Notes under the pieces: generated by a model
Seen by the model: the letters and a program-made list of their open reading frames with translations, nothing else
The model's database searches: none
What the model was told of the DNA's origin: nothing
From: an uncultured Gammaproteobacteria bacterium
Lineage (GTDB): Bacteria; Patescibacteriota; Patescibacteriia; Magasanikbacterales; JBBTQS01
Assembly: GCA_965230935.1 (NCBI GenBank)
Contig: OZ246400.1
Coordinates: 848,864-912,863, forward strand
Length of the DNA stretch: 64,000 nucleotides
Reading direction: 5' to 3'
Position numbers and translations under genes: made by a program
Part shown: piece after piece, positions 1-64,000 of the stretch
How positions within the stretch are numbered: the stretch's first letter is position 1
How the letters are laid out: each line of letters opens with the position of its first letter

Positions 1-375
1 TATAATCTTAAGTACCCCAAATGGGGCCCAGCAATGGTTGGCGCAGCAGGGCCACTTGCCAATTTATTTCTCGCACTGGTCTTTGGATTGATCATGTTCT
101 TTTTCCCAAGTCCGCAATTGGCTGAACTCTTCTTCATTATTATTTATGCCAATGTGCTGCTCGCAGTATTCAATTTGGTGCCCATCCCACCTCTTGATGG
201 ATCAAAAGTGTTGTTTGCCCTCCTTCCGCCATCGCTCAACCATGTCAAAGTATTCCTGGAGCGCTGGGGCATCTTTCTCGTATTTGTCTTTATCATCTTT
301 CTATTTAGCTGGTTGGCGCCGATTATCACCGGGCTAACCAACTTCTTTATGCAATGGCCAAGGTGGGTGTTTTAA
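1..375 (+). CDS. C-terminal fragment of an M50 site-2 protease (RseP-like), 5' end outside the window
   Basis: Frame 1 is open from base 1. Hydrophobic TM segments and the LVPIPPLDGSKVL motif are typical of M50 metalloproteases. Confidence 0.55.
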   Translation, partial: YNLKYPKWGPAMVGAAGPLANLFLALVFGLIMFFFPSPQLAELFFIIIYANVLLAVFNLVPIPPLDGSKVLFALLPPSLNHVKVFLERWGIFLVFVFIIFLFSWLAPIITGLTNFFMQWPRWVF

Positions 376-477
376 ATGGGGATAGCCTGTGCTCATCACC
401 TCTTGACGTATTTTTAGCGTTTCTGTACAATAGCCGCGTAACAAATTGGTTATTTTTTTGTTCTCAAATAGGCAGGT

Positions 478-897
478 ATGCCAACAATGAACCAACTCAT
501 TCGAAAAGGCCGAAAGCCAAAGCAGAAAAAGTCTGAATCTCCGGCAATGCAGTACGCCTTTAACTCGCTTAAGCGTAAGCGCTCCTATCTTCGTCGTGGT
601 GCGCCATTTAAACGTGGAGTTTGTGTGAAAGTAACCACCAAAACACCGAAAAAGCCTAACTCAGCGCTTCGAAAAATTGCTCGTGTGCGCTTGTCAAACG
701 GTACTGAGGTTTCAGCCTACATTCCTGGTGAAGGGCACAACTTGCAAGAGCACAGTATTGTGCTGATCCGCGGTGGTCGTATTAAAGACCTTCCTGGTGT
801 TCGCTATACTATTGTTCGTGGTGTATATGACACTGCTGGAGTCGAGAATCGAAAGCGTGGTCGTTCACGGTACGGTGCGAAAAAACCAAAATCATAA
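478..897 (+). CDS. rpsL: 30S ribosomal protein S12
   Basis: [14 protein letters not shown]-terminus and the [10 protein letters not shown] motif; it sits at the head of the str operon. Confidence 0.97.
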
Positions 898-900
898 TCT

Positions 901-1371
901 ATGCGCGGTAAACCAGCTCCAAAACGAGAAATTGCTCCAGATCCACGATATGGGAGTATTTTGATTGCCAAGTTCATCAACTATATTATGGAGCGTGGCA
1001 AGAAGAACACCGCTCGCAATATTGTGTACGCTGCATTTGATATTATTTCTGAAAAAACCAAGAAGAATCCAGTAGAAGTGTTTGAAGCAGCGATCAAAGA
1101 AATCACCCCGGCGCTTGAAGTTCGTTCTCGACGTGTTGGTGGTGCCAACTATCAAGTTCCAATGCCAGTTCGTGGTAATCGTCGAAATGCACTTGCGTTT
1201 CGTTGGTTGATCACAGCAGCAAAGAACAAAAAAGGCAAGCCAATGCGTGAGAAACTTGCAGGTGAAATCATGGCAGCATCAACTGGAGAAGGTGATGCGG
1301 TCAAGAAAAAGCAGGATGTTCATCGCATGGCAGAGTCTAACCGTGCATTTGCACACTTTGCCCGTTACTAA
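901..1371 (+). CDS. rpsG: 30S ribosomal protein S7
   Basis: Typical S7 length and sequence; it follows rpsL. Confidence 0.96.
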
Positions 1372-1382
1372 GTCCATTATTT

Positions 1383-3464
1383 ATGCCCCGAGAATATTCT
1401 TTGGATAATACTCGTAATATCGGTATTATCGCCCATATTGACGCCGGAAAAACTACGGTTACCGAGCGTATTTTGTTTTATACCGGCCGTAAGCACAAGA
1501 TTGGTGAGGTGCATGAGGGCGCAGCGGAGATGGACTGGATGGAGCAAGAGCAAGAGCGGGGGATTACGATTACATCAGCAGCAACAACCTGTTTTTGGAA
1601 TGATACTCGTATTAACATTATTGACACTCCAGGACACGTTGACTTTACCGCCGAGGTAGAGCGCAGTTTGCGTGTACTTGATGGTGGAGTTGTTATTTTT
1701 GATGGTGTTGCTGGGGTTGAGCCACAATCAGAGACCGTATGGCACCAAGCAGACAAATATAATGTTCCGCGTATTTGTTTTGTAAACAAACTTGACCGAA
1801 CCGGCGCTGACTTTATCAAAGACATGGAATCAATTCATCAACGATTGACCAAAAAGGCCTATGCCGCACAACTGCCAATTGGTGCAGAAGACAAGTTTCA
1901 AGGGGTGGTTGATTTGCTTACCCGTCGCGCGTTTATTTATAAGGATGACATGGGTAAGGAGATCGAAGAAACTGATGTGCCGGAGGACATGAAAGAACAA
2001 GTAGAGGAATACCGCGCAAAGTTGATCGAAGCCATTGTTGAGCATGATGAGCAACAAATGAATGACTTTTTTGAAGGAAAAGAAATTCCAGTGGAGGAGC
2101 TCAAAAAGACACTGCGCAAAGCCACTATTGCATATGACATTATTCCAGTATTTTGTGGTTCAGCGCTTAAAAATAAAGGCGTGCAAAAGTTGCTTGATGC
2201 CGTAGTTGAATATCTTCCCAGTCCACTTGATGTGCCGGCGGTTGAAGGGATTGATGTAAACGATGAGGAAAAGACCATGACGCGCGAGGCAGAGGATAGT
2301 GGTCCATTTTCTGCATTGGCATTTAAAATCATGACCGATCCTTTTGTTGGTAAGTTGACTTTTTTCCGTGTGTATTCAGGTGTGCTGAAGACTGGTTCTT
2401 ACATTTTCAATCCAACATCAGGCAAGAAAGAGCGCATGGGACGCATCTTGCGCATGCATGCAAACTCTCGAGAAGAGGTTCAAGAAGTGTTTGCTGGAGA
2501 GATTGCAGCCGCAGTTGGACTTAAAGATACGCGCACCGGGGACACGTTGTGTGATGAAAATCACAAGATTATTCTCGAATCTATTACATTCCCAGAGCCG
2601 GTGATTGCAGTTGCGGTTGAACCAAAGACCAAGCAAGACCAAGAAAAGATGGGATTGGCATTGGCAAAACTTTCAGAAGAAGACCCAACATTCCAAGTGC
2701 GTACTGACGAGGAGACCGGACAGACGATTATCTCAGGAATGGGTGAGCTGCACCTCGACATTATTATTGATCGCATGAAGCGTGAGTTTAAGGTAGAGGC
2801 AAATGTTGGTGCCCCACAAGTTGCGTATCGCGAAACTATTCGCACGCAGGCAGAAGCCGAAGGAAAGTTTATCAAGCAATCTGGTGGTCGCGGACAATAC
2901 GGTCATTGTTGGTTGCGGGTTGAGCCACTTGAAGAAGGGAAAGAAGGACTTGAGTTTGGTGATCAAATTAAAGGTGGTGTCATTCCAAAAGAGTACATTC
3001 CAGCAATTGGAAAGGGTGTTAAAGAAGCAATGGATCGCGGTATTATTGCCGGCTACCCACTCATTAACATCAAAGCAACCGTATACGATGGATCATTCCA
3101 CGAAGTTGACTCTTCAGAGGCAGCGTTTAAAATGGCCGGATCAATCGCGTTCCAAGCAGCAGTTAAATTGGCAAAACCAGTATTACTCGAGCCAATGATG
3201 AAAGTCGATGTTACCACTCCTGAGGAGTTTATGGGTGATGTGATTGGAGACATCAACAGTAAACGTGGACAGGTTCAAGAAATGACTGATCAGGGACAGG
3301 CTAAATTAGTGAAGTCTTTGGTACCGCTTTCTGAGATGTTTGGCTACACCACTACTTTGCGTAGCATGACCCAAGGACGAGCAAGTTCAAGCATGGAGTT
3401 TTCTCACTATGCTGAGGTGCCAAAAAATGTTGCACAAGAAGTTGCTGAGGGTAAAAAATCCTAA
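1383..3464 (+). CDS. fusA: Elongation factor G
   Basis: GTPase G1 motif AHIDAGKTT, 693 aa, in the str operon. Confidence 0.97.
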
Positions 3465-3468
3465 CGAT

Positions 3469-3792
3469 ATGATTTCCCCTGCACTTCGTCACATTCTTGA
3501 TCTGACCGCCAAAACAGGCGATCGATGTGTGGTGTTTGATGCACAAACAGAAGAGTCTTTTGTGCTCATGCCAGTGGCTCATTATGAGCAACTTCTGGAC
3601 AAAATGGGGAAAACTTCTGTCATTGCTAGCTCATCTCCGGTTGAACAAGCAAACGAAGATATTGCACTTTGGCGGGAGCAGCAGCGTGGGCAAGAAGTAG
3701 GTCAAGATAAAAATTTGACTGAGTTAAGCGAAAAAGATACGACAGAAACAGTGGCTGAGGACGAAAGATTCTATATCGAGCCGGTGGAGTAG
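3469..3792 (+). CDS. Hypothetical 107-aa protein with a Phd/YefM-antitoxin-like N-terminal half and an acidic tail
   Basis: ATG at 3469 lies right after the fusA stop. The stretch ISPALRHILDL...VVFDAQTEESFVLMPVAHYEQLLD follows the Phd/YefM pattern. No partner toxin is adjacent. Confidence 0.4.
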   Translation: MISPALRHILDLTAKTGDRCVVFDAQTEESFVLMPVAHYEQLLDKMGKTSVIASSSPVEQANEDIALWREQQRGQEVGQDKNLTELSEKDTTETVAEDERFYIEPVE

Positions 3793-3930
3793 GGATACGT
3801 GGGGAAAAGGCATAATCGGTGTTGACAGCCCACAAACCTACATGCTATAATCGCCACGCTTTATTTGCATAAAATAACGTAATTACTATTAATTGTTGTC
3901 AGGACTTGCCCTGGCACGCGAAACAAACTT

Positions 3931-5124
3931 ATGGCAGAAATGTTTGACCGAAGTAAGCCGCACGTGAACGTTGGTACTATTGGCCACGTTGACCACGGTA
4001 AAACTACTCTTACCGCAGCAATCCTTAAGGTATTGGCTGCAGCTGGTAAGATTGCACAAAATAAAGATGTTGACCAAATTGACGCAGCTCCAGAAGAACG
4101 CCAACGTGGTATTACTATTGCGACTGCGCACGTTGAGTATGAAACTGACAAGCGTCACTATGCACACGTTGACTGTCCAGGACACGCTGACTATGTGAAA
4201 AACATGATCACCGGTGCTGCACAGATGGATGGTGCGATTTTGGTTGTAAACGCTGCTGATGGTCCTATGCCACAAACCCGTGAGCACATTTTGCTTGCAC
4301 GTCAGGTTGGTGTGCCATATATCGTGGTATTTTTGAACAAAGTTGACCAAGTTTCAGATCCAGAACTGATTGATCTTGTTGAAGAAGAGGTACGTGACTT
4401 GCTCACCAAGTATGAATTTCCAGGTTCAGAGACCCCAATCATTCGTGGGTCAGCGCTTAAGGCACTTGAAAATCCAGGAGATGAGGCTGCTGCCAAGCCA
4501 ATCATGGATTTGATGGATGCACTTGATTCATACATTCCAGAGCCAGAGCGTGATACTGATAAGGATTTCTTGATGCCAATTGAGGACGTGTTCTCAATCG
4601 AAGGACGCGGTACGGTGGTTACTGGTCGTGTTGAGACCGGAATTGTTAAAGTAGGTGAAGAGATCGAGATCGTTGGTATGGGAGACGAGACTACGAAGAC
4701 AACCGTTACCGGTGTGGAGATGTTTAACAAGTCCTTGGATCAAGGACAAGCAGGAGACAACGCTGGTATTTTGCTTCGTGGTACTAAGAAAGATGAAGTA
4801 CAACGCGGGCAAGTGTTGGCAAAGCCAGGTACTATTACTCCACATACTGAGTTTGAAGCTGAGGTATACGCATTGTCAAAAGAAGAAGGTGGACGTCATA
4901 AGCCATTCTTCAAAGGATACAAGCCGCAGTTTTACATTCGTACCACTGATGTGACTGGTGAAGTTACTTTGCCAGAAGGCACTGAAATGGTAATGCCAGG
5001 AGATACCGTGAATGTAACTATCAAATTGCTTGTACCAGTTGCCCTTGCAGAAAAGCAACGATTTGCGATCCGCGAAGGCGGACGAACCGTTGGTGCTGGA
5101 GTGGTAACGAAGATTTTGAAATAA
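3931..5124 (+). CDS. tuf: Elongation factor Tu
   Basis: [10 protein letters not shown] motif, 397 aa. Confidence 0.97.
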
Positions 5125-5130
5125 AGCTAG

Positions 5131-5165
5131 TCCCGCTCACTTGAGGGCGGGATTATGGTTTCTTT
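5131..5165 (+). terminator. Putative intrinsic terminator or attenuator after tuf
   Basis: Inverted repeat tcccgctca..tgagggcggga followed by a T-rich stretch. Confidence 0.35.
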
Positions 5166-5177
5166 CAAAACCAAACC

Positions 5178-5531
5178 ATGAGCGAAACGACAAAAACAAC
5201 GAAGGCTACGAAAAGCGCGCAAGAAATTACGCAGCGCATTCGTATTAAGATTCGTGCCTATGATAGTACGGTGATTGATGAATCAACCCGTACGATTATG
5301 GATACCGCGACTCGTACTGATGCCAATGTTGTTGGTCCTATCCCACTTCCCACTGAAGTGCGAAAGTACACGGTCAATCGCTCAACGTTTGTGCATAAGA
5401 CCTCACGCGAACAGTATGAGGTGCGCATTCACAAACGACTCATCGACATCATCAACCCGACCCCGAAGACGATTGATGCGTTGATGAATCTCAATCTGCC
5501 ATCCGGGGTAGACATTGAGATGAAGATGTAA
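5178..5531 (+). CDS. rpsJ: 30S ribosomal protein S10
   Basis: IRIKIRAYD...[16 protein letters not shown] is S10-like. Confidence 0.95.
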
Positions 5532-5653
5532 CTTAATACGACTGGTGGTTACAAGGTGATAAGATCCCTCAGCAGGAAAACATCACGGCGAAGCTGACAG
5601 TTAGGAGAAATTCATTACAGATAGTTCACACAACTTCTTCATTGCGAGGAAGG

Positions 5654-5700
5654 CTAGAAATTGTCATAAATTCCTTGATGATAATTTCTAGTCTTTTCGT
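5654..5700 (+). promoter_or_regulatory. Hairpin (9-bp perfect inverted repeat ctagaaatt/aatttctag plus T-tract) in an unusually long rpsJ-rplC spacer
   Basis: The spacer between S10 and L3 is 205 bp. The inverted repeat is followed by tcttttcgttt, so it is a possible attenuator. Confidence 0.3.
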
Positions 5701-5735
5701 TTACCTGGCTCATCAGGAAACCCAAAGTCTATACT

Positions 5736-6506
5736 ATGAAATTCTTACTCGGATCAAAACTCAACATGACCCAAATCTTCCATGAAAGTGGCAAGGTTAT
5801 TCCAGTTACTCGTGTTGCCGCTGGGCCGTGTGTGGTAACCCACGTGAGTGATCGTCCTGATGGATCACGCGCCGTACAAGTTGGGTTTGGTGAGCGTAAG
5901 GCCAAAAAGATGAATAAGGCAATGCAGGGTCATCTTAAGGATTTACCACGTGCAAAATTTTTGCGTCAATTTGTGACCAAGCAAGAGCTCAAGCGCGGCG
6001 ATATGTTACGGGTAACGTCATTTGGAACAGGGGATCGTGTTGCTGTTACTGGTACTTCTAAAGGAAAAGGATTTCAAGGTGTAGTAAAACGTCACGGTTT
6101 TGCTGGATCTCCAGCAACTCATGGACACAAAGATCAGTTACGCATGCCTGGTTCGATTGGTGCTACTGATGCTGCTCGCGTGTTTAAAGGAACTCGCATG
6201 GGAGGACACATGGGTGATGAGCGCGTGACGGTGACGAATCTTGAGGTGGTTGGCGTGGATGAAGAGAAGAACGAGTTATTGATTAAAGGTGCGATTCCTG
6301 GCGCGCGTGGTGGATTGGTTATGATTGCTGCGCAAGGGGAGATGGAAGTTGTGGTACCTGAAGCACCGGCACAGCAGAAGGCTGATGAAGGACTTTCGGC
6401 TGAGCAACCAAAACAAGAAGAAGCTCCAAAAGAAGTAGCACAGGATGAAGCACCTGCCGAGTCAGCACCAGAAAAAGAGCAAGAGAAAGCAGAAGAAACC
6501 ACATAA
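5736..6506 (+). CDS. rplC: 50S ribosomal protein L3, with an acidic/Lys-rich C-terminal extension
   Basis: L3 core sequence plus an EAPAQQKADEG...EKEQEKAEETT tail. Confidence 0.95.
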   Translation: MKFLLGSKLNMTQIFHESGKVIPVTRVAAGPCVVTHVSDRPDGSRAVQVGFGERKAKKMNKAMQGHLKDLPRAKFLRQFVTKQELKRGDMLRVTSFGTGDRVAVTGTSKGKGFQGVVKRHGFAGSPATHGHKDQLRMPGSIGATDAARVFKGTRMGGHMGDERVTVTNLEVVGVDEEKNELLIKGAIPGARGGLVMIAAQGEMEVVVPEAPAQQKADEGLSAEQPKQEEAPKEVAQDEAPAESAPEKEQEKAEETT

Positions 6507-6507
6507 T

Positions 6508-7140
6508 ATGGCACAAGTGAAAGTGTACAACCAAACTGGAAAAGAAGTTGAAACGCTTGAGTTGGCGGACGCAGTATTTGGTGTTGACGTGAATCCGACT
6601 GTGGTGCATGAGGTGGTGGTTGCCGCACAAGCCAATGCACGACAAGTGTTGGCACACACCAAAGGCCGATCAGAAGTTCGTGGTGGTGGGAAAAAGCCAT
6701 GGCGACAAAAAGGAACTGGTCGGGCACGACACGGATCAATTCGGTCACCACTTTGGCGTGGTGGTGGAATTACCTTTGGGCCAACCAAAGAACGTAATTT
6801 TGCTAAGCGTACCAACAAGAAGGTGAAAAAAGCGGCAATGCGCATGGTACTTTCTGATCGTGTGGCACAAGGGAATTTGATTGTGATTGATGAGCTTGCA
6901 TTCGAACAAGTGAAAACTGCTGCATTTGCCAAGATGAAAAATGCATTGCCATGCGGGTATCGCCGCGCAGTGGTGGTAACTGATCAGAAAAGTCCAGAGG
7001 TGTTGCGCATGACTAATAACTTGCAAGATGTTGACACAACCTTTGTGGGTGAGCTTGGTGTGCTTGATGTGGTGAATCACCCGTGTATGATCGTAAGCAA
7101 GAAAGCAGTACAGGCACTTGAAGCCAAGTATACGAAGTAA
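6508..7140 (+). CDS. rplD: 50S ribosomal protein L4
   Basis: The ATG at 6508 directly follows the rplC stop. MAQVKVYNQTGKEV N-terminus. Confidence 0.93.
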   Translation: MAQVKVYNQTGKEVETLELADAVFGVDVNPTVVHEVVVAAQANARQVLAHTKGRSEVRGGGKKPWRQKGTGRARHGSIRSPLWRGGGITFGPTKERNFAKRTNKKVKKAAMRMVLSDRVAQGNLIVIDELAFEQVKTAAFAKMKNALPCGYRRAVVVTDQKSPEVLRMTNNLQDVDTTFVGELGVLDVVNHPCMIVSKKAVQALEAKYTK

Positions 7141-7141
7141 T

Positions 7142-7624
7142 ATGGGAATTTTCTCAAAGTGGAAAAAGAAAAAGACCGATGAACAGCTTGCTGCAGCGAG
7201 TGAGGTTAAGAGTGCGCCAAAAACAACTGCAAAAGCGGCCAAGGTCGTAAAAAAAGATGGTAAGGCGACCGTTGATCAAAAGGCAGTGTCAGAGAAGAGT
7301 GCTAAAACAGCGCCAGCTCCAGCAGTACCACAAACCGGAGGAACATTAGCAAATGTTTTGGTTCGTACCCATATTACAGAAAAAGCAGCAGGTCATGAGG
7401 GCGAGGGGGTCTATACCTTTGAGGTGTCACCTCGTGCAAACAAGTACATGATTGCCCAGGCGGTTCAGAATCGTTTTCATGTTGAGGTAGCAAAAGTGAC
7501 GATTATGAACCGCCGTGGTAAGCGAGTCCGTTTTGGTACTCGTCGCGGTAAGCGCAAAGACCGTAAATTAGCGCGTGTCACCTTGGTAAAAGGACAGACA
7601 CTCAGTGTGCATAAAGGAGTTTAA
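7142..7624 (+). CDS. rplW: 50S ribosomal protein L23, with a Lys/Ala-rich N-terminal extension
   Basis: ATG at 7142. The C-terminal half is L23-like. Confidence 0.9.
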
Positions 7625-7632
7625 TCATTGGT

Positions 7633-8484
7633 ATGCCGATTAAAAAGTACAAACCAACGAATAAAGGACGTCGCAACATGAGTGTTGACACGTTTGCTGA
7701 TATTACCAAAACCAAGCCAGAGAAGAGTTTGATTATCCCACGCAAGAAATTTGCTGGCCGCTCAAAAGGAAAGATCACTGTTCGTCATAAAGGTGGTGGG
7801 AACAAACGCTACATCCGATTGGTGGACTTCAAACAAGATCGATACGATGATCCTGCAACGGTGCTTTCTATTGAATATGATCCAAACCGAAACGCACGAA
7901 TTGCACTTGTTGAATATGCTGATAAAGAAAAGCGATACATTTTGGCTCCTGACGGGCTCAAAGTAGGGGACACGGTAGTGAGTTCACAAAAAGCACTTGA
8001 TGCGAAGTTAGGTACGCGCATGCCACTTGAGTTTATTCCAATTGGTTCGTTTGTGCACAACATCGAGTTTGCTCCACGCAAAGGCGGACAGATTGCTCGC
8101 GGTGCTGGAACACAGGTGCAGCTTATGGGTCTTGAAGGAAAGTACGCGCAGTTGAAGATGCCATCAGGTGAGATTCGAAAGTTTGCCAAAGAATGTAGTG
8201 CGAGTGTTGGCATGGTCAGCAATCCAGATTACCGACTGATTCGATGGGGAAAGGCCGGTCGCATGCGCCATCGTGGCATTCGTCCAACCGTCCGTGGTAA
8301 GGTAATGAACCCATGTGATCACCCCCACGGTGGTGGTGAAGGGCGCCAAAGTATTGGTATGAAAGCGCCAAAGACTCCATGGGGTAAAAAAGCACTTGGA
8401 GTAAAGACCCGAAACCGCAAAAAGGCAAGTAGTAAGTTTATTGTTTCTCGCCGGCCAACCGGTAAGAAACGACGACGTCGATAA
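7633..8484 (+). CDS. rplB: 50S ribosomal protein L2
   Basis: 283 aa with conserved L2 motifs. Confidence 0.97.
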
Positions 8485-8488
8485 TCAT

Positions 8489-8776
8489 ATGTCACGAAGT
8501 TTGAAAAAAGGACCATTTACTGACGAGAAGTTGCTCAAAAAGGTTACAAAGGCCAAGGCGAACAATGATAAAAAGCCAATTAAAACTTGGTCTCGTCGCA
8601 GCACCATTACCCCAGATATGGTTGGGATGTCATTTGGTGTGCATAATGGGAAAGATTTTATTACCGTGGTAGTGGTTGAGGACATGGTGGGACATAAGTT
8701 GGGTGAGTTTTCACCAACCCGTAAATTCATCCGCCATGGTGGTAAGATGCAGAAAAGTTTAGAGCAAAAGAAATAA
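8489..8776 (+). CDS. rpsS: 30S ribosomal protein S19
   Basis: [11 protein letters not shown]-terminus. Confidence 0.95.
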
Positions 8777-8779
8777 TAT

Positions 8780-9253
8780 ATGGAAACCGTCAAAGTACAC
8801 GCCCGACTCCGTTTCATGCGTATCTCAGTTAAGAAGGTGCGGATTGTTTTGCGTGCGATTAGCGGGATGAACGTTGACGAGGCTCAGGCACAGTTGACTA
8901 TGATGAATAAACGATCAACTGGTCCGATTGCAAAATTGTTGGCAAGTGCTGTTGCAAATGCGACCAATAATTTTAACTTGGATAAGAGTAGTTTGCGTAT
9001 CGCGCAGATTATGGCGGACAAAGGGCCAATGCTCAAGCGTTGGCGAGCTCGCGCACGTGGTGTGGCTGCACCAATTCGAAAACACATGAGTCACATTCAT
9101 ATTATTTTGGAAGGTACTCCGGTAGCAACTCCAGAGAAAAAAGGAGCAAAGGCGTCTGAGGCTACGCCAAAAAGTTCAGAAGAAAAGAAAGCAAAAAGTA
9201 CCAAGACCACAAAGGCTCCGGCCAAAGTGAAGAAGGAAGCTAAAACCGCATAA
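8780..9253 (+). CDS. rplV: 50S ribosomal protein L22, with a Lys-rich C-terminal extension
   Basis: L22 core plus a KKAKSTKTTKAPAKVKKEAKTA tail. Confidence 0.95.
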   Translation: METVKVHARLRFMRISVKKVRIVLRAISGMNVDEAQAQLTMMNKRSTGPIAKLLASAVANATNNFNLDKSSLRIAQIMADKGPMLKRWRARARGVAAPIRKHMSHIHIILEGTPVATPEKKGAKASEATPKSSEEKKAKSTKTTKAPAKVKKEAKTA

Positions 9254-9257
9254 TCAT

Positions 9258-9929
9258 ATGGGTCATAAAGTCCATCCAAAAATTTATCGAATCGGCACAT
9301 TGTATCCTTGGGATTCACGCTGGTTTGGACGTAAGAATAAGTACAAGTCATACTTGAAGCTTGAAATTGCGTTGCGAAAGTTTTTGGAAAAAGAGGTTCG
9401 TGAAGCAGGACTTGAGAGTATTTCCGTTGCGCACAATGCACAAGATGTCACCATTAGTTTGCGTGTGGCAAAGCCCGGACTTATCATTGGTCGTGGTGGT
9501 GCTGGAATTGAAGAGCTGAAGAAAAAGATTCAAAATAAGTTTTTCAACAAAAAGAGCAATGTTAAAGTGCAAGTGTTTGAAGTGCGTGACCCATCACGTT
9601 CCGCGAAGATCGTTGCCGGGCAAATGGCGCGAGATATTGAAAAGCGTATGCCGTTTCGTCGTGTGCTCAAGCAAGCGGTCGAGCGTGTAATGAAAGCCAA
9701 GGCAGAAGGAGTAAAGGTAAGTGTAGCTGGACGACTTAATGGTGCTGATATTGCTCGTCGCGAAACCATCTCACAAGGAAAAATCCCACTCACGACGCTT
9801 CGTGCTGATGTTGATTATGCATTAGTAGAAGCGAACACGATTTATGGAGTCATTGGTGTGAAAGTGTGGATTTATCGTGGAGAGCATTTTGGTCGATTGG
9901 ATAAGTTTGCCTCTCAAGAGAGTAAATAA
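9258..9929 (+). CDS. rpsC: 30S ribosomal protein S3
   Basis: KH and S3-C domains; MGHKVHPKIYRIG N-terminus. Confidence 0.97.
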   Translation: MGHKVHPKIYRIGTLYPWDSRWFGRKNKYKSYLKLEIALRKFLEKEVREAGLESISVAHNAQDVTISLRVAKPGLIIGRGGAGIEELKKKIQNKFFNKKSNVKVQVFEVRDPSRSAKIVAGQMARDIEKRMPFRRVLKQAVERVMKAKAEGVKVSVAGRLNGADIARRETISQGKIPLTTLRADVDYALVEANTIYGVIGVKVWIYRGEHFGRLDKFASQESK

Positions 9930-9935
9930 TGCTGT

Positions 9936-10352
9936 ATGTTGTTACCAAAGAAAGTAAAACATCGTAAATGGCATAAAGGCCGCCGTCGAAACAAAGGCGT
10001 TGCAACTCGCAAAGTCAATGTTGATTTTGGTGCGTATGGTCTTAAAGCGATGGAGCATTGTTGGATTACCAGTCGACAGATTGAGTCAGCTCGTCGTGCG
10101 ATGACACGGTATCTTGCTCGTGGTGGTAAAATCTGGATTCGCATTTTCCCACAAAAGCCAGTAACCAAGAAAGGTTCTGAAGTACCGATGGGAAGTGGTA
10201 AAGGTGCCGTTGACCATTATGTTGCGGTAGTAAAGCCGGGGACGATCTTGTTTGAAATGGATGGAGTGGATGAGGAAAAGGCCCGTCGTGCAATGGAGTT
10301 GGCATCACACAAGTTGCCGATTAAGACGCGTTTTGTAACCAAGCATGTATGA
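9936..10352 (+). CDS. rplP: 50S ribosomal protein L16
   Basis: [12 protein letters not shown]-terminus. Confidence 0.97.
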
Positions 10353-10552
10353 AGATGAAAGATTTAGTCAAAAAAGATGCTGCAGAGTTGCAGGACATGA
10401 TCATTGAAGCGGAGAAAGAAAAGGAAACACTTTCGTTTGCTGTATTTGCAGGCGAGGAGCAGGGGGTTCGTAAGTTGCGATCACTGAAAAAGGACATTGC
10501 ACGGATGAAAACTCGATTGGCACAACTTACCTTGACGGATTCGCAAAAATAA
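10349..10552 (+). CDS. rpmC: 50S ribosomal protein L29
   Basis: 67 aa; overlaps rplP by ATGA. Confidence 0.92.
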
Positions 10553-10576
10553 GGCACCATACTGACACTTTACTCT

Positions 10577-10843
10577 ATGGAAAACACAAAAACATCAACA
10601 CAATCATCACGACGCCGCCAGTTGCAAGGGGTTGTGGTTGGTGTTGCCGGAGACAAAACCGTTAGCGTACGTGTTGATCGTCAAAAGTTGAACTCCTTGT
10701 ATCAAAAGCGATATACGGTAAGTAAAAAGTATTTAGTTCATGATTCAGCTAATAGTGTTGCCATTGGAGATAAAGTAACGATTGAAGAGATTCGCCCGAT
10801 GAGTAAGCGTAAGCGATTTCGTATTGTGCCACGCAAAGCATAA
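10577..10843 (+). CDS. rpsQ: 30S ribosomal protein S17
   Basis: [20 protein letters not shown] motif. Confidence 0.95.
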
Positions 10844-10848
10844 GCCCT

Positions 10849-11220
10849 ATGATTCAACATCAATCCATGCTCAACGTCGCGGATAACAGCGGAGCCAAAA
10901 AGCTCATGTGTATTCGTGTACTTGGCGGATATCAAAAACGATATGCGCGGGTTGGTGATATCATTACCTGTACCGTTAAAATGGCAGCGCCACGAGGTGC
11001 CGTGAAAAAGGGTGAGGTGGTACATGCGGTTATCGTACGTCAACAAAAAGAAGTCCGTCGTCCTGATGGTACGTATGTACGTTTTGATGACAACGCGGCT
11101 GTGGTAGTTGATCGAAAGAGTAAAGAACCAAAAGGTACCCGTATTTTTGGACCAGTAGCGCGTGAGTTGCGTATCAAAGGGTTCCAGAAGATTATCTCAC
11201 TTGCTCCAGAAGTATTGTAA
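10849..11220 (+). CDS. rplN: 50S ribosomal protein L14
   Basis: [19 protein letters not shown]-terminus. Confidence 0.97.
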
Positions 11221-11224
11221 TCAT

Positions 11225-11557
11225 ATGAAGCTTAAGATTAAGACAGGTGACAATGTAACTGTGATTGCCGGCAAGGACAAAGGAAAGTCAGGTAAGGTTA
11301 TTCAAGTATTTCCAAAAAAGCAACGCGTTGTCGTTGAAGGGGTAAATATTTTGAAAAAGCATCTGCGATCACGTAAACAAGGTGAGCCAGGACAGCGAAT
11401 TGAGCTGCCAGCGCCACTGCATGTTTCTAATGTGAAAAAGACCGCTGCGCCAGCAAAGAAAAAAGATGAAAAGAAAGGGAGTACCAAGGCAGCAGATAAA
11501 AAAACAGATAAACCAGTAGCAAAGGATAGCAAAAAAACTGATTCCAAGAAGAAATAA
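11225..11557 (+). CDS. rplX: 50S ribosomal protein L24, with a Lys-rich C-terminal extension
   Basis: ATG at 11225; KOW motif in [25 protein letters not shown]. Confidence 0.93.
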
Positions 11558-11559
11558 GT

Positions 11560-12093
11560 ATGTTGCAAGACCATTATCAACAAGCAGTAGTACCAAAGCT
11601 TAAAGAGCGTCTGAATAAGACGAACCTCTTTGCATTGCCAAAGTTGAAAAAAGTGGTCATCAACGTTGGTGTTGGTAAGCACACCAAGGACGAAGCATTT
11701 ATTGAGGCAGTAGAGAAGACATTAGCAGCAATTACTGGACAAAAGCCAGTACGCACCAAAGCACGATTGTCTATTTCAAACTTCAAGCTTCGTGAAGGGA
11801 TGATTGTTGGCGTCAAAGTCACGATTCGAGGAAAGCGCATGTACGACTTCGTTGAGAAGTTGCTTCGCGTGACCTTTCCTCGTGTGCGTGATTTTCGCGG
11901 CATTTCCAAAAAGGGATTTGATCGCCAAGGGAATTATACAATCGGCTTTCGTGAGCAGATTGCTTTTCCTGAGGTATCCCCTGAAGAGGCAACTCATAGT
12001 CATGGGTTAGAAGTGACCGTGGTTACTACTGCACGAAATCAAGAAGAAGCGCAGGTTCTTTTGGAAGAACTTGGCTTCCCATTTAAGCAATAA
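11560..12093 (+). CDS. rplE: 50S ribosomal protein L5
   Basis: 177 aa with conserved L5 motifs. Confidence 0.97.
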
Positions 12094-12100
12094 ACACAAT

Positions 12101-12286
12101 ATGGCATCAAGCGCACACATTGCGAAAGTCAAGAAGCAGCCAAAGTTTAGCTGTCGTCGTTTGAATCGATGTTTCCACTGTGGTCGAAAGAAGGGCTACA
12201 TGCGCGACTTTGATTTGTGCCGTATTTGTTTTCGTGAATTCGCCAACGCCGGGTTGCTTCCTGGTGTTCGTAAGTCAAGCTGGTAA
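12101..12286 (+). CDS. rpsZ: 30S ribosomal protein S14, type Z (zinc-binding, 61 aa)
   Basis: CxxC...CxxC zinc motif ([26 protein letters not shown]). Confidence 0.92.
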
Positions 12287-12287
12287 T

Positions 12288-12677
12288 ATGCATACCGATC
12301 CTATTGCAGACATGTTAACTCGCATTCGAAATGCGGCCCGTGTAAAAAAGGGTGAACTTTTGGTGCCATATTCTCGAATGAAATTTGGTTTGGCGAAGAT
12401 TTTAGAGCGTGAAGGCTATATTCTTTCTGCAGAAAAAGTTGAAGAAGCACGAGCACAGATTCGCATTCGTTTGAAATATCAAGGTGATCGTAGTGTGATC
12501 AGTCAGATTACCCGCATTAGTAAACCTGGTCACCGTAAGTATGCTGGAAAAGATGAGTTGCCAGTGGTGCGTAACAACTATGGTATTACGGTTGTTTCTA
12601 CATCAAAGGGTGTGATGACGAATAAAGAAGCACGAAAGGCAGGAGTTGGTGGTGAGGTGTTATTCATGGTCTATTAA
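12288..12677 (+). CDS. rpsH: 30S ribosomal protein S8
   Basis: MHTDPIADMLTRIRNA N-terminus. Confidence 0.95.
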   Translation: MHTDPIADMLTRIRNAARVKKGELLVPYSRMKFGLAKILEREGYILSAEKVEEARAQIRIRLKYQGDRSVISQITRISKPGHRKYAGKDELPVVRNNYGITVVSTSKGVMTNKEARKAGVGGEVLFMVY

Positions 12678-12678
12678 T

Positions 12679-13224
12679 ATGTCACGTATTGGAAAGCAAC
12701 AATTGAGTATCCCAACAGATGTTACCGTGACGGTGGCCAGTGATGTCATTACGGTAAAAGGACCAAAAGGACAACTGCAGCAAGCGGTACATCCTGCAGT
12801 GACTATTACGGTTGCCGATAATACCGCTCAAGTGAATGTTGCTCATCCTGACAAAAAAGATGAACGATCATTGTGGGGACTTTATGCCAGTTTGCTTAAG
12901 AATATGATCCAAGGGGTAAGTCAGGGATTTGAACGTAAGCTCGAGATCAATGGAGTGGGGTATAAAGTTGCGCAACAAGGCAATGGACTCAAACTTGATT
13001 TGGGATTTTCTCACTCTATTCAGTTTGACTTACCAGAAGGAGTGCAAGCGCAAGTAGAGAAGAATACCATCACCATCTCTGGTATTGATAAACAACAAGT
13101 TGGTCAGGTCGCAGCTGATATTCGTAAATTACGAAAGCCAGAACCCTATAAAGGTAAAGGAATTAAGTATGACGATGAAATTATTCGTCGTAAGGCCGGT
13201 AAAGCAGCTAAGGCTGCTGCCTAA
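12679..13224 (+). CDS. rplF: 50S ribosomal protein L6
   Basis: MSRIGKQQLSIP N-terminus. Confidence 0.95.
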   Translation: MSRIGKQQLSIPTDVTVTVASDVITVKGPKGQLQQAVHPAVTITVADNTAQVNVAHPDKKDERSLWGLYASLLKNMIQGVSQGFERKLEINGVGYKVAQQGNGLKLDLGFSHSIQFDLPEGVQAQVEKNTITISGIDKQQVGQVAADIRKLRKPEPYKGKGIKYDDEIIRRKAGKAAKAAA

Positions 13225-13227
13225 TCA

Positions 13228-13605
13228 ATGTATATGAAAAGCGCTACTGCTCAAAAACAAGAAAAACGCATGCGCCGACACCGTCGTGTCCGGGCGAAGG
13301 TTTCTGGTACTGCTACTCGACCGCGATTGAATGTGTACCGTGGGTTGACTACGGTGTATGTGCAGTTGATTGACGATATTTCTGGCAAAACTATTGCTTC
13401 GGTACATACCAAAAAGATTGCAAAAGCAGATGCTGGGGAACGAACCGGCAAAGTAGCATTGGCATATACTGCAGGAAAGCAAATTGCTGAGCTTGCAAAA
13501 GCGGCAGGAATTACCGAGTGTGTGTTTGATCGCGGAGGATTTCGATATCATGGTCGGGTAAAAGCAGTAGCAGAAGGTGCACGCGAAGGCGGGCTTACAT
13601 TCTAA
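13228..13605 (+). CDS. rplR: 50S ribosomal protein L18
   Basis: Basic N-terminus and a conserved C-terminus. Confidence 0.93.
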
Positions 13606-13610
13606 ATACT

Positions 13611-14255
13611 ATGGAAGAAGAGCAAAAAACAACTCAAACGAAAGACGCGGCAAAGACTCCAGCGACTTCACCATCATCAGCCACAGATGTCGCAAAGAAG
13701 GCGCCGACACAGCGTGCTGGATCATCAAGAGGTGGTGCGCGTGGCGGACAACGTGGTGGTGGACGAGATCGTCGCCCACGTCGGGGTGGTCGTCGTCCAG
13801 AACGAGAAAAGCCTGAATTTGATCAGACTATTGTTGAACTTGCGCGGGTAACGCGTGTGACCAAGGGTGGTAAGCGTTTGCGTTTTCGATGTTGTTTGGT
13901 AATTGGTGATCGTAAAGGTCGTGTAGGATATGGTGTTGCCAAGGGAGCTGATGTGCAGATCGCCGTTGAAAAAGCATATCGTCAGGCCAAGAAAAATATG
14001 ATCACTGTACCACTAGTGAATGGCACTATTCCATTTGATATTACAGCAAAGTCCACTTCAGCTAAAGTCATGTTAAAGCCGGCGCCAAAAGGTTCGGGAG
14101 TGATTGCTGGTGGTGCGTTGCGAACCGTATTTGAATATGCCGGTATCCCAAATATTTCTAGCAAAATCATGGGATCAAAAAACAAAATCAATAATATTAA
14201 AGCGACGTTTGTAGCATTCGAAGAACTTTCCTCAATGCTTAAACATCGCAAATAA
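13611..14255 (+). CDS. rpsE: 30S ribosomal protein S5, with an Arg/Gly-rich N-terminal extension
   Basis: S5 core (RVTKGGKRLRF) preceded by an RGG-rich stretch. Confidence 0.93.
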   Translation: MEEEQKTTQTKDAAKTPATSPSSATDVAKKAPTQRAGSSRGGARGGQRGGGRDRRPRRGGRRPEREKPEFDQTIVELARVTRVTKGGKRLRFRCCLVIGDRKGRVGYGVAKGADVQIAVEKAYRQAKKNMITVPLVNGTIPFDITAKSTSAKVMLKPAPKGSGVIAGGALRTVFEYAGIPNISSKIMGSKNKINNIKATFVAFEELSSMLKHRK

Positions 14256-14260
14256 GGCTT

Positions 14261-14701
14261 ATGAGTACTACTGGCCACACACTTAAAAAGAACACGCAGG
14301 CACGATCATCTCGTCGCCGTCTTGGTCGTGGAAACGCAAGCCATGGAAACTATAGTGGTCGTGGGATGAAAGGACAACGTTCTCGTTCTGGCGGAAAGTC
14401 AGGTTTGGCACGTCGGTCATTTATGCGTAATCTACGCAATATTCCAAAACATGGTGGGTTTACCAGTCCGCATGGGAAAGCAGCAACCGTCACGCTTGGC
14501 ATGATCAATACCCATTTTGCTGATGGTGATGTTGTGGCGCCACACACATTGCTTAAGAAACAAGTCATTGCTACAATCAAGTCAGGTGTTAAAATCGTCA
14601 GCAAGGGTGAATTGAGTAAGAAGGTTACGGTTAAAGGGTGTAAGACGTCGGCTCAAGCAAAGGCAGCCATTGAAAAAGCTGGTGGCACCATTGTCGCATA
14701 A
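14261..14701 (+). CDS. rplO: 50S ribosomal protein L15 (no L30 gene precedes it)
   Basis: L15 sequence. The S5-L15 gap is only 5 bp, so rpmD is absent. Confidence 0.95.
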   Translation: MSTTGHTLKKNTQARSSRRRLGRGNASHGNYSGRGMKGQRSRSGGKSGLARRSFMRNLRNIPKHGGFTSPHGKAATVTLGMINTHFADGDVVAPHTLLKKQVIATIKSGVKIVSKGELSKKVTVKGCKTSAQAKAAIEKAGGTIVA

Positions 14702-14734
14702 GCGCAGTAAGCGTTTGCGCGTATTCAATTTGGT

Positions 14735-16009
14735 ATGGATAAGTTGAAAAAGATTTTTCAAATTAAAGATGTGCGACGAAGCATTCTCTATGTGATTGGG
14801 ATGCTTATTCTTTTTCGATTATTGGCAAATATTCCAGTTCCAGGTGTTGATGTGCAAAACCTCAACGCGTTCTTTAGTAGTAACCAGATTTTCGGTGTGC
14901 TCAATGTATTCTCTGGTGGGACGCTGGAGAGTTTTTCTGTAGTGATGCTTGGTGTTGGTCCGTATATCACCTCTTCAATTATTTTTCAACTTCTCGCGAT
15001 GGTTGTGCCACGACTTGAGGAGTTACAAAAAGAAGGAGAGTACGGGCAGAAAAAGATCAATCAGTACACTCGAATTGTCAGCATTCCGTTGGCTGCTATT
15101 CAAGCATATGGGTTTGTAACGTTGTTGCGACAACAAACCCATTTAAACATCTTTCCGAATCTCACCGGCTTTCAACTTTTGACTATTATTGTGACCGCGA
15201 CCGCCGGAACCACCTTTTTGATGTGGATGGGTGAGCTGATCTCAGAGAAGCGTGTTGGTAATGGTATTTCGTTGTTGATTTTTGCTGCTATTGTGGCGAG
15301 TTTTCCAACTTCAGTCCGAAACGTGATTGCCACATTTGATGCCACACAAATCCCAATGCTTATTGGTATCGCGATTTTGGCAATCGTAACCATTGTGGGA
15401 GTTATCTTTGTCACTGAAGGACAGCGTAATGTGCCGATCTCTTATGCTCGCGCTACCGGTGGTGGTCGGGTAAGTGGCGGGGTACAATCCTCGCTCCCTC
15501 TGCGAGTAAACATGGCCGGAGTCATCCCAATTATTTTTGCCATCTCATTGGTCCTCTTTCCACCACTTATTGCACAGTTTTTTGTACGAGCCAGAACGGA
15601 GTGGATCGCTGATTTTGCCAACTGGGTTATTCAGATTTTCCAAAATCAACTCTTTTACGGCATTGTCTACTTTGTTTTGGTATTTGTCTTCACCTATTTT
15701 TATACTTCAGTAGTAGTGCATCCGGATCGCATGTCAGAAAACCTCCAAAAACAAGGCGCATTTATTCCTGGGATTCGCCCAGGGACACAGACAGAAAAGT
15801 ACTTGCACAAAGTAATCACTCGCATTACATTTGTCGGTGCTACGTTTTTGGCTGCAATCGCGGTGTTACCGCTGGTTGTGCAATTCTTCACCAATACCAA
15901 CACATTGCTTATTGGTGGTATGAGCTTGCTGATCGTCGTGAGTGTTGCCATTGAATCATGGAAACAAATTGATGCGCAGATCACCATGCGTAGTTACGAT
16001 AATGTTTAG
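14735..16009 (+). CDS. secY: Preprotein translocase SecY
   Basis: 424 aa with 10 transmembrane segments and conserved SecY motifs. Confidence 0.95.
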   Translation: MDKLKKIFQIKDVRRSILYVIGMLILFRLLANIPVPGVDVQNLNAFFSSNQIFGVLNVFSGGTLESFSVVMLGVGPYITSSIIFQLLAMVVPRLEELQKEGEYGQKKINQYTRIVSIPLAAIQAYGFVTLLRQQTHLNIFPNLTGFQLLTIIVTATAGTTFLMWMGELISEKRVGNGISLLIFAAIVASFPTSVRNVIATFDATQIPMLIGIAILAIVTIVGVIFVTEGQRNVPISYARATGGGRVSGGVQSSLPLRVNMAGVIPIIFAISLVLFPPLIAQFFVRARTEWIADFANWVIQIFQNQLFYGIVYFVLVFVFTYFYTSVVVHPDRMSENLQKQGAFIPGIRPGTQTEKYLHKVITRITFVGATFLAAIAVLPLVVQFFTNTNTLLIGGMSLLIVVSVAIESWKQIDAQITMRSYDNV

Positions 16010-16011
16010 CT

Positions 16012-16383
16012 ATGGGTATTTTCTTTGATCAGCTGTTAGGTCGATCAACAAACAAACGAGGGAATCAAGAGGGGGATGGTGGCCACCAAGATTTTGAAAA
16101 TTCAGAAAGAGCATACGAAGCTATCGCGCGTATGATCAAGGCTCGATTTGGACCGGGAAAGCCCTTCAAAGCCCTGAATACTACTCGTGAGTGTGAGGCA
16201 TTAGCCAAAGAAGTCGCTGGGGGATTGCTCCGTAATGGTAATATTCATGAGATTCGCCGTAATGAAAAAAATCGTAAAGAATTTTTGAAAGACCTGGCGG
16301 AAAAGTACAACTTTACTCCACGTCATGCAGTGAAGTTTCGAGATGCAGTGCTCGCAGTATTTCCAAATCGTAAAGGAAAGTAA
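16012..16383 (+). CDS. Hypothetical 123-aa basic protein inserted between secY and adk
   Basis: The ORF is translationally coupled (2-bp gap after the secY stop). I recognise no domain. Confidence 0.45.
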   Translation: MGIFFDQLLGRSTNKRGNQEGDGGHQDFENSERAYEAIARMIKARFGPGKPFKALNTTRECEALAKEVAGGLLRNGNIHEIRRNEKNRKEFLKDLAEKYNFTPRHAVKFRDAVLAVFPNRKGK

Positions 16384-16386
16384 GGT

Positions 16387-17013
16387 ATGCATCGTATTGT
16401 GTTGATTGGGCCGCAAGGGAGCGGCAAAGGGACGCAGGGAGAGTTACTCGCTGCGCATTTTTCTATTCCTACCATCTCTCTTGGCTCGTTGTATCGTGCC
16501 CATATTAAAGCGCAGAGTGAGACTGGAAAGAAGATCAAGTCGTATGTTGAGTCAGGAGCACTTGTTCCTGATGACATTGGTAAAGAAGTTATGCGAGAGC
16601 GCGTAGCGCAAGATGATGCAAAACCAGGATTTATTCTTGATGGATACCCGCGCAACGCCAAGCAATGCGCTGATCTTGAGGAGTTTGCTACAATAGATGC
16701 GGTGTTGGTAATCGGTATTTCTGATGAAGAAGCAGTAAAGCGAATTTCTGGCCGTCGACAATGTTCTCAAGGGCATATTTACCATGTGACGTTTAATCCT
16801 CCGCAGCAAGAGGGAGTTTGTGATCATGATGGTGAGCAATTGTACCAGCGCGACGACGACACCAAAGAAGCGGTACAAAAACGTTTGGCAATTTATCATG
16901 CTGAGACCGAACCAATTATTCAACATTATCGTGATCAAGGAATCGTCCACGACATTGATGGTGCGCAATCAGTTCAGGATGTTCAACAGTCTATTGTAGA
17001 TGTATTGCGATGA
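16387..17013 (+). CDS. adk: Adenylate kinase
   Basis: P-loop GPQGSGKGTQ; the LID region has a variant Cys/His/Cys/Asp tetrad. Confidence 0.95.
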   Translation: MHRIVLIGPQGSGKGTQGELLAAHFSIPTISLGSLYRAHIKAQSETGKKIKSYVESGALVPDDIGKEVMRERVAQDDAKPGFILDGYPRNAKQCADLEEFATIDAVLVIGISDEEAVKRISGRRQCSQGHIYHVTFNPPQQEGVCDHDGEQLYQRDDDTKEAVQKRLAIYHAETEPIIQHYRDQGIVHDIDGAQSVQDVQQSIVDVLR

Positions 17014-17057
17014 GTAAGGAAACATGGTAGCATAGAAACAATTAATCATACCTCTTT

Positions 17058-17444
17058 ATGAAAAAGGTCAAGACACAGACAAGTGTGGTGGCAGCAGTGG
17101 CAGTAGCATTGTTGGTAGTTTTTGGAGCTGGTTTAGCAGCGTATGCCGCAGGATTTTTGCCGCAAAGCACCTATGATCGTTTGCGTGAGCGTCGATTAGA
17201 ACAATATAGTCAAGAACATAAACAAAAACAGGAGTGGCTCAAGAAAAAGGCAGAAGCAAAGTATCAATTAGATCGTCGTCGTCGATTGTGGTACGGCCAA
17301 AAAGGTGGCGGTGGAAGCGCGGGATATGATACACCGGGGTACGACACTCCTGGTTACGAAACACCGGGGTACGAGACGCCAGGGTATGACACTCCAGGAT
17401 ATGATACACCCGGTTACGAAACACCGGGGTATCAGTTTCCCTAG
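17058..17444 (+). CDS. Small secreted or membrane-anchored protein with 8 C-terminal TPGY[DE] pentapeptide repeats
   Basis: N-terminal hydrophobic segment, then a coiled/basic stretch, then GYDTPGYDTPGYETPGYETPGYDTPGYDTPGYETPGYQFP. Confidence 0.6.
   Translation: MKKVKTQTSVVAAVAVALLVVFGAGLAAYAAGFLPQSTYDRLRERRLEQYSQEHKQKQEWLKKKAEAKYQLDRRRRLWYGQKGGGGSAGYDTPGYDTPGYETPGYETPGYDTPGYDTPGYETPGYQFP
17322..17441 (+). repeat. Imperfect 15-bp tandem DNA repeats encoding the TPGY[DE] pentapeptides
   Basis: Read directly from the sequence. Confidence 0.6.
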
Positions 17445-17453
17445 TCGCTGATT

Positions 17454-19454
17454 TTGAATTACATAGTTATGACGTGTAAAAAACACTGGGTATTTACCGG
17501 TGTTTTTTCATGGTGCGCGTTGGTGCTGATTTCAAGTATTCTATATATTGTTGCGGGAATCACCATACTCTCCACAATTGTGGTGCTGATTCTTGTGGCA
17601 TGGTTGGTGAGGATATGGTGTAAAAAAATCAGTGGCATACAGAATCGTTTTGTGGGTGAGCCAACGGTCATTCCTTGGATTCCATCATCAACACGTGCGT
17701 TATTTTTTACCGTACTTGTGATTGGACTTGATGGATTACTGGTCGCATTGTTGTATTTATCACGTGAGACCTTTGCATTACACTCCCCGTGGGAAATTGT
17801 CAGCTCATTTCATTTTATTGTGTTTGGTTTCACTACATTTGTACTTCTCCTTTTGAGTTTTAAAACACAAAGTCGATTGCTCTATAGTGCAATTGGTTTT
17901 CATAGTGCCTTGGTATTTGGTACTGCAGTATTTGCGTTTCCCTTTGGGTTTGGATTCGATCCACTGATCCATCAGGCTGCAGAACTTTATATTGCTGAAC
18001 ATGGAAAAATTTTACCTCTCCAGCCATTTTATATCGGTCAATACGCACTTGTTGGTGTAGTGCATGTGCTGAGCCGAGTATCTATCATCGGTATTGATCA
18101 GTGGTTATTACCAGTATTGGCAACTTTCTCAATCCCAGCGGTTGGCATGGTCAGCCTTCGGTATGTTTGGAAATTGCCCCACGCAGTCTCCCAAGCAAGT
18201 ATGGTGGCATTACCATTGCTGTTAGTTATGGGATTAACCTTTACCGTGCCGTTTAATCTTACGTTGGTCTATTTGGTGTGGTGGCTATTTTTGTTGCCGT
18301 TGATACAAGAGTCGGGTTGGCGGGGATCACTTTTGCTTTGGATGATTGTTCTAACAACACTCATTACCCACCCGCTCCTTGGAATGGGGATGCTATTTGC
18401 CACTGGGGGTGCTCAATTGCTTTATCGAATGTCTTCGCGCAAACGCAGTGTACGTTATTCTTGGCTACGTATGATAGCATTTGCGTTGCTTATTGGCATA
18501 GGTACCTTGGCCATGTTTGGTCTATATCGAGTTCTTCAAGGTGAATCGTTTGTACATACATGGATGTTTTGGGAGCACCTCGGTCGTTTTTGGTGGTTGT
18601 TTGGTTTTCCATATGAAGTACATCATGTCTCAGTTGGATATCAACTATTATATTATGCTGGATATGGGTTGTTGTATGGCACAATTATATTTGCGCTAGT
18701 GGCAATGGTGCGGTATACACGTGTGGTTTTATGGGTTCGTCAAACTATCTTAATGCTAGTGCTTGGCACGGTATTGAGTGCAATGTTGCTGAGCACTATG
18801 ATTACGATTCCAGGTGTGATTCATTATGAACAATTCGAATTTGTTGCCCGTTTGCGCAATGCCTTGCATGTCATGGTATTTCCAATGGTGGTTATCCCAA
18901 TCATGTATGCAATGTATAAACTCAAAGAAAAGGGCCAGGGCAGGAGAGTGGTAGCTAGTGTGCTATTGGCCGGAGTGATCACGCTCGGCTACTATTGGAT
19001 GTATCCGCAACACAATGATGTGCAATTTCGGAGTGGCTGGAATGTAGCAGCTCATGATATTGAGACGGTTCAAGTGATTGAACATCACGCACAAGAGCAT
19101 TCATATGCAGTACTCAGCGATCAGCTTATTGCTGCTGTTGGTCTGCGAGAGTTTGGATTTGAAAATACCGTTCCTACTATTGATCATCAACCAGCACACC
19201 GGTATGCAATTTCTCCAAAAGAGGTGTTGCATCCGTTTGCACAGCAAATGCTCTATGCGCGGCTCGCCCAAGACACCCTAGAGCAGGTATTTGCTGCAGT
19301 CGCAATCGATCGGTTGTATGTCGCAATCCATGAGTATTGGTTTCGATTGGATAATATTGCTCAAGAAGCTGTCTTACTTGGCGGCACACAGCTTAAGAGC
19401 CCATATGGAGTACAAGTATTCTATTGGGACATAAACCATGGACAAGAAAAGTAA
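17454..19454 (+). CDS. Large polytopic membrane protein (at least 12 TMS) with a roughly 200-aa C-terminal soluble domain; possibly a GT-C-type glycosyltransferase (speculative)
   Basis: 666 aa and very hydrophobic. It is inserted between adk and map. Confidence 0.55.
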   Translation: MNYIVMTCKKHWVFTGVFSWCALVLISSILYIVAGITILSTIVVLILVAWLVRIWCKKISGIQNRFVGEPTVIPWIPSSTRALFFTVLVIGLDGLLVALLYLSRETFALHSPWEIVSSFHFIVFGFTTFVLLLLSFKTQSRLLYSAIGFHSALVFGTAVFAFPFGFGFDPLIHQAAELYIAEHGKILPLQPFYIGQYALVGVVHVLSRVSIIGIDQWLLPVLATFSIPAVGMVSLRYVWKLPHAVSQASMVALPLLLVMGLTFTVPFNLTLVYLVWWLFLLPLIQESGWRGSLLLWMIVLTTLITHPLLGMGMLFATGGAQLLYRMSSRKRSVRYSWLRMIAFALLIGIGTLAMFGLYRVLQGESFVHTWMFWEHLGRFWWLFGFPYEVHHVSVGYQLLYYAGYGLLYGTIIFALVAMVRYTRVVLWVRQTILMLVLGTVLSAMLLSTMITIPGVIHYEQFEFVARLRNALHVMVFPMVVIPIMYAMYKLKEKGQGRRVVASVLLAGVITLGYYWMYPQHNDVQFRSGWNVAAHDIETVQVIEHHAQEHSYAVLSDQLIAAVGLREFGFENTVPTIDHQPAHRYAISPKEVLHPFAQQMLYARLAQDTLEQVFAAVAIDRLYVAIHEYWFRLDNIAQEAVLLGGTQLKSPYGVQVFYWDINHGQEK

Positions 19455-19474
19455 AATCAGCTAGGGTAGAGTAT

Positions 19475-20272
19475 ATGGTTAAAGATCAAGAAGCAATTAC
19501 ACAGATTAAAGAGAATGGTGCATTGCTTGGCGCCATTGTTGATGAGTTGATCGCTCATGCTCAGCCGGGTATTACCACACAAGAACTCGATGCCTTGGCT
19601 GAGAAACGTATCAAAGAAGTTGGCGGCTTGCCGGCCTTTAAGGGGTACAAACCCACCTGGTCACATAATGGTTTTGCTGGGACAATTTGTGCATCGATCA
19701 ATCAAGAGGTGGTTCATGGTGTGCCATCTTCTCGAGTTCTTAAATCAGGTGATTTACTTGGTATTGATATTGGGATGCAATGGCCGCATACCAAAGCTAA
19801 AAAAGGATACTTCACTGATACCGCAGTTACGTTCGCGGTGGGCAGGGCTGATTCCACTGAGCATCAACAACTCCTTGATCGTACGCAACAGGCACTGCAT
19901 CGTGCAATAAAAGTGGCACGTCCTGGAAACAGTGTTGCTGATATTGGACGAGCGGTAGAGGAATTCATTACTCCATTTGGGTATGGAATTGTTACCTCAT
20001 TGGTTGGTCATGGTGTAGGGTATTCGATTCACGAAGAGCCTAACATCCCAAACGTGTATCGTGAGCAAAATGAGTCAATCAAGTTGGTTCCGGGAATGGT
20101 GGTGGCGCTCGAGCCAATGATCACACTTGGATCAGGAGATGTGGCTACTGCTGAAGATGGTTGGACAATTGAGACTATTGACCATAGTTATGCCGCTCAT
20201 TTTGAGCACACGATTGTGATTGAAGATCGTGGCGAACCACACATTGTAACCAGGCGTCCATCAGAAAAATAA
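19475..20272 (+). CDS. map: Methionine aminopeptidase type I
   Basis: Pita-bread fold metal ligands (D..D..H..E..E). The ATG at 19475 is preferred over the upstream alternative start. Confidence 0.93.
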   Translation: MVKDQEAITQIKENGALLGAIVDELIAHAQPGITTQELDALAEKRIKEVGGLPAFKGYKPTWSHNGFAGTICASINQEVVHGVPSSRVLKSGDLLGIDIGMQWPHTKAKKGYFTDTAVTFAVGRADSTEHQQLLDRTQQALHRAIKVARPGNSVADIGRAVEEFITPFGYGIVTSLVGHGVGYSIHEEPNIPNVYREQNESIKLVPGMVVALEPMITLGSGDVATAEDGWTIETIDHSYAAHFEHTIVIEDRGEPHIVTRRPSEK

Positions 20273-20273
20273 T

Positions 20274-20657
20274 ATGGCAGTTTTGGGTATTGATTATGGT
20301 GATAAGCATGTTGGACTTGCGTATCGCGCAGATGATGTTGATGTTGTAGTGCCGTTTGGTACACTTGAGCGTCATGATGACGCAACACTTGGTCAAGAGA
20401 TTTATCAATTGGTTGCTGCTGAAGATATCACTGCAGTTGTGGTTGGCATGCCGGTACATACGAGTGGTCGCGTGAGTGAACAAAGTCAAAAGACCACTCA
20501 GTTTATCGAGCAGCTCCAACAGATAATTACTATTCCGATCCACACGGTCTCTGAAGTGCTTACCAGTAAGGCGGCAGCAGACATGCCATATCCCCAAGCA
20601 AGTATTCATGAGAAGTCCGCACTGTTGATTTTACAAGAGTGGTTGGCCAATCAATAA
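20274..20657 (+). CDS. ruvX: Holliday-junction resolvase-like YqgF/RuvX (pre-16S rRNA nuclease)
   Basis: LGIDYGDKHVGLA N-terminus. Confidence 0.9.
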   Translation: MAVLGIDYGDKHVGLAYRADDVDVVVPFGTLERHDDATLGQEIYQLVAAEDITAVVVGMPVHTSGRVSEQSQKTTQFIEQLQQIITIPIHTVSEVLTSKAAADMPYPQASIHEKSALLILQEWLANQ

Positions 20658-20659
20658 GT

Positions 20660-21196
20660 ATGTCAACACTCATTACCACTCAGGCCATAATATTGCATGG
20701 TGATTATTTTCGCGAAAAAGACTTTCGCGTGAGTTTTCTAAGTCGTGATGTTGGTCTTCATGACGCCATTGCGATTGGTGCTAAAAAGTCAGTGAGTAAA
20801 CAGCGTGCGCGACTGGAGAGTGGCACAATCACCGAACTTGCGTTTGCCAAAGGAAGACGATTTGATCGCATTACTACTTCAGAACCGTTGGTGGTGCCAA
20901 ATCATATTCGTGTATCATTACCAAAGCTGACCGCGCTTCAATTTTTGAGCGCAAGTATTTTGAATACTACACGACGAGGCGAACCAATGCCGGAGTTGTA
21001 TCTCTTTTGCGCAAAAGCAATATTAGCACTAGAAAAACTTTCAGAAACTGACGTGCCCGGGTGGTGTGATTTGGTAGCAAAAAAAATTATTGAGCATGCT
21101 GGATTTGCACCAACTGCAAATGCACCATTGCGATCCCAAATGGAGTTCTTTTTTGAAAAACCAATGCGTGCTTGGGACGTGTTGCAGGTGGTATAA
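20660..21196 (+). CDS. recO: RecO-like recombination mediator (short form)
   Basis: N-terminal OB-fold pattern AIILHGDYFREKDFRVSFLSRDVGLHDAIAIGAKK resembles RecO. It is only about 179 aa and has no obvious zinc finger. Confidence 0.5.
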   Translation: MSTLITTQAIILHGDYFREKDFRVSFLSRDVGLHDAIAIGAKKSVSKQRARLESGTITELAFAKGRRFDRITTSEPLVVPNHIRVSLPKLTALQFLSASILNTTRRGEPMPELYLFCAKAILALEKLSETDVPGWCDLVAKKIIEHAGFAPTANAPLRSQMEFFFEKPMRAWDVLQVV

Positions 21197-21258
21197 AAAA
21201 GTAGAGAGCCCGACAGCAATGTTTACACATTCACAAACTTTTGGTAGACTGATCTCGT

Positions 21259-22554
21259 ATGAAATCAACAATATTTATCGCTAAGATTAGCGAATATTTA
21301 GACCAGGACGTCACACTTTCTGGATGGATTAGTAATGTCCGATCGTCTGGGAAAATTATGTTTTTGCAACTGCGGGATGGTTCAGGGTTTATTCAAGCAA
21401 TCTTGAGTCAGCCTGATGTTGCCCCAGAGGTATGGGAGAAAGCGCAAACCATTACGCAAGAAAGTGCCGTAACACTCACCGGGACAGTCAGCAAGCACCC
21501 TAAAAAAGAAGCATACGAACTTCAGGTTTCTGATGTGCAAATCTTACAACTTGCTCACGAATATCCTATTGGTAACAAAGAGCACGGCGTCGATTTTTTG
21601 ATGGAAAATCGCCATTTGTGGTTACGTTCCAAAAAGCAGTGGGCAGTGCAGCGGGTTCGTAATACGGTAATCAATGCCATTTATGAATTTTTCAATCAAC
21701 AAGGATTCATTAAAATCGATTCACCGATTTTAACGCCAAATGCATGTGAGGGAACCACAACACTGTTTGAAGTTCCATACTTTGATCAGGGGAGTGCGTA
21801 TCTTTCCCAAAGTGGACAGTTATATCTTGAAGCGGCAATCATGGCACATAGTCGAGTGTTTGACTTTGGACCAGTGTTTCGTGCTGAGAAAAGCAAGACG
21901 CGTCGACATCTCACTGAGTTTTGGATGATGGATGCAGAGATGGCTTTTTGTGATTATGTACAGAACATGGATATTCAGGAGCAGTTGTTTAAACATATTG
22001 CAGCGCGCGTATTGCAAGACAATCAACAAGAGCTTGAAATTCTTGAGCGTGACCAATCCATTTTGCAGGCCATTGTAGAGCAGCCGTTTAAACGCATGGC
22101 TCACCGCGAAGCAGTTGAATATTTACAATCAAAAGGTTCGGATATTACGTATGATGATGATTTGGGAGGAGATGACGAGACCACACTTACTGCTGAGTTT
22201 GGTGTCCCGGTGTTTGTACATACGTGGCCAGCAAAGATCAAATCGTTTTATATGAAGCGAGCAGAGGATGAAACCTATGTTCTTGGAAGTGATTTGATTG
22301 CTACGGATGGGTACGGGGAGATTAGTGGAGGATCAGAGCGTGAAGAGAATTACGACGTATTATTAGGAAGAATTCACGAAGAAGGATTAGATCAAAAGGA
22401 TTTTGAATGGTACCTGGATCTGCGTAAGTATGGTTCAGTTCCGCATAGTGGTTTTGGTCTCGGGCTTGAGCGTACCGTCGCGTGGATGTGTGGGGTCAAG
22501 CATGTTCGTGAGACCATTCCATTTCCACGGACTATTATGCGGTTGCGTCCGTAA
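21259..22554 (+). CDS. asnS: Asparaginyl-tRNA synthetase
   Basis: Class II motifs; FRAEKSKTRRHLTEFWMMDAEMAF is AsnRS-type. Confidence 0.88.
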   Translation: MKSTIFIAKISEYLDQDVTLSGWISNVRSSGKIMFLQLRDGSGFIQAILSQPDVAPEVWEKAQTITQESAVTLTGTVSKHPKKEAYELQVSDVQILQLAHEYPIGNKEHGVDFLMENRHLWLRSKKQWAVQRVRNTVINAIYEFFNQQGFIKIDSPILTPNACEGTTTLFEVPYFDQGSAYLSQSGQLYLEAAIMAHSRVFDFGPVFRAEKSKTRRHLTEFWMMDAEMAFCDYVQNMDIQEQLFKHIAARVLQDNQQELEILERDQSILQAIVEQPFKRMAHREAVEYLQSKGSDITYDDDLGGDDETTLTAEFGVPVFVHTWPAKIKSFYMKRAEDETYVLGSDLIATDGYGEISGGSEREENYDVLLGRIHEEGLDQKDFEWYLDLRKYGSVPHSGFGLGLERTVAWMCGVKHVRETIPFPRTIMRLRP

Positions 22555-22577
22555 TGATATTTGGAGATGTCGCCGAT

Positions 22578-22613
22578 AATACAAAATACCCCTGCGAGGG
22601 GGTATTTTGTATT
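22578..22613. terminator. Bidirectional intrinsic terminator between convergent asnS and the membrane-protein gene
   Basis: Perfect palindrome aatacaaaatacccc-tgcgag-ggggtattttgtatt. Confidence 0.7.
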
Positions 22614-22634
22614 GCAATGAACCAAAAAAGCAGC

Positions 22635-22979
22635 TTATTTTTTGCTGCCCATAAATCCTCCGACCAAGAAAATGATTGCAACTACGATATGGAGGATGGT
22701 GTCATGGGTGTTTACGTTCAACCAGCTATTAAACGCGTCCCATCCCAGGAGGCCAAATAATGCGACCAGCAGATAGATGATACCGAAAAGCTTGAGAAAG
22801 CCTTGTGCTGATGCCTCGCCCTTCATCCCAAAGCCAAGAGCCAAAAGACCGGTAGCTAAGTGGATGATGTTGTGCCACATATTCACACCAAATCCAAGGA
22901 GTTCATCTTCAACAAAGAAGCCGGCAAGCCCCACAATAATGAAGATCACACCAAAGAGTACTGCGATATTTTTTGCCAT
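22635..22979 (-). CDS. Small membrane protein (DUF4383-like, 114 aa)
   Basis: ATG at 22979 with a strong GGGGGTG RBS. MAKNIAVLFGVIFIIVGLAGFF N-terminus; four transmembrane segments. Confidence 0.55.
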   Translation of the reverse strand: MAKNIAVLFGVIFIIVGLAGFFVEDELLGFGVNMWHNIIHLATGLLALGFGMKGEASAQGFLKLFGIIYLLVALFGLLGWDAFNSWLNVNTHDTILHIVVAIIFLVGGFMGSKK

Positions 22980-23128
22980 GTAAATCACCCCCTTTCTGTT
23001 TGGAAGATAGTGTATTCTATGCAAATAGTATACCGAAAATATGTAAAAATGAGTACACATAACCAACTTTACGTCAAGGGAAAGAGTCGGTATACTGGCA
23101 GTACATAATTTCGTTAATTTAGACAGAT

Positions 23129-24538
23129 ATGGCACGTACACTTGCCACAGAGGCCGTTGCACAGGAGGGGAAAGAGATAACAATTAAAGGTTGGGTACAC
23201 GCGCGACGCAATATGGGAAAGATCGTATTTTTAGATATGCGTGATCGTAGTGCTACTGTGCAGGTGGTATGTGTTCCAGCAGAGCTTGACGAAAGCTCAG
23301 CTGAGCGTCTTAATGGAATCCGCCCAGAGTTTGTGCTTGAGATTGTTGGCGTTGTGCAAAAGCGAGGAGAAAAGCAAATAAATCCTGATATGCCAACCGG
23401 AACGATTGAGATTTTGGCAAAATCTTTGACCGTACTTAATGAATCCAAAACACCGCCGTTTGAACTTGATCGTGATACTGCTGGAGTCAGTGAGGAGGTG
23501 CGGATGAAGTATCGATACTTGGATTTACGTACTGAGCGTGTTGCACGCAACATGAAGTTGCGTAGTGAATTTGTGCGTTTGTGTCGCGAATTTTTGCATG
23601 CAAATGATTTTGTAGATATTGAAACACCGCTTCTTACCAAATCTACTCCAGAAGGTTCGCGAGATTTTGTTGTGCCTTCACGGTTACAACCAGGAAAGTT
23701 TTACGCATTACCGCAAAGTCCACAACAATACAAACAGTTATTGATGGTTGCTGGGTTTGAGCGGTACTTTCAATTCTCTCGCGCCATGCGTGACGAGGAT
23801 CCGCGGGCTGATCGAGGTTTTGAACACACTCAGATTGATATTGAGATGAGCTTTGTACAGCGTGATGATGTGATGCAAATGACTGAAGATATGGTTACCC
23901 AAACCGTTGAAAAACTTGGGTATGTGGTTAAAGAAAAACCATGGCCTCGCTTTACCTATGCCCAAGCTATGGAGCAGTTTGGTGCAGACAAATTTGATTT
24001 GCGTACTGAAGAAGAGAAACAGCAGGGGAATGTTCTTGCCTATGCGTGGGTGGTTAATTTTCCGTTTTTTGAAAAGGATGACAAAAGTGGTAACTGGACA
24101 TTTACCCACAATCCATTTTCTCAGCCATTGGCAGAACATCTTGAAGATCATCTTGCTGGCAAGAATACAGCTGATATTCTCACATCACAATACGACATGG
24201 TGTGTAATGGGAGTGAATCTGGCGGGGGCAGTATCCGTGCACATGATCCAGAAGTGCTGCGAGCGACCTATCGCACTATGGGCTACACCGATGAGCAAAT
24301 TGAAGAATCAGTTGGCCACATGCTTGAGGCGTTTTCATATGGTGCACCACCACATGGTGGCATCGCTCTTGGTGTGGATCGCAACATTATGAACTTGACC
24401 GGTGAGGAGTACATTCGTGAAGTTCAGGCATTTCCTATGACCGGCTCGGGGAATACTGCAGCGATGGATGCCCCATCAATACTACCCGCTGATGTGTTGG
24501 CTGAGTACGATTTATACCACAAACCAAAATCGTCCTAA
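23129..24538 (+). CDS. aspS: Aspartyl-tRNA synthetase, bacterial-type motif 2 but lacking the GAD insertion (469 aa)
   Basis: RAMRDEDPRADRGFEHTQIDIEMSF; the region after DKFDLR shows no GAD domain. Confidence 0.88.
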   Translation: MARTLATEAVAQEGKEITIKGWVHARRNMGKIVFLDMRDRSATVQVVCVPAELDESSAERLNGIRPEFVLEIVGVVQKRGEKQINPDMPTGTIEILAKSLTVLNESKTPPFELDRDTAGVSEEVRMKYRYLDLRTERVARNMKLRSEFVRLCREFLHANDFVDIETPLLTKSTPEGSRDFVVPSRLQPGKFYALPQSPQQYKQLLMVAGFERYFQFSRAMRDEDPRADRGFEHTQIDIEMSFVQRDDVMQMTEDMVTQTVEKLGYVVKEKPWPRFTYAQAMEQFGADKFDLRTEEEKQQGNVLAYAWVVNFPFFEKDDKSGNWTFTHNPFSQPLAEHLEDHLAGKNTADILTSQYDMVCNGSESGGGSIRAHDPEVLRATYRTMGYTDEQIEESVGHMLEAFSYGAPPHGGIALGVDRNIMNLTGEEYIREVQAFPMTGSGNTAAMDAPSILPADVLAEYDLYHKPKSS

Positions 24539-24541
24539 CCT

Positions 24542-25243
24542 ATGCCCGGATTTGTTGTTGCGCATGAGACATTTACCGGACCACTTGATTTGTTGTTGCA
24601 TTTAATCTCGCGCGACGAAATGGAAATCACCAACGTATCGCTTCGGTCGGTCACCGATGATTTTTTATCCTACCTTGATGATCATGAGCACATGCCAGAG
24701 TATGAGCTTGCTGATTTCTTAGTGATCGCCTCACGATTGTTGTATCTTAAGTCGCGAGCGATCTTACCGGCAGTGTTCGCTCCTGAGGAGGAGCAGGAGA
24801 TTGATTTGGCAACACAGCTGAAGATGTACAAGGCATTTGTTCAGGCAAGTGAAAAAATCCAGGAGCAGATTAGTAAACAACAATTTAGTTTTGGCCGCGA
24901 TCAAATTGTGGTTGAACATGAGCAAGGATTTTATCCACCAGAACAAGTGCATACAGCAGATCTTCAAGGCGCATTCACTCGGGTAGTGGAACGTCTAAAA
25001 CCATTTTTTAGTTTCCCAGAAGAAACCTTACAGCGGATTACCTCAATTAAAGAAACCATTACCTCGATTCGACGGTTTTTTACTTCGCGCAAGCAGAGTA
25101 CGTTTCGTGAGGTGGTACGTGGGGCACAGACAAAGAGCGAAGTCGTTATGCATTTCCTTGCCTTGCTTGAATTAGTAAAGCAGCATGAGCTATCAGTGGC
25201 GCAATCAGGAACGTTTGATGACATTGAGTTACGACGTATCTAA
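24542..25243 (+). CDS. scpA: Segregation and condensation protein A
   Basis: FTGPLDLLLHLI motif. Confidence 0.88.
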   Translation: MPGFVVAHETFTGPLDLLLHLISRDEMEITNVSLRSVTDDFLSYLDDHEHMPEYELADFLVIASRLLYLKSRAILPAVFAPEEEQEIDLATQLKMYKAFVQASEKIQEQISKQQFSFGRDQIVVEHEQGFYPPEQVHTADLQGAFTRVVERLKPFFSFPEETLQRITSIKETITSIRRFFTSRKQSTFREVVRGAQTKSEVVMHFLALLELVKQHELSVAQSGTFDDIELRRI

Positions 25244-25272
25244 GTTTGAATAAATTACGGTATACTAGTGGT

Positions 25273-25824
25273 ATGGCAACAGTAGCACAACTTGAATCCA
25301 TTTTGTTTGTAAGTAGTGGCCCGCTTTCGCGTGCGAAACTTGCAAAGCTTTTGGCTATTCGTACATCAGAAGTTGGGGAGCTGGTTGACATGCTGAAAGC
25401 AAAATGGCAACAAACGGAATCAGGTATTGTGCTTCTTGAAAATGGTGAGCATGTTCAGTTGATGTCTCATCCTGATAATAGTGAGTTGGTCGCTCAGTTT
25501 TTGAAAGATGAGACAACCGGAGAACTCACCCGTCCATCGCTAGAAACACTTGCGATCATTGCGTACCGTCAACCAATTACCAAACCAGAGCTGGAGCAGA
25601 TTCGTGGAGTCAACTGTAGTTTGATCTTGCGTAATTTATTAATGCGCGGGTTAATCATCGAACAGGAAGATGCAAAGCGCATGCAGTCCGTGTATGCGAT
25701 TACCATGGATTTTTTACGTCTCCTTGGTATTAACTCAGTCAAAGAATTGCCTGACTTTGCAGATTTGCATAACCATCAATATATTACTGATGTGTTGGCA
25801 CAAATTTCAGAGAATCCGTCATGA
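25273..25824 (+). CDS. scpB: Segregation and condensation protein B
   Basis: LESILFVSSGPLS motif; ATG at 25273. Confidence 0.88.
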   Translation: MATVAQLESILFVSSGPLSRAKLAKLLAIRTSEVGELVDMLKAKWQQTESGIVLLENGEHVQLMSHPDNSELVAQFLKDETTGELTRPSLETLAIIAYRQPITKPELEQIRGVNCSLILRNLLMRGLIIEQEDAKRMQSVYAITMDFLRLLGINSVKELPDFADLHNHQYITDVLAQISENPS

Positions 25825-26807
25825 TTATTTTGATTATTCTCATTATTGTCGTTATTGGATTTGCTGCTGGGCCAGTGGATAGTTTTCGTTCTCCAGATGA
25901 TCAGTATAATCCGGCAATCCATTTACAATTATCTCAAGGGCAGCGCCAGCGCGGCACCGAAGGTGGTGACATTAGTCCTGATCGATTTTTAATTTCTCGT
26001 GAACGGTATTTACCACCCCAACGTATTGAGAATCGTGAATTTTCGACACCACTTTCTGCTCAGAGCGCTGTGGTAGTTGATTTGGCCAGCAACGAAATTT
26101 TGTTTGCAAAAAACATTGATGCGCAACGTGCAATTGCAAGTATTACAAAACTCATGAGCGCCATGGTGGTGATTGACACCAGTCCAGACTGGGATGCGCT
26201 TGTAACAATTACCCAAGATGATATGCGTCTTGGACGTGAATATGTTTCAGCAGGAGAACAACTAAGTGTGCGACAACTCTTTTTTGCCTCACTTGTTGGT
26301 TCATCAAACACAGCAACTGTTGCTTTGGCGCGCAGCACTGGTTTACCAGATAAAGAATTTGCTGCCCGGATGAACCAAAAGGCAAAAGTCATGGGGCTGG
26401 TTCAAACCACATTTGTTGAGCCGACAGGTCTTGACGCGCAAAATGTCTCAAGTGCTCGTGAGCTTGCGGTATTATTACGGTACGCGCTGGGGTATCAAGA
26501 TATTGCCTATGCAACCACCCAGCAGAGTTATCGGTTTGCCAATCGAACGGTGTATCAAACAAATTGGTTACTCACCGGACAAGTCACCCGGTTGAGTTCG
26601 GCCAAGTTAATTGGTGGCAAGACGGGGTACATTGATAGTGCTGGATACAATTTTGCAACGCAATATCAACAGAACAATCACATAATCGCCGTGATTGTAT
26701 TAGGGGCTGATGATCATTTTGCTCGTTTTACTGAAGCTGATATGTTAGCGGCCTGGAGTTATGATACCTATGCGTGGATAGGTGACCCTGCGTATGAATA
26801 TCGTTAA
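25821..26807 (+). CDS. D-alanyl-D-alanine carboxypeptidase (S11 peptidase, DacA-like), N-terminal TM anchor
   Basis: SxxK active-site motif ASITKLM. Confidence 0.8.
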   Translation: MIILIILIIVVIGFAAGPVDSFRSPDDQYNPAIHLQLSQGQRQRGTEGGDISPDRFLISRERYLPPQRIENREFSTPLSAQSAVVVDLASNEILFAKNIDAQRAIASITKLMSAMVVIDTSPDWDALVTITQDDMRLGREYVSAGEQLSVRQLFFASLVGSSNTATVALARSTGLPDKEFAARMNQKAKVMGLVQTTFVEPTGLDAQNVSSARELAVLLRYALGYQDIAYATTQQSYRFANRTVYQTNWLLTGQVTRLSSAKLIGGKTGYIDSAGYNFATQYQQNNHIIAVIVLGADDHFARFTEADMLAAWSYDTYAWIGDPAYEYR

Positions 26808-27297
26808 TACCCTTATGCAATTTCTTGGTGGACTGCCGCATGAAGTGGCAGTAATGATTATTGCCATGACGCCAATTGGTGAGTTGCGTGCAAGTATTCC
26901 CATTGCGCTTACGGTATATGATATGTCAGTAGTGGCAGCTGTTGGTTATAGTATTCTTGGGAATATCGTTCCCGCACTCTTGATCTATTGGCTCATTGCC
27001 CCGATTAGTGCTTGGTTGTCAAAAATAAACAAAACGTGTAATCGATTTTTTACTTGGTTGTTTTCCCGAACGCGCAAAAAATTTAGCGCACGAAAATACG
27101 CAGGGTATGAGTTGATTGCTTTAATACTCTTTATTGGTATCCCATTGCCGATGACGGGTGCGTGGACCGGCGCAGTTGCCGCATGGTTGTTTGGTATGAA
27201 GCCGCAATATGCAATTCCTGGATTTGTAATTGGTCTTGTCCTTTCAGCGTCAATTGTTGTATCGGTCACATTTGGTGGAATCGCCGTGTTGCACTAA
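26794..27297 (+). CDS. Small multi-pass membrane protein (COG2426-like putative small export protein)
   Basis: Hydrophobic, 167 aa. Assignment is by weak pattern resemblance only. Confidence 0.4.
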   Translation: MNIVNTLMQFLGGLPHEVAVMIIAMTPIGELRASIPIALTVYDMSVVAAVGYSILGNIVPALLIYWLIAPISAWLSKINKTCNRFFTWLFSRTRKKFSARKYAGYELIALILFIGIPLPMTGAWTGAVAAWLFGMKPQYAIPGFVIGLVLSASIVVSVTFGGIAVLH

Positions 27298-27309
27298 AGA
27301 TGTAATTTC

Positions 27310-28317
27310 TTACGATCTCCACAATTCAATCGCTTTTTCCCACATTTCACGGCGATTGTGGTACTCTTTTAGCCAATACCACCATTCCCCGCCCCATAGA
27401 TAAATATCAGAAAATCCACTCGATCGAGCATACTGAATATTTTCATCAAAAATTTTAGGGTTCATGGTTTTATACATACTCTCAATCGTCTCGAGTGGAA
27501 ATGATTTTCCAGTCCATGGTTCGGCTTGCAGTTCAGAAAGGACAATGGTTTCAACACCCCGTTTATTTACTACATACTGACGCAAGGCATACATAGCAGG
27601 AGATACTGGATAGGTGATCTCCTCAACAATTGGTTTCCAAATTACACGATACAAACTCACGCCGAGCACATCACCCAATTGTCCAGTACCGGTCCAATCC
27701 CCAAACTCACCGCTTGCCGTGACCATAATTGGACGATCATCCAAGCTGCGCACCAAAGCAATTTCTTGTTTTAAGAATTCAAGATCAGGTGCAGGACATT
27801 CGCCAAAAAATGGAAGCAGTGGTTCGTTTTCTACTTGCCAATGCGTGATCACTGGTTCATTTTTGTAATGCGCTATTACTGCGGACAACATATTGAGCAC
27901 TTCTTGTTGTTGTTCTGGTTCTGAAAGTGACTGTGCCCACTGTGGAACATGGCACTCCGGCCAACGAGGTAAGCGTCGACCAATACCCAAGGTAACGGTT
28001 CCGCCTCGTTTTTTCACTTGGTCAATTTGCCAATCGAGATCTTCAAAGTGAAATTCGTTGTTTGGCCACTCAAGGTCATTCCAATAGGCGGAAAGACGAA
28101 AATGACGAATCCCAACCTCATCAAGTAATGCAATAAAGTTCGCTTTCCAATCAAGACCAAGGTGTTGTGCATGACCTTTGCTAAAGGTCATGCCATATCG
28201 CGGCGGCTCTTCAGGAGTGTAATCCAGTGAAAAAGAATACCCATAGATAACACCAATGAGCAGCAGTAGCAGGATAAACCATTTCACATGGTGATGGTTT
28301 GGTTTACGCAAAATCAT
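27310..28317 (-). CDS. Membrane-anchored GH-A clan glycoside hydrolase (GH5/GH42-like)
   Basis: N-terminal TM segment; HWQVENEP catalytic-acid motif typical of clan GH-A. Confidence 0.6.
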   Translation of the reverse strand: MILRKPNHHHVKWFILLLLLIGVIYGYSFSLDYTPEEPPRYGMTFSKGHAQHLGLDWKANFIALLDEVGIRHFRLSAYWNDLEWPNNEFHFEDLDWQIDQVKKRGGTVTLGIGRRLPRWPECHVPQWAQSLSEPEQQQEVLNMLSAVIAHYKNEPVITHWQVENEPLLPFFGECPAPDLEFLKQEIALVRSLDDRPIMVTASGEFGDWTGTGQLGDVLGVSLYRVIWKPIVEEITYPVSPAMYALRQYVVNKRGVETIVLSELQAEPWTGKSFPLETIESMYKTMNPKIFDENIQYARSSGFSDIYLWGGEWWYWLKEYHNRREMWEKAIELWRS

Positions 28318-29630
28318 ACTTCAGGTTCCTCGCGGGCCTCATGACCAATGAACCGTAGCAAATCATGATCAATCGCATTATCTTTGCAAATACGTTGGTA
28401 CACCTTTGCGCTATTACGAACCGTACGTTTTTGTGTTTGGTAGTCTACGCCAATCAAACCAAATCGCGGTTCGAAACCTTTGTTCCATTCGAAGTTATCA
28501 AGTAATGACCAGTAACAATATCCGCGTACGTCAGCGTTTGCTTGAATTGCGTGATACACTTCTTTGACATGTGCGACAATAAATCGACTGCGTCGATGAT
28601 CATTCATGGCAGCCAACCCATTCTCAGTAATATAAATCGGCAAGTCATATTGCTTCATGTTCATGATGGTTTGAAACAAGCCGGTCGGGTACAATTCCCA
28701 ACCAAGATCAGAACCTTCTCGATGTTCTTCTCGCGCGTCTACAGTTTCAATGGTAAAGAATCCACTTTTACGAATACGAGTATGAAAATAATAATTGATG
28801 CCGATAAAATCATGTGTTCCTTTTGAGCGACGTAAAAAATAGTGGTTCCATACATAATTGAGCAGTTTCATTTTGAGAAAGTGTTCGAATTTCCAAAATC
28901 GATAGGACTCAAGAGAAAATGTGTTTTTGGCAATGCCGACTTGTGCGTTTTTTTGTGCGCAGTGAATAATGCGATAGGCACGTTTGTGTGCTTTGACCAT
29001 ATGTCGCAGTACACGCCAGTAGGAGAATGCCGATTTGCGTTGCGGTGGCCAGGTTCCGCGTAGAAAACTATTACTGGTATAGACGTTTGGCTCGTTGATT
29101 GTTACCCAAAGATCAATTACTGATTTGTATTCTTTGACGACGCGCTGCACATACCGTGCAAAATAATATGGTGCATGACGGGATTCCCATCCACCACGCT
29201 GCACAAACCAGATTGGACTGGTAAAGTGATGGAGTGTCACCATGACGGTGAAGCCTTTCTTTTTGAGCGTGCGTAGCACATCATGATAATGGGCAATGGC
29301 TTTACGGTTGAATTTGCCCGGAGTTGGTTCAATACGACTCCATTCAATAGAAAGACGATGGATAGTGTGGCCAAGTTTTTTCGCAAGCGCAAAATCTTTT
29401 TTATAGCGGTGGTATTGGTCAGCTGCATCTCCTGAAATTGATCCATCCAGGATATTTCCTTCGTGTTGTTCCCATTGGGACCAGTCATTCTTATTTCCGC
29501 CTTCGACTTGATGCGCAGCTGTTGCTGCTCCCCACAAAAATCCTTTCGGAAAGCGTAAGGTATCGTGATCATGAATCTTGCACGTTGGGCAAGCTGTGGT
29601 CGCCTGATTATTGGTGTGCCTCCTTTTCAT
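28314..29630 (-). CDS. GH1 family beta-glucosidase/beta-galactosidase
   Basis: FLWGAATAAHQVEG, TINEP and ITENG signatures. Confidence 0.9.
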   Translation of the reverse strand: MKRRHTNNQATTACPTCKIHDHDTLRFPKGFLWGAATAAHQVEGGNKNDWSQWEQHEGNILDGSISGDAADQYHRYKKDFALAKKLGHTIHRLSIEWSRIEPTPGKFNRKAIAHYHDVLRTLKKKGFTVMVTLHHFTSPIWFVQRGGWESRHAPYYFARYVQRVVKEYKSVIDLWVTINEPNVYTSNSFLRGTWPPQRKSAFSYWRVLRHMVKAHKRAYRIIHCAQKNAQVGIAKNTFSLESYRFWKFEHFLKMKLLNYVWNHYFLRRSKGTHDFIGINYYFHTRIRKSGFFTIETVDAREEHREGSDLGWELYPTGLFQTIMNMKQYDLPIYITENGLAAMNDHRRSRFIVAHVKEVYHAIQANADVRGYCYWSLLDNFEWNKGFEPRFGLIGVDYQTQKRTVRNSAKVYQRICKDNAIDHDLLRFIGHEAREEPEV

Positions 29631-29634
29631 AGCA

Positions 29635-30549
29635 TTATACGCCGATAAAGATCAGCCCAGTAATAATGAGTGCAACTGCCAGTGAAGTAGTGAGTAAATT
29701 TTTTCCAAGAAGTTTTTCGCCAATAATCTTTGGGTATTTTTTCCCAAATACCACAACGATTCCAATGAGGAATACATATTGCACCCCTTGGAGTGCGTTA
29801 ACTACTGTCGCATTGGTAAGTGAGATAGCATACAACAACATTACCAATGCAACTGCGCCAAATAACTTGTTGCTCAGGACAAGCCATTCAAGTTTGCTTC
29901 GTCTTTTCTTTGAGGCCAAATGAATATCTTTACGGATTTGTGGGGAGAGGAGTAAGAGTAACGCAACCATGGCTGAGCCAATTCTTGACCAGATCAGCCC
30001 ATTAACAAAACTTACTTCAGTAAAGAGGAGTTTGGTGGTGGCAAAGGAAATTCCAAATAACGCACTCGCGATAACCATGTTTCGAATAGTTTTCACCGAT
30101 AGCTTTTTTGTTGTTGAATCTTCAGTATTAAAACCAATAATAAACGAACCGCTTACGAGCAGTAGAATTGCATATGGTGCGTACATAACATCTTCAGGAA
30201 GTCCTGGGATTCCAATCACATACGATGTAACTAAGGTAAACAATGGAACCAGACCTCCTACGAATGGCGCAACATGCGCTGCTTGGGATTGCTTAAGTGA
30301 TTTAAAGAAAAAGAGCGAGGCAAAAGTGAATGCGCTTCCTGCGATAAAAGCAATACCGTATTGACTCACGCGTTCGAGTGATGAAAAGCCAAATGGTGCA
30401 AAAACAAATGCCGCAAGGCTCAGGACACTGATGTAAAAGGTGTACGCATACTCACTTTTCATTGCCTTTGATACCACAAAACGGTCGGCAATAAATACTG
30501 CTGCATAGATGAAATGGGCGACTAAAACAATAATTAACCAAAGTGGCAT
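29635..30549 (-). CDS. EamA/DMT superfamily transporter (10 TMS)
   Basis: Two-repeat hydrophobic architecture. Start set at MPLWLIIVLV. Confidence 0.65.
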   Translation of the reverse strand: MPLWLIIVLVAHFIYAAVFIADRFVVSKAMKSEYAYTFYISVLSLAAFVFAPFGFSSLERVSQYGIAFIAGSAFTFASLFFFKSLKQSQAAHVAPFVGGLVPLFTLVTSYVIGIPGLPEDVMYAPYAILLLVSGSFIIGFNTEDSTTKKLSVKTIRNMVIASALFGISFATTKLLFTEVSFVNGLIWSRIGSAMVALLLLLSPQIRKDIHLASKKRRSKLEWLVLSNKLFGAVALVMLLYAISLTNATVVNALQGVQYVFLIGIVVVFGKKYPKIIGEKLLGKNLLTTSLAVALIITGLIFIGV

Positions 30550-30598
30550 ATGAAAAAATACGTACGAAAAATCGCACGTACAGTATACCATATCAAGG

Positions 30599-30672
30599 TA
30601 CCAGGGGCGGGGATTGAACCCGCGACCTTAGCGTTATGAGTGCTACGCTCTAACCAACTGAGCTACCCTGGT
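30599..30672 (-). tRNA. tRNA with CAT anticodon (elongator Met or Ile2/lysidine type)
   Basis: I folded the cloverleaf by hand: 7-bp acceptor stem ACCAGGG/CCCTGGT, D-arm GCTC-AGTTGGTTA-GAGC, anticodon loop CTCATAA, T-arm GCGGG-TTCAATC-CCCGC. Confidence 0.85.
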
Positions 30673-30716
30673 GGAGTGAGAAAACAAAAATGCTTGCATT
30701 TTTATTTTTGAACGAA

Positions 30717-30752
30717 GTCAGGGTAGCGACGCAGTTGCTACCCTGGTGGAAG
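30717..30752. repeat. Hairpin (cagggtagc/gctaccctg) whose 3' arm plus flank duplicates the 14 nt gctaccctggtgga at the tRNA 5' end (30662-30675)
   Basis: An exact 14-nt direct repeat and a 9-bp inverted copy, read directly from the sequence. Confidence 0.5.
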
Positions 30753-30788
30753 GGTAGTAGTGCAAAGCGGCTATCTAGACCTCGCTTT

Positions 30789-31778
30789 TTATTGAATTGT
30801 CAACATTACAATTTCTGGTGGAGTAAACAACCGCGCACGAGGTCCTGATTCTCCCAAACCGCTGGTGACATACAATAGCTGCCGATTCCACCATCGAGAT
30901 AATCCACGGTAATGCTCTTTAGGCAACCATGTCTCAGCATCACCGATCGGTCCAATAAATGGCAGGCTGATCTGACCCCCATGCGTGTGTCCTGATACTA
31001 TCAAATCAAAGGTGTTGGGGTCAATACCTTGCTCCTCAGCATAGTTTTGAAAATAAAACATGCTGTCCGGGTTGTGTGCAAGCATGAGTATGGCATCGCC
31101 ATCGCCCGTAACCGAGGCAAAATCTTGCTCCAATGCCCAGGGATCATCAGCACCAAAAATAGTGATTGCTTGTTCATGAATCGGTACGGTAACACTTGTG
31201 TTGTCCAGGTAAATAATCCCAAGCGCACGCATGGCATTCTGTACTCTCTGTGCCGCGCTTCCGCTACGGTACGATTGTACTGGATCAGCAATACCATGTT
31301 CATGGTTGCCATGCACTGCATAAAATGGGTATTGCTGCGCAAGAGTGGCAAGTGGAGTTAACCATTGGGTTTCATCTTCAACTGCAGTTCCGTCATTTTG
31401 TACAAAGTCTCCTGGGTACAAAATAAGGTCCGGGTTCTCTTGCGCAACTTGCTTGACGATGCGTTGTACAAAATTGGTTCTGTGGTATGGGCCAGCTTGA
31501 ATGTCAGAGAATAACGCAATGCGGATCGGATGATTGAGTTCTGCTGGGATGTCAATTGTTTCGTGTCGTGTGATAATAATTTTGGGTTCAATAAAACTTC
31601 CATAGAAAATGATCGCTGCAAACAACAAGAAAAGTGTGGCGATGCCACTACTAATTTGCACATGATGGTGCGCCCAACGACCGGGGGTATTTTTGTCGCG
31701 CAAAATAAAATAAGCCACAAGCAGTGGCACCGTAATCAATCCAATAATAATCACATCAAAAAACGCACTGAAGGTCAT
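30789..31778 (-). CDS. Membrane-anchored metallophosphoesterase (calcineurin-like, YkuE-type)
   Basis: GDFV, GNHE and GHTHGG motifs. Confidence 0.8.
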   Translation of the reverse strand: MTFSAFFDVIIIGLITVPLLVAYFILRDKNTPGRWAHHHVQISSGIATLFLLFAAIIFYGSFIEPKIIITRHETIDIPAELNHPIRIALFSDIQAGPYHRTNFVQRIVKQVAQENPDLILYPGDFVQNDGTAVEDETQWLTPLATLAQQYPFYAVHGNHEHGIADPVQSYRSGSAAQRVQNAMRALGIIYLDNTSVTVPIHEQAITIFGADDPWALEQDFASVTGDGDAILMLAHNPDSMFYFQNYAEEQGIDPNTFDLIVSGHTHGGQISLPFIGPIGDAETWLPKEHYRGLSRWWNRQLLYVTSGLGESGPRARLFTPPEIVMLTIQ

Positions 31779-31786
31779 ATAATTTT

Positions 31787-31872
31787 GGTGCCGTGGGAGA
31801 GAATCGAACTCTCACACTGTTGCCAGTACTGGATTTTGAGTCCAGCGCGTCTACCAATTCCGCCACCACGGC
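31787..31872 (-). tRNA. tRNA-Leu (CAA)
   Basis: Acceptor stem GCCGTGG/CCACGGC, anticodon loop CTCAAAA, long variable arm, encoded CCA. Confidence 0.88.
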
Positions 31873-31924
31873 AGCTACCAACGTGTCCATTTTTCTGCTA
31901 TACTTAGGACACAGTGCCATTAGT

Positions 31925-32689
31925 ATGTCGCAAATCATTGCGGTTGTCAACCAGAAAGGAGGGGTCGGGAAAACCACCACTTCAGTGAACCTTGCTGCAG
32001 CATTTGCCCAGCAAGGCAAGTTTGTTTTGTTGGTCGATTTGGACCCTCAGGCAAATGCCACCAGTGGTGTGGGGATTAATCACCGTGAATTATCCCATGG
32101 GCTCTATGATGCACTGATTGGGCAAAAGCCATTTCATCAGATCATCCAAGATACTGCTCACGAAGGGTATCGAATTGCTCCGGCAACTGCAGGTCTATCA
32201 GGAGCAAACATCGAATTGGTCGAAGTTGAAGATCGAGAGTTTCAGTTGTACAAAGTATTACTCGAAGCGCGTCACGCGTATGATTACATTATTATTGATT
32301 GTCCGCCGTCACTTGGGCTATTGACGATTAATGGTTTGGTGGCAGCAGATACGGTCTTGATCCCGGTGCAAGCAGAGTATTATGCACTTGAAGGATTGGG
32401 TTCGCTGCTCCATACGATTAATTTAGTAAAAGAAAATCTTAAACCAGAATTAACGGTTGGTGGTGCAATCCTCACCATGTTTGATAGTCGTAATCGACTT
32501 TCACAAGATGTATTTGAGGAGCTGTACAAATATTTTCCTGACACTATTTTTCGCAGCATTATTCCGCGTACTGTGCGATTGGCTGAGGCACCAAGTTTTG
32601 GTAAAACCATTTTCCATTATGATCCAAGTAGTAAGGGTGCAAAAGCATATCGCCGGCTAGCCCGAGAAGTACTTGAGACGTTAGAGTAA
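31925..32689 (+). CDS. parA: Chromosome partitioning ATPase ParA/Soj
   Basis: Deviant Walker A motif NQKGGVGKTT. The ATG at 31925 is preferred, because the long ORF-track ORF overlaps the tRNA. Confidence 0.92.
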   Translation: MSQIIAVVNQKGGVGKTTTSVNLAAAFAQQGKFVLLVDLDPQANATSGVGINHRELSHGLYDALIGQKPFHQIIQDTAHEGYRIAPATAGLSGANIELVEVEDREFQLYKVLLEARHAYDYIIIDCPPSLGLLTINGLVAADTVLIPVQAEYYALEGLGSLLHTINLVKENLKPELTVGGAILTMFDSRNRLSQDVFEELYKYFPDTIFRSIIPRTVRLAEAPSFGKTIFHYDPSSKGAKAYRRLAREVLETLE

Positions 32690-32694
32690 CCTTT

Positions 32695-33567
32695 ATGGCA
32701 TTAGGACGAGGATTGGGATCACTGATCCCACAGAAACAAACACGAAATCGCGTGCATCGCAGCACGTCAGCTTCTGGTAAAGAAAAAAAGCCAATTGCAC
32801 TGCACGTTGCAGTTAAAGATATCATGATCAATCCTGAGCAGCCACGAAAGAATTTTACCCGTGAGGCCATGCAAGAGTTGATCGCTTCAATTAAAGAGCA
32901 TGGTATTTTGCAACCACTTTTGGTCAGTGAAAAAACAGATGGTACCTATGAGTTGATTGCTGGTGAGCGACGATTGCGCGCAGCACAGATGATCAATTTA
33001 GTAACCGTGCCAGCAGTATTACGCCAGACAAAAGATGATCAAGAAAAATTAGAACTCGCGCTTATTGAAAATATTCAACGTGCTGATTTGAATATTATTG
33101 AAGAAGCGTGTGCGTACGAGCGATTTGTTACTGAATTTGGATTGAGTCCTGAGCAAATTGGCGCACGAGTAGGGAAGGCACGCACCACGGTGACTAACAT
33201 CATGCGACTGTTAAGCTTACCTGATGAAGTTCAAAAGGCATTGATTGACGGAAAACTTTCTATGGGAAAGGCGCGTGCACTTGCTGGTATTACTGATCCC
33301 AAAGAACAGCTCAAGATGTTTGCTGCTATGATCGGTGAGGGAGTAACCGTGCGTGATGTAGAGCAGGCAGTCCAACGCAGCAAGCGTCGAACCGGCGGGA
33401 AAGGGTTGGTACGTCGCGATCCTAATGTAATGGATGCAGAAGACAAGTTGCGCAAGAGGCTTGGTACCAAAGTACGAATCACCAAGCGAGGGGAGAAGGG
33501 AAAAGTAGAAATTGAGTTTTACTCAGCAGAAGAGTATCGCACCGTACTTAGTTCTCTTCTGTCGTAA
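32695..33567 (+). CDS. parB: Chromosome partitioning protein ParB/Spo0J
   Basis: ParB box GERRLRAA and a helix-turn-helix. Confidence 0.92.
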   Translation: MALGRGLGSLIPQKQTRNRVHRSTSASGKEKKPIALHVAVKDIMINPEQPRKNFTREAMQELIASIKEHGILQPLLVSEKTDGTYELIAGERRLRAAQMINLVTVPAVLRQTKDDQEKLELALIENIQRADLNIIEEACAYERFVTEFGLSPEQIGARVGKARTTVTNIMRLLSLPDEVQKALIDGKLSMGKARALAGITDPKEQLKMFAAMIGEGVTVRDVEQAVQRSKRRTGGKGLVRRDPNVMDAEDKLRKRLGTKVRITKRGEKGKVEIEFYSAEEYRTVLSSLLS

Positions 33568-35032
33568 TCTTGTTGAGTAGCCATGACGCCAAATTTTGTT
33601 TGCTGTGTTGTTTGATACAACTGCGTGCATGGTTGGTCTTCGCAAATTTGATCCAGTCAGGACTTGGTCCCTTTCTTTTTTTATCAGTGGTGATGTCAAC
33701 CAAGTCCCCACTCTTGAGCGGTTGGCTCAGTGGTGTCATCGTGTCATTTACTCGCGCTCCAACGCAGGTATTACCAACATCGGTATGGATGGCATAGGCA
33801 AAATCGATTGGTGTCGCATTTTCCGGTAAATCAATTACGTCTCCTTTAGGTGTAAAGACAAAGATGCGATTTTGAAATACGTCGATCTTGAGATGCTCCA
33901 GATCTTGGAGTCGTTGCATAATATCTTTTTGTACTTCAGCTAGTTCTTTAATCCATTGCAATCGCTTTGAAGGAATTCGCGAACCTTGTTCATCATAATG
34001 CCAATGGGATGCAATACCGTACTCAGCATCATCATGCATTTCTTGTGTTCGGATTTGAAATTCTACAATCTCGCCATTGGTACAAAACACGGTTGTGTGA
34101 AGTGACTGATAGCCATTTGGCTTTGGCTGCGCAATGTAGTCTTTGATCCGTCCTTTGAGGGGGCGCCACACTTTATGAATAATTCCTAGAACGGCATAAC
34201 AGTCTGCGACGCTGGGAACGATAATTCGTAGAGCTACAAGATCGTAAATCTTATCAATATTACGATCATACTTCATCAGTTTTTTATACAGACTGTACAA
34301 TCGTTTTGTTCGCCCATGAATATCAAGTGTTGGAATAGACTCTTTTTCGAGCTCTTTTTTGATCTGCCGTTGAATTTGACGCAGATATTTTTCTTTCTCA
34401 TCAAATTGTTCGCTGATCAGGTTTTTTACCCATTTATATTCTTTCGGATATACATATTTAAATGATTCGTCCTCAAGACGTCCTTTCATATCACCCATCC
34501 CAAGACGGTTGGCAATCGGTGCATAGATCTCCAGGCTTTCTAGTGCAATGCGGTATTGCTTTTTTGGGGGGAGTGAGTCAAGTGTTTGAAGGTTATGTAA
34601 TCGGTCGGCAAATTTTACAATCATCACGCGCACATCATTGGCAACGGCCACAAACATTTTACGAAGGTTTTCAATGTACCGTTCTACACCACGATATTTG
34701 AGCTTTCCTAATTTGGTGATTCCTGAAACAATGGTCTCAATGTCTTTTCCAAAGTTCTTTTCAATATCCTCAAGCGTTACATTGGTATCTTCTGGAACAT
34801 CATGCAGCAATGCCGCCAAGATAATAGATTCATGCATTTCCATCTCAGCCAGCAATGTTGCCGCGGCGAGCGGATGGATAATATATGGTTCTCCGGATTT
34901 TCGACGTTGTCCTTTATGAGCATTATTCGCAAAGTCATAGCAGAGTTTGACCAATTCTAAATCCGCCCCTTTGTTTTTGGCGGAAATAGTCTTCAATAGT
35001 CGATCAATGGTATAAGCCTTTGGTTTTGCCAT
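33548..35032 (-). CDS. rel: Short RelA/SpoT homolog (HD hydrolase, synthetase and TGS domains; no C-terminal regulatory domains)
   Basis: HD motif HDVPEDT and a synthetase domain. It ends shortly after the TGS domain, at 494 aa. Confidence 0.9.
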   Translation of the reverse strand: MAKPKAYTIDRLLKTISAKNKGADLELVKLCYDFANNAHKGQRRKSGEPYIIHPLAAATLLAEMEMHESIILAALLHDVPEDTNVTLEDIEKNFGKDIETIVSGITKLGKLKYRGVERYIENLRKMFVAVANDVRVMIVKFADRLHNLQTLDSLPPKKQYRIALESLEIYAPIANRLGMGDMKGRLEDESFKYVYPKEYKWVKNLISEQFDEKEKYLRQIQRQIKKELEKESIPTLDIHGRTKRLYSLYKKLMKYDRNIDKIYDLVALRIIVPSVADCYAVLGIIHKVWRPLKGRIKDYIAQPKPNGYQSLHTTVFCTNGEIVEFQIRTQEMHDDAEYGIASHWHYDEQGSRIPSKRLQWIKELAEVQKDIMQRLQDLEHLKIDVFQNRIFVFTPKGDVIDLPENATPIDFAYAIHTDVGNTCVGARVNDTMTPLSQPLKSGDLVDITTDKKRKGPSPDWIKFAKTNHARSCIKQHSKQNLASWLLNKITTEEN

Positions 35033-35063
35033 ATGGATATCGCTATATTTAGCGTACTCTTGC

Positions 35064-35092
35064 TTGACAATTTTGTCTATATGTGCTATAGT
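35064..35092 (+). promoter_or_regulatory. Near-consensus sigma70-type promoter TTGACA-N17-TGcTATAGT
   Basis: Exact -35 hexamer, 17-bp spacer and an extended -10 element, read directly from the sequence. Confidence 0.55.
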
Positions 35093-35098
35093 CTGCGC

Positions 35099-35160
35099 AG
35101 GTGATGTTTAGGTATAACCTAAGCCAAGAGGGAAACCGCCAGACTGTTGGCGGTTTTTCT
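35099..35160 (+). ncRNA. Candidate small RNA of about 60 nt (promoter to terminator unit, no ORF)
   Basis: It starts about 7 nt after the -10 element. It contains the ttaggt-ata-acctaa hairpin and ends at a strong terminator. Confidence 0.35.
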
Positions 35161-35165
35161 TTTGT
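35134..35165 (+). terminator. Intrinsic terminator (8-bp stem aaccgcca/tggcggtt followed by TTTTTCTTTTGTTTT)
   Basis: Read directly from the sequence. Confidence 0.7.
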
Positions 35166-35281
35166 TTTAGGCAATTTGCTATTGACCAGAGTATGCAGGA
35201 ATGATACCCTATGCTCGTGGTTCGAGAGGGCCTGAGCATCACCATTGGCACGAGGTTACCTCATTCGAGCCACACAAAGTA

Positions 35282-35309
35282 TCCCAGCATTGCTGGGATT
35301 TTTTGTTTG
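35282..35309 (+). terminator. Intrinsic terminator (cccagca/tgctggg followed by TTTTTTGTTTG)
   Basis: Read directly from the sequence. It follows a 10-bp G.U-containing stem at about 35212-35271 that is more stable in the plus sense. Confidence 0.55.
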
Positions 35310-35310
35310 T

Positions 35311-35364
35311 AAATCAAAACGCCCCCTCCTGCGTTGTGCGCGAAATGCGCTGCAGAAGGGGACG
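35311..35364 (-). terminator. Intrinsic terminator of the high-GC lipoprotein gene (13-bp GC-rich stem followed by TTTTGATTT on the minus strand)
   Basis: Stem cgtccccttctgc/gcaggagggggcg containing two G.U pairs in the minus sense. Confidence 0.5.
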
Positions 35365-35421
35365 CCTCAAGTTGTTGGTGAGTGTGTGGATCAGTTGCGC
35401 TGGTGAGGCGCTACCGAAGCA

Positions 35422-36381
35422 TCACTCGCCAGGACAGGTGACGACCTGGTTGAACGATTCGCTCCCGCACGAGTAGTCGTCGCAAACCGTCAGGGTGATG
35501 GTGAACTCGCCGCACTGCACGAACTCGACCGTGGCGTAGGTCTCGGTGTCGTACTTGATCAGCGGGGACTGCACGTCGGCCTCGACCGCCGTGACCTCCC
35601 ACTGGTAGCTGTCCACCATGCCGAAGTGGTCGGTGCTGGAGCCGGACTTGGTCCCGTCGAGGCTGATGTGCTTGAGCGTGTCGATGGCGATCGACTGCGG
35701 CTCGTTGATCAGGTCGATGGGGTTCCAGCTCTGGCTGTACGCCATGGCCTTGATCCGGGCGGTGGGCGCCGGCGCCTGGGTGGCGTAGCCACCGAGGCTG
35801 AGCTCGTAGGTGTGGTTCTCGATCTCAGCCGCGTGCGCCGTGGCCTCGATCGTGAGCACGCCGTAGCGGTACTCAGTGAAATCCACGTCCAGCTCGAGCT
35901 CCTCGTGCGTCTTGGGCTCGAACACGGTCGGGATGGCGCTCTTGTGGCCGGCCTCGATGGTCTGGAACCGGTTCTTGGTCGCCACATCGAAGTCCGCCTC
36001 GCCGTCGCCGTACACCACCACGTCGATCACCTCGACGTCCACGCTGTACTCGCACCCGTTGTGCACCTGGATCATGCGCTGAGTCGCGCCGCCCAGGTAC
36101 GTATCGGGGAACTCGTACGTCGCAGGGATGGTGATGCACTTGGACAGCGCCGCCGCCTCCACGTCCTGCTCGTTGTCGCTCGTCTCGTCGGACCCAGCCA
36201 GCTCGGCCGGCGGCCCCTCGGGCTCACCGTGCTCGCCGAAGCCGCAGTCGCCCTTGTAGATCTCGGCGACCTCCCAGCCGCGCTCGATCGTGGGGTCGGA
36301 CTCGGCCATGCAGCCGATCTGCGGGGTGGCAGCGATGAAAAGGACGAAGATGAGCGACGCGTTGTTGATAACCCGCTTCAT
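35422..36381 (-). CDS. High-GC secreted lipoprotein of unknown function (319 aa, Asp/Glu-rich, three Cys pairs)
   Basis: Signal peptide with a lipobox (FIAATPQIGC) and a GGAGGC RBS. About 65% GC, in sharp contrast to its flanks. The antisense ORF at 35626-36552 is compositional noise. Confidence 0.7.
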   Translation of the reverse strand: MKRVINNASLIFVLFIAATPQIGCMAESDPTIERGWEVAEIYKGDCGFGEHGEPEGPPAELAGSDETSDNEQDVEAAALSKCITIPATYEFPDTYLGGATQRMIQVHNGCEYSVDVEVIDVVVYGDGEADFDVATKNRFQTIEAGHKSAIPTVFEPKTHEELELDVDFTEYRYGVLTIEATAHAAEIENHTYELSLGGYATQAPAPTARIKAMAYSQSWNPIDLINEPQSIAIDTLKHISLDGTKSGSSTDHFGMVDSYQWEVTAVEADVQSPLIKYDTETYATVEFVQCGEFTITLTVCDDYSCGSESFNQVVTCPGE

Positions 36382-36554
36382 GAGAATGCCTCCGTTGCTT
36401 ACTGTCTCTTACTGTTGCGCTCAAACGCCGGCACCTGCCGACTCGTACTTGGGGTAAACCCGTTCCGTAGGGAATACATTTACTGTTTTTGGAAAATGCC
36501 CTCCTTACGAAGCGTTTTCTTAAACAACGTAAAATCAACTCGAAATAACTGAGA

Positions 36555-36583
36555 AGTATAGCACAAAAAAGCAGTTTTGTCAA
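36555..36583 (-). promoter_or_regulatory. Near-consensus promoter TTGACA-N17-TGcTATACT on the minus strand, about 170 nt upstream of the lipoprotein gene
   Basis: Reverse complement of 36555-36583, read directly from the sequence. Confidence 0.5.
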
Positions 36584-36631
36584 GGTTTGAAGGCTTAAAT
36601 AAGCTAATTTTGCTAAAAGTAGCAATAATAA

Positions 36632-36660
36632 AAATTGCCCAAATTGGGCAATTTTTACTT
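36632..36660. terminator. Bidirectional intrinsic terminator downstream of topA (aaattgccc-aaatt-gggcaattt between A and T tracts)
   Basis: Read directly from the sequence. Confidence 0.65.
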
Positions 36661-36679
36661 TTTTCAATTGTGAAGAAAT

Positions 36680-38911
36680 TTATTCTTGATCCGGTGCAGT
36701 TCCTTTATACTTACACACTTTATCACTACATTTAGTCGTGCCTTTGGCCCCGTATACTAAGAGTGATTTACAATCGGGGCATTTTTCTCCAGTAGGCTTA
36801 CTCCAGAGCGCAAAGTCACAATCAGGATATTGATTACAGCCATAAAAACTTCGACCACGTTTGCTCTTCTTTTCAATAATCTCTCCTTTTTTACACTGAC
36901 TACAATTTACTCCGGTCTTTTTTTCAATCGCTTTAATGGTTTTGCAATCCGGATACCCAGTACACCCAAGGAATGGACCATATCGACCATGTTTGAGTGC
37001 CATTGGTTTACCACATTTTTCACACGGCTGCGCATCTGCTTCAAGGGATGCTTCTTGTTCTCGCTCCTCTTTATCAAATGGTTCGGTATGTCGACAATCA
37101 GGATAGCCGGTGCAGGCATAAAATTTTCCAAAGCGGCCAGTTTTAATCACCATGGCCTTACCACAGTCAGTACAGGTTTGATCTGTAGCTTCTTCGGTGA
37201 GTTCTTTTTTGTCAATTGTTTCTTCTTTTTCCATAACCAATTTATTAAATGGTTCATAAAAATCATGTAAAAGCGTAGTCCACTTCTTTTTGCCGTGTGC
37301 GATAGAATCAAGATCAGTTTCCACCTGTGCAGTAAAATCATAATCCACAATTTGTGGAAAGTGTTTGGTAAGAAGGGTATTCACTACCGTGCCGATATCA
37401 GTTGGTTTAAGTCGTTTGTTTTCAGTCCGTGCAACATAATTGCGTTTCTCAATCGTCGCAATGGTCGGTGCATAGGTTGATGGGCGACCAATCCCATGTT
37501 CTTCCAGTACTTTCACCAGCGTTGCATCAGAATAGCGAGCCGGTGGTTCTGTAAAATGCTGTTTTGCTTCTACCGTTTTGGCAGTGACCACTTGCGCTTC
37601 TTCAAGTTCAGGCAATAAGGTTTCTTTGGTGAGCCCGGGGTACACTTTCAAAAATCCTTCAAACGTAATTGTCGAACCACTTGCACGGAACAGATAGGTT
37701 TTCTTCCCGTCATTTTCCACATCAATTGTGGTTTGGGCAAGTTGGGCATCTGCCATTTGAGTTGCCACGGCACGGTTCCAGATAAGCGCATAGAGCTTTA
37801 ATTGGCGCGGGGTTAGATGCCCCTTCATATCTTGCGGTGTGTAATGAATATGTGTTGGACGAATCGCTTCATGCGCTTCTTGCGCACCTTTTGCCTTTTT
37901 GCCAAATACTCGTGGTTTTGTCAGTTGATATTCTTTTCCAAAATGATCTGCAACAAAGCTATTTGCTTCCCCTAAAAATTTTGATGAAAGATTGACGGAG
38001 TCAGTACGCATATACGTAATCAATCCGACTTGTGAACCATCAATGGCAATACCTTCGTATAATTGTTGCGCAATCATCATGGTTTGTTTTGAAGAAAATC
38101 CAAGTCGATTGTTTGCGTCTTGTTGCAGAGTCGAGGTGCGATACGGTGGTTGCGGTGCTTTTTTCTTGTCTTTACGAACCACCTTCGCAATGTGATAGGC
38201 ACTGTCTTTAAGATCATCAGTAATCGCTTTGGCGGATTTCTCAGATTTGATCGCAAACTTATCAAGTTTTTTTCCACCAATGCTATGGAGCTTGGCTTCG
38301 AATGTTTCTTTTTGTTTTGTTTCAAATACACTTGGAATACTCCAATACTCTTTCGGTACAAATGCGGTAATCTCATTTTCACGCTCAACAATTAAGCGCA
38401 TGGCAACCGATTGTACACGTCCAGCTGATAATCCACGCGCTACCTTTTTCCAAAGAAGGGGAGAGAGACGATATCCAACCAAACGATCAAGTACCCGTCG
38501 TGCTTGTTGCGCATCAACCATCTGCATATCAATGGTACGAGGTTGCTTGAGCGCTTCGTCAATAGCATGTTTGGTAATCTCATGAAACGTAATACGCTTT
38601 GATGTTTTAGGATCAAGCCCAAGCGCATGAGCCAAATGCCAAGAGATAGCTTCACCTTCACGATCTTCGTCAGTGGCAAAGTAGATTTCTTCTGCGCGTT
38701 TTGCGGCTTTTTTTAGTTCAGTAATCAGTTTTTTCTTATCATCAGGAATAACATATTCAGGTGCAAAATTATCTTCAACATCGACACCGATTTTGCTTTT
38801 TGGCAAATCTCGAATATGACCAAAAGAGGATTCAACTTTGTATCCCTTTCCTAAAAATTTTGAAATGGTTTTTGCCTTTGTAGGCGACTCAACGATAACA
38901 AGTGATGACAT
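36680..38911 (-). CDS. topA: DNA topoisomerase I with C-terminal zinc ribbons
   Basis: TOPRIM N-terminus (IVESPTKAK) and multiple C4 zinc ribbons. Confidence 0.95.
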   Translation of the reverse strand: MSSLVIVESPTKAKTISKFLGKGYKVESSFGHIRDLPKSKIGVDVEDNFAPEYVIPDDKKKLITELKKAAKRAEEIYFATDEDREGEAISWHLAHALGLDPKTSKRITFHEITKHAIDEALKQPRTIDMQMVDAQQARRVLDRLVGYRLSPLLWKKVARGLSAGRVQSVAMRLIVERENEITAFVPKEYWSIPSVFETKQKETFEAKLHSIGGKKLDKFAIKSEKSAKAITDDLKDSAYHIAKVVRKDKKKAPQPPYRTSTLQQDANNRLGFSSKQTMMIAQQLYEGIAIDGSQVGLITYMRTDSVNLSSKFLGEANSFVADHFGKEYQLTKPRVFGKKAKGAQEAHEAIRPTHIHYTPQDMKGHLTPRQLKLYALIWNRAVATQMADAQLAQTTIDVENDGKKTYLFRASGSTITFEGFLKVYPGLTKETLLPELEEAQVVTAKTVEAKQHFTEPPARYSDATLVKVLEEHGIGRPSTYAPTIATIEKRNYVARTENKRLKPTDIGTVVNTLLTKHFPQIVDYDFTAQVETDLDSIAHGKKKWTTLLHDFYEPFNKLVMEKEETIDKKELTEEATDQTCTDCGKAMVIKTGRFGKFYACTGYPDCRHTEPFDKEEREQEASLEADAQPCEKCGKPMALKHGRYGPFLGCTGYPDCKTIKAIEKKTGVNCSQCKKGEIIEKKSKRGRSFYGCNQYPDCDFALWSKPTGEKCPDCKSLLVYGAKGTTKCSDKVCKYKGTAPDQE

Positions 38912-38961
38912 ACGAAAAAAATACTAACTGTGCTTGAGCATAAATGAGGCTCTGATGATTG

Positions 38962-40344
38962 TCAAATGGTATACGGATTAGCAGCGCGATTTTCAAGAAT
39001 ATCTTGCTCAGATATCCAGTGGGTACGCAACTCACCAGCAAGGAATACTGAGCCGGTAATAAGGACAATATCTTGTGGGTGCGCCCGGTTACGTGCTCGC
39101 GCAAGTGCTTGTTGTGGTTGCGCGTATTGTTTTACATCAGCGCAATACTGTTTGGCGAGTGTTGCAAGCATATGTGGCTGTGCTGATTTACGATAGGTAT
39201 TTTTCGTGAACCGCGTGGTGTATATTGCAGTAGCATGTGGAGCAATCGTGCGGATGATACGTAGCAAATCTTTGTTTTCAGCAATACCAATCACCAGATG
39301 AACCCGCGTGTCTTTGCGGTGTTTACGAATGGCAACAAGAGCATCGCGGGTTGAGCGCATTTTATCTGGATTGTGCGCGCCATCAACAATCACCAGTGGT
39401 GTGTCATAGATTACCTCAAAACAAGTTGGTCGGCTGACAGTTGCTAGACCTTTTTGAGTAGCTATCTTTGATAGTCGAAGCGCATGTGCTGCCTCAATGG
39501 CAAGTGTGGCATTACTTGCTTGGTGTGCACCGATAATCGGCATGGAGTATTGCTGTCTCTGGTAGGTAAACTCGGTGCCAAGTTCGGACAGTATGATATT
39601 GCTTGGCGCACTGACATAATGTATTGTTTTTGGTTTGTGCTTTTTCATCTCCTTTGCAAACACCGCACGAACTGCTTTGGTTTTCTCAGCACTGATAAAG
39701 TGCGTTCCTGATTTAATGATCCCAGCTTTTTCCCAGGCAATTTTGGTTTTGGTTTTGCCCAGCAAGTCCGTGTGATCAAGTCCAACATTGGTAATGATGG
39801 TGACATCAGGAGTGGGGATGGTATTGCTTGCGCTAAAGCGTCCGCCAAGGCCGACCTCAATGACCGCATACTGAACTTTTTTTTGTGCAAAATGCAAAAC
39901 AGTCATGGCAAACATGACTTCAAAAAATGACACCATCCCAAATGGAGAAATCTTGGCGGCAATCGTAAGTGCACGGCGCATTGTTTTGACTAAGCGCGTA
40001 AAGGCAATCAAGGAAATGAATTTTTTATTCACTCGGATACGCTCGATCGCTGTGGTCGGATGCGGGGAGTAGGTTGACCCAACTGATTTGCCGGCAGCGA
40101 GCAGGATTTCATGTACCATCTGTGTGGTAGAGCCTTTACCACTTGTTCCGGTGATATGAATATAATGAGGGATTGCACGTTCGGGGTTGCCGAGCAAATC
40201 TAAAAACCACTGTGTGCGTTGCAAGAAGATCTCGCACTCTTTGTAATTATTCATGTATTCCTTTTTGGGGAATTGGTTGATAAAATCAATCAGCTCTTTG
40301 AGTGATTGATGATAGTCATTGATTTGGGTTTTGCGATAGCGCAT
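38962..40344 (-). CDS. folC: Folylpolyglutamate synthase / dihydrofolate synthase (Mur ligase family)
   Basis: HITGTSGKGST P-loop and an EVGLGGRF motif. Confidence 0.85.
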   Translation of the reverse strand: MRYRKTQINDYHQSLKELIDFINQFPKKEYMNNYKECEIFLQRTQWFLDLLGNPERAIPHYIHITGTSGKGSTTQMVHEILLAAGKSVGSTYSPHPTTAIERIRVNKKFISLIAFTRLVKTMRRALTIAAKISPFGMVSFFEVMFAMTVLHFAQKKVQYAVIEVGLGGRFSASNTIPTPDVTIITNVGLDHTDLLGKTKTKIAWEKAGIIKSGTHFISAEKTKAVRAVFAKEMKKHKPKTIHYVSAPSNIILSELGTEFTYQRQQYSMPIIGAHQASNATLAIEAAHALRLSKIATQKGLATVSRPTCFEVIYDTPLVIVDGAHNPDKMRSTRDALVAIRKHRKDTRVHLVIGIAENKDLLRIIRTIAPHATAIYTTRFTKNTYRKSAQPHMLATLAKQYCADVKQYAQPQQALARARNRAHPQDIVLITGSVFLAGELRTHWISEQDILENRAANPYTI

Positions 40345-40353
40345 GAAGGTATT

Positions 40354-41427
40354 TTACAAACGAATGTATTGTTGTCCACCGGTGTCTTTTGCAAAGCCGG
40401 CAAGTTCCATTGCCATTATAGTACGGAGAATATCTTTTTGTGGCAAATTACTTTTGGCAATCAGACGGTCAATTGTCTGCGGGGTAGTATTAAGCAATGC
40501 GTATAGCTGGGTAAATTTTTCAGGCACTACTCGTGATGTTTGGGATGACGATGCAACTTCAAGTAGCTGCAAGATCTGGTCAGGATGCGTGATACTATAT
40601 GCTCCTTGTGCGATCAACTCATTTGCCCCGGCACTGGAATGTGAAAAAATGGATCCAGGAATTGCGCCAACAGATCGGTGGTATTCAAGTGCTAATCGTG
40701 CGGTGATCTTCGCTCCGGATTTACTCGCCGCTTCAATGACCAACGTCATAGCACACATTCCGGCAATGATACGATTACGACGTGGATAGGAGTATTTGTG
40801 TGATGGCATTGTTGGCGGAAATTCACTGATGATCGCGCCGTGGTGTTGAATGATATTTCGTGCCAAGCCTAGATGGTGTTTGGGGAAGAGGTGTGCATCA
40901 TTGCATCCTCCTGGCAAAATCGCTGCAGTGTAGCCACCACTAGCAAGGGTGGTTTGGTGCGTGTGACCATCAACACCATAGGCAAGGCCGCTGATGACCC
41001 CTACATTGTGTTGCGTCAGAGGCGGCACAATATGTTCGATCACTTGTCGTCCATATGGAGTGATTTTTCGTGAACCAACAACTGCAACAAGTGGTAGTTG
41101 TGGTGGTGGGAGTTTGCCTCGCACAAATAGTATTGCAGGCGCGTCTGGAATTTGTTTGAGTAGTTTTGGATAGGGGACATCTTGGTAGGTGATCGGGTGA
41201 ATTAACTCATCTACGAGATATTGCCAAAGACGATCAGGGTTGCATTGTTTGCGCCAATCACAAAACTCCTCAATTTTGATTTGCGGTACGTGTGGTGTTT
41301 TGATTTTGGAAGACGACAATGTCCACACCTTTTTGGGGTGATGGTGATGCAACACAGCTCTCAGGTGTTGTGGACGCCACTTGGGATAGGATGCGATTGC
41401 CGTCAAAAACCATGACGGATGCTCCAT
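40354..41427 (-). CDS. dprA: DNA processing protein DprA/Smf
   Basis: Rossmann-like motifs VAVVGSRK and ISGLAYGVD. Confidence 0.88.
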   Translation of the reverse strand: MEHPSWFLTAIASYPKWRPQHLRAVLHHHHPKKVWTLSSSKIKTPHVPQIKIEEFCDWRKQCNPDRLWQYLVDELIHPITYQDVPYPKLLKQIPDAPAILFVRGKLPPPQLPLVAVVGSRKITPYGRQVIEHIVPPLTQHNVGVISGLAYGVDGHTHQTTLASGGYTAAILPGGCNDAHLFPKHHLGLARNIIQHHGAIISEFPPTMPSHKYSYPRRNRIIAGMCAMTLVIEAASKSGAKITARLALEYHRSVGAIPGSIFSHSSAGANELIAQGAYSITHPDQILQLLEVASSSQTSRVVPEKFTQLYALLNTTPQTIDRLIAKSNLPQKDILRTIMAMELAGFAKDTGGQQYIRL

Positions 41428-41430
41428 AGC

Positions 41431-41970
41431 TTAGCGCAAAAATTTTTCCTCAATGAGGATTGGTAATTGATTGAGTATACCACGAAGCTTCATGCGCTCC
41501 AAGAGTGAGAGGTTTCCTAAAACGTATTTTTCTGTTGGAATACGTGGGTGTCGTCCAATGCCAATACGAATTCGCCAAAATGCTTTTGTTCCAATCTCAT
41601 GAATGACTGAAAGCACGCCATTGTGTCCAGCCGCACTTTTATCAAATTGTACGCGAACTTCTCCTGGAGCAATATCCAAGTCATCGTGAATTACCACCAA
41701 ATCTTCTGCAAGCGCATCGTGCCAATGGAGGAGTGCACGAATACTTACTCCGGAGCGGTTCATGTAGGTTTGTGGTTTTGCCAAAACAACTTTGTGTTTT
41801 CCCATCCGTCCATCACACGTGATGGCATTGGTTTTGCGTTGTTCAGTCCAGTTGGAGCAAGACCACTCGCTTTTGTGTCGACGCAGATGATCTACTGCTA
41901 AAAAACCAACATTATGTCGGTTATGTTCGTATTGTTTTCCTGGATTGCCAAGTCCAACAATGAGCACCAT
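41431..41970 (-). CDS. pth: Peptidyl-tRNA hydrolase
   Basis: LIVGLGNPG and HNVGF motifs. Confidence 0.93.
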   Translation of the reverse strand: MVLIVGLGNPGKQYEHNRHNVGFLAVDHLRRHKSEWSCSNWTEQRKTNAITCDGRMGKHKVVLAKPQTYMNRSGVSIRALLHWHDALAEDLVVIHDDLDIAPGEVRVQFDKSAAGHNGVLSVIHEIGTKAFWRIRIGIGRHPRIPTEKYVLGNLSLLERMKLRGILNQLPILIEEKFLR

Positions 41971-41971
41971 A

Positions 41972-43327
41972 TTAACGCTTATACTTTCGAATATACACGG
42001 TTACCGGTGTTCCTTCAAAATCAAAATGTTCACGAAGTTGATTTTCAAGAAAATGGATGTAGGAATCATGTACCGATGTTTTGTATTTAATGACCGCCTC
42101 AAACACCGGCGGTTCAGTGGCAACTTGAGAGAAGGAAAGAACTTTGGGATGTCGTGATCCTTTGCCGCGTGACGGACGATGTTTTTTTGTAACGGTCTTG
42201 AGCCATGTTTCAAGCACGTCCGGTTCAATAATTTTTTTCCGTTGTTGCACCACACGCTCGACTGTTTCAAAAATTTGGTGAACTTTAGTTCCTGATTTGG
42301 CACTCACAAATATAATCGGTGCCCAGGTTAAAAATGGATAATACCCATGAATCATTTTAATAAACAAGCTTCGCGCTTCTTGGCTGTGATCTTCAACCAG
42401 GTCCCATTTGTTGACGATCACAACAATCCCGGCGTGCTTGCCCTCGATGAGGCTCATTAGATGTTTTTCTTGTGACGAGAATGGCTCAGTGGCATCAAGG
42501 ACAAGTAAAGCGACCTGAGCATCATCAAAGGATCGAATACTGTCAGCTACACCAAGTTTCTCTAGTCCTTTTTGTACCCGTGCTTTTTTACGAATTCCGG
42601 CAGTATCAATGAATCGAAAATACTTGTCGTCGTGGAGAATATCCACATCAAATGATTCACGAGTGGTATGTGGAATCTCGCTTACAATGACTTCTCGCGC
42701 TCCGGCTAAGGCGTTTAAGAGTGATGATTTGCCAACATTTGGTTTTCCAATAATCGTAACCCGTGCTGCAATCTCTCGTTCAAGAGCGCAAGAGTGGTCT
42801 TGGCGTAAGGGGAGCAATTGATGTACGGCGTCAAGCATGTCACCAATGCCGCTTCCGTTTGCTGCAGAGACGGGAAGTGGGTCACCAAATCCAAGTGCAC
42901 TCCATTCATGAGAGAATGCATGGGTACGCCAATTATCGGTGTCAGCCTTATTTGCAACAACCACCACCGGTTTGTTTAGTTTACGTAGTCGTTTTGCTAA
43001 TTCTTTTTCTTGTGGCAATGTCCCAATTTGCACATCAACAACAAACACCACAACATCAGCTTCGGCAAGCGCCAGCTCTGATTGCTCAAGTACTTCTCGT
43101 TCAAACAACAGTTCGTTTTCAAAAGTGAGTCCGCCGGTGTCAACTACCATGATTGCCTCACCGCGCCAGTACAAGATTCCGGTGTTGCGCGTGCGTGTGG
43201 TTCCGGAGACATCAGAGACCAGTGCTTTTTGTTTTTCAATGAGTCGATTGAACAATGTTGATTTTCCAACATTTGTTCTCCCTACTAACGCTATCGTTGG
43301 GTACGTTGTTGGTGCTTTGCGTTTCAT
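41972..43327 (-). CDS. der: GTPase Der/EngA (two GTPase domains plus KH domain)
   Basis: Two G-domains (GRTNVGKST and GKPNVGKSS). Confidence 0.93.
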   Translation of the reverse strand: MKRKAPTTYPTIALVGRTNVGKSTLFNRLIEKQKALVSDVSGTTRTRNTGILYWRGEAIMVVDTGGLTFENELLFEREVLEQSELALAEADVVVFVVDVQIGTLPQEKELAKRLRKLNKPVVVVANKADTDNWRTHAFSHEWSALGFGDPLPVSAANGSGIGDMLDAVHQLLPLRQDHSCALEREIAARVTIIGKPNVGKSSLLNALAGAREVIVSEIPHTTRESFDVDILHDDKYFRFIDTAGIRKKARVQKGLEKLGVADSIRSFDDAQVALLVLDATEPFSSQEKHLMSLIEGKHAGIVVIVNKWDLVEDHSQEARSLFIKMIHGYYPFLTWAPIIFVSAKSGTKVHQIFETVERVVQQRKKIIEPDVLETWLKTVTKKHRPSRGKGSRHPKVLSFSQVATEPPVFEAVIKYKTSVHDSYIHFLENQLREHFDFEGTPVTVYIRKYKR

Positions 43328-44787
43328 AGCGATGCTGTGGTGATATCGTCTCCCAAGATAATCAGAATGTCGCTGTCCTCTTGTGCGGTGGTTGGGATTT
43401 CTTGTGCTGGTATTACTTGGGCATCAAGAAGTTCTGCCAATTGTGTTGTTTCATCTTCAAATTCACCATCGCGCAAATCATAGATTACGGTTGAGGTGAA
43501 TGGGCGATTTTCAGCGTTTCCAATACTATGCACGAAATGATCCTGCTCGGTAATGCGTGCTTTGATCTTGGCCGCGAGTCCTACTACCCAGGTACCATTT
43601 TGAATTTCAATACTTGCCGCACCTTCTGGTTTAATAATTTCTTCTTCTTTTTCCGGAACAATCACGACTCGATCAGATAAGGTGGTGGTTCCGTTGATTT
43701 GTCCGCCAAAGATGTCACGAATCGCAATTTGAATTTGGCGAAACGTTCGATCTCGTGGCAAAAGCATGTAAAGATTTTCACCACTGCCATTGGCAAGCAG
43801 GCCGCCCGGTGCGTCAGATAATACTAAGCTGTTGATATTATCAGTGTCTAAGTTTTTTGCAATACGTACCAGTTGCAATGCCGTACTAATATCAGCATTG
43901 GTGACAATATTGTGCGAAAGCGTCTTGCGCAAGCTGTTTAACTTTCCTGGGTTAAGTAGCGTGGAAAGGGAAAGGAGTTTGTTTTTAAAGCCAACAATAA
44001 CTTTTTGTTGACGGCGTGATCGGGCAAAGTCCGAACCCTCGCCATTGCCTCCATGACGCGAGCGAGCATAGTGTAATGCTGTTTCACCATCAAGGTGTTG
44101 TGGTCCGGCTTCAAACTCAACGGTTTGGTATTGATGATTGTCAGTAGGGAATCGGGTATCAATAAAATCTCGATCAACCACTACATCAATACCACCTACT
44201 TCGTTGATGAGTTGTTCGAACCCGGCAAAATCCATGCGAACGTAGTAATGGATTGGCTGTTGGGTGATTTGTTCAATCACGCGGATTGCATGTTCGGCAC
44301 CATTACCAGGCTCTTCAAGTTCACCAAACGCATTTGCATGATTAATTTTACGCCATCCATATCCTGGGATAGGTACGGCAAGATCGCGGGGAATAGACAC
44401 CATGGAAATTTCATCTGTCGATGGTTTGATGCTCGCTAAGATAATGGTATCAGTGAGATAGGCACCATCATGTCCTGCTCCGCCCATTCCCAAAAATACA
44501 ATGTTAATCCGGTCTGCTTTCAGTCCGTCAATTCTTCCTTCATCATTCAAAATCAGATTACGCAGTGTGCCGAAAAAACCAGAATGATGTTCGCCTCGAT
44601 ACCATCCTTCATCGCTGTTAGGTCCATCAGTACCAAAGACTACTCCGCTTACCCATGTGGTAAAGAAGAGTGCCGCAATGATTAAAGAAAAAAACAACCC
44701 AGTGCGGCGAAGGACTCGCATAAACCCGCCTTTGCGGGCTGTTGGGCTTTCTTGGTGTTTGATTTGTTGTAGAAAGTCGTTTTCCAT
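43324..44787 (-). CDS. LytR-CpsA-Psr (LCP) family cell-envelope phosphotransferase
   Basis: N-terminal TM segment and an LCP core (NIVFLGMGG...DTIILASI). Confidence 0.85.
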   Translation of the reverse strand: MENDFLQQIKHQESPTARKGGFMRVLRRTGLFFSLIIAALFFTTWVSGVVFGTDGPNSDEGWYRGEHHSGFFGTLRNLILNDEGRIDGLKADRINIVFLGMGGAGHDGAYLTDTIILASIKPSTDEISMVSIPRDLAVPIPGYGWRKINHANAFGELEEPGNGAEHAIRVIEQITQQPIHYYVRMDFAGFEQLINEVGGIDVVVDRDFIDTRFPTDNHQYQTVEFEAGPQHLDGETALHYARSRHGGNGEGSDFARSRRQQKVIVGFKNKLLSLSTLLNPGKLNSLRKTLSHNIVTNADISTALQLVRIAKNLDTDNINSLVLSDAPGGLLANGSGENLYMLLPRDRTFRQIQIAIRDIFGGQINGTTTLSDRVVIVPEKEEEIIKPEGAASIEIQNGTWVVGLAAKIKARITEQDHFVHSIGNAENRPFTSTVIYDLRDGEFEDETTQLAELLDAQVIPAQEIPTTAQEDSDILIILGDDITTASL

Positions 44788-44951
44788 GCTTATTCAGCGT
44801 CAGTATACTCTAAAAATAGTGAATAGACTAGAGGTGGGTATGCACATGAATCACTGTATTTTTTGCTTAAATTTTGACAAATTTTTTTCTGCAAAAATAA
44901 GCATATATTTTGTTTTTTTCTTAAAATAAGCCAAAAAACTGCATTATAAAC

Positions 44952-44980
44952 TTGACAAAAGCACCAAAATGTGTTATAGT
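44952..44980 (+). promoter_or_regulatory. Near-consensus promoter TTGACA-N17-TGtTATAGT upstream of island 2
   Basis: Read directly from the sequence. Confidence 0.55.
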
Positions 44981-45006
44981 CTTTTGTTCTTTTCATGTGC
45001 TTTTTG

Positions 45007-45097
45007 CGCGAGTTGTGTAGAGGAGGGGTCAGTAGATTGGCTCAAATATTCAAAGGAGGCCTGCAATCTACGACAGCAGTTCTCTGCACAACTCGCG
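45007..45097 (+). ncRNA. 91-nt structured leader element: 16-bp outer stem (one G.U) enclosing an 8-bp inner stem, with the SD-like AAGGAGG exposed in the apical region
   Basis: cgcgagttgtgtagag pairs with ctctgcacaactcgcg; gtagattg pairs with caatctac. Read directly from the sequence. Confidence 0.4.
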
Positions 45098-45144
45098 TAA
45101 GAAGTCTGGTGCTTGGTCTGAAACCCAAACGTTGGAGGAAGAGG

Positions 45145-45303
45145 ATGCCTTTGAACAACCCATTGATGGTCACCTGCGGGAACCGTCGCTGTCGCGCGCA
45201 CGTGGCGCTGCTGTACATGCGCGTGCCGTGTACCTCGGTCCGATTGTATCGCTCATACCTATGGGAGATACTGAGGATGTTATTTACAAATCGTGTAGAA
45301 TAA
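45145..45303 (+). CDS. Possible 52-aa Cys-rich small ORF in the leader
   Basis: Good RBS (GGAGGAAGAGG then ATG). Translation is MPLNNPLMVTCGNRRCRAH...; there is no other support. Confidence 0.2.
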   Translation: MPLNNPLMVTCGNRRCRAHVALLYMRVPCTSVRLYRSYLWEILRMLFTNRVE

Positions 45304-45481
45304 TCAGGTATACCTGTACGAATCAGCTGTCTATCTCTGAGGTGCAACGTCGCATCTTGAGCTCTAAGCAATTGAGCGTGCAGGTATGCACACATCGATG
45401 ACCTTGGAGGGTCCGATGATTTTTTCCGTTTTGACCACTTTGGCCACTATCAGCAACCCCAACGACTCCGAGGAGGGAGCC

Positions 45482-47170
45482 ATGAGCGACGACAAGAAGA
45501 GCAAGAAGAAGTCGCCGCCGGCCCCGGCGGAGGCGAACGAGGGCGATGCGAAGCGCAAGTACGAGCCGGGTGACGGGCCCTACGAGCGCGTTCACGCGGA
45601 CGTCATCGGCTCGATGGAGGCGCAGTACTGCTGCAATCCTTTCGACCAGGCCGACGCGTGTGACTTCACCGGCGGTCCGGACGAGCTGACGTTGCCGAGC
45701 TTCAAGGCGCTCAACAGCAGCATCAGCCGGGTGCACGGGCTCAAGCGCGGGTTCTTCCCGGGTGACGAGGCCATCTACGCCCGTTGCCCGCAACACGCGC
45801 ACGAGGTCCGGTACGGCAACCGGACGATCCGCGAGACCTTCAAGTACACGGCCGATCGTTGGGCCGGTAAGGGTCGGACCCCGAGCACCTGGATGGCGCA
45901 GCCGCTGCCGCACCCCGAGGCCTTCAATAAGCACCCGTACTGCACTCCGTGCAGCGGGAGCTGCGGCGGCCTGTGGCTCGAGACCAACCTGTACGCCCCG
46001 CAGCCCGAGGCGCTCGTGGAGCAGCTGGAGGACGTCGAGTCCACCGGCGCGCTCACGCGGGAGCACTTCGGCGCGCATCTGCTGTGCAAGCGGTGCGTGG
46101 ACGCTGACGCGGTCGAGCAGGGGACCCTCGTCGAGTTCGCCACGATCGTGGCGGCCTTGGGTTGGGAGCCGCGGGAGTACGTGCCCGAGGCGCTCGATCT
46201 CGAGGGGTTCGAGGGGACGCAGGTCACGGTTGAGCACCCGCAGCTCGAGGTCTCGCAGAAGCTCCAGGCCGTGGTTCGTTCGACTCACACGTCGTTCGGG
46301 GTGTTCGCCCGCATCGTGGATGACGGACGTGACGCCCTGTTGCGTTGGGAGGACGTCAACGCGGACTACAACGTGGGTGACGTGATCGACATCTGGATCG
46401 CGCGGCTGCACTGCAAGACGGGTGAGGACGGCGAGTCGGATCGCCTCTTCATCTGGGCGGCGGACACCAAGCCCGTGCTCTTGGCGGACGTCAAGTCCGG
46501 CCAGGAGTTCGATGGCGAGGTGGCCTCCCACGCGCCCTTCGGCATGTTCGTGCGCATCGGTCCGGCTCTGCCGGCTGGTGTCGTGCACAAGAGCGTGCTG
46601 AGCGGCCGTTCGCGCGACGACTTCCCGGTGAACACGTTCGTCCGGGTCATGGTCAGCGACGTGGACCACAAGCGTTCTCGACTCAACCTCGTGTTGGTCG
46701 AAGACGTGGAGGGAAGCAGAGCGGTCCAGGACTGGAAGGCGCAGGCGCCGGGAGCGGAGGACGTGGTCTCGGTCGACCAGGAGGTGGGGAAAGGTAAGAC
46801 CCCCACCAAGGTCGGCCTGACCATGGTTCCGCCCAAGTCCGAGCAGCCCAAGTCCAAGAAGTCCCGGTTCGTCCCCAGGCGCCGCACGACGTACGTGGTG
46901 GGTCCCAAGCCCGCCGCTGCGCAGCAGCGTGAGGAGGTCGAGGCGCAGCTCGCCGATGCCGCCAAGGTGTTCGGTGAGGCCGAGCACATCCAGAAGACCG
47001 GTACCTACGGGGCCGGATCCAAGGACAGCATCGGTCGCTCGCTCGAGGGGCGCAAGGCCGGTAAGGCCAAGCGCTCGAAAGCCGAGGAGATCAAGGATCG
47101 GACGCTCAAGGTGTTCGGCGACCTCTTCAACGTCCGCCAGGGCAAGGGCAAGAAGGGCAAGGGCAACTGA
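45482..47170 (+). CDS. High-GC 562-aa protein: N-terminal Cys/His-rich region, three S1/OB-like RNA-binding domains and a Lys/Arg-rich tail
   Basis: GAGGAGGG RBS 6 nt upstream of the ATG. One canonical S1 motif (GQEFDGEVASHAPFGMFVRIGPALPAGVVHKSVLS) and two degenerate ones. About 66% GC with GC3-rich codons. The antisense 622-aa ORF is noise. Confidence 0.7.
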   Translation: MSDDKKSKKKSPPAPAEANEGDAKRKYEPGDGPYERVHADVIGSMEAQYCCNPFDQADACDFTGGPDELTLPSFKALNSSISRVHGLKRGFFPGDEAIYARCPQHAHEVRYGNRTIRETFKYTADRWAGKGRTPSTWMAQPLPHPEAFNKHPYCTPCSGSCGGLWLETNLYAPQPEALVEQLEDVESTGALTREHFGAHLLCKRCVDADAVEQGTLVEFATIVAALGWEPREYVPEALDLEGFEGTQVTVEHPQLEVSQKLQAVVRSTHTSFGVFARIVDDGRDALLRWEDVNADYNVGDVIDIWIARLHCKTGEDGESDRLFIWAADTKPVLLADVKSGQEFDGEVASHAPFGMFVRIGPALPAGVVHKSVLSGRSRDDFPVNTFVRVMVSDVDHKRSRLNLVLVEDVEGSRAVQDWKAQAPGAEDVVSVDQEVGKGKTPTKVGLTMVPPKSEQPKSKKSRFVPRRRTTYVVGPKPAAAQQREEVEAQLADAAKVFGEAEHIQKTGTYGAGSKDSIGRSLEGRKAGKAKRSKAEEIKDRTLKVFGDLFNVRQGKGKKGKGN

Positions 47171-47258
47171 GACCTGGTAGAGGCCAGGCACTACACGACA
47201 ACAACAACTGGTTTTGGGGCGGCGCGGACAACGGAGTAACTTCCCGCGTTTGCGTCGC

Positions 47259-47308
47259 CCCTGTCCAATAGTGCAGCTCAGTATACTGAGAGATACTATT
47301 GGGCAGGG
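47259..47308 (+). promoter_or_regulatory. 50-bp near-perfect palindrome (14-bp arms flanking the self-complementary CTCAGTATACTGAG), immediately upstream of the RBS of the next gene
   Basis: Read directly from the sequence. Operator-like. Confidence 0.35.
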
Positions 47309-47326
47309 AAGACAAGGAGGGCCATC

Positions 47327-48001
47327 TTGAAGAGTTTTTCCTCTTTTCGTCTGGTTCGGCGAAGAGGGTTTCGATGGTCAGTGCTGCTTGTCATGCTGGT
47401 CATCTTCATCTTGATTTTTGTCCCGTTGGAGGTGGCACCTATGACGACTACGCCGGAACATGTGGTGAGCTGTGATGCGCCCAGCAAGGTCGTCGTCAGT
47501 TTCACTCAGGAGCAGATGCGCCAACAGGTGAGCCGGGTGTTTCCGATCAATTTGCCTGAGGTGGTGCGCATGGTGGACGTGGTGCTGCACGATCCATCGA
47601 TCACCTTGAACCAGATCAGCGCCAGCACAGTCACACTGGAGCTCGGCGCAACGTTGGTGGTGAGCACGCCATTGCCTGGTGTTCCGGAAGGGCGGTATCG
47701 TGCAACGATCAGCGCCACCGGATCGTTGGTGTACGGCAATGTGCACAAGGCCGTGTACATCAGTGAGTTTGCCATCACGCAGCTCACGCTCAGCGGACGT
47801 CTTGCGCATGTTCAGGACTCGACGCGCTTGCGCGCGTATGTCCAGGAGGTGTTGCAACAGCAGGTGCTGAGTAATGTGCCGCTGTACCGGACAAGTGAGG
47901 CTCAACTCGCCACGATCGCACCAAATGCGGCTGTGGTACAGGCTGCACTCACCCCCAGTGGGGAGGTGCACATTGGTCTGAGCTGGGATGAGCACCGCTG
48001 A
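47327..48001 (+). CDS. DUF1439 (YceB-like) family protein with signal peptide; TTG start
   Basis: AAGGAGGG RBS 7 nt upstream of the TTG. Basic-hydrophobic N-terminus. Resemblance to the DUF1439 pattern. About 58-60% GC. Confidence 0.55.
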   Translation: MKSFSSFRLVRRRGFRWSVLLVMLVIFILIFVPLEVAPMTTTPEHVVSCDAPSKVVVSFTQEQMRQQVSRVFPINLPEVVRMVDVVLHDPSITLNQISASTVTLELGATLVVSTPLPGVPEGRYRATISATGSLVYGNVHKAVYISEFAITQLTLSGRLAHVQDSTRLRAYVQEVLQQQVLSNVPLYRTSEAQLATIAPNAAVVQAALTPSGEVHIGLSWDEHR

Positions 48002-48028
48002 TCACTCGACAACTCATACAACCGTTGG

Positions 48029-48065
48029 CCGCGCGAGCAAACTGCACGCGCGGCTTTCGAATTTG
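48029..48065 (+). terminator. GC-rich hairpin terminator ending island 2 (gccgcgcg...cgcgcggc followed by tttcgaattt)
   Basis: Read directly from the sequence. Confidence 0.45.
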
Positions 48066-48091
48066 CAAAAAAACTAAGGAATTTGTATACT
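48063..48091 (+). promoter_or_regulatory. Promoter TTGCAA-N17-TATACT for hup
   Basis: Read directly from the sequence. Confidence 0.5.
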
Positions 48092-48129
48092 TGCGCTGTT
48101 ATTGTTAACTCTTAACGCCTACCAACATT

Positions 48130-48414
48130 ATGGCTAAAGGAATTACTAAGTCTCAACTTATGAATGAGTTGGGTGAAAAGTGGGGTGTCAGCAAAAAAGA
48201 GGCTGCTGAAATGCTTGAAGCATTAGTGCAACTTGCATACCACCACGCAAAGACTGATGGGGAAATGATGATCCCTGGTCTTGGGAAGCTGGTAAAAGCA
48301 CACCGTAAAGCACGTATGGGTCGTAACCCAGCAACCGGTGAGCAAATTCACATCCCTGCTAAGACTGTGGCAAAGTTCCGTTTAGCAAAGGCCGCAAAAG
48401 ACGCAATTCTCTAA
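48130..48414 (+). CDS. hup: HU/IHF family DNA-binding protein
   Basis: 94 aa; GFGKF-like arm (IPGLGKLVKAHRKARMGRNPATGEQI). Confidence 0.9.
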   Translation: MAKGITKSQLMNELGEKWGVSKKEAAEMLEALVQLAYHHAKTDGEMMIPGLGKLVKAHRKARMGRNPATGEQIHIPAKTVAKFRLAKAAKDAIL

Positions 48415-48432
48415 ACGTAGAATTACGAGACA

Positions 48433-48458
48433 AAAAAGCCGCGCAAGCGGCTTTTTTG
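48433..48458. terminator. Bidirectional terminator between the convergent HU genes (aaaaaagccgcgcaagcggctttttt)
   Basis: Read directly from the sequence. Confidence 0.7.
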
Positions 48459-48491
48459 ATGGGTATTCCTTTTTCGGTACCTAGTAAAGAC

Positions 48492-48914
48492 CTACGACGT
48501 TGGTGCTGAATCACCTGTCGAGTCATCTGCCGGAGAAGATGGTTCCGGAGGTGAGGCCGGGGCACTTGGGGTTGGTGTTTCAGTAGCTGGTGTTGAAGGG
48601 GCTGCAGGTGCACTTCCTTCGTGTTGAGATTTCTTGAGTGCATCCTTAAGGTTTTTTCCGGCCTTAAACTTGGCTACTTTAGTAGGATTGATGGTAATTT
48701 TTTCACTTGGATTTTGTGGGTTCACCCCAATACGACCTGCACGAACACGTGCGGAGAACGTACCAAATCCAGCAAGAACCACCTCACCGTTCATTTTAAG
48801 GGTATCAGTGGTGATACTCATAAAGGCCTCAACCATATCTTCGGCCTCTTTTTTGCTCACACCAACTTTGGCGCTAATTGCATCGGCTAATTCTGCTTTA
48901 TTCATGTTCGTCAC
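48492..48914 (-). CDS. HU family DNA-binding protein with a Pro/Ala/Ser/Thr-rich acidic C-terminal tail
   Basis: HU core (GFGTFSARVRAGRIGVNPQNPSEKI) plus a roughly 45-aa PAST-rich tail. Confidence 0.85.
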   Translation of the reverse strand: MTNMNKAELADAISAKVGVSKKEAEDMVEAFMSITTDTLKMNGEVVLAGFGTFSARVRAGRIGVNPQNPSEKITINPTKVAKFKAGKNLKDALKKSQHEGSAPAAPSTPATETPTPSAPASPPEPSSPADDSTGDSAPTS

Positions 48915-48968
48915 CTCCCTCTAGGAGTAGGTTATTTTACACAATCAGTGTACCAGAAGTATGCAAAT

Positions 48969-50492
48969 TTAGCGAGCGTATTCAATAACTCGTGTCTCGC
49001 GGATCACTGTGACCTTTACTTCACCAGGATATTTGATTTCTGACTCAATATTGCGAGCAATATTCTTGGCCAAGCCAAATGCACCGTAATCGTCCAGATT
49101 TTTAGGGTTCACAAACACGCGAATTTCACGTCCTGCCTGAATCGCATAGGCTTTTTCAACTCCAGGATGGCTATTAGCTATGTTTTCAAGTTCTTCAAGC
49201 TTTTGGATATACAGCTCATGAGAGTCTCGTCGGGCTCCTGGACGTGCCCCAGAAAGCGCATCTGCTACTTTGGAAATCGAACCAAGCAATGTCTTTGGTG
49301 CGTCCTCATGATGGGCAACACAACAATAGGCAATCTCTTCCGGCATGTTGAATTTTTTCATGATGGCATAGCCAATTTCTGGATGTCCTCCTTGAGTTTC
49401 GTGATCTACCGCTTTTCCAATATCATGGAACAATCCTGCTTTTTTGGCAGCAACCGGGTCAGCGCCTAACTCTTTTGCAAGCATTTCAGAGAAATATGCC
49501 ACTTCTTTTGAATGTTTGAGTTGGTTTTGGCCAAAGCTGGTGCGGTATTTCAATCGTCCTAAAATAGACACAAGCTTTGGATCAATGCCGGTAATACCAA
49601 GTTCATACAGCACTTCTTCACCGGCGCGTTTAATATCAAGTGCTAACTCCTTTTTGGCCTCTTCAACAAAGTTTTCAATACGCGCCGGATGGATCCGACC
49701 ATCTTTAAGCAGTTTCTCTAATGTGATTCGTGCCACTTGACGACGAATCGGCGCAAAACTTGAGATAGTAACCACACCAGGGGTCTCATCGATAATAAAG
49801 TCACAGCCGGTGAGGCGCTCAAGCATGCGGATGTTGCGCCCCTCTTTTCCAATAATGCGTCCCTTCATTTCTTCATTAGGGATTTCTACCACGCTGGTTG
49901 CATTTTCTGAGACTGTTGAAGCCGCATACCGTTCCATAATGACCGAGAGTTTGCGATTGGCAATGCGCTCAAGTTCTTCTTCGTCTTCTCGTTGGAGTTT
50001 TTGGATGCGACTTGCAAGCTCTTCTTTTGATTGCTCTTCTACTTTTTCGAGCAACTGTGTTTTGGCGTCTTCCACTGATAATTTTGCCACTCCTTCAAGC
50101 TTGGTAATTTCTTGATTGCGGATGTCCTCAATCTCAGTTGCCTTATTTTTGACTAATTCGATCTGCTCTTTGAGCTTTTCTTGTCGATCCTGAAACTCCA
50201 TGAGCTTTTGATCAAACATGTTTTCTCGTTTTTCAAGTCGATCTTGTGTTTGTTTGAGCTCATTGCGTCGGGTTTGTTCTTCTTTTTTGGCTTCATCTAA
50301 TACATGCAATGCCTTCTCCTTGGCCTCAAGCATGATCTGTTGCTGTTTGGCTTTGGTCTCGGTGAGCATTTTGTCAGCTCGTGCTTCAATAGAGTTGGCA
50401 TTGGCAGCAGCAAGTTGCTTGCGCAACACGTACCCAATAGCAAAACCGACAATGGCAGTACCCAGTGCAATAAGAATGGTAGTGGTAGTCAT
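48969..50492 (-). CDS. rny: Ribonuclease Y
   Basis: N-terminal TM segment, coiled coil, KH domain (IGKEGRNIR) and HD domain (GLFHDIGK). Confidence 0.93.
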   Translation of the reverse strand: MTTTTILIALGTAIVGFAIGYVLRKQLAAANANSIEARADKMLTETKAKQQQIMLEAKEKALHVLDEAKKEEQTRRNELKQTQDRLEKRENMFDQKLMEFQDRQEKLKEQIELVKNKATEIEDIRNQEITKLEGVAKLSVEDAKTQLLEKVEEQSKEELASRIQKLQREDEEELERIANRKLSVIMERYAASTVSENATSVVEIPNEEMKGRIIGKEGRNIRMLERLTGCDFIIDETPGVVTISSFAPIRRQVARITLEKLLKDGRIHPARIENFVEEAKKELALDIKRAGEEVLYELGITGIDPKLVSILGRLKYRTSFGQNQLKHSKEVAYFSEMLAKELGADPVAAKKAGLFHDIGKAVDHETQGGHPEIGYAIMKKFNMPEEIAYCCVAHHEDAPKTLLGSISKVADALSGARPGARRDSHELYIQKLEELENIANSHPGVEKAYAIQAGREIRVFVNPKNLDDYGAFGLAKNIARNIESEIKYPGEVKVTVIRETRVIEYAR

Positions 50493-50683
50493 ATGATTTT
50501 GGTGGTGCCAAAATCAAAAGAGAAGATCACACGAAGTTATTCTCGTGTGAGAGTCAGTGTGTGGGTGAGATAAGTAAAACGTGTGTACATAAGTGACTCA
50601 ACCAGATGCTGTCTGACGATCTTCGCTTCAATTTCAGCAATTACCTTACAAAATTAAATTTCTGTACCGCTAGTGTAGCGTAT

Positions 50684-51364
50684 TTATGCTTGATTGGCAA
50701 GTGTTAGTGACTGCCAGTTTTCAGTGGTGATTTGGGTAATTTCATGGCATTGATCAAGGGAATATTGACCAATTCGTGTGCGAGTAAGTGCACTGGCATA
50801 GGCGCCGCAGCCAAGTGTTTGACCGATGTCATGGATAAGCGTCCGGATGTAGGTTCCAGGACCACATACAATACGCAATTGTGCTTGTTGATTTTGGGTA
50901 TCAACGTGGAGCAGTTCAATAGATGAGATGCTAATGGTTGTTGGTTGGCGGGCAATAGTTTTTCCAGCACGCGCCAATTCATACAGTTTTTTTCCTTGAA
51001 TTTTTTTGGCACTATACATTGGTGGTATTTGTGAGATGTTGCCAATAAATTTGGGGAGAACTTGTTGAAGAGTCTCTTGGGTGATTGTTGCAGGATGAGG
51101 ATGTGGTGTAATGATGCCGTCACTATCTTGAGTGTCGCTGACGGCACCAAATTGTGCAGTGGCAATATATTCTTTTTCAAGCGCTTTAAATTGATCAATA
51201 GATTTGGTGCTTTCGCGAGTAATGGCGACAATAAGTACCCCGGTAGCAAAAGGGTCAAGTGTGCCAGCGTGGCCGATTTTTTTCTCACCAGTAATACTGC
51301 GTAATTTAGCGACAATATCGTGAGAAGTCCATTCTTTTGGTTTATTGATGCACACAAATGGCAT
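50684..51364 (-). CDS. truB: tRNA pseudouridine-55 synthase TruB
   Basis: GHAGTLDPFATGVL motif. Confidence 0.92.
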   Translation of the reverse strand: MPFVCINKPKEWTSHDIVAKLRSITGEKKIGHAGTLDPFATGVLIVAITRESTKSIDQFKALEKEYIATAQFGAVSDTQDSDGIITPHPHPATITQETLQQVLPKFIGNISQIPPMYSAKKIQGKKLYELARAGKTIARQPTTISISSIELLHVDTQNQQAQLRIVCGPGTYIRTLIHDIGQTLGCGAYASALTRTRIGQYSLDQCHEITQITTENWQSLTLANQA

Positions 51365-51513
51365 ATACTGAGTTTTAGGATTGATAATATGTTCAAACTA
51401 TACTAGTATCATCAATACTACTCAAGACAAGTCATGACGGATGGTGCGTGTCCTATATTTAGGGTAGGCATGGTCCGTTATACAGCCACGGGTTGGTTGG
51501 AGGAGTACCTCAG

Positions 51514-52416
51514 ATGATAATTGAAGTCGGCCCAGACGGGGGGAGCGTAAAGCATCCTCCTCCTGCTGGCAGCAGCGAAGACCGGCGGCGTCGTGGCCGT
51601 AGCAGAGGTCGACGCGGTGGTCGGCGAGGAAAAGGAACAGGAGGTTCAAAACTCGATTCGTCAAATAGGGCCTCGGGTGGTGCAGACCCTCCTAGGCTAG
51701 TCGTAAGGGGGAAAGAACCACCATCGGATAGTCCTCCCGACGAGTCAGTGTTACTGGCCGCACAGTTGATGGAGCTTGTAGAGGGCTCTTTAGACTCGAG
51801 CGGGTTGCCAGGCTTGCGGGAATTTGATCCTGAGTTGAGCTCAGAGGATCGCGAGGAGTTGCGTCAACGGTTTCGAGAGGTCGTGGCCAAGTTGTGCGCG
51901 CACGTGGATCAGTTGCAGCTTCACCAGCTGGCGCTCCAGCCAGATGTCGGTGGACCGCTTCGCGAGGTGCGTCTATGCTTGCTCGGCTGGATGGATCTTG
52001 CGAGTGCTCGACGCAAAGCGGTGTATGCGGCGCTTGATCGCGCAATACTCGCCTTGATCGCGCAAGAGGAGAGCGACCCAAAGGAGTCACTTGGACGTAC
52101 CCAGCGTCGGCGGCGTGAGCGACGTTCACGGATTGCACGTCAAGTGCGACAGCTTCGCTTGCGCCTGGAATCTATCCATCCCGGCAAGGATGGTATGAGT
52201 TTTCAGGAGTACGATCTTGTGCGTCCGGCCCTTGAAGGGCAAATTCGTCGATTGGCTGAAGTTCGAGATTTGAGACGCAACAGACGGGCACAGACCCTCT
52301 TTGCTCATCTGCTCGAGACTCTGCCTATGTGGCGCGGGCTTCCAAGAGCAGAACGACGAGTAGTGCTCTATGAGCTCAGACGGCTTGAGAGGCTGTTCAC
52401 GGACTCAGACTCGTAG
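51514..52416 (+). CDS. High-GC hypothetical protein (300 aa; Arg/Gly-rich N-terminus, Arg/Leu-rich helical remainder)
   Basis: GGAGGAG RBS 7 nt upstream of the ATG at 51514. About 60% GC; the antisense ORF is noise. No recognisable domain. Confidence 0.55.
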   Translation: MIIEVGPDGGSVKHPPPAGSSEDRRRRGRSRGRRGGRRGKGTGGSKLDSSNRASGGADPPRLVVRGKEPPSDSPPDESVLLAAQLMELVEGSLDSSGLPGLREFDPELSSEDREELRQRFREVVAKLCAHVDQLQLHQLALQPDVGGPLREVRLCLLGWMDLASARRKAVYAALDRAILALIAQEESDPKESLGRTQRRRRERRSRIARQVRQLRLRLESIHPGKDGMSFQEYDLVRPALEGQIRRLAEVRDLRRNRRAQTLFAHLLETLPMWRGLPRAERRVVLYELRRLERLFTDSDS

Positions 52417-52443
52417 TCCATACCATCCAACAAACAACACGAT

Positions 52444-52471
52444 GCAGCGTCAACGGCGCTGCTTTGGTTTT
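52444..52471 (+). terminator. Hairpin terminator (gcagcg-tcaacgg-cgctgc followed by TTTGGTTTT) ending island 3
   Basis: Read directly from the sequence. Confidence 0.45.
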
Positions 52472-52491
52472 GGGCTGATATGTCCTGAATC

Positions 52492-52519
52492 TTGCATTTT
52501 TTCTCGATTTTGCTATACT
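52492..52519 (+). promoter_or_regulatory. Promoter TTGCAT-N16-TGcTATACT for infB
   Basis: Read directly from the sequence. Confidence 0.5.
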
Positions 52520-52537
52520 CCCAGCACATTTCATCCT

Positions 52538-54580
52538 ATGAACGTCACTGAACTTGCACGGCGCATGCGCATGAACACCGCAACGCTCCTGGAAATTCTC
52601 CCGGAGTTTGGTTTTGATATTGGGAAACGCGCGATTAAAGTAGATGATCGGATTGCGCAGAAGATTTTGCGGCAAAGTAAATACATTAAAGAGGCGCTTG
52701 AGAAGCGTAAAGAAGAAGAGGCAAAAAAGCGCAAAGAGTTGGAACGTCAGATGCGTCAGGAAAAAGGGGAGAGTGTTGTGATTCCTGATCGTATTACCGT
52801 ACGCGAATTTGCTGATCGGCTTGGGTTGCCGGTAACAACAATTATTGCGGAGTTGATGAAGAATGGTATTTTGGCAAACTTAAATGAAAATATTGATCGG
52901 GATACCGCAACTGTGTTAGCCGAAGACCTTGGTTTTATTGTACAGCAGCAAGATCAAGATGCTCAGGAAGTTGAAAGTGAGCAGGTGGTTGATTCTCTTG
53001 AGACGGCACTTGGTCAACAAGATAGCGAGGCATTTGTTGCTCGTCCACCGGTTGTGGTGGTGATGGGACATGTAGATCATGGAAAAACAAGCTTGCTTGA
53101 TGCGGTGCGTAAGACCAATGTAATTGCCGGTGAATCCGGTGGAATTACCCAACACATTGGTGCCTATCAGGTTGATCACACCATGAAAGAGGGTGGTGAA
53201 TCTCGTAAAGTGACTTTTGTTGATACTCCAGGACATGAGGCGTTTACGGTTATGCGATCACGTGGTGCGCGAGTTGCTGATATTGCGATTTTAGTGGTGG
53301 CTGCTGATGATGGGGTCATGCCACAGACTGTTGAAGCAATTGATATTATCAATGCGGCAAAGTTGCCCATGGTTGTGGCAATCAACAAGATGGACAAAGA
53401 AGGTGCAAATCCTGAAAAAGTAAAAACAGAACTTTCACAGCGTAATATTGTTCCAGAAGAGTGGGGAGGAAAAGTACCGATGGTGCAGATTTCTGCCAAA
53501 GAAGGGACAAACATCGACGCCTTGCTTGAAACGGTATTGCTGATGGCTGATGTTCACGAAGAGGCAATTGTAGCAGATCCTGACCATTCTGCTGTTGGAA
53601 CCGTGGTTGAGTCCCATGTTGATAAAGGTGAGGGGCCAGTTGCTACGATTTTGGTCCAAGCTGGCACCCTTCGTCGTGGTGATGTTTTGGCAGTGAATGG
53701 ACAGATCTATGGAACGGTTCGGGCAATGAAAGATTTTCGTGCAGATGATGTTAAAGAGGCTGGTCCGTCAATGCCGGTCAAGATTTTGGGATTCAAAGCT
53801 GCTCCGTCAGTTGGTGATATTTTAGATGTGGCTGCAGCAAAAGATGCCACAAAGATTAAGAAAACCAAGACAACTAGTAAGCCAGCTACCGTGGTTGCGC
53901 CGGTATCCTCATCTGATGAAGATGAAGAAGACGAAGGCAAGAAAAAGATGTTGTACGTAGTGCTGAAAGCCGATGTGCTTGGTTCGCTTGAGGCAATTTT
54001 GGCGTCAATTGAAAAGTTTGTGCATGATGAAGTCGGGGTGAAGGTTGTGGGTAAAGGTCTTGGCAATATCACCGAGGCTGAGATTGATCGCGCAACATCC
54101 ACTGGTGCGCAAGTATTTGCGTTTCATGTAGCGGTTCCACCATCAGTAAAAGACTTGGCAAAAGATAAAGAAGTGGTGGTGCAGCGTTTTGAAGTGATTT
54201 ATAAGTTGCTTGAGTATATTGAAGCAGAGTTGCAAAAGCTTTTGCCGTCAGAGCGCATTGTGCATGAATTGGGTCATGCAACCGTGAAGGCGATTTTCCG
54301 TAAAGATAAAAGTGCTATGACGGTTGGATCGTTGTTGGAGGATGGTAAGTTTACCTTGGAGGCGCGCGTGCGCATCAAGCGCGGTGGTGAGGTGATTGGA
54401 GATGGTAAGATTGAGAGTTTGCAGATTGGTGCCTCAAAAGAAAAAGAGATTCCCGCAGGAACTGAGTTTGGTATGCGGGTAGTAAGCAAGACAGGAATTG
54501 AAGAGGGTGATATACTGGAAGCCTACACCGAAGAGGTGAAGCAGCGAAAAATTGAATTTAAACACGTTACTCAAGAGTAA
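52538..54580 (+). CDS. infB: Translation initiation factor IF-2
   Basis: IF2-N domain (MNVTELARRMRM), G-domain ([12 protein letters not shown]) and a C-terminal beta-barrel. The start is set at 52538 rather than the long ORF-track start. Confidence 0.93.
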   Translation: MNVTELARRMRMNTATLLEILPEFGFDIGKRAIKVDDRIAQKILRQSKYIKEALEKRKEEEAKKRKELERQMRQEKGESVVIPDRITVREFADRLGLPVTTIIAELMKNGILANLNENIDRDTATVLAEDLGFIVQQQDQDAQEVESEQVVDSLETALGQQDSEAFVARPPVVVVMGHVDHGKTSLLDAVRKTNVIAGESGGITQHIGAYQVDHTMKEGGESRKVTFVDTPGHEAFTVMRSRGARVADIAILVVAADDGVMPQTVEAIDIINAAKLPMVVAINKMDKEGANPEKVKTELSQRNIVPEEWGGKVPMVQISAKEGTNIDALLETVLLMADVHEEAIVADPDHSAVGTVVESHVDKGEGPVATILVQAGTLRRGDVLAVNGQIYGTVRAMKDFRADDVKEAGPSMPVKILGFKAAPSVGDILDVAAAKDATKIKKTKTTSKPATVVAPVSSSDEDEEDEGKKKMLYVVLKADVLGSLEAILASIEKFVHDEVGVKVVGKGLGNITEAEIDRATSTGAQVFAFHVAVPPSVKDLAKDKEVVVQRFEVIYKLLEYIEAELQKLLPSERIVHELGHATVKAIFRKDKSAMTVGSLLEDGKFTLEARVRIKRGGEVIGDGKIESLQIGASKEKEIPAGTEFGMRVVSKTGIEEGDILEAYTEEVKQRKIEFKHVTQE

Positions 54581-54592
54581 ATTTGAATCATT

Positions 54593-54910
54593 ATGGATAT
54601 CACAGATGCAAATTTTGAAACCGAAGTTTTGAAGAGTGAAGTGCCAGTACTGGTTGATTTTTGGGCACCGTGGTGTGGACCATGCCAAATGATGAAGCCG
54701 CTGGTTGAAGAGATGGAGCAGGAATTAAATGGCAAAGGTGAGTACAAAGTAGTAAAAATGAATGTGGATGAGAATTCAGCAACTCCTGGTAAATATGGGG
54801 TGATGAGTATCCCAGCGTTTAAGGTGTTTAAAGGTGGTGAGGTGGTTGGACAGGCTGTTGGTGGGCAGACCAAGGAGCAATTGATGGAGCTGTTGGGTCA
54901 GGCAAAGTAA
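54593..54910 (+). CDS. trxA: Thioredoxin
   Basis: WCGPC active site. Confidence 0.93.
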   Translation: MDITDANFETEVLKSEVPVLVDFWAPWCGPCQMMKPLVEEMEQELNGKGEYKVVKMNVDENSATPGKYGVMSIPAFKVFKGGEVVGQAVGGQTKEQLMELLGQAK

Positions 54911-54933
54911 ATTAGTAAAAAATGATTTTTATT

Positions 54934-54958
54934 AAGCGCCCTTCGGGCGCTTTTTTGT
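54934..54958 (+). terminator. Intrinsic terminator after trxA (aagcgccc-ttcg-ggcgctttttt)
   Basis: Read directly from the sequence. Confidence 0.7.
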
Positions 54959-55005
54959 GCCGTTGACTTTTCCTTCACTTTTCGCGAGAATAAAGACACT
55001 GTCTT

Positions 55006-57978
55006 ATGAAAGAATACGATTTTCAATCTATTGAGCCTAAATGGCAGAAATACTGGGAAAAGCACGGCACGTTTCGTGCGCATGATTTTTCAGCTGACAA
55101 GCCCAAGTACTATCCATTAGTTGAGTTTCCGTATCCATCGGGTGCTGGTTTGCATGTTGGTCATCCACGTCCATACACTGCGCTTGATATTGTGGCGCGC
55201 AAACGTCGCATGGAAGGCTACAATGTGCTTTATCCCATTGGGTGGGATGCATTTGGGTTGCCGACGGAAAACTACGCCATTAAGACCGGTCGTCCGCCGG
55301 CTGAAGTTACTGCCGAGAATATCGAGACATTTACGCAGCAGATCAAGTCTTTGGGTATTTCATTTGATTGGTCACGCGAGGTAAATACCACTGACCCATC
55401 ATATTATAAGTGGACACAATGGATTTTTTTGAAATTATTTGAACATGGCTTGGCTTATAAAGCGAATATTCCAATCAACTGGTGTTTGTCATGCAAGATT
55501 GGATTGGCTAACGAAGAAGTGGTGGAAGGGAAGTGTGAGCGGTGTGGTGGTGAAGTAGAGAAGCGTGACAAAGAACAATGGATGCTGGCGATCACCAAAT
55601 ATGCTGATCGACTGCTTGCAGATTTGGACACCATTGATTACATCGAGCGTGCGAAGGTGCAGCAACGCAATTGGATTGGGCGAAGTGAAGGGGTGCGCTG
55701 GGTTCAGAAGATCAAAGATTTTGATATTGAGATCAAAGCATTTGATTCAGTACCACAAACCTACATGGCGCAAACATTTGCCGTGATTGCTGCGGATCAT
55801 CCATTGCTTAAGACGTTGGTTGAAGGTACTGAGCATGAGGGGCCAGTCATGAAAAAAGCTAAAGAGATTTTGGCGGCTAAGATGAGTGACAAATATGACG
55901 AAGATAAGCAGATGGAGGGCATTTTTACCGGTCGCTACATTGAGGATCCGTTTGGCACAGGGGATTTACCGATTTGGGTTGCATCATTTGCTATTGCTGA
56001 TTATGGATCTGGGATTGTGAATTGTAGTGCCCATGATGAGCGAGATTTTGCGTTTGCCAAAAAGTTTGATATTCCGTTGCGGCCAGTGATGTTCCCAGAA
56101 GATAAGGACGAGGCGCAAAAGGTTCGCGATTTGGAGTATTGTTATCATCACGATGAGAATGCCGTGCTTGCCGCTCCTGAGCAATTTGCTGGGCGTAAAT
56201 GGGGTGAGGCGCGCGAGGATATTATTGCGCATGTTGAAAGCCTTGGTATTGGCGAGCGAGCAGTACAATATAAATTGCGTGATTGGGTATTTTCTCGTCA
56301 GCGCTATTGGGGAGAGCCGATTCCTTTGGTTAAATGCGAGCCATGTGGTGGATGGATACCAATTCCGATTGAGCAACTTCCACTTACGTTGCCCGAAGTT
56401 AAAAAATACGAACCAACTGATACCGGGGAGTCACCGCTGGCAGCAATGGAGGATTGGGTAAACACCACGTGTCCAAAATGTGGTGGGCCGGCTAAGCGTG
56501 AGACCGATACCATGCCAAACTGGGCCGGGAGTAGTTGGTACTTTTTGCGCTATTGTAGCCCGGATGATCCAGAGTTTTTCACGCATGAGAAAAAATGGAA
56601 GCGCGACGCAATCGAGCCAAATGATCATGACAAGGCGGTGTGGCAAACGTTTATGTTATTGCGTGATGCGTTTTCCAGTGCTGGTGTGCGATTTTGGGTG
56701 TGTGGAAGCCTGCTGATTAATGCACTTAACCGCGCAATCTGGAAACACATGGACGATTTAGACATTCATGTGCACAGCCGGGATTATGAGCAGGCAATTG
56801 CACTGTTGGAGTCATTAGGTATGACTATGAATCAACGACGAGAGGGAAGTTGTCAGATGACCCATGGTGAAGTGGATATTGAGTTGATCGCAATTGATGA
56901 AGCAAATGGCCACCAATATTCCTATTATGCCAATGGTCAGCGTATTGTTTTGGCGCGTAATGACTGGGAGTTGGTAGAGCGTGGCGAGCTGTTTGGTGAG
57001 AGCTTCAGTACAGTGTCTCCTTGGCATGCGTTGTGGCAGTATACGTATTTGCAAAAATATTTCGAACGAGAAAAAGAAGGTGATGAAGATAAGAAAGCTT
57101 TCTTGAAAGAATATCTGGAGGATCCGGTAAATTATTGGATGGGTGTTGATTGGTATAACGGTGGTATGGAACATACCGTATTGCATTTGTTGTATTCACG
57201 GTTCTGGAACAAGTTTTTGTTTGACATTGGTGCTGTGCCAGTGAGCGAGCCGTACAATAAACGCACCAGCCATGGATTGATCTTGGCTGAAGGTGGAGAG
57301 AAGATGAGTAAATCTCGGGGGAATGTTATTAATCCAAATGAGATTGTGGAGCAGTTTGGCGCGGACACATTGCGCACATATGAAATGTTTATTGGACCAT
57401 TTGATCAGCATGCGGCATGGTCTACCAAAGGATTGGTTGGGGTACATCGATTTTTAGAAAGGATCTGGAAGGTTCAGGAAAAGGTTGATCAGGTGGCTGA
57501 TGATCAGGTTGATTCGGCATTGATGCAAAAGATGCATTACACCATTGCCAAGGTTGATGCTGATATTGAAGCGATGCGGTTTAACACGGCGATTGCCGCA
57601 CTCATGGAATTAAACAATGTATTGATGAAAGAGGAGGTGGTACCGCTTTCGGTGTATCGAACGTTGGTGCAATTATTAAGTCCTTTTGCGCCGCATCTGT
57701 GTGAAGAGCTTTGGCAAACATTTGGTGATTCTGATGTTTCGATTTCAAAAGCCCAGTGGCCAGTTGTTGATCCTACTTGGTTAGTACATGAAGAAGTTAC
57801 CATTGTGGTGCAAGTAAACGGAAAGGTTCGTGCGCAAGTAGATGTGAGTGTAGATATTCCTGAAGATGAGCTTAAAGCATTGGCATTAGCTGAGCCAAAA
57901 GTCGCTAAATGGCTTGATGGGAAAACGCCGCAAAAGATAATTGTGGTTGCAGGAAAGTTGGTGAGCATTGTGGTCTAA
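55006..57978 (+). CDS. leuS: Leucyl-tRNA synthetase carrying an extra roughly 175-aa insertion
   Basis: HVGH and KMSKS motifs, a CP1 region and zinc knuckles. At 990 aa it is well above the typical bacterial length. Confidence 0.93.
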   Translation: MKEYDFQSIEPKWQKYWEKHGTFRAHDFSADKPKYYPLVEFPYPSGAGLHVGHPRPYTALDIVARKRRMEGYNVLYPIGWDAFGLPTENYAIKTGRPPAEVTAENIETFTQQIKSLGISFDWSREVNTTDPSYYKWTQWIFLKLFEHGLAYKANIPINWCLSCKIGLANEEVVEGKCERCGGEVEKRDKEQWMLAITKYADRLLADLDTIDYIERAKVQQRNWIGRSEGVRWVQKIKDFDIEIKAFDSVPQTYMAQTFAVIAADHPLLKTLVEGTEHEGPVMKKAKEILAAKMSDKYDEDKQMEGIFTGRYIEDPFGTGDLPIWVASFAIADYGSGIVNCSAHDERDFAFAKKFDIPLRPVMFPEDKDEAQKVRDLEYCYHHDENAVLAAPEQFAGRKWGEAREDIIAHVESLGIGERAVQYKLRDWVFSRQRYWGEPIPLVKCEPCGGWIPIPIEQLPLTLPEVKKYEPTDTGESPLAAMEDWVNTTCPKCGGPAKRETDTMPNWAGSSWYFLRYCSPDDPEFFTHEKKWKRDAIEPNDHDKAVWQTFMLLRDAFSSAGVRFWVCGSLLINALNRAIWKHMDDLDIHVHSRDYEQAIALLESLGMTMNQRREGSCQMTHGEVDIELIAIDEANGHQYSYYANGQRIVLARNDWELVERGELFGESFSTVSPWHALWQYTYLQKYFEREKEGDEDKKAFLKEYLEDPVNYWMGVDWYNGGMEHTVLHLLYSRFWNKFLFDIGAVPVSEPYNKRTSHGLILAEGGEKMSKSRGNVINPNEIVEQFGADTLRTYEMFIGPFDQHAAWSTKGLVGVHRFLERIWKVQEKVDQVADDQVDSALMQKMHYTIAKVDADIEAMRFNTAIAALMELNNVLMKEEVVPLSVYRTLVQLLSPFAPHLCEELWQTFGDSDVSISKAQWPVVDPTWLVHEEVTIVVQVNGKVRAQVDVSVDIPEDELKALALAEPKVAKWLDGKTPQKIIVVAGKLVSIVV
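56600..57125 (+). other. Inserted domain within LeuS resembling the Lnu/ANT(2'') nucleotidyltransferase fold (PF10706-like), likely degenerate
   Basis: RFWVCGSLLINAL...KHMDDLDIHVHSRDYEQAIALLESLG...EVDIELIAI parallels YWLDGGWGVDVL...REHRDIDIDFDAQHTQKVIQKLEDIG...YLDIHPINL of Lnu(A) and the ANT(2'')-Ia pattern. The insert lies between YFLRY and the GGMEH motif. Confidence 0.45.
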
Positions 57979-57994
57979 TCGTGGATATAGTGGG

Positions 57995-58023
57995 GAGCCT
58001 GGCATGTTGCCAGGCTCTTTTTA
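57995..58023 (+). terminator. Intrinsic terminator after leuS (gagcctggca-tgt-tgccaggctc followed by TTTTT)
   Basis: Read directly from the sequence. Confidence 0.75.
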
Positions 58024-58056
58024 ATTAGATATACTGATCTAATTTTCATCTCGGTC

Positions 58057-59376
58057 ATGTGGCAATTTCTATGGCGATCTCCCTCAAAACGATTTATCAT
58101 CATTGGCGTAGTGCTATTGGTGGTGATTGGTGTGGGTAGTATTGTTGGTGAGTATCAATTGGCCAGACAGGTTCATCATGATGAGTGGGTGGAGTTTGTT
58201 GGCATTATTGATCGTGAAGTAGTGAGCCGGTCATATTATCAAGAGGTGGTAGTGATGGAGCCGCGGTGGGGGATGATTCAGCTTCGGGTGCCAAGATTTC
58301 CTCAGTATCGCTACGGCGATGAAGTGTTGGTGAGTTGTGATATCAAACATCCGGATGCTGATCATGTACAAGGTGATTTTAACTACGGGCGGTATTTGCG
58401 CATACAGGGAATTGATTGGGTTTGTGAAGATGTGCATATCCAGCGGTTGAGGTATCGTCGAAGATACACCTGGCGAGCCGGTATTATTTGGCTTCGTCAA
58501 CAAGTGGGAGAAGTGGTTTCTGCAATTTGGCCGGAGCCACATGCCTCACTCATTGCCGGGATTTTGTATGGAGCACGAGTTGGTTTGCCAGACGACATCA
58601 AGGAACAATTTTCGCATGTTGGTCTTACGCATATCATGGCGGTGTCAGGATACAATGTCACCATTGTGGCAAGTGTGGTCATGGCGCTGTTGCGCGGAGT
58701 TGGGATTGGACGTAAGCAGGCATTTGGATTTGTGGGAGTTGGTGTTGGAGTGTTTGTGCTTTTTGTTGGTGCAAGTGCATCAGCAGTACGCGCTGGAATC
58801 ATGGGGGTGGTCGCACTTCTTGGGAAAACCCTTGGTCGGGGGAGTGCTGCAGCGCCGGTGTTAGTAATAAGTGCGCTGTTGATGAGTCTGCATACCCCAT
58901 TGGTGTTGATGTATGATGTTGGGTTTCATTTGTCAATGGTGGCAACTATTGGATTGATTTATGGATCACCAATTATCGAAGGATATCTTGGATGGATGAC
59001 TTCTCGTTTTGGATTGCGCGAGATCGTCTCTACCAGTGTGAGCGCAATTATATTTACTGCGCCAATTATCGCGTTTGTATTTGGTTCGCTTTCATTGGTC
59101 TCGTTGTTGGCGAATATTATCGTGTTGCCGGTGATCCCCATTTTGATGATGAGCGCAGCAGTGAGTGCTGGCATTGGATTGATTTGGCAATTGGGTGGTG
59201 TGATAAGTGGGATGATTGCCTGGGCAATCAGTGGATATGTATTGATGGTGGTACGTTGGTTTTCTCAATTGTCTTGGGTGCAAATTCATGTGCAGATATC
59301 ACTCGTAGGGGTGTGTATTGCATATAGCATATTACTGGTATGGGTATATTGGCATCGAAAAAAGTCACTAATCTAA
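58057..59376 (+). CDS. comEC: ComEC/Rec2 N-terminal module (DUF4131 plus competence membrane domain)
   Basis: Multi-TM protein with ILYGARVGLPDDIKEQFSHVGLTHIMAVSGYNV. Confidence 0.8.
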   Translation: MWQFLWRSPSKRFIIIGVVLLVVIGVGSIVGEYQLARQVHHDEWVEFVGIIDREVVSRSYYQEVVVMEPRWGMIQLRVPRFPQYRYGDEVLVSCDIKHPDADHVQGDFNYGRYLRIQGIDWVCEDVHIQRLRYRRRYTWRAGIIWLRQQVGEVVSAIWPEPHASLIAGILYGARVGLPDDIKEQFSHVGLTHIMAVSGYNVTIVASVVMALLRGVGIGRKQAFGFVGVGVGVFVLFVGASASAVRAGIMGVVALLGKTLGRGSAAAPVLVISALLMSLHTPLVLMYDVGFHLSMVATIGLIYGSPIIEGYLGWMTSRFGLREIVSTSVSAIIFTAPIIAFVFGSLSLVSLLANIIVLPVIPILMMSAAVSAGIGLIWQLGGVISGMIAWAISGYVLMVVRWFSQLSWVQIHVQISLVGVCIAYSILLVWVYWHRKKSLI

Positions 59377-60200
59377 TTGTTGCAGTGCTGTTGGTGGTCG
59401 TTGTGGGTGGAGCGTGGTATTGGCAACGGTTTTTGCGTTATGCCACGATTCATTTTTTAGATGTTGGCCAAGGTGATGCGACATTAATTCATGTGCCACC
59501 AAACACACAAATGTTGATTGATTGTGGTCGTGATGCGCAAGGACTTGCTGCGCTCGCACGCACGCAACCATATTTTGATCGTACGATCGAGTATCTTGTG
59601 CTTACCCATGCTGACGCTGATCATTATGCCGGGTGTATTGATATTCTTACGCGCTATACTGTTGAACAATTTGTATTTACCGGTTTGGGCAAACGGGATC
59701 ATGCATTATGGAATGCATTTATGAGTCATGTTCAACAAGGAGGGAGTGAGATTGTTCAGCTTGTAGATACGCATACGTGGTATTTGGATCATGTAACAAT
59801 TACCAGTCTTTTCCCAGATCAAAACATTGTTACCCATCCGCTTCGTTTTGGTTCACAGGTAAGTCAGGGAAACAACGCATCAGTGGTGTTGCGTATTGAT
59901 GCGTCACACACATCGTATTTACTCATGGGTGATGCCGAAAAACAACAGGAACAATATCTCGTGCAACAATATGGTAGCGCACTTCAGTCTGATGTGCTCA
60001 AAGTTGGCCATCATGGAAGTGCCACGTCTTCAACTGAAGAATTTTTACAACACGTCGGTGCTGGCACTGGTGTTATTTCTTCAGGAAAAGAGAATCGGTA
60101 TGGGCATCCTGCTGCGCGAGTTGTTGCAAGACTCAAACGCCATGACATACAGGTTCGTCGTACTGACCTAGAGGGAGATGTTCAATTTATGCTATACTAG
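59340..60200 (+). CDS. comEC: ComEC C-terminal metallo-beta-lactamase domain as a separate ORF (overlaps the previous ORF by 37 nt in another frame)
   Basis: HxHxDH (LTHADADH) and GHHGS motifs with an N-terminal TM segment. Confidence 0.75.
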   Translation: MGILASKKVTNLIVAVLLVVVVGGAWYWQRFLRYATIHFLDVGQGDATLIHVPPNTQMLIDCGRDAQGLAALARTQPYFDRTIEYLVLTHADADHYAGCIDILTRYTVEQFVFTGLGKRDHALWNAFMSHVQQGGSEIVQLVDTHTWYLDHVTITSLFPDQNIVTHPLRFGSQVSQGNNASVVLRIDASHTSYLLMGDAEKQQEQYLVQQYGSALQSDVLKVGHHGSATSSTEEFLQHVGAGTGVISSGKENRYGHPAARVVARLKRHDIQVRRTDLEGDVQFMLY

Positions 60201-60217
60201 GGCAAAATAGTTGTACT

Positions 60218-61705
60218 ATGAAATATTTTTATACCAGATTTCTTGTAGGGGTTTGTTGTGCGCTCATGATGGTTTTTGCTATCCCATCAGCGCATGCGCA
60301 AGGTGTGGGGTTTGTGCCGAGTAGTGGCGTGTGGTTTTCAGAAGAAGTATTTTTTGAAGGTGACACCGTAAAACTCTACACCGTGGTGGTGAATAATACT
60401 TACAATATCTTGTCTGGTGTTCTTGGGTTTTATGATAATGATTCATTAATTGGAGAAGTGGTGTTTTCAAATATTACCTTTGAATCAGCAAAACAAGTTT
60501 CAATTAATTGGACACCAACCACTGGAGATCATAACTTGAGTGCGCGTTTTATCACGATTACTGGAGAAAAAATTGGCGGAGGAAGTGAAACACTTGATGA
60601 AGCAGAATTTAATGGAGGAAATACCGTGGTGAACACTGCCCAATTTGTTGACTTAGATACTGACGGTGACAATGTTGGAAATGAAGTTGATGATGATGAC
60701 GACAATGATGGACTGAGCGATGACGAAGAGGCACAAGTTGGTTCTGATCCGCTGGTAGGGGATACCGACGGCGATGGGATTAGTGATCAGAAAGAAGTTC
60801 GCAATGGCACCAGTCCAATTAAGAGCGACACTGACGGGGATGGTGTAGATGATAGTAGTGATATATTTCCAACTGATGGGAGTGAGTCAGCTGATGTTGA
60901 TGGCGATGGTATAGGGGACAATGCAGACATTGATGATGACAATGACGGACTATCTGATAGTGACGAACGCAATTTGGGTTCTGATCCACTGGTAAGCGAC
61001 ACTGATGGCGATGGGTTGAGTGATAAGCAAGAAGCCGATGCCGGATCAAGTCCAATTAAGAGCGACACCGACGGCGATGGGCTTTCTGATGCGCAAGAGG
61101 TGGAGTTTGGAACTGACGCTACCAATGCCGACACTGATGGCGATGGGCTTTCTGACGCACAAGAAAAAGAAAAAGAAACTGATGCTACCAACGCGGACAC
61201 TGATGGTGATGGATTGTCTGATGGCGATGAGGTCAGCGTTGGGACAAGCCCGTTGTTTCAAGATTCAGACGGCGATGGAGTCAACGATGATACTGATCCG
61301 TTCCCTATGAATGATCAGGAGTCACAAGACACTGATGGCGATGGTGTAGGGGACAATGCCGATGAAGATGATGATAATGATGGGCTCTCTGATGAGCGCG
61401 AAGTCGAGCTCGGGTTAAATCCACTGTCGGCCGATTCTGATGAGGATGGCTTGGATGATAATCATGAAATTGATGTGCTGGGTACTGATCCAACATTAGC
61501 TGACTCTGATGGTGATGGTGCTGTGGATGGTGATGAAGTGCAAGCTGGTACTGATCCGTCATCAGCAGATTCAACTCCTGAAGTCGTGCGCAAAGAAGAA
61601 GGCGGCATGTCTGTACGTTCTATTTTGTTGAGCTTGGCTGTGCTCTCGACATTAGGTCTGTTGGTGTTTGGTACTCTATATGTTCGCAAAAGACACGAGT
61701 TATAG
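60218..61705 (+). CDS. Secreted, C-terminally membrane-anchored surface protein with about 15 thrombospondin type-3-like calcium-binding repeats
   Basis: Signal peptide, a roughly 120-aa N-terminal domain, DTDGDG[LI]SD repeats and a C-terminal TM plus RKRHEL. Confidence 0.75.
   Translation: MKYFYTRFLVGVCCALMMVFAIPSAHAQGVGFVPSSGVWFSEEVFFEGDTVKLYTVVVNNTYNILSGVLGFYDNDSLIGEVVFSNITFESAKQVSINWTPTTGDHNLSARFITITGEKIGGGSETLDEAEFNGGNTVVNTAQFVDLDTDGDNVGNEVDDDDDNDGLSDDEEAQVGSDPLVGDTDGDGISDQKEVRNGTSPIKSDTDGDGVDDSSDIFPTDGSESADVDGDGIGDNADIDDDNDGLSDSDERNLGSDPLVSDTDGDGLSDKQEADAGSSPIKSDTDGDGLSDAQEVEFGTDATNADTDGDGLSDAQEKEKETDATNADTDGDGLSDGDEVSVGTSPLFQDSDGDGVNDDTDPFPMNDQESQDTDGDGVGDNADEDDDNDGLSDEREVELGLNPLSADSDEDGLDDNHEIDVLGTDPTLADSDGDGAVDGDEVQAGTDPSSADSTPEVVRKEEGGMSVRSILLSLAVLSTLGLLVFGTLYVRKRHEL
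60640..61560 (+). repeat. Tandem TSP3-type (DxDxDGxxDxxE) coding repeats
   Basis: Read directly from the translated sequence. Confidence 0.6.
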
Positions 61706-62459
61706 CGTTGCGATTGGTTTGGCATTGCTATTGACATTTTGGACTCCACTCACTGCGATGGGAGTCCCTTTAGAATATATTGTTGCAAATCAGGATGCTG
61801 ATGGCGATGGAATACCTAATGGTGACGAGCGCCAGCGGTATTATACTGATCCTCATGTGGCAGATACTGATGGTGATGGGTATACTGATGGGTTGGAAAT
61901 TGCAAACGGGTATTCCCCACATGCGGCTGATACCACATTGAGTGGGCATGATTATGATGGTGATGGCATGAATGATTTTTTGGAGCTCGCGTTTAAAACA
62001 GATATGGGAAACCCAGATACTGATGGTGATGGGTATGTCGATGGATTGGAAATTAGAGCAAAGTATGATCCGCGTACTGCTGAACCAGTGAGGCTACGCA
62101 AGCGTATCCATGTTGATATCAGTGAACAGTATTTGAATTTCTTTTTGGGTGATGTGAAAATGGGTGGGTTTTTAGTTTCAACCGGTCGTGCTGGTCTTGA
62201 TACGCCGATTGGGACATTTGCGGTGCGGGATAAAATTCCAGTACATGAATATCGCGGAGCAAACTATTATTATCCTGGCACTAAATGGAATTTACGTTTT
62301 CATGGCGTTCCACCAAAGTCGTTTTTAATCCATGGTGCGTATTGGCATGATAATTGGGGAACCCCGATGAGTGGGGGATGTGTCAATGTGAGCTATGAGC
62401 ACATGGAGGGACTATATCATTGGGCTGATGTTGGCACTGAGGTTGCGATTGTGCCATAG
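61680..62459 (+). CDS. L,D-transpeptidase (YkuD domain) with N-terminal TSP3-like repeats
   Basis: Catalytic HG...SGGC motif (LIHGAYWHDNWGTPMSGGCVNV). The start is set at the ATG at 61680. Confidence 0.8.
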   Translation: MFAKDTSYSVAIGLALLLTFWTPLTAMGVPLEYIVANQDADGDGIPNGDERQRYYTDPHVADTDGDGYTDGLEIANGYSPHAADTTLSGHDYDGDGMNDFLELAFKTDMGNPDTDGDGYVDGLEIRAKYDPRTAEPVRLRKRIHVDISEQYLNFFLGDVKMGGFLVSTGRAGLDTPIGTFAVRDKIPVHEYRGANYYYPGTKWNLRFHGVPPKSFLIHGAYWHDNWGTPMSGGCVNVSYEHMEGLYHWADVGTEVAIVP

Positions 62460-62477
62460 CAGACTGCTGGTGGAACC

Positions 62478-63395
62478 ATGGTTATGGCACGAAAAAATCT
62501 TAGACACTTTGTTCAAAAAATGCTCCGTTGGTTTGCAAAACATCAGCGGAGTTTGCCTTGGCGCAAGACACGTAATTCGTATCGCGTGTGGGTGAGTGAA
62601 GTGATGGCACAACAAACGCAGATTGAACGAGTGCTACCAAAGTATCGGGCGTTTATTCGTCAATTTCCAACGGTGCAGGATTTGGCTCATGCGCGTCAGA
62701 CCGATGTGGTTAAGTCATGGAGTGGATTAGGATATAATCGTCGGGCGGTGTTGATGCACCGTGCAGCGCAAATGGTAGTGCAGAAGTGGGATGGGAAGTT
62801 TCCTCAAACGCTTGATGAGTTAAAGCAACTTCCAGGAGTAGGGGAATACATTGCGCGGGCAATACTATCTTTTGCATATCATCAACCGGTGATGTTGATT
62901 GATACTAACCATCGTCGGGTAATGCAACGGATTTTTTTCGGTCAGCCAAAACATGCGGATCGTGAGTCAATTCAGAAGATGGATACCCGTGTGATGAAAC
63001 AGTTGGACAAGGTTTCTGAAGAGTTATCTTCTAAAGAAGACGGGCATTGGCGATTCAATCAAGCGCTCATGGATTTTGGTGCGATGCAATGTACATCAGC
63101 ATCACCAAAATGTTCGAGCTGTCCCATGCGCACTATCTGTGTTGCTGGTCCTCAATTGTTAGCTGGCACGCGAGAGACACGCAACGTGGTCAAAAGTAGT
63201 CAAGGAACGTTTGTTGGTTCGAACCGGTGGTATCGTGGGAAAGTGGTGCGGTTGTTACAAGGACAACAGCGGATGATGATTTCTCGAATTGCCAAAGAGT
63301 TGGATTTGGATGAGCAAAAGACCCATGGTATTATTGAATCGCTGGTTCGTGATGGATTGCTCACGAAGAGTAAACACTATTGTTCACTGAAATAA
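62478..63395 (+). CDS. mutY: HhH-GPD family DNA glycosylase, MutY-like (A/G-specific adenine glycosylase)
   Basis: HhH-GPD motif (LPGVGEYIARAIL) and a 4Fe-4S cluster loop (CTSASPKCSSCPMRTIC). Confidence 0.75.
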   Translation: MVMARKNLRHFVQKMLRWFAKHQRSLPWRKTRNSYRVWVSEVMAQQTQIERVLPKYRAFIRQFPTVQDLAHARQTDVVKSWSGLGYNRRAVLMHRAAQMVVQKWDGKFPQTLDELKQLPGVGEYIARAILSFAYHQPVMLIDTNHRRVMQRIFFGQPKHADRESIQKMDTRVMKQLDKVSEELSSKEDGHWRFNQALMDFGAMQCTSASPKCSSCPMRTICVAGPQLLAGTRETRNVVKSSQGTFVGSNRWYRGKVVRLLQGQQRMMISRIAKELDLDEQKTHGIIESLVRDGLLTKSKHYCSLK

Positions 63396-63398
63396 GTA

Positions 63399-63479
63399 TG
63401 ATGAGTACATTGTTAAAAGTATTGGTGATCATCACCATTGTGGGTGCAGTTGGGCTTTTGGTAGCATCGGCATTTTAGG
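63399..63479 (+). CDS. Possible 26-aa hydrophobic micropeptide
   Basis: MMSTLLKVLVIITIVGAVGLLVASAF lies between mutY and pyrH. There is no other support. Confidence 0.2.
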
Positions 63480-63480
63480 T

Positions 63481-64000
63481 ATGAAAAAAACCATTGTCAT
63501 GTCAGTGGGCGGCTCGATGGTCGCGCCATATGAAGGTGATGGTAGCCGTTTTATTAAACGGCTCCGGTCGCTTTTTTTGAAGTATAGTAAAAAGGGATTT
63601 CGATTTATTATTATTGTTGGTGGAGGATCTACCTGTCGCATATATCAAAATTGGTTACGTAAGTGTGGAGTAACTGATGATTTTTCTGTTGATAGTATTG
63701 GGATTAAGTCCACACATCTTAATGCTCATTTTGTGGCGCGTGCATTAGGCAAGCTTGCACATGATGAGATTATTACGACACCTAAAAAGATCACGCGATT
63801 TTTGCGACCAGTAGTGATTGCTGGTGGGAGTAAGCCTGGTTCGTCCACTGATCTTGGAGCGGTAAAGTTAGCGCAAAAAAATAACGCACACATGGTGGTG
63901 AACTTGAGCAATATAGATTATGTGTACACCGCCGATCCACGAAAGAACAAAAACGCCAAACGGTTGGTAGCACTTAATTGGAAACAGATGCAAAAGATTG
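63481..64000 (+). CDS. pyrH: Uridylate (UMP) kinase, 3' end outside the window
   Basis: Amino-acid kinase family motifs VMSVGGS and IIVGGGS. Frame 1 is open to the end of the window. It is absent from the ORF track because no stop falls in the window. Confidence 0.8.
   Translation, partial: MKKTIVMSVGGSMVAPYEGDGSRFIKRLRSLFLKYSKKGFRFIIIVGGGSTCRIYQNWLRKCGVTDDFSVDSIGIKSTHLNAHFVARALGKLAHDEIITTPKKITRFLRPVVIAGGSKPGSSTDLGAVKLAQKNNAHMVVNLSNIDYVYTADPRKNKNAKRLVALNWKQMQKI

Follow-up and report, generated by a model that had tools for sequence, protein, structure and literature searches.

The question raised by this locus is whether a long RNA hairpin, standing between a consensus promoter and the genes of a GC-rich island, is a selected structure and, if it is, what it does. 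The locus lies in a 64,000-nt stretch of DNA, referred to as the window, from an organism placed by its LCP homologues in the Patescibacteria near Ca. Magasanikbacteria. The G+C content of the window is about 45%, with two sharp islands at approximately 35300-36400 and 45000-48050 in which it reaches 0.63-0.72. The promoter and the hairpin stand at the left edge of the second island. A previous sequence-only reading had described a consensus promoter, a 91-nt nested hairpin with an exposed SD-like sequence and a small Cys-rich ORF, and had suggested a ribosome decoy or standby site, or a cis-regulatory RNA, in a leader of roughly 500 nt. The features as they stand after the analysis are listed in Table 1.

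Table 1. Features of the island-2 locus, the nearby RNase Y gene and the homologous hairpins of relative L070 (window positions unless L070 is named)
Feature	Position	Strand	Remarks
Promoter	44952..44980	+	sigma-70-type, extended -10; 11/12 consensus matches
5' tail CUUUUGUUCUUUUCAUGU	44981..44998	+	U-rich, unpaired; read from sequence and fold
RNA hairpin, 107 nt	44999..45105	+	from folds, homologues, covariance models and pair counts
Lower stem	44999-45024 with 45080-45105	+	26 bp uninterrupted, 5 G-U
Internal loop GGG / AGCAG	45025-45027 and 45075-45079	+	
Mini-helix GUC/GAC	45028-45030 with 45072-45074	+	3 bp
Upper stem	45032-45038 with 45065-45071	+	7 bp
Clamp GGCU/GGCC	45039-45042 with 45058-45061	+	4 bp, 3' bulge UGC
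Apical loop	45043-45057	+	15 nt
SD-like purine tract GUGUAGAGGAGGG	45015..45027	+	columns invariant; top of 5' arm into internal loop
Apical AAGGAGG	45053..45059	+	peculiar to the window copy; last two G paired in clamp
GGAGG and possible 52-aa ORF	45134..45303	+	GGAGG 45134-45138; ATG 45145 to stop 45303
Second leader hairpin	45306..45392	+	arms 45310-45320 and 45377-45387 plus inner pairs
S1-domain RNA-binding protein gene	45416..47170	+	GC-rich orphan; Pfam S1 E = 9e-7
Two adjacent 13-bp-stem hairpins	47217..47306	+	z = -4.2; between the S1 and DUF1439 genes
DUF1439-family gene	47327..48001	+	PF07273 E = 2.8e-10; TTG start, N-terminal membrane anchor, 58% GC
Terminator-like GC hairpin	48029..48065	+	GCCGCGCG, 11 nt, CGCGCGGC, then UUUCGAAUUU; read from sequence
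RNase Y gene	48969-50492		TIGR03319 E = 2.9e-177
L070 copy 1	1482..1374	sense	109-nt hairpin, 125 nt past promoter
L070 copy 2	519..416	sense	next intergenic spacer, 69 nt before SD and start

Promoter, leader hairpin and transcription unit of island 2

The promoter is of the consensus type that had been claimed for it, with TTGACA at 44952-44957, a 17-nt spacer, TATAGT at 44975-44980 and the TG of the extended -10 at 44972-44973. Four promoters of comparable quality are present in the 64 kb, upstream of tuf, of a putative sRNA and of each of the two GC-rich islands. The GC-rich genes of the closer relatives (L066, L067 and L070) are preceded by a homologous promoter of the form TTGACAAAA...TGnTATAGT-like; the one in L070 (1639-1611) is 84% identical to that of the window over 31 nt and precedes GC-rich genes, and those of L066 and L067 contain TTGACAAAAnCnnTTTTTTGTGCTA. 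The window promoter is presumed to be used, and transcription is predicted to begin near G44986, approximately 13 nt ahead of the hairpin. From there the leader would measure about 430 nt if translation starts at ATG 45416, and about 495 nt if it starts at ATG 45482. Like the window copy, both hairpin copies of L070 are preceded by U-rich tracts, and the U-rich tail may be a site of nuclease entry or cleavage.

The nested hairpin described earlier is real, but its size had been understated: it comprises 107 nt on a 26-bp lower stem. The 16-bp outer stem (45007-45022 with 45082-45097) forms the core of this helix, which continues through A-U and G-U pairs to 26 bp, and the 8-bp inner stem likewise belongs to the core of the larger structure, in which a mini-helix, a 7-bp upper stem and a clamp lie above the lower stem. 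The AAGGAGG of the apical region is present, at 45053-45059, but is not fully exposed, its last two G residues being paired in the clamp. The + strand folds at -56.1 kcal/mol (z = -8.0), a value equalled by none of 200 shuffles. The - strand folds at -36.7 kcal/mol, being less stable because the five G-U pairs turn into A-C mismatches. The whole window has just four inverted repeats that are 18 nt or longer and spaced within 200 nt, two of them in island 2.

A covariance search with Rfam 15 of the window, the leader and the relatives, at gathering and permissive thresholds (to E = 10), returned no family, known leaders included. The matches in the window were two tRNAs, elsewhere; the sub-threshold matches of the leader were chance hits to miRNA precursors, at 21 bits or less against thresholds of at least 90. 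Several kinds of structured leader were considered and rejected. The sequence downstream of the helix is CUGGUGCUUGG; because a U-tract is absent there, the hairpin is not an intrinsic terminator or attenuator, and the terminator scan gave no report at this position. A riboswitch was discarded on the rod-like shape, the absence of a junction and the absence of an Rfam match, a retron msr-msd on the absence of a reverse transcriptase, a put-like antiterminator on the absence of a supporting feature, and a type I toxin leader on a small ORF that is neither hydrophobic nor conserved.

The island-2 unit consists, in order, of promoter, hairpin, possible ORF, a further hairpin, the S1 gene, two hairpins, the DUF1439 gene and a terminator-like hairpin. 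Of the small Cys-rich ORF, the frame and the strong RBS exist, with GGAGG 6 nt upstream of ATG 45145, but the coding signal is weak. The 52-aa product has no homologue in any relative and no Pfam match, and its G+C content by codon position (0.47/0.43/0.66) is weakly gene-like. The region that holds it (45106-45415, 310 nt) has no counterpart in the L070 module; the ORF could be a small gene, or else a remnant of a GC-rich gene since lost.

The leader as a whole folds with z = -4.1. Following the second leader hairpin, a small hairpin, GACCUUGGAGGGUC, covers the GGAGGG ahead of ATG 45416. The S1 gene starts at this ATG, with GGAGGG as SD, or at ATG 45482, with GAGGAGGGAG; its G+C content by codon position is 0.66/0.45/0.90 on the + strand, and its 5' end resembles that of a 221-aa gene of L070. 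The protein has a Cys-rich N-terminal part, one or more S1 domains near residues 250-440 and a Lys-rich tail. HMMER searches against 1.84 billion representatives gave generic S1-domain matches alone (best E = 4e-17, 29% identity), a 5.8-billion word index gave no match, and a metagenome scan with the protein gave just two chance S1-domain loci. The second of the two hairpins that follow the S1 gene adjoins the SD AAGGAGGG (47314-47321), and neither is matched by the leader-hairpin models. The sole database match of the DUF1439 protein is itself. The unit probably ends at the terminator-like hairpin, which the terminator scan missed because its loop is longer than 8 nt.

Homologous copies and covariation

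Homologous hairpins, which had been proposed as a check, were found in the relatives L070 and L071. L070, with an LCP 62% identical to that of the window, carries two copies about 1 kb apart, a close pair seen only there. The first lies 58 nt upstream of GGAGGGaaaaAUG, the start region of the 221-aa GC-rich gene. L071 duplicates this first copy and is not counted, so that the comparison includes three distinct copies from two species, all located 39-69 nt upstream of an SD and a start codon.

Pairwise identity among the three copies is 54-72%. The lower helix is 24-26 bp long in all of them (26, 24-25 and 25 bp), its 5' arm is topped by GUG(U)AGAGGAGGG in each, and the GGCU/GGCC clamp is always present, with a 3' bulge of 3-5 nt. 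The upper stem of 5-7 bp is wholly different in sequence from copy to copy, with pairing always kept. An AU-rich apical loop is a further feature common to the copies, and in the two homologous ones it is free of GGA (UAAAAUAUAUAUUC and UAAAAUCUAAUUUC). A covariance model made from the window copy alone retrieved both L070 copies at 34.3 and 30.6 bits, on the sense strand only (E of about 1e-6 to 1e-5 in 144 kb), and in the reverse search a model made from the L070 copies alone hit the window on its + strand only, scoring the copy there at 48.1 bits (E = 2e-8 in 190 kb).

The covariation statistics are drawn from three sequences and partly model-fitted alignments, and are weak by R-scape standards: in the model-fitted alignment 96.4% of 111 pair cells pair, a proportion matched by none of 500 shuffles and compared with 35-46% in slid registers, and 25 pairs are compensatory, a count that is inflated because this alignment shifts registers. 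The more conservative, motif-anchored hand alignment gives 11 of 40 pairs as compensatory and 4 as one-sided, with 92 Watson-Crick cells, 12 G-U, at most one A-C and 1 other. G-U stands against A-C at 12:0 (p = 0.0005), or 12:1 if an indel-treated A/C is counted, and the sense fold is more stable than the antisense fold in two of the three copies. Both the G-U bias and the stability of the sense fold point to selection on the transcribed strand.

Because pairing is near-perfect despite the divergence, and because of the strand bias, the hairpin is very probably a selected cis-acting RNA structure. A sense-strand RNA structure under selection is the clear best reading, though three sequences are few. 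The suggestion of a cis-acting RNA has thus gained conservation of structure, with covariation and an excess of G-U on the sense strand, across two species and three copies, and it withstands the refuting conditions that had been set for it. That the hairpin has no present function, as a selfish or relic palindrome from an inverted duplication of an RBS region, or that it is part of a coding frame of 88-102 aa, is highly improbable. The 5' arm does hold an RBS-like sequence, as if a gene start had been copied, and an open frame does cross the hairpin; but the pairing has survived 28-46% divergence with compensatory changes, the frame (44995 or 45037 to 45303) is not conserved and was rejected on the stops found in the L070 copies, and a 26-bp helix at codons 2-37 would block translation.

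The hairpin models found no further copies in L066, L067, L069, L072, L074 and L075, or in 19 kb of extra flanking sequence of the window genome, so that 83 kb of this genome contain one copy. L066 and L067 are the closest relatives by LCP (68%) and have the same promoter and GC-rich genes; since the hairpin is absent from both, it is dispensable for the expression of such genes. This absence and the single copy in 83 kb weigh against any essential role. Viral contigs queried with protein, helix and loop motifs gave no match; a looser 13-mer gave 86 matches in them, and the covariance model rejected all 80 of the 80 loci listed. A plasmid BLAST of the whole island also gave no match. The hairpin is a member of a small uncatalogued conserved family of about 105-110 nt near Ca. 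Magasanikbacteria, so far with these three distinct copies.

GC-rich islands in fixed genomic slots

Native genes of the window have a GC3 of about 0.38. The real gene of island 1 is on the - strand, with a GC3 of 0.94, and the genes of island 2 are assigned to the + strand because of their G+C content by codon position. Pfam recognized S1 and DUF1439 in the + strand products and nothing in the antisense ORFs. In the public records, an exact-sequence look-up found antisense ORFs of 622 aa and 308 aa and none of the sense proteins; the records thus have both island genes on the wrong strand. GGAGG precedes 0 of 49 native genes, and any 4-mer SD core 5 of 49. GGAGG is present at 5 of 5 candidate start sites of the islands (four genes).

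Gene order in the relatives is RNase Y, HU, HU, a slot, LCP, Der, Pth, DprA, FolC, TopA, a second slot and ParB. L074 and L075 (LCP 48-49% identical) have next to nothing in either slot. In L066 and L067 (68%) and L070 (62%) they hold small GC-rich genes of their own (0.60-0.67 GC) with strong SDs of the form GUGUAGGAGGG-N5-7-AUG, and the cargo of the HU-LCP slot differs from relative to relative. For the island-1 protein, a homologue with 27% identity occupies the corresponding slot in L066 (E = 2e-20). From the slot genes and this homologue, the GC-rich genes are recurrent and fast-evolving in the sub-clade, not a one-off import. A scan of a genome collection with Der/EngA gave unrelated taxa alone, at 39% identity or less; pattern seeding requires close relatives. 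An assembly chimera was rejected as the origin of the island on an AT-rich/GC-rich junction that is identical in four independent contigs.

This setting bears on the possibility that the palindrome acts as DNA, either as an attC-like cassette boundary or recombination site, or as a co-transcribed MITE/Correia-like repeat. As with such elements, imperfect palindromes of about 100 nt alternate with variable genes after one strong promoter, and structure is kept more than sequence. In the window and L070 the hairpins accompany variable GC-rich genes, not the backbone, and L066 and L067, although nearer by LCP, lack them; those of L070 alternate with ORFs in the manner of a cassette array, the HU-LCP slot varies in cargo and is empty in L074 and L075, and ComEC and DprA are encoded. 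Against this, a scan of window ORFs around the islands turned up no integrase, transposase or other recombinase. The R and L boxes (RYYYAAC/GTTRRRY) and extrahelical bases of attC sites are absent, and the lower helix is uninterrupted; the helices read at their base GCUUUUUG/UAAGAAGU and (AU)CAGAGUG/C(G/A)CUCUGA(U), which are not attC boxes. No target-site duplication or flanking direct repeat was seen, and the copy number is low. The copies are 54-72% identical and still pair near-perfectly. attC sites fold on the bottom strand, whereas the G-U bias here lies on the coding (top) strand, which suits RNA and not bottom-strand DNA folding. A DNA-level element is accordingly improbable, and both identification as an attC site and identification as a MITE/Correia-like repeat were dropped; of the latter many near-identical copies are expected, and one copy in 83 kb was found, with no duplications.

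Candidate roles of the hairpin

By analogy with known systems, the hairpin is tentatively read as a cis-acting element of mRNA processing and stability, which is the favoured role although short of a probable one. It would form part of the messenger, located in the 5' leader or in an intercistronic spacer and followed by GC-rich genes with strong SDs; the promoters of these genes appear to be of the strongest type of the lineage. A U-rich single strand followed by an uninterrupted helix of 24-26 bp could serve as a guide or a barrier for nucleases. The helix may guide an endonuclease to cut just upstream of it, as RNase Y would; alternatively, the cut may fall inside the helix, as with RNase III, or the helix may halt 5'-to-3' exonucleolytic trimming of the RNase J type. 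In each case the downstream coding RNA would keep a structured, protected 5' end. The GAGGAGGG tract at the junction of stem and loop might in addition hold a 30S subunit in the manner of a STAB-SD. Cleavage, stabilisation and ribosome contact at the hairpin are thus all predicted events.

The closest precedent for upstream cleavage is the saePQRS operon of S. aureus, in which a 24-bp intergenic dsRNA directs RNase Y to cut 6 nt upstream, destabilising the upstream RNA and stabilising the downstream fragment (Marincola and Wolz 2017, PMC5449607). The two systems share a long uninterrupted helix (24 bp in sae, 24-26 bp here) in a leader or intergenic position, a single strand upstream of it and an encoded RNase Y. 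All copies present this arrangement of dsRNA after a single-stranded site that is expected of an RNase Y guide helix, and the sae outcome would suit all three. There is, however, no sequence relationship between them; the hairpin adds an upper stem, a clamp, an AU-rich loop and an SD-like tract, and a patescibacterium is compared with a Firmicute.

The intercistronic sites of phage T7 are RNase III processing helices. RNase III also cuts leader helices of E. coli pnp and rnc (PMC3997798). The hairpin resembles these sites in having at least two turns of dsRNA, an internal loop and a position in leaders or between cistrons of strongly transcribed operons, and its copies have the dsRNA length of an RNase III substrate (at least about 20-22 bp). 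Processing at such sites leaves stable, hairpin-ended mRNAs. It differs from them in having no sequence similarity and a lower helix that is longer and more perfect than most bacterial ones. Examination of genes in the window and its flanks (83 kb) revealed no rnc, and the sequence examined showed no gene for RNase J.

Stem-loops that stabilise an mRNA from its 5' terminus are known in the E. coli ompA 5' UTR and the B. subtilis aprE leader, and need no more than about 4 unpaired 5' nucleotides. The hairpin is likewise a stable stem-loop near the 5' end of a long leader behind a strong promoter, but here about 13 nt (window) to about 125 nt (L070 copy 1) precede the helix, so that trimming or cleavage would first be needed for an action of the ompA/aprE type. 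The 13-nt tail of the window copy exceeds the tolerance of a 5'-terminal stabiliser hairpin unless it is trimmed.

The STAB-SD of B. thuringiensis cry3A reportedly goes back to Agaisse and Lereclus in 1996. This SD-like sequence in the 5' UTR binds the 30S subunit without initiation, blocks RNase J1 and stabilises the mRNA (PMC4113751). Both systems have a purine tract, GAAAGGAGG in cry3A and GAGGAGGG in the hairpin, that stands in a long 5' UTR at a distance from the start codon and close to the 5' end of the transcript, whether mature or primary; as in a STAB-SD, the SD-complementary tract of the hairpin does not direct a conserved start. The cry3A sequence is, in contrast, a free single strand, while the tract here is half buried in a 26-bp helix and belongs to a genome with SD-less native genes. 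In the MFE and centroid folds AGAGGA(G) of the tract is paired and GGG alone is unpaired. This predicted, predominant pairing would argue against free access of the 30S subunit.

The same tract is central to a translational reading, in which GAGGAGGG, together with the apical AAGGAGG of the window copy, is a standby or decoy site, or a switch that sequesters an SD and tunes the downstream ORFs. This reading is unlikely, though not without merit. The SD-like tract occurs in 3 of 3 copies and is nearly identical to the actual RBS of the GC-rich genes of L066 and L067. Because native genes lack an SD, free anti-SD could be strongly drawn to the SDs of the islands, this tract included. An 88-aa frame opens in the window at a TTG placed 8 nt past GGAGGGG. 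But no start codon or ORF is conserved past the tract, the frame that follows it being 10 codons long in L070 copy 1 and absent in copy 2; the tract is largely paired; and the true starts lie 39-310 nt away, with SDs of their own outside the helix. The apical AAGGAGG, to which the sequence-only reading had assigned the decoy or standby function, is not conserved, both homologous loops being without GGA, and that assignment is unsupported. A switch of the RNA thermometer type does not fit either: the real SDs and starts are outside the helix, and no start codon is conserved after the tract.

The hairpin might instead bind a protein, for example in autoregulation by an S1 or basic protein, or be the source of a leader-derived sRNA; this is quite improbable. 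The downstream genes are likely to encode nucleic-acid binders, S1 in the window and Lys/Arg-rich and CxxC proteins in L070 and L067, and the conserved loop and clamp, GGCU-UAAAAU...-GGCCU, resembles a recognition surface. The E. coli pnp leader offers a precedent, since an S1/KH protein acts there on a helix of its own leader (PMC3997798). The three copies are, however, followed by genes for mutually unrelated proteins, which makes a common encoded partner unlikely, and no terminator after the hairpin delimits a separate sRNA.

Post-transcriptional control in the CPR/Patescibacteria is little known, and the hairpin is a candidate new RNA family, absent from Rfam, and an entry point to the way these bacteria process mRNA. 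Of the hairpin and its genomic setting, the setting is the more unusual. A bolder and decidedly unlikely proposal is that the locus belongs to an undescribed class of modules of a patescibacterial sub-clade, each combining a very strong promoter with the conserved hairpin, followed by a canonical strong SD and an orphan gene that evolves fast. The orphan genes of these modules (about 60-67% GC, GC3 0.8-0.94) would encode nucleic-acid-binding or secreted proteins, and the modules would occupy fixed hot-spot slots in a 45% GC genome with SD-less native genes. The GC-rich composition of the genes seems to have been kept over time, since the island-1 orthologues are 27% identical yet both GC-rich, and no donor was found among billions of proteins. 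If so, a dedicated regime of expression and RNA processing, or an exchange mechanism, would exist for special genes, with a possible tie to the episymbiotic lifestyle and the hairpin as a processing or exchange signal. Wrong-strand gene calls, if they are common elsewhere, would leave such proteins missing from the databases and make them look like orphans. If the modules are maintained and not imported, the question becomes how and why composition, RBS signals and RNA structure stay distinct within a small genome.

Translation signals and gene content of the islands

The motif GGAGG was found in none of the 49 native genes of the window when looked for at positions -20 to -4, and these genes lack a Shine-Dalgarno sequence, whereas GGAGG or AGGAGGG precedes all genes of the two GC-rich islands. 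Across the whole window, AGGAGG followed by the start codon of a gene-length ORF is nearly confined to the islands. Island 1 carries one gene, with its own promoter. The PKD-like domain in its product is weak. A homologue, 27% identical, occupies the same slot in the closer relative L066 (14935-15786). The coordinates of the features are summarized in the table.

Coordinates of genes, signals and structured elements in the window and in relatives
Feature	Location	Strand	Remarks
Island gene starts	36381	-	GGAGG or AGGAGGG present
Candidate island start sites	45145, 45416, 45482, 47327		GGAGG or AGGAGGG present
Island 1 gene	35422-36381	-	single gene, 65% GC, signal-peptide protein
Its near-consensus promoter	36583-36555	-	
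Orphan AAGGAGGG	36506-36499	-	~120 nt upstream of island 1 gene start
Terminator-like hairpin of island 1	35318-35360		
Candidate conserved non-coding RNA	35064-35312	+	~220-250 nt
Consensus extended -10 promoter ahead of it	35064-35092	+	
Its internal terminator-like hairpin	~35140-35175		
Its terminal terminator	35281-35299		
Its counterpart in L066	16915-17166	-	
Its counterpart in L069	9635-9853	-	
Two adjacent hairpins	47217-47306		13-bp stems, z = -4.2; fill spacer between S1-domain and DUF1439 genes
Repeated intergenic element, L067	~6566-6639, ~6030-6103	-	~75 nt, between GC-rich genes
Structured element, L074	1-251		~270 nt, adjoins HU genes
Structured element, L075	8291-8561		~270 nt, adjoins HU genes
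307-aa ORF	51493-52416	+	between truB and infB
Leucyl-tRNA synthetase	55006-57978		nucleotidyltransferase-like segment inserted

Structured elements near the genes

The candidate non-coding RNA, in which GGUGAUGUUUAGG pairs over a long range with CCUGAGCAUCACC, shares 71-74% identity with its counterparts from two related genomes, at E-values of 2e-33 and 3e-18, and gave no match in Rfam. In island 2, the second of the two spacer hairpins stops 8 nt short of the Shine-Dalgarno sequence AAGGAGGG; neither is related in sequence to the conserved leader hairpin at the left edge of the island. The repeat of the closer relative L067 (cagtccttttctYYaacatctaaccgRcGAGGTGGttacgtKcacRcgtgCCACCTCcgtccgacttc) also forms a family distinct from that hairpin. 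Since L067 has a different repeat family of its own, structured repeats between these GC-rich genes seem to be a general feature. The element of the distant relatives L074 and L075 contains long-range inverted repeats of 39-49 nt and is annotated as an ORF of 73-75 aa; all Rfam families scored below threshold for it.

Further genes and annotation of the islands

The 307-aa ORF has no Pfam family and lies in DNA of raised GC content (~0.50, with stretches of 0.6); it may be a further lineage-specific gene of the island-like compositional class. The insert in leucyl-tRNA synthetase (residues ~548-632) gave weak Pfam matches to Aminoglyc_resit and NTP_transf_5.

Island 2 is interrupted in every short-read assembly of the window organism. 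The boundaries of the ENA contigs, at 46544, 46531 and 46562, fall within the S1-domain coding region; those from Logan stop at 45475, 45561 and 46864. These breaks could result from poor coverage of GC-rich DNA or from strain heterogeneity. The junction of AT-rich and GC-rich DNA at island 2 is identical in all sequences spanning it.

The public gene calls are on the wrong strand in both islands (45323-47191, minus; 35626-36552, plus). Antisense ORFs of 622 aa and 308 aa are held in the NCBI/ENA protein collection, from which the sense products, the S1-domain protein and the 319-aa secreted PKD-like protein, are absent. The GC3 values of the corresponding genes are 0.90 and 0.94, respectively. 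If wrong-strand calls are also present in other genomes, such genes could escape protein-based searches.

Follow-up and report, generated by a model that had tools for sequence, protein, structure and literature searches.

A GC-rich, two-gene region between an LCP gene and hup in a Magasanikbacteria-like (Patescibacteria/CPR) genome of ~0.93 Mb appears to occupy a conserved expression slot as exchangeable cargo that originates in a GC-rich gene pool; we assign this reading a probability of about 0.5. The region lies in a 64-kb stretch of DNA, referred to below as the window. The evidence comprises its composition and coding strand, the domains of its products, the conservation of a promoter and an RNA structure, and cargo that varies among five lineages (Table 1).

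Table 1. Features of the slot and its cargo, with positions in the window.
Feature	Position	Strand	Description
Sigma-70-type promoter, native	44952..44980	+	TTGACA-17-TATAGT, extended TG; 11/12 consensus positions; divergent from the LCP gene
Leader RNA hairpin, ~100 nt	45005..45108	+	Invariant GTGTAGAGGAGGG; conserved structure with covariation
Small ORF, 52 codons	45145..45303	+	Good SD; first 32 codons with GC3 0.84 and C-x4-C-x2-H; remainder with GC3 0.40
Antisense shadow ORF, 622 aa	45323..47191	-	Called on the public NCBI 931-kb record; GC by codon position 0.87/0.45/0.65, typical of a shadow frame
Gene 1, 562 aa	45482..47170	+	Basic N-tail, Cys-cluster domain, two S1/OB-type domains, Lys-rich C-tail; SD GAGGAGGGAG before ATG
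Cys-cluster region of gene 1	45629..46096	+	C50, C51, C60, C102/H105; C154, C157, C161, C202, C205; zinc-ribbon-like module
Degenerate S1/OB-like domain A of gene 1, aa ~258-325	46253..46456	+	Alignments to tandem-S1 proteins; sub-threshold OB match
Clear S1 RNA-binding domain B of gene 1, aa 337-403	46490..46690	+	PF00575 above gathering score
Structured intergenic spacer	47195..47320	+	Two adjacent hairpins; palindrome 47254-47313 (inverted repeat I1) reaching into the gene 2 SD
Gene 2, 224 aa	47327..48001	+	TTG start after AAGGAGG; membrane anchor at the N-terminus (aa ~14-31); DUF1439/YceB domain (aa 61-193) with predicted TULIP fold
Terminator-like GC-rich hairpin	48026..48056	+	GGCCGCGCG...CGCGCGGCU, then weak U tract; inverted repeat I20; abuts the hup promoter
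Right border of the slot	48061..48129	+	hup promoter (TTTGCA-18-TATACT) and 5' UTR, from promoter scan; blastn against L061-L065 starts at 48061-48063

Composition and borders of the region

In 500-nt windows covering 45501-46751, GC content was 0.65-0.69, corresponding to z-scores of 7.5-9.2 (background mean 0.449, sd 0.027). This is both the longest and the highest GC anomaly of the window. A sequence-only reading had put the anomaly at about 66% GC; the anomaly stands, while that figure applies to gene 1 (0.667) and not to the whole of 45145-48065 (0.621), with gene 2 at 0.575 and the leader at ~50%. GC3 reached 0.895 in gene 1 and 0.70 in gene 2, compared to 0.31-0.46 in host ORFs, and the codon usage of gene 1 correlated with that of the host at only -0.15, the alien composition characteristic of a genomic island.

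As that reading had placed it, the region is flanked by the LCP gene (PF03816) on the left and hup (PF00216) on the right. Nucleotide similarity to the siblings ends at the LCP start codon and restarts at 48061 (blastn). A DprA gene lies 4 kb from the slot. The mobility hallmarks of a genomic island were absent at the slot: no integrase or transposase was present among its annotated neighbours, no tRNA was located at the site (the two tRNAs of the window lie ~13 kb away), and no convincing direct repeat was found around it.

The two cargo genes

Both genes are co-oriented on the plus strand with GGAGG-type ribosome-binding sites, in agreement with the strong SD sequences claimed for them earlier. 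GC content by codon position in gene 1 was 0.66/0.45/0.895; therefore, the plus-strand ORF is the coding one and the 622-aa minus-strand ORF is its shadow. The exact shadow sequence, derived from the NCBI 931-kb contig, occurs in the protein collection, the plus-strand protein is absent there, and the shadow ORF had no Pfam match. Alternative in-frame starts of gene 1 are present at 45416 and 45386.

Domain B of gene 1 matched PF00575 with 29.6 bits (cut-off 22, E = 9e-7) and, as a segment alone, with 30.7 bits (E = 4e-7); against the PDB it retrieved bS1 chains at E = 3e-4. For domain A, phmmer alignments to tandem-S1 proteins span aa 244-402, a match to OB_cyt-4 (E = 0.05) is sub-threshold, and a low-confidence AF2 model has beta strands at this position. 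All HMMER matches of the protein (109/109) were confined to aa 244-440. Segment-wise Pfam scans recovered S1 in aa 326-412 only, a sub-threshold OB match in aa 236-330 and nothing in aa 1-240 or 405-562. The earlier description of a triple-S1 protein was thus not supported: one clear and one degenerate domain were found, and no third.

No homologue of aa 1-240 was detected in 1.84 billion protein representatives, Pfam or PDB sequences, and neither a search of these residues against phages nor one of the full-length protein against plasmids hit this part. The 1.84 billion representatives, JGI metagenome contigs, IMG/VR, plasmids and phages yielded neither donor nor relative of the N- and C-terminal parts, and database searches for a donor lineage of the slot genes returned only generic S1-domain matches.

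Gene 1 resembles S1 proteins (bS1, CvfD/GSP13-type, Rrp5) in combining an above-threshold S1 domain with a tandem degenerate one, and its best database and PDB matches are the S1 repeats of bS1-like proteins. However, bS1 carries four to six tandem repeats compared to two in gene 1, and the 240-aa Cys-cluster domain and Lys-rich tails occur in no known S1 protein. Identification of gene 1 as ribosomal protein bS1 was rejected, with NCBIfam bS1 models scoring 15-24 bits against cut-offs of 368-878. The product, a cytoplasmic protein, most likely binds RNA.

Gene 2 matched DUF1439 (PF07273) with 40.6 bits (gathering cut-off 25.9, E = 2.8e-10) over profile positions 7-133 of 152, which supports its earlier description as DUF1439-like. 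Its predicted fold came closest to YceB of E. coli (3L6I), with other TULIP lipid-binding proteins next; the YceB fold was taken as a long curved beta-meander between two helices, superimposable on 3L6I. In 5.8 billion proteins gene 2 found only itself, and a direct sequence search reached no YceB. The YceB/DUF1439 family has been tied to TULIP lipid-transfer proteins, and its members are mostly lipoproteins predicted in the Gram-negative outer membrane, with a lipobox cysteine directly after the signal peptide in ~55% of the family (PMC6791001). Gene 2, in contrast, is encoded in a CPR genome and carries a membrane-anchor helix, with no canonical lipobox directly after a signal peptide: its only cysteine, C49 (context VVSC), lies ~15 residues past the hydrophobic helix. 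Anchoring by this helix is favoured over lipidation, and the hydrophobic N-terminus is predicted to place the domain outside the cytoplasm.

Promoter, leader RNA and cargo in sibling lineages

The region had been described as starting at 45145 from a host-type consensus promoter. The promoter was confirmed, but that start was not, as promoter and leader RNA occupy 44952-45108. Sequences of the form CTTGACAAAA...TGnTATAGT/TATGAT/TATTCT were found at the equivalent place in the sibling lineages L061, L062 and L064. The promoter probably drives the slot.

The structured leader noted earlier was evident both over 500 nt (z = -3.8) and in the 104-nt hairpin (MFE -48.1 kcal/mol, z = -7.3). Copies of the hairpin recur at this position in Magasanikbacteria-like siblings. 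RNAalifold on the hairpin copies gave 29 pairs, 10 of them compensatory; 93.9% of cells were paired, 11 pairs had changed on both sides, and none of 500 shuffles performed as well. Model R1 detected an independent fourth copy in L062 (54 bits, E ~1e-10), which precedes the second cargo gene of that lineage. No copy was present before gene 2 or in the L061 cargo. The hairpin had no match in Rfam: at gathering scores the window yielded only the two tRNAs, and a permissive scan of 44800-45600 returned only chance miRNA-hairpin matches far below threshold. The leader hairpin is a previously undescribed covarying RNA motif.

Two other structured elements follow downstream. The spacer between the genes (MFE -58.1 kcal/mol, z = -5.0) does not repeat the leader motif. 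The GC-rich hairpin abutting the hup promoter, also noticed earlier, had an MFE of -24.3 kcal/mol (z = -3.5), and was not called by a consensus terminator scan because of its poor T-run. The 52-codon ORF upstream of gene 1 had no meaningful Pfam match; it may be what is left, after truncation, of previous cargo, or it may encode a small protein.

The slot was compared across five lineages, namely this genome, L061, L062, L064 and L076, several of whose contigs are truncated. The synteny Mur-ligase/DprA/Pth/Der/LCP ... hup94/hup2/rny is kept in L061 and L064, and truB follows rny in L064 and L063. The hup/rny side is kept in L062 and L076, the contigs of which show no LCP beside the cargo. The content adjoining hup differs in each of the five lineages and consists of orphan genes. 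GC3 of the cargo reached 0.79-0.90 throughout, against a host GC3 of ~0.2-0.5; sibling values were 0.83 in L064 (host 0.17-0.21), 0.79 and 0.61 in L062, 0.87 and 0.72 in L061, and 0.85 in L076. Composition was most extreme in promoter-proximal cargo and intermediate in distal cargo. Codon usage among the GC3-rich genes of four genomes correlated at r = 0.86-0.97, with second-position genes intermediate. Since other GC3-rich orphan genes occupy the same slot in four other lineages, the anomaly is a recurrent feature of the locus and not a one-off import. GC3-rich genes are also present elsewhere in these genomes, including a PKD-like lipoprotein (0.95), a dienelactone hydrolase (0.82) and an orphan (0.87).

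With either cargo protein as query, tblastn of the sibling loci gave nothing at E < 1, and by this measure both genes are missing from the corresponding site in every sibling genome examined. No relative examined had an empty slot. Relatives carrying these two genes in this position, but with a composition like that of the host, would have contradicted the sequence-only reading; what relatives carry instead are different GC-rich genes, also of non-host composition.

Basic tails and zinc-ribbon-like Cys modules form an architectural pattern common to slot cargo. The pattern C-x2-4-C...C-x2-3-C/H, a regular expression picked after the sequences had been viewed, occurred in 6/6 slot cargo proteins versus 8/143 host ORFs. 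L064_472 and L062_231 are true homologues (z = 16.6), and their homology fits vertical descent as well as exchange. Membership of gene 1 in this family (Cys module, GAFGN...SYR...KR..KE.RD tail) was rejected. Comparison of gene 1 with sibling cargo gave no significant similarity (Smith-Waterman z <= 2.3; module HMM E = 12; tail comparison z = 0.5; module/tail HMMs E > 1); consequently, a shared cargo type rests on the post hoc pattern.

Origin of the cargo and its significance

The fixed frame of the slot consists of the LCP gene, the strong divergent promoter and the ~100-nt hairpin RNA on the left and the hup promoter from 48061 on the right. The variable content comprises lineage-specific orphan genes with extreme GC3, very similar codon usage, zinc-ribbon-like Cys modules and basic tails. 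How cargo is exchanged, what the hairpin does and which biochemical activities the products have is inferred as follows. Cargo would be swapped by recombination, the simplest route being homologous recombination between the conserved flanks once DNA has been taken up, with replacements coming from a GC-rich gene pool. The native promoter would transcribe the cargo, while the hairpin may act in cis, either where the mRNA is processed or stabilised or as a target bound by the RNA-binding cargo itself. New genes would enter beside the promoter, and older ones would ameliorate or decay. The DprA gene 4 kb away supports this scheme. Counting against it are the lack of any donor in the databases searched, which is surprising if the DNA came recently from GC-rich bacteria that are well sampled, the lack of an empty slot in any relative examined, the missing mobility hallmarks, the lack of demonstrable homology between gene 1 and sibling cargo, and the sample of only five lineages.

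The alternative that survives best, although we consider it doubtful, is vertical inheritance of a lineage-specific, fast-evolving family of zinc-ribbon/basic-tail (RNA-binding) proteins, with GC3 actively held near 0.8-0.9 and gene 1 as the member that gained S1 domains. Selection could provide such upkeep, through the structure or stability of the mRNA, the evasion of AU-directed RNases or the control of translation; GC-biased gene conversion at a recombination hot spot is the other candidate. Consistent with this are the conserved promoter and leader, the homology of L064_472 to L062_231, the Cys modules with basic tails in all six cargo proteins, and a cargo GC3 that stays at 0.79-0.90 though host GC3 ranges from 0.18 to 0.5. 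Very large databases also yield no external donor, and CPR-resident relatives would often go unseen in protein databases, as gene callers pick the opposite strand. On the other hand, neither gene 1 nor gene 2 has significant similarity to any sibling cargo; DUF1439 is unexpected as a native CPR gene, the family being mostly lipoproteins predicted in the Gram-negative outer membrane (PMC6791001); and unrelated GC3-rich genes elsewhere (0.95, 0.82 and 0.87) point to a general influx of GC-rich DNA. A further argument against it is that we know of no mechanism holding GC3 at 0.9 where genome GC3 is 0.2. The fuller form of this idea we regard as unlikely: in a clade of CPR bacteria, a slot with a fixed promoter and an undescribed RNA would encode hypervariable zinc-ribbon/basic-tail (RNA-binding) proteins. 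Their GC3 of ~0.8-0.9, in genomes with a GC3 of 0.2 to 0.5, would be actively maintained, by selection on the mRNA or by extreme biased gene conversion where recombination is concentrated, and would not be a relic of recent transfer, the whole class having been missed through antisense calling.

That one GC-rich donor supplied an intact two-gene operon, complete with promoter, leader and terminator, in a single recent horizontal transfer is improbable. The alien and sharply bounded composition, the two intact ORFs with strong SDs and the lack of these genes in siblings would all be expected from it. However, the promoter and leader hairpin are native, being conserved in siblings with compensatory changes, and the leader has a GC content of just 50%. 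The two genes differ in GC3 by ~0.2 and correlate in codon usage at only r = 0.57, and the same site in siblings holds other GC-rich cargo. No donor was found. The sequence-only impression of an intact imported operon is therefore retained for its intact, expressible-looking genes and alien composition, and abandoned for import as a unit with its own signals.

Integron-like, site-specific capture, in which the hairpin is a folded recombination site before each cassette and insertion occurs beside a resident promoter, is more improbable still. Like integron cassette arrays, the slot holds diverse promoter-less genes downstream of one strong resident promoter, a hairpin copy precedes both cargo genes in L062, and GC3 drops from promoter-proximal to distal genes, a gradient that could reflect age. 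Unlike them, it has no tyrosine or other recombinase annotated within ~10 kb in the window or at the sibling loci. Inspection of the aligned copies showed an outer stem that covaries freely, with no conserved attC-type GTTRRRY/RYYYAAC core. In addition, the hairpin lies 5' of the genes, whereas attC sites lie 3', and it is missing at gene 2 and the L061 cargo.

Misassembly at the borders, a concern raised at the outset, is excluded by ENA and Logan contigs that derive from two runs and match at 100% identity (window 33324-46544 and 46531-58001). These contigs cross both borders, and host genes in them are contiguous with GC-rich sequence on either side. The short-read contigs (MEGAHIT, Logan) all break inside or at the edge of gene 1 (45475, 45561 and 46531-46562), where the join rests on the public assembly, the uninterrupted ORF and the S1 domain spanning the break. 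These breaks would suit a chimeric assembly or GC-rich contaminant DNA joined into a CPR contig, but such an artefact is hardly credible given the bridging contigs, the ORF and S1 domain passing unbroken over the break, and the recurrence of the phenomenon at this locus in four other lineages, each assembled independently.

The preferred reading, a conserved slot with exchangeable cargo, has a parallel in O-antigen and capsule gene clusters, in which polymorphic cargo of atypical GC content lies between conserved flanks behind a conserved 5' leader (JUMPstart/ops). Both show a fixed position and a conserved promoter and leader followed by lineage-variable, compositionally atypical content, and exchange through the flanks is plausible for the slot. 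In contrast to those clusters, slot cargo consists of one to few small orphan genes of nucleic-acid-binding type and not of sugar-pathway operons, its composition is shifted upward to a GC3 of ~0.9, and its leader takes the form of a 100-nt hairpin that has no known partner. Inter-lineage exchange at the slot is putative.

CPR bacteria are marked by very small genomes and a presumed life in attachment to other cells; to our knowledge, gene gain and renewal in them are poorly understood. A slot that repeatedly holds alien orphan genes under native control would provide a handle on CPR gene flow or on a composition-maintaining force. The leader hairpin, as a new covarying motif, is a candidate regulatory or processing element. 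The locus also reveals a systematic annotation error, the calling of GC-rich genes on the wrong strand in AT-rich genomes; as a result, proteins are missing from databases and 'no homologue' results are biased. The pairing of a likely RNA-binding protein with a protein of predicted TULIP fold, a lipid-carrier fold, is of interest because CPR bacteria are generally regarded as incapable of synthesising their own lipids.

Composition, assembly and coding strand of the GC-rich interval

The interval between the LCP-family gene and hup94 was, as the sequence-only reading had stated, the largest compositional anomaly of the window, being both the longest and the highest in 500-nt GC windows. The mean GC-content of the window was 45.9% (500-nt windows outside both islands: mean 0.449, sd 0.027). 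Values rose to 0.65–0.69 across 45501-46751, corresponding to z 7.5–9.2, and were 0.52–0.60 from 46751 to ~48000. The 66% GC attributed to 45145-48065 was an overestimate: the measured value was 0.621, with 0.667 for gene 1 alone and 0.575 for gene 2. The features of the region and the compared loci are listed in the table.

Features of the GC-rich interval, contigs covering it and cargo of related loci (window positions unless marked aa)
Feature	Position	Strand	Details
Island-1 gene	35422-36381	-	Single GC-rich gene between relA/spoT and topA
LCP-family gene	43324-44787	-	PF03816 + LytR_C; left flank
Promoter	44952-44980		Near-consensus, TTGACA-17-TATAGT, extended TG
Leader hairpin	45005-45108
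52-codon ORF	45145-45303		Between hairpin and gene 1
Gene 1	45386/45482-47170	+	562 aa from 45482
Gene 1 N-tail			Lys-rich
Gene 1 Cys region	aa 50-205		Ten cysteines; C-x..C ... C-x2-H and C-x2-C ... C-x2-C
Gene 1 degenerate S1/OB-like domain	aa ~258-325
Gene 1 clear S1 domain	aa 337-403		PF00575, 29.6 bits vs cut-off 22
Gene 1 C-tail	150 residues		22% Lys + Arg
Gene 2	47327-48001	+	224 aa
HU gene (hup94)	48130-48414		94 aa; right flank
L003 contig	33324-46544		Region covered
L001 contig	46531-58001		Region covered
L002 contig	46562-58001		Region covered
Logan contigs	45475 and 45561		Contig ends
L064 cargo (GCA_964627525.1)			IMPDH then 472-aa ORF by hup94; GC3 0.83, host 0.17-0.21
L062 cargo (GCA_964554065.1)			231-aa and 442-aa ORFs by hup94; GC3 0.79 and 0.61, host 0.37
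L061 cargo (GCA_964480225.1)			176-aa ORF, two host-like genes, 97-aa ORF; cargo GC3 0.87 and 0.72, host 0.36
L076 cargo (Logan contig)			128-aa ORF immediately ahead of hup94; GC3 0.85, host ~0.46-0.5

Nucleotide similarity to sibling loci stopped at the LCP start codon (44787) and restarted at 48061-48063. As this is exactly the position of the hup promoter, the right border proposed earlier is precise. The GC-rich hairpin directly ahead of this promoter (48026-48056) and the GGAGG-type ribosome-binding sites before both genes were also found as described. All elements of the proposed promoter-to-terminator layout were present; the promoter and leader lay to the left of position 45145, where the island had been said to begin. 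The search for flanking direct repeats or target duplications returned only a weak A-rich 16-mer at 44925 and 48060 (identity 81%), regarded as a chance match.

Both island borders were independently supported against misassembly by metagenome contigs from the ENA MEGAHIT and Logan assemblies of ERR2281800 and ERR2281801, which were 100% identical to the window. Every short-read contig from the two assemblers and two runs terminated within the GC-rich gene or at its edge. A local drop in coverage is the probable cause; the breaks at 45475, 45561 and 46531-46562 are consistent with GC-dependent coverage loss. The join at 46531-46562 was supported by the public assembly, the open reading frame and the S1 domain crossing the break. 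The paired records were identical and therefore carried no SNP information.

Gene 1 overlaps a 622-aa minus-strand ORF. GC at codon positions 1/2/3 was 0.66/0.45/0.895 in the gene 1 frame and 0.87/0.45/0.65 in the antisense ORF; these signatures identify the former as coding and the latter as its shadow frame. By exact-sequence look-up, the 622-aa antisense product was present in a public protein collection (source NCBI contig, 931,061 bp) and the plus-strand protein was absent from it, which accounts for the failure of gene 1 to retrieve even itself in the first search. A Pfam scan of antisense ORFs gave no match. Antisense calls for GC-rich genes were observed at 45323-47191 (-) in the window and in the relative loci L065 (6682-7944, -) and L066 (12252-13187, -), and in two sibling records gene callers had placed the same DNA on opposite strands. 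Wrong-strand calling of GC-rich genes in these AT-rich genomes is a systematic annotation artefact. Because such calls sit on the shadow frame, the true proteins are missing from databases and 'no homologue' results are biased.

Proteins encoded by gene 1 and gene 2

The start of gene 1 was taken as ATG 45482, with GAGGAGGGAG ahead of it. Other in-frame starts are ATG 45416, likewise preceded by a good SD, and ATG 45386, the first in frame; the 32 codons upstream of the chosen start already had a GC3 of 0.75. The protein had been described as a triple-S1 protein, but only one clear and one degenerate S1/OB-like domain were found. An exhaustive HMMER search of 1.84 billion cluster representatives gave 109 matches, all inside aa 244-440, and the best 8 of the 109 were generic multi-S1 proteins in a Pfam scan. 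The N-terminal 240 and C-terminal 150 residues had no match among the same representatives. Sequence matches in the PDB were to S1 repeats only, and NCBIfam gave only sub-threshold S1-type matches. Although gene 1 carries an S1 domain, it is not bS1, as bS1 models scored far under their cut-offs. A single-sequence AF2 model (pLDDT 36) was unusable. Judging from its domains, the most likely activity of the product would be RNA binding by a zinc-stabilised protein. The C-tail contains an internal repeat (KVFGEAEH.../KVFGDLFN...), seen in the DNA as a 15-nt direct repeat with 93% identity (46963-46977 and 47107-47121), which hints at a duplication within the basic tail.

Gene 2 starts at TTG 47327, downstream of AAGGAGG. 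This start adds a hydrophobic helix at aa ~14-31 that is lost with ATG 47441. The protein matched DUF1439 above threshold and is a divergent DUF1439/YceB member; a word-indexed search of 5.8 billion proteins recovered only gene 2 itself, and no relative was found among PDB sequences.

The same word-indexed search with gene 1 returned nothing, as did searches of IMG/VR, plasmids and phages. PHROGs and PADLOC gave nothing useful and hence no phage or defence signal. A JGI metagenome scan pointed to two loci. L070, the one inspected, proved to be a chance hit to an unrelated protein through a single 8-residue pattern; the tblastn match of the second was identical to that of L070. A literature search on GC-rich genes in Patescibacteria and on the project and run accessions also returned nothing.

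A conserved slot with lineage-specific cargo

Siblings were found via homologues of RNase Y (48969-50492), which showed 57–62% identity to Magasanikbacteria, Uhrbacteria or Patescibacteria, with a handful at 72–79%; the best matches of a Der query among GTDB representatives had at most 39% identity and came from unrelated phyla. Taken with the 0.93-Mb contig, the RNase Y matches assign the window to a Magasanikbacteria-like CPR genome. The gene order Mur-ligase/DprA/Pth/Der/LCP ... hup94/hup2/rny was kept in L061 and L064, with truB after rny in L064 and L063. In L062 and L076, the hup/rny side was kept and LCP was not seen beside the cargo on the contigs; in L062, an OMP-decarboxylase gene came next beyond it. 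The comparison covers five lineages, several on truncated contigs. No empty slot was found among the relatives examined, and synteny was already gone at ~60% RNase Y identity.

The cargo differed between lineages. By tblastn, sibling cargo had no similarity to gene 1 or gene 2, and no sibling cargo ORF had a Pfam, PHROG or PADLOC match passing the family cut-off (Pfam only for the L076 ORF). The single NCBIfam match was a sub-threshold one of the 442-aa ORF to TolA. The only demonstrably homologous pair was L064_472 and L062_231, the 472-aa and 231-aa ORFs (Smith-Waterman z 16.6, 37% identity), which have the tail GAFGN..N.GS.SYR..K..KR.A.KE.RD in common. Homology of gene 1 to sibling cargo was not supported (Smith-Waterman with shuffles, z ≤ 2.3; tail only, z 0.5), and likenesses noted by eye ('ARCPQHAHE' vs 'ARCAGHAD' and a KRS..EE.KD tail) failed testing. 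Against an HMM built on seven Cys modules from siblings, gene 1 scored E 12 and the independent L076 protein a marginal E 1.6. The pattern C-x2-4-C ... 20-70 residues ... C-x2-3-C/H, a regex picked after seeing the sequences, occurred in all six main cargo proteins versus 8 of 143 host-like ORFs, which is suggestive of a shared zinc-ribbon-like architecture.

Cargo GC3 did not follow host GC3. The GC3-rich genes compared for codon usage came from four genomes (gene 1, the island-1 gene, L064_472, L061_176 and L062_231); they correlated at r 0.86–0.97 with one another and ~-0.1 with the host, and much of this agreement is shared avoidance of A/T-ending codons. Second-position genes (gene 2 and L062_442) were intermediate between both classes.

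The 5' end of the slot was shared. A promoter of the form CTTGACAAAA...TGnTAT(AGT/GAT/TCT) was present at the equivalent place in L061, L062 and L064, either in divergent orientation to LCP or ahead of the first cargo gene. Downstream of it, an invariant 13-mer, GTGTAGAGGAGGG, was common to the window, L062 and L064, occurring once in each among the loci compared and lying inside a ~100-nt hairpin. The leader, correctly recognised as structured, folded far better than shuffled sequence; for the window's hairpin the values were -48 kcal/mol and z -7.3. RNAalifold of three sequences gave 29 pairs, 10 with compensatory double changes, and a covariance model built from these hairpins recovered a fourth, independent copy exactly between both L062 cargo genes (16135-16231; 54 bits; E ~1e-10). 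In the four copies, a small sample, 93.9% of cells were paired and 11 pairs had changed on both sides, matched by 0 of 500 shuffles; sliding the partners by 1–3 columns left at most 50% paired. No Rfam family matched the hairpin, and no further copy was found before gene 2, in the rest of the window, in the L061 slot, or in the relative loci L076 and L077. Promoter and leader are native. Together, these observations establish a conserved slot, defined by promoter, hairpin and hup border, whose cargo is specific to each lineage and compositionally alien.

Other elements were noted near these promoters. L062 (17205-17330, -) and L064 (6375-6490) carry an extra ~130-nt segment between promoter and hairpin, absent from the window. 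Within it lie a GAGGAGAGAG box and a hairpin that resembles a terminator and has a U-run, which suggests an attenuator or short transcript. L062 (14154-14261, -) and L064 (8753-8866, +) also share a stretch of 114 nt upstream of hup94, at 75% identity. It contains a long hairpin, CCCACAGCAAGACAAG...CTTGTCTTGCTATGGG, followed by a terminator-like stem right before the hup promoter, and could represent another small RNA. The window, in which gene 2 fills that space, does not have it. A-rich TTTAGC(A/T/G)AAAT-related sequences, which could be a UP element or a regulator binding site, lie ~10-35 nt upstream of the -35 box at these strong promoters. The resemblance is clear at 36590-36620 and at the equivalent sites in L061, L062 and L064, and weak upstream of the gene 1 promoter (44925-44950).

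GC-rich genes were also found outside the slot. The island-1 gene has the most extreme GC3 of the window (0.95) and codon usage correlated with gene 1 at r 0.97. The 319-aa product carries a lipoprotein-type signal (…PQIGC) and gave a weak PKD-like match; the gene's host-type promoter (~36550-36580, CTTGACAAAA...TGCTATACT) is without the hairpin motif. In more distant relatives (~60% RNase Y identity), a dienelactone-hydrolase-family gene lies beside an HU gene in L066 (12387-13118, +; GC3 0.82), and L067 carries a 257-aa orphan (1-771, -; GC3 0.87). It thus seems that single GC-rich genes are widespread across this CPR group. A 307-aa Arg/Gly-rich ORF between truB and infB (51493-52416, +; no Pfam match) had a GC of 0.578, mainly at codon position 1 (0.72), with GC3 0.52; this anomaly is one of amino-acid composition, not synonymous sites.

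Origin of the cargo

O-antigen and capsule loci are textbook polymorphic cargo loci with atypical GC and a JUMPstart element. They are the closest known organisation to the slot, having polymorphic cargo between conserved flanks and a conserved leader. In contrast to them, the slot holds a few small orphan genes for nucleic-acid-binding-type proteins, its composition is shifted upward and its leader is an undescribed hairpin.

We give a probability of about 0.5 to exchange, in which recombination would replace the cargo from a GC-rich gene pool. This is supported by the unrelated GC3-rich genes elsewhere (island 1, 0.95; L066, 0.82; L067, 0.87), by the affiliation of the gene 2 family with Gram-negative (diderm) bacteria, and by the drop in GC3 from promoter-proximal to distal cargo together with a truncated remnant. 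The latter is the 52-codon ORF. Over its first 32 codons, which include a C-x4-C-x2-H motif, GC3 is 0.84, and over the others it is host-like at 0.40; the ORF resembles a stump left by earlier cargo. The favoured route would be DNA uptake followed by homologous recombination in the conserved flanks, as there is no recombinase nearby; DprA is encoded 4 kb from the slot.

The other main explanation, vertical descent of a hyper-divergent family inherited in the slot, with actively maintained GC3, seems less likely than exchange. It would account for conservation of the leader, homology between L064_472 and L062_231, the common architecture, the independence of cargo GC3 from the host and the failure to find a donor in very large databases. 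As a consequence of wrong-strand calls, CPR-resident relatives are under-represented in protein databases, while relatives in GC-rich donors should show; this caveat cuts both ways between exchange and descent.

Import of a single intact operon, as the sequence-only reading had proposed, is improbable: the 5' regulatory region is native, gene 1 and gene 2 are compositionally unlike each other, and GC-rich orphan cargo occupies the slot in every relative examined. None of the mobility hallmarks that mark a classical genomic island was present. An integron-like mechanism is very improbable, since neither an integrase nor an attC core was found at the slot. A chimeric or contaminant assembly, which the contig support of both borders argues against, is the least credible explanation.

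GC-dependent coverage loss may be a reason why GC-rich genes are often missing or split in CPR MAGs. Should the GC3 of the cargo be actively maintained, which is the less likely reading but one with a real chance, the finding would be much more surprising.

What the first reader, a model, noticed from the sequence alone, without database searches (positions are those of the whole stretch)
45482..47170. Unrecognised protein architecture: N-terminal Cys/His cluster, three S1/OB-like domains and a basic tail
One canonical S1 motif (FGMFVRIG...GVVHKSVLS) and two degenerate S1-like repeats follow a roughly 200-aa region with at least nine Cys and several His (CCNPFDQADAC, CPQHAH, CTPCSGSC, CKRC). 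A Lys-rich C-terminus (KGKKGKGN) follows. This suggests a zinc-dependent RNA-binding protein; I do not know the combination from characterised families.
Basis: partly seen in the sequence, partly recalled or inferred. Interest (0 to 1): 0.6.

Follow-up and report, generated by a model that had tools for sequence, protein, structure and literature searches.

The report
Orphan GC-rich two-S1-domain RNA-binding gene
A real but publicly mis-annotated gene in a tiny candidate-phyla (Magasanikbacteria-like) bacterium encodes a likely RNA-binding protein with two S1 domains, an orphan cysteine/histidine-rich front end and a basic tail. Its extreme GC-rich codon usage marks it as one of a few compositionally alien, fast-changing genes in this lineage.

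Summary
The ORF 45482-47170 (+), 562 aa, is real. GC at codon position 3 is 0.85-0.97 along its whole length, against 0.31-0.47 for about 65 host genes. The 622-aa antisense ORF held in a public protein collection is a GC artefact.

All the Cys/His motifs and the KGKKGKGN end are present, and the Cys clustering is non-random (P about 0.0003). There are two S1 domains, not three (aa 254-326 and 334-405). This rests on Pfam, a custom profile and an AlphaFold model (pLDDT 83) that best matches the D3-D4 pair of ribosomal protein bS1.

The N-terminal 250 aa and the C-terminal 150 aa match nothing. I searched Pfam, NCBIfam, PHROGs, PADLOC, PDB, 1.84 billion representative proteins, and six-frame scans of genomes, metagenomes, phages and plasmids. 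It is not RNase E/G, Tex, PNPase or bS1.

The gene sits with a DUF1439 membrane-protein gene in a roughly 3-kb unit between the LCP (LytR-family) gene and HU. That slot is variable. Close relatives carry other GC-rich, CxxC-containing genes there, most with basic tails.

Best reading: a cytoplasmic single-stranded-RNA binder with a putative zinc module. Zinc binding, the RNA target and the gene's origin are untested.

The parts
44952..44980 (+). Near-consensus sigma-70-type promoter (TTGACA, 17 nt, TG-TATAGT) in the AT-rich host-like spacer next to the divergently oriented LCP (LytR-family) gene
   Evidence: 11 of 12 hexamer matches with an extended -10. Six sites were found against 1.0 expected in shuffles. 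Function is inferred, not shown.
44988..45481 (+). Roughly 490-nt putative 5' leader of intermediate GC (about 0.50), strongly structured, including a 23-bp-arm hairpin at 45000-45104. No convincing coding signal and no Rfam family.
   Evidence: MFE -187.8 kcal/mol, z = -4.0; inverted repeat I2; no Rfam match better than E 0.17; no GC3>GC1>GC2 pattern in its ORFs. The transcription start is inferred from the promoter.
45482..47170 (+). Protein-coding gene, 562 aa plus stop: the S1-domain protein
   Evidence: intact ORF, RBS GGAGGG, GC1/2/3 of 0.66/0.45/0.895 with uniform periodicity; codon usage unlike host genes.
45482..45592 (+). aa 1-37: Lys-rich, Pro/Ala-rich N-terminal stretch, probably disordered
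   Evidence: Sequence. AlphaFold single-sequence run gives pLDDT below 50 with no secondary structure. Weak evidence.
45593..46096 (+). aa 38-205: orphan Cys/His-cluster region (C50, C51, C60; C102-x2-H105-x-H107; H151-x2-C154-x2-C157-x3-C161; H195-x3-H199-x2-C202-x2-C205). Putative zinc-binding module or modules.
   Evidence: Searches give positions. One search shows the clustering is non-random (joint P 0.00025). Searches find no family, PDB or database match. Metal binding is not tested.
46097..46240 (+). aa 206-253: acidic linker with predicted helix, no match
46241..46459 (+). aa 254-326: first, degenerate S1/OB domain (S1-A). The FG-F core and the VGD turn are kept. The usual Gly of the first strand is Ser, and the His position is Arg/Trp.
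   Evidence: 27.4 bits against an S1 profile built without the query; in-register alignment to tandem S1 pairs; five strands at aa 260-325 with pLDDT about 90. Pfam alone gives only weak OB hits (E 0.045).
46481..46696 (+). aa 334-405: second, canonical S1 domain (S1-B), with FGMFVRIG, VVHKS and D-x3-R
   Evidence: PF00575, 29.6 bits above GA 22; 42.1 bits; five strands at aa 342-405. Foldseek top hits are bS1 domain pairs.
46727..47167 (+). aa 416-562: Lys/Arg-rich C-terminal tail (net +14) with two predicted helices and a repeated KVFGE/KVFGD motif 48 aa apart, ending in KGKKGKGN
   Evidence: helices 480-506 and 533-548, pLDDT 54-68. repeat D18. No database match.
47171..47326 (+). Intergenic spacer with two stable hairpins and no T-run, so probable read-through into the next gene
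   Evidence: z = -4.1; palindrome I1; no terminator called here.
47327..48001 (+). Downstream gene, 224 aa from a TTG start behind AGGAGG: DUF1439 (YceB-like) protein with an N-terminal membrane anchor. GC3 is 0.70.
   Evidence: PF07273, 40.6 bits above GA 25.9; hydropathy 3.0 at aa 19-37. GC3; only itself found among 5.8 billion clusters.
48029..48065 (+). GC-rich hairpin (GCCGCGCG / CGCGCGGC) followed by TTTCGAATTT. Weak terminator-like end of the unit, where GC falls back to host level.
   Evidence: Read. Not called by the scan because the T-run is too weak. GC profile.
45323..47191 (-). 622-aa antisense ORF: not a gene but a by-product of high GC. It is nevertheless the product recorded for this locus in the public protein collection.
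   Evidence: GC1/2/3 of 0.87/0.45/0.65, the mirror image of the sense frame; this exact sequence is in the collection from an NCBI contig of 931,061 bp, while the sense protein is not; the antisense fragment is also the one called on the ENA contig.

Best explanation
The finding is a genuine, intact gene for a cytoplasmic nucleic-acid-binding protein.

Shown:
- It has two tandem S1 OB-fold domains that resemble the mRNA-binding D3-D4 pair of ribosomal protein bS1.
- These are preceded by a roughly 250-aa lineage-specific region whose nine cysteines and several histidines form non-random CxxC/CxxH pairs.
- They are followed by a roughly 150-aa Lys/Arg-rich tail.
- There is no signal peptide or membrane segment.
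- The gene lies behind a near-consensus promoter and a long structured leader, and is followed by a DUF1439 membrane-protein gene.

Inferred:
- The S1 pair binds single-stranded RNA.
- The basic tail adds non-specific electrostatic affinity.
- The Cys/His clusters fold one or two small zinc modules (most plausibly C154/C157 with C202/C205, and C50/51/C60 with C102/H105/H107). These would give an extra RNA or protein contact.
- The protein would then act as an RNA chaperone or an mRNA/ribosome-associated accessory factor, not as a nuclease.

Origin: the gene is compositionally alien (GC3 0.90 in a genome with GC3 about 0.38). It occupies a variable slot between the LCP (LytR-family) gene and HU in a Magasanikbacteria-like CPR genome. 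It belongs to a small set of GC-rich, rapidly diverging accessory genes of this lineage. Whether these come from an unsampled high-GC donor or are kept GC-rich by some local process is open.
For: - Coding and strand.
- Two S1 domains. AlphaFold pLDDT 83.4 with two five-stranded barrels. Foldseek top hits are bS1 domain pairs: 7a05 D3-D4 at E 1e-9, 9gut, 9guv.
- S1-B keeps the Phe-Phe-His and Asp/Arg positions that contact RNA in characterised S1 domains. The sequence is; the role of those residues is from established knowledge (Bycroft et al. 1997) and was not tested here.
- Cys clustering.
- Basic tail and lack of hydrophobic segments (maximum hydropathy 1.1).
- No catalytic or other domain in Pfam, NCBIfam, PHROGs, PADLOC or PDB.
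- Transcription-unit signals.
- Host identity and conserved flanking synteny with variable slot content.
- Alien codon usage shared with a second gene in the window.
- The island-host junctions are reproduced at 100% identity in four independent assemblies of two sequencing runs.
Against: - No homologue covers the N- or C-terminal parts, so neither conservation of the Cys/His ligands nor purifying selection can be shown.
- The full-length AlphaFold run without an alignment was uninformative (pLDDT 36).
- S1-A is degenerate and may not bind RNA.
- Expression is not shown. A gene with almost no A/T-ending codons may be poorly translated in this host.
- All public short-read contigs break inside the gene (at 45475, 45561, 46544, 46531, 46562 and 46864). 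Continuity across 46531-46562 therefore rests on a 14-nt overlap plus the window's own assembly. The in-frame S1-B domain spanning the break argues for a true join.
- S1 folds also bind proteins or act as ribosome anchors, so RNA binding is probable but not certain.
Confidence: 0.6

Rival explanations
1. Passenger gene from a recent horizontal transfer. The roughly 3-kb unit (leader, S1 gene, DUF1439 gene) was taken up from a high-GC bacterium. This could have happened through the competence machinery (ComEC and DprA are in the window). The unit has no adapted role in the recipient. The protein's function is whatever it was in the donor, and it may be barely expressed.
For: - GC3 of 0.895 against 0.31-0.47 for host genes, with GC1 and GC2 also shifted.
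- Codon usage of high-GC bacterial type: CpG o/e 1.17, GCG/CCG/ACG frequent.
- DUF1439 is a family I know mainly from Proteobacteria (own knowledge, not tested here).
- More distant relatives lack these genes at the slot.
- DprA and ComEC-like genes are present.
Against: - No donor-like homologue of the N- or C-terminal parts or of the DUF1439 protein in 15 billion proteins or in six-frame scans. An unameliorated recent transfer from a sampled group should leave close relatives.
- No integrase, tRNA or flanking repeats.
- Close relatives carry other GC-rich genes in the same slot.
- A second GC3-extreme gene has a syntenic but only 27%-identical counterpart in a relative whose neighbouring TopA is 71% identical. 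That does not look like a single recent event.
Confidence: 0.2
2. Interaction effector. The protein belongs to a lineage-specific arsenal of fast-evolving GC-rich genes (Cys-cluster/basic-tail proteins and lipoproteins). The episymbiotic CPR cell would use these against or on its partner organism. This one would bind partner RNA or ribosomes.
For: - Variable slot with different GC-rich, CxxC-containing genes, most with basic tails, in relatives.
- Extreme divergence of slot genes: 27% identity while the adjacent LCP (LytR-family) protein is 86% identical and HU differs at one residue.
- Neighbours are envelope proteins (DUF1439 with a membrane anchor; a GC-rich lipoprotein elsewhere in the window).
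Against: - No secretion signal on the S1 protein.
- No secretion-system genes seen in the unit.
- Statistical tests for homology between its Cys region and the slot proteins of relatives failed.
- The lifestyle and partner of this organism are unknown.
Confidence: 0.1
3. A divergent substitute for ribosomal protein bS1, or another ribosome-bound S1 protein of the host itself.
For: Best sequence and fold matches are bS1 domain pairs. The basic tail is typical of ribosome-associated proteins (own knowledge).
Against: - Scores are 15-24 bits against bS1 equivalog cut-offs of 368-878 bits.
- Only two S1 domains.
- A core ribosomal protein would not have alien codon usage, or be missing from close relatives' syntenic slot.
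- Whether the genome has its own rpsA lies outside the window and is unknown.
Confidence: 0.05
4. Not a real feature: either the antisense 622-aa ORF is the true gene, as recorded in the public collection, or the ORF is an assembly chimera of two GC-rich fragments.
For: The public collection holds the antisense product. All short-read contigs break inside the gene.
Against: - The GC3>GC1>GC2 pattern holds only for the + frame, and the antisense frame shows its mirror image.
- A Pfam-significant S1 domain is read in the + frame and spans the break point.
- Both halves have identical codon usage.
- Each half is joined at 100% identity to the host genes that are neighbours in relatives.
Confidence: 0.03

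Closest known systems
Ribosomal protein bS1 (RpsA), central domain pair D3-D4
   Same: Tandem S1 OB folds joined by a short linker. Best sequence hits and best fold hits (7a05, 9gut, 9guv). Likely single-stranded RNA binding.
   Different: bS1 has four to six S1 domains with N-terminal ribosome-anchoring domains, and no Cys/His region. It scores hundreds of bits on its equivalog models. Here there are only two domains and 15-24 bits, with alien composition and no orthologue in close relatives' slot.
RNase E/G
   Same: An S1 domain plus a short Cys motif. CTPCSGSCGG recalls the CPxCxGxG zinc-link (my recollection of the motif, a lead only).
   Different: No match to the RNase E/G catalytic core in Pfam or NCBIfam at E up to 1. 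The Cys motif is N-terminal, not C-terminal, to the S1 domain. No DNase-I-like or 5'-sensor region.
Tex / YhgF
   Same: The C-terminal S1 domain of Tex aligns to S1-B (3bzc, 2oce).
   Different: None of the Tex N-terminal, YqgF or HhH domains is present. The match is one domain only.
Exosome cap protein Csl4 (S1 domain plus Cys4 zinc ribbon) and other OB-plus-zinc-module RNA binders such as Lin28
   Same: Same design principle: an S1/cold-shock-type OB fold combined with a small Cys-ligand module in one RNA-binding protein (own knowledge).
   Different: No sequence match to these families. The order of modules is reversed and the Cys region is far larger (about 170 aa).
Single-S1 general stress/regulatory proteins (CvfD / YabR / GSP13)
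   Same: Stand-alone S1 RNA binders without catalytic domains. Weak hits: NF040579 at E 0.0096; 2k4k and 9a5a.
   Different: Those are about 110-130 aa with one S1 domain. The score here is 16 bits against a cut-off of 117.

Membership tests
S1 RNA-binding domain (Pfam PF00575, OB fold) | Sequence match at or above the Pfam gathering score | tested here: met
   aa 337-403: 29.6 bits against GA 22, E 9e-7; 30.8 bits on the isolated segment.
S1 RNA-binding domain (Pfam PF00575, OB fold) | Five-stranded antiparallel beta-barrel | tested here: met
   AlphaFold with a 25-sequence alignment, pLDDT 83.4. Strands at aa 260-325 and 342-405. Foldseek probability 1.00 to S1 structures. This is a prediction, not an experiment.
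S1 RNA-binding domain (Pfam PF00575, OB fold) | A second copy (aa 254-326) is also S1 | tested here: met
   Below Pfam threshold, but 27.4 bits against an S1 profile built without the query. Aligned in register to tandem S1 pairs and folded as an OB barrel.
   No further domain at domain E up to 100 with all filters off. No strands outside the two barrels in the model.
S1 RNA-binding domain (Pfam PF00575, OB fold) | Binds single-stranded RNA | not testable with these tools
   Needs a binding assay.
Ribosomal protein bS1 (TIGR00717 and NCBIfam equivalogs) | Full-length score above the equivalog cut-off; four to six S1 repeats | tested here: not met
   15-24 bits against cut-offs of 368-878. Two repeats only.
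RNase E/G | Catalytic RNase E/G core flanking the S1 domain | tested here: not met
   No RNase_E_G hit in Pfam or NCBIfam at E up to 1, or up to 10 on the separated segments.
Tex/YhgF | Tex N-terminal, YqgF-like and HhH domains before the S1 domain | tested here: not met
   PDB and Pfam matches cover only the S1 domain.
PNPase / RNase II-R | Phosphorolytic (RNase PH) or RNB catalytic domains | tested here: not met
   Only the S1 part aligns.
Zinc-ribbon / treble-clef zinc modules | Two CxxC/CxxH knuckles that together ligate one zinc | tested here: inconclusive
   Suitable pairs exist (C154-x2-C157 with C202-x2-C205; C102-x2-H105), and the clustering is non-random. No zinc-ribbon model matches, there is no confident structure, and there are no homologues to show ligand conservation.
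GC-rich Cys-cluster/basic-tail proteins in the same slot of related genomes (unnamed; L014 6084-6614, L015 6649-7155, L015 5477-5953, L018 653-1318) | Detectable sequence homology to these proteins | tested here: not met
   BLASTP E above 0.4. hhalign probability 0.1%. An HMM of the five relatives scores the window protein 0.3 bits, and about 3% of shuffles do as well. Only the position, the composition and a motif seen by eye (C-G-x6-polar-hydrophobic-hydrophobic-A/M-P ... CxxC) are shared.
DUF1439 (PF07273), for the neighbouring gene | Pfam gathering score | tested here: met
   40.6 bits against 25.9.

The most novel reading that the evidence does not exclude
This lineage of CPR bacteria keeps a distinct class of accessory genes: this S1 fusion, small CxxC/basic-tail proteins and lipoproteins. 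They sit in conserved chromosomal slots and diverge far faster than their neighbours, yet hold GC3 at 0.8-0.95 in genomes whose other genes sit near 0.4. Ordinary transfer followed by amelioration does not predict that. It would imply one of two things. One is a gene-targeted, GC-biased diversification or conversion process. The other is a continuing flux of genes from an unsampled high-GC partner organism. The products, including this RNA binder, could serve the symbiont-partner interaction. Gene callers trained on the host composition systematically read such genes on the wrong strand, so the class would be largely invisible in protein databases.
Probability: 0.15. Interest if true: 0.75.

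Novelty: new variant of a known kind. Interest (0 to 1): 0.45.

Why it matters
Taken alone, this is one more orphan S1-domain protein in a candidate-phyla genome, of modest interest. Two things raise it.

- **Annotation blind spot.** For this gene, and for a second GC-rich gene in the window, public gene calls record the antisense ORF. The true proteins are therefore absent from the protein collections. Similar genes in related genomes may be hidden in the same way.
- **An unexplained composition puzzle.** A handful of genes with nearly no A/T-ending codons occupy fixed slots in several related reduced genomes. They stay GC-rich while their protein sequences change about as fast as anything in the genome. 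This bears on how ultra-small symbionts acquire and maintain accessory genes.

If the Cys/His region proves to be a new zinc-binding RNA-recognition module, that would add a new partner domain for S1.

Tried and rejected
- **Full-length relatives.** None found by:
  - the word-indexed search of 5.8 billion clusters;
  - exhaustive phmmer against 1.84 billion representatives, which gave 109 hits, all within aa 244-440;
  - six-frame pattern scans of GTDB genomes, JGI metagenomes and IMG/VR, which gave only 30%-identical S1 segments in Geobacter and soil contigs;
  - tblastn against phage and plasmid records.
- **Known families.** RNase E/G, Tex, PNPase, bS1, CvfD, phage families and defence systems are all rejected.
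- **Structure of the whole protein without an alignment.** Uninformative, pLDDT 36.
- **Homology between the Cys region and the slot proteins of relatives.** A shared motif is visible by eye, but the statistics do not support it.
- **Mobile-element hallmarks.** No tRNA, no meaningful flanking direct or inverted repeats, no integrase, no plasmid similarity at DNA level.
- **The leader as a known RNA or a small gene.** No Rfam family and no coding periodicity.
- **Translational selection as the cause of the codon bias.** Rejected, because EF-Tu, EF-G and the ribosomal-protein genes in the window have GC3 of 0.31-0.47.
- **A green-algal source.** The PSRP-7 and chlororibosome hits hinted at this. 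Rejected on codon usage (CTC above CTG, CCG above CCC, mixed CGN, compared with algal usage from my own knowledge), and because the hits are generic S1 matches.
- **Literature.** Searches for the sequencing project and for GC-rich gene classes in Patescibacteria found nothing relevant.
- **DUF1439 co-occurrence.** Impossible to test, since the neighbour matched only its own cluster in the word-index search and nothing in plasmid records.
Full report
**1. What is at the coordinates**

- The window is about 45% GC, but 45400-47200 is 63-72% GC and 47300-48000 about 58%.
- An uninterrupted ORF runs from an ATG at 45482 (GGAGGG four bases upstream) to a stop at 47168-47170, giving 562 aa.
- High GC leaves long ORFs open in several frames, including a 622-aa ORF on the opposite strand (45323-47191).
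- Codon-position GC settles the frame. The + frame has GC1/GC2/GC3 of 0.66/0.45/0.895, the classic pattern of a high-GC coding sequence. The antisense ORF shows its mirror image, 0.87/0.45/0.65.
- In 180-nt windows, the third-position phase stays at 0.85-0.97 from about 45450 to 47170 and drops at both ends. The Cys-rich front, the S1 region and the basic tail are therefore all translated as one protein.
- In-frame ATGs at 45386 and 45416 cannot be excluded as starts. Their ATT/TTT/GTT/ACT codons are absent from the rest of the gene.

**2.

- Every quoted motif is present: CCNPFDQADAC (aa 50-60), CPQHAH (102-107), CTPCSGSC (154-161), CKRC (202-205), FGMFVRIG (353-360), VVHKS (367-371) and KGKKGKGN (555-562).
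- Nine of ten Cys lie in aa 50-205, and two CxxC pairs occur. In 100,000 shuffles the joint probability is 0.00025.
- The last 123 residues carry net charge +16.
- The canonical S1 domain passes Pfam's curated threshold.
- The claim of three S1/OB domains does not hold.
  - An S1 profile built from 48 domain sequences that excluded the query finds two domains (aa 254-308 at 27.4 bits; aa 334-404 at 42.1 bits). It finds nothing else even with filters off and a domain E-value limit of 100.
  - phmmer alignments to multi-S1 proteins place aa 244-402 in register with tandem S1 pairs.
  - An AlphaFold model of aa 237-424, using a 25-sequence alignment, has pLDDT 83.4. It shows two five-stranded barrels at aa 260-325 and 342-405.
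  - Foldseek against the PDB puts bS1 domain pairs first: 7a05 (D3-D4) at E 1e-9, then 9gut and 9guv. Tex, PNPase, eIF2-alpha and similar S1 modules follow, each matching a single domain.

**3. What it is not**

- All matches in Pfam, NCBIfam and PDB are confined to the S1 region, at scores far below any equivalog cut-off.
- The isolated N-terminal 242 aa and C-terminal 144 aa match no Pfam family at E up to 10 and no PDB chain better than E 0.5.
- PHROGs and PADLOC give nothing.
- Exhaustive phmmer against 1.84 billion representative proteins gave 109 hits, the best at 4e-17. Every aligned stretch lies in aa 244-458, and almost all within 244-440.
- The nearest hits are generic S1 or bS1-like proteins, for example from Chloroflexota.
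- Six-frame scans found only S1-level similarity, or nothing. These covered GTDB species genomes, JGI metagenomes, IMG/VR, phage records and plasmid records.

**4. A caveat on the absence of homologues**

- The exact sense protein is not in the 15-billion-protein collection, but the antisense 622-aa translation is. It comes from an NCBI contig of 931,061 bp, presumably the source of the window.
- On the ENA contigs the caller also took the antisense frame for the 5' part.
- Homologues in related low-GC genomes may be mis-called in the same way, and would then be invisible to protein searches.
- The DNA-level scans I could run detect only close relatives.

**5. Assembly support**

- Contigs from two sequencing runs (ERR2281800 and ERR2281801; MEGAHIT assemblies at ENA and Logan assemblies) are 100% identical to the window. 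They join the island to the host genes on both sides.
- All of them end inside the gene: at 45475, 45561 and 46544 from the left, and at 46531, 46562 and 46864 from the right.
- I assume the breaks reflect poor coverage of 65-70% GC sequence, or population heterogeneity. I could not test this.
- The join across 46531-46562 rests on a 14-nt overlap plus the window itself.
- Three things argue for a true join:
  - The Pfam-significant S1-B domain (46481-46696) is read in frame across the break.
  - The two halves have the same codon usage.
  - Their outer neighbours are adjacent in related genomes.

**6. Context**

- The LCP (LytR-family) neighbour's best named hits are from Candidatus Magasanikbacteria and other Patescibacteria.
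- The gene order RNase Y - HU - HU - [slot] - LCP (LytR-family) - Der - Pth - DprA - FolC - TopA - RelA is conserved.
- The slot content differs between genomes.
  - In two distant relatives (48-49% identity in the LCP protein) it holds a 179-197-aa membrane protein.
  - In three closer relatives (62-68%) it holds other GC-rich genes (GC3 0.72-0.89, while the housekeeping genes beside them have GC3 0.35-0.41). These encode small proteins with CxxC pairs, most with Arg/Lys-rich tails. One ends in KKGKKQN.
- Two of these, each adjacent to the LCP gene in its own genome, are homologous to each other at only 27% identity (E 1e-8 to 1e-9). Their LCP neighbours are 86% identical and their HU proteins differ at one residue.
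- The window protein shows no statistically supported homology to any of them, although a similar motif layout can be seen by eye.

**7. The unit**

- A near-consensus promoter (TTGACA, 17 nt, TG-TATAGT; 44952-44980) lies in the AT-rich spacer.
- A roughly 490-nt leader of intermediate GC follows. It is strongly structured (z = -4.0) and has neither an Rfam match nor a coding signal.
- After the S1 gene comes a 156-nt spacer with two stable hairpins and no T-run.
- Next is a DUF1439 gene (47327-48001; TTG start behind AGGAGG; membrane anchor; GC3 0.70).
- A weak terminator-like hairpin at 48029-48055 follows, after which GC returns to host level.
- There is no tRNA, integrase or flanking repeat.

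**8. Composition**

- Across the window, GC3 is bimodal. About 65 genes fall in 0.31-0.47.
- Three genes are outliers: the S1 gene (0.895), DUF1439 (0.70) and a lipoprotein gene at 35422-36381 (-) (0.95).
- The S1 and lipoprotein genes share the same extreme usage: ATC, TTC and TAC at 100%; AAG, GAG and CAG at 95-100%; CTC at or above CTG; CpG o/e of 1.2.
- Highly expressed host genes are not GC3-rich, so translational selection is not the cause.
- The lipoprotein gene has a syntenic counterpart downstream of topA in a relative (GC3 0.84). It is only 27% identical, while TopA is 71% identical. More distant relatives have TopA directly followed by RelA.
- I infer that the synonymous sites of the neighbouring genes are saturated at this divergence. 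If so, simple ancient transfer should have ameliorated. Simple recent transfer should have left recognisable donors. Neither fits well, and I leave this unexplained.

**9. How it most likely works**

- Shown: two S1 OB folds, the second with the canonical aromatic, His and Asp/Arg positions. There is also a non-random Cys/His cluster, a highly basic and partly helical tail, no export signal, and no catalytic domain.
- Inferred: a cytoplasmic binder of single-stranded RNA.
  - The S1 pair would supply the binding groove, as in bS1 D3-D4.
  - The tail would supply electrostatic affinity.
  - The Cys/His clusters would supply one or two zinc-stabilised modules for an additional contact.
- The design resembles OB-plus-zinc-module RNA binders such as Csl4 or Lin28, without being related to them.
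- The target RNA, zinc binding and expression are all untested.

**10. Verdict**

The count is wrong, with two S1 domains and not three.
- The protein is a new variant of a known kind, an S1-domain RNA-binding protein with orphan flanking regions.
- Its alien composition, its variable-slot context and its wrong-strand annotation are the more interesting aspects.
- Interest 0.45.

Noticed in passing
window 35422-36381 (-): A second gene with extreme GC3 (0.95) in the 45% GC window: a 319-aa predicted lipoprotein (signal peptide with an IGC lipobox; weak PKD-like hit, E 4e-4). The public caller took the antisense ORF 35626-36552 (+) instead. A syntenic homologue in relative L014 (14935-15786, GC3 0.84) is only 27% identical, while the adjacent TopA is 71% identical. 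More distant relatives have TopA directly followed by RelA.
   Followed up: partly
L014 6084-6614, 3955-4248, 368-694; L015 6649-7155, 6131-6493, 5477-5953; L018 653-1318: Related Magasanikbacteria-like genomes carry GC-rich genes (GC3 0.72-0.89) while the housekeeping genes beside them have GC3 0.35-0.41. Most lie in the same slot between the LCP (LytR-family) gene and HU. They encode small orphan proteins with CxxC pairs, most with Arg/Lys-rich tails. Two of them are 27% identical to each other, while the flanking LCP proteins are 86% identical.
   Followed up: partly
window 45323-47191 (-) and 35626-36552 (+): For both GC3-extreme genes the gene calls attached to public contigs take an antisense reading. 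For the S1 gene the full 622-aa antisense ORF is in the protein collection and the true protein is not. For the lipoprotein gene, the ENA contig carries the 308-aa antisense call (35626-36552). This may be a systematic blind spot for GC-rich genes in low-GC genomes.
   Followed up: partly
window 45475-46864: Every public short-read contig that reaches the island ends inside the S1 gene: at 45475, 45561 and 46544 from the left, and at 46531, 46562 and 46864 from the right. Three of these ends fall at or within a few bases of the stretch that encodes FGMFVRIG. The cause (GC-dependent coverage loss or strain heterogeneity) was not determined.
   Followed up: no
window 44988-45481 (+): A roughly 490-nt non-coding leader lies between a near-consensus promoter and the S1 gene. 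It is strongly structured (z = -4.0; a 23-bp-arm hairpin at 45000-45104). It has no Rfam match and no similarity to relatives. It may be a regulatory RNA element.
   Followed up: partly
window 51493-52416 (+): A 307-aa Arg-rich orphan (GC 0.58; GC1 0.71) lies between truB and infB. It has no Pfam or NCBIfam match. I would have expected nusA at this position (own knowledge). A more distant relative (L022) has truB and infB directly adjacent, so this looks like another lineage-specific, GC-elevated insertion.
   Followed up: no
window 48130-48414 (+) and 48492-48914 (-): Two convergent HU (Bac_DNA_binding) paralogues lie next to the slot. The second carries a roughly 45-aa Pro/Ser/Thr/Ala-rich acidic C-terminal extension. 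The first is nearly invariant across relatives that share only 68% identity in the LCP (LytR-family) protein.
   Followed up: no
window 46964-46978 and 47108-47122: The basic tail of the S1 protein contains a repeated motif, KVFGE / KVFGD, 48 residues apart. Each copy lies in a predicted helix, and 14 of 15 nucleotides are identical. It may be a short internal duplication or an interaction motif.
   Followed up: no
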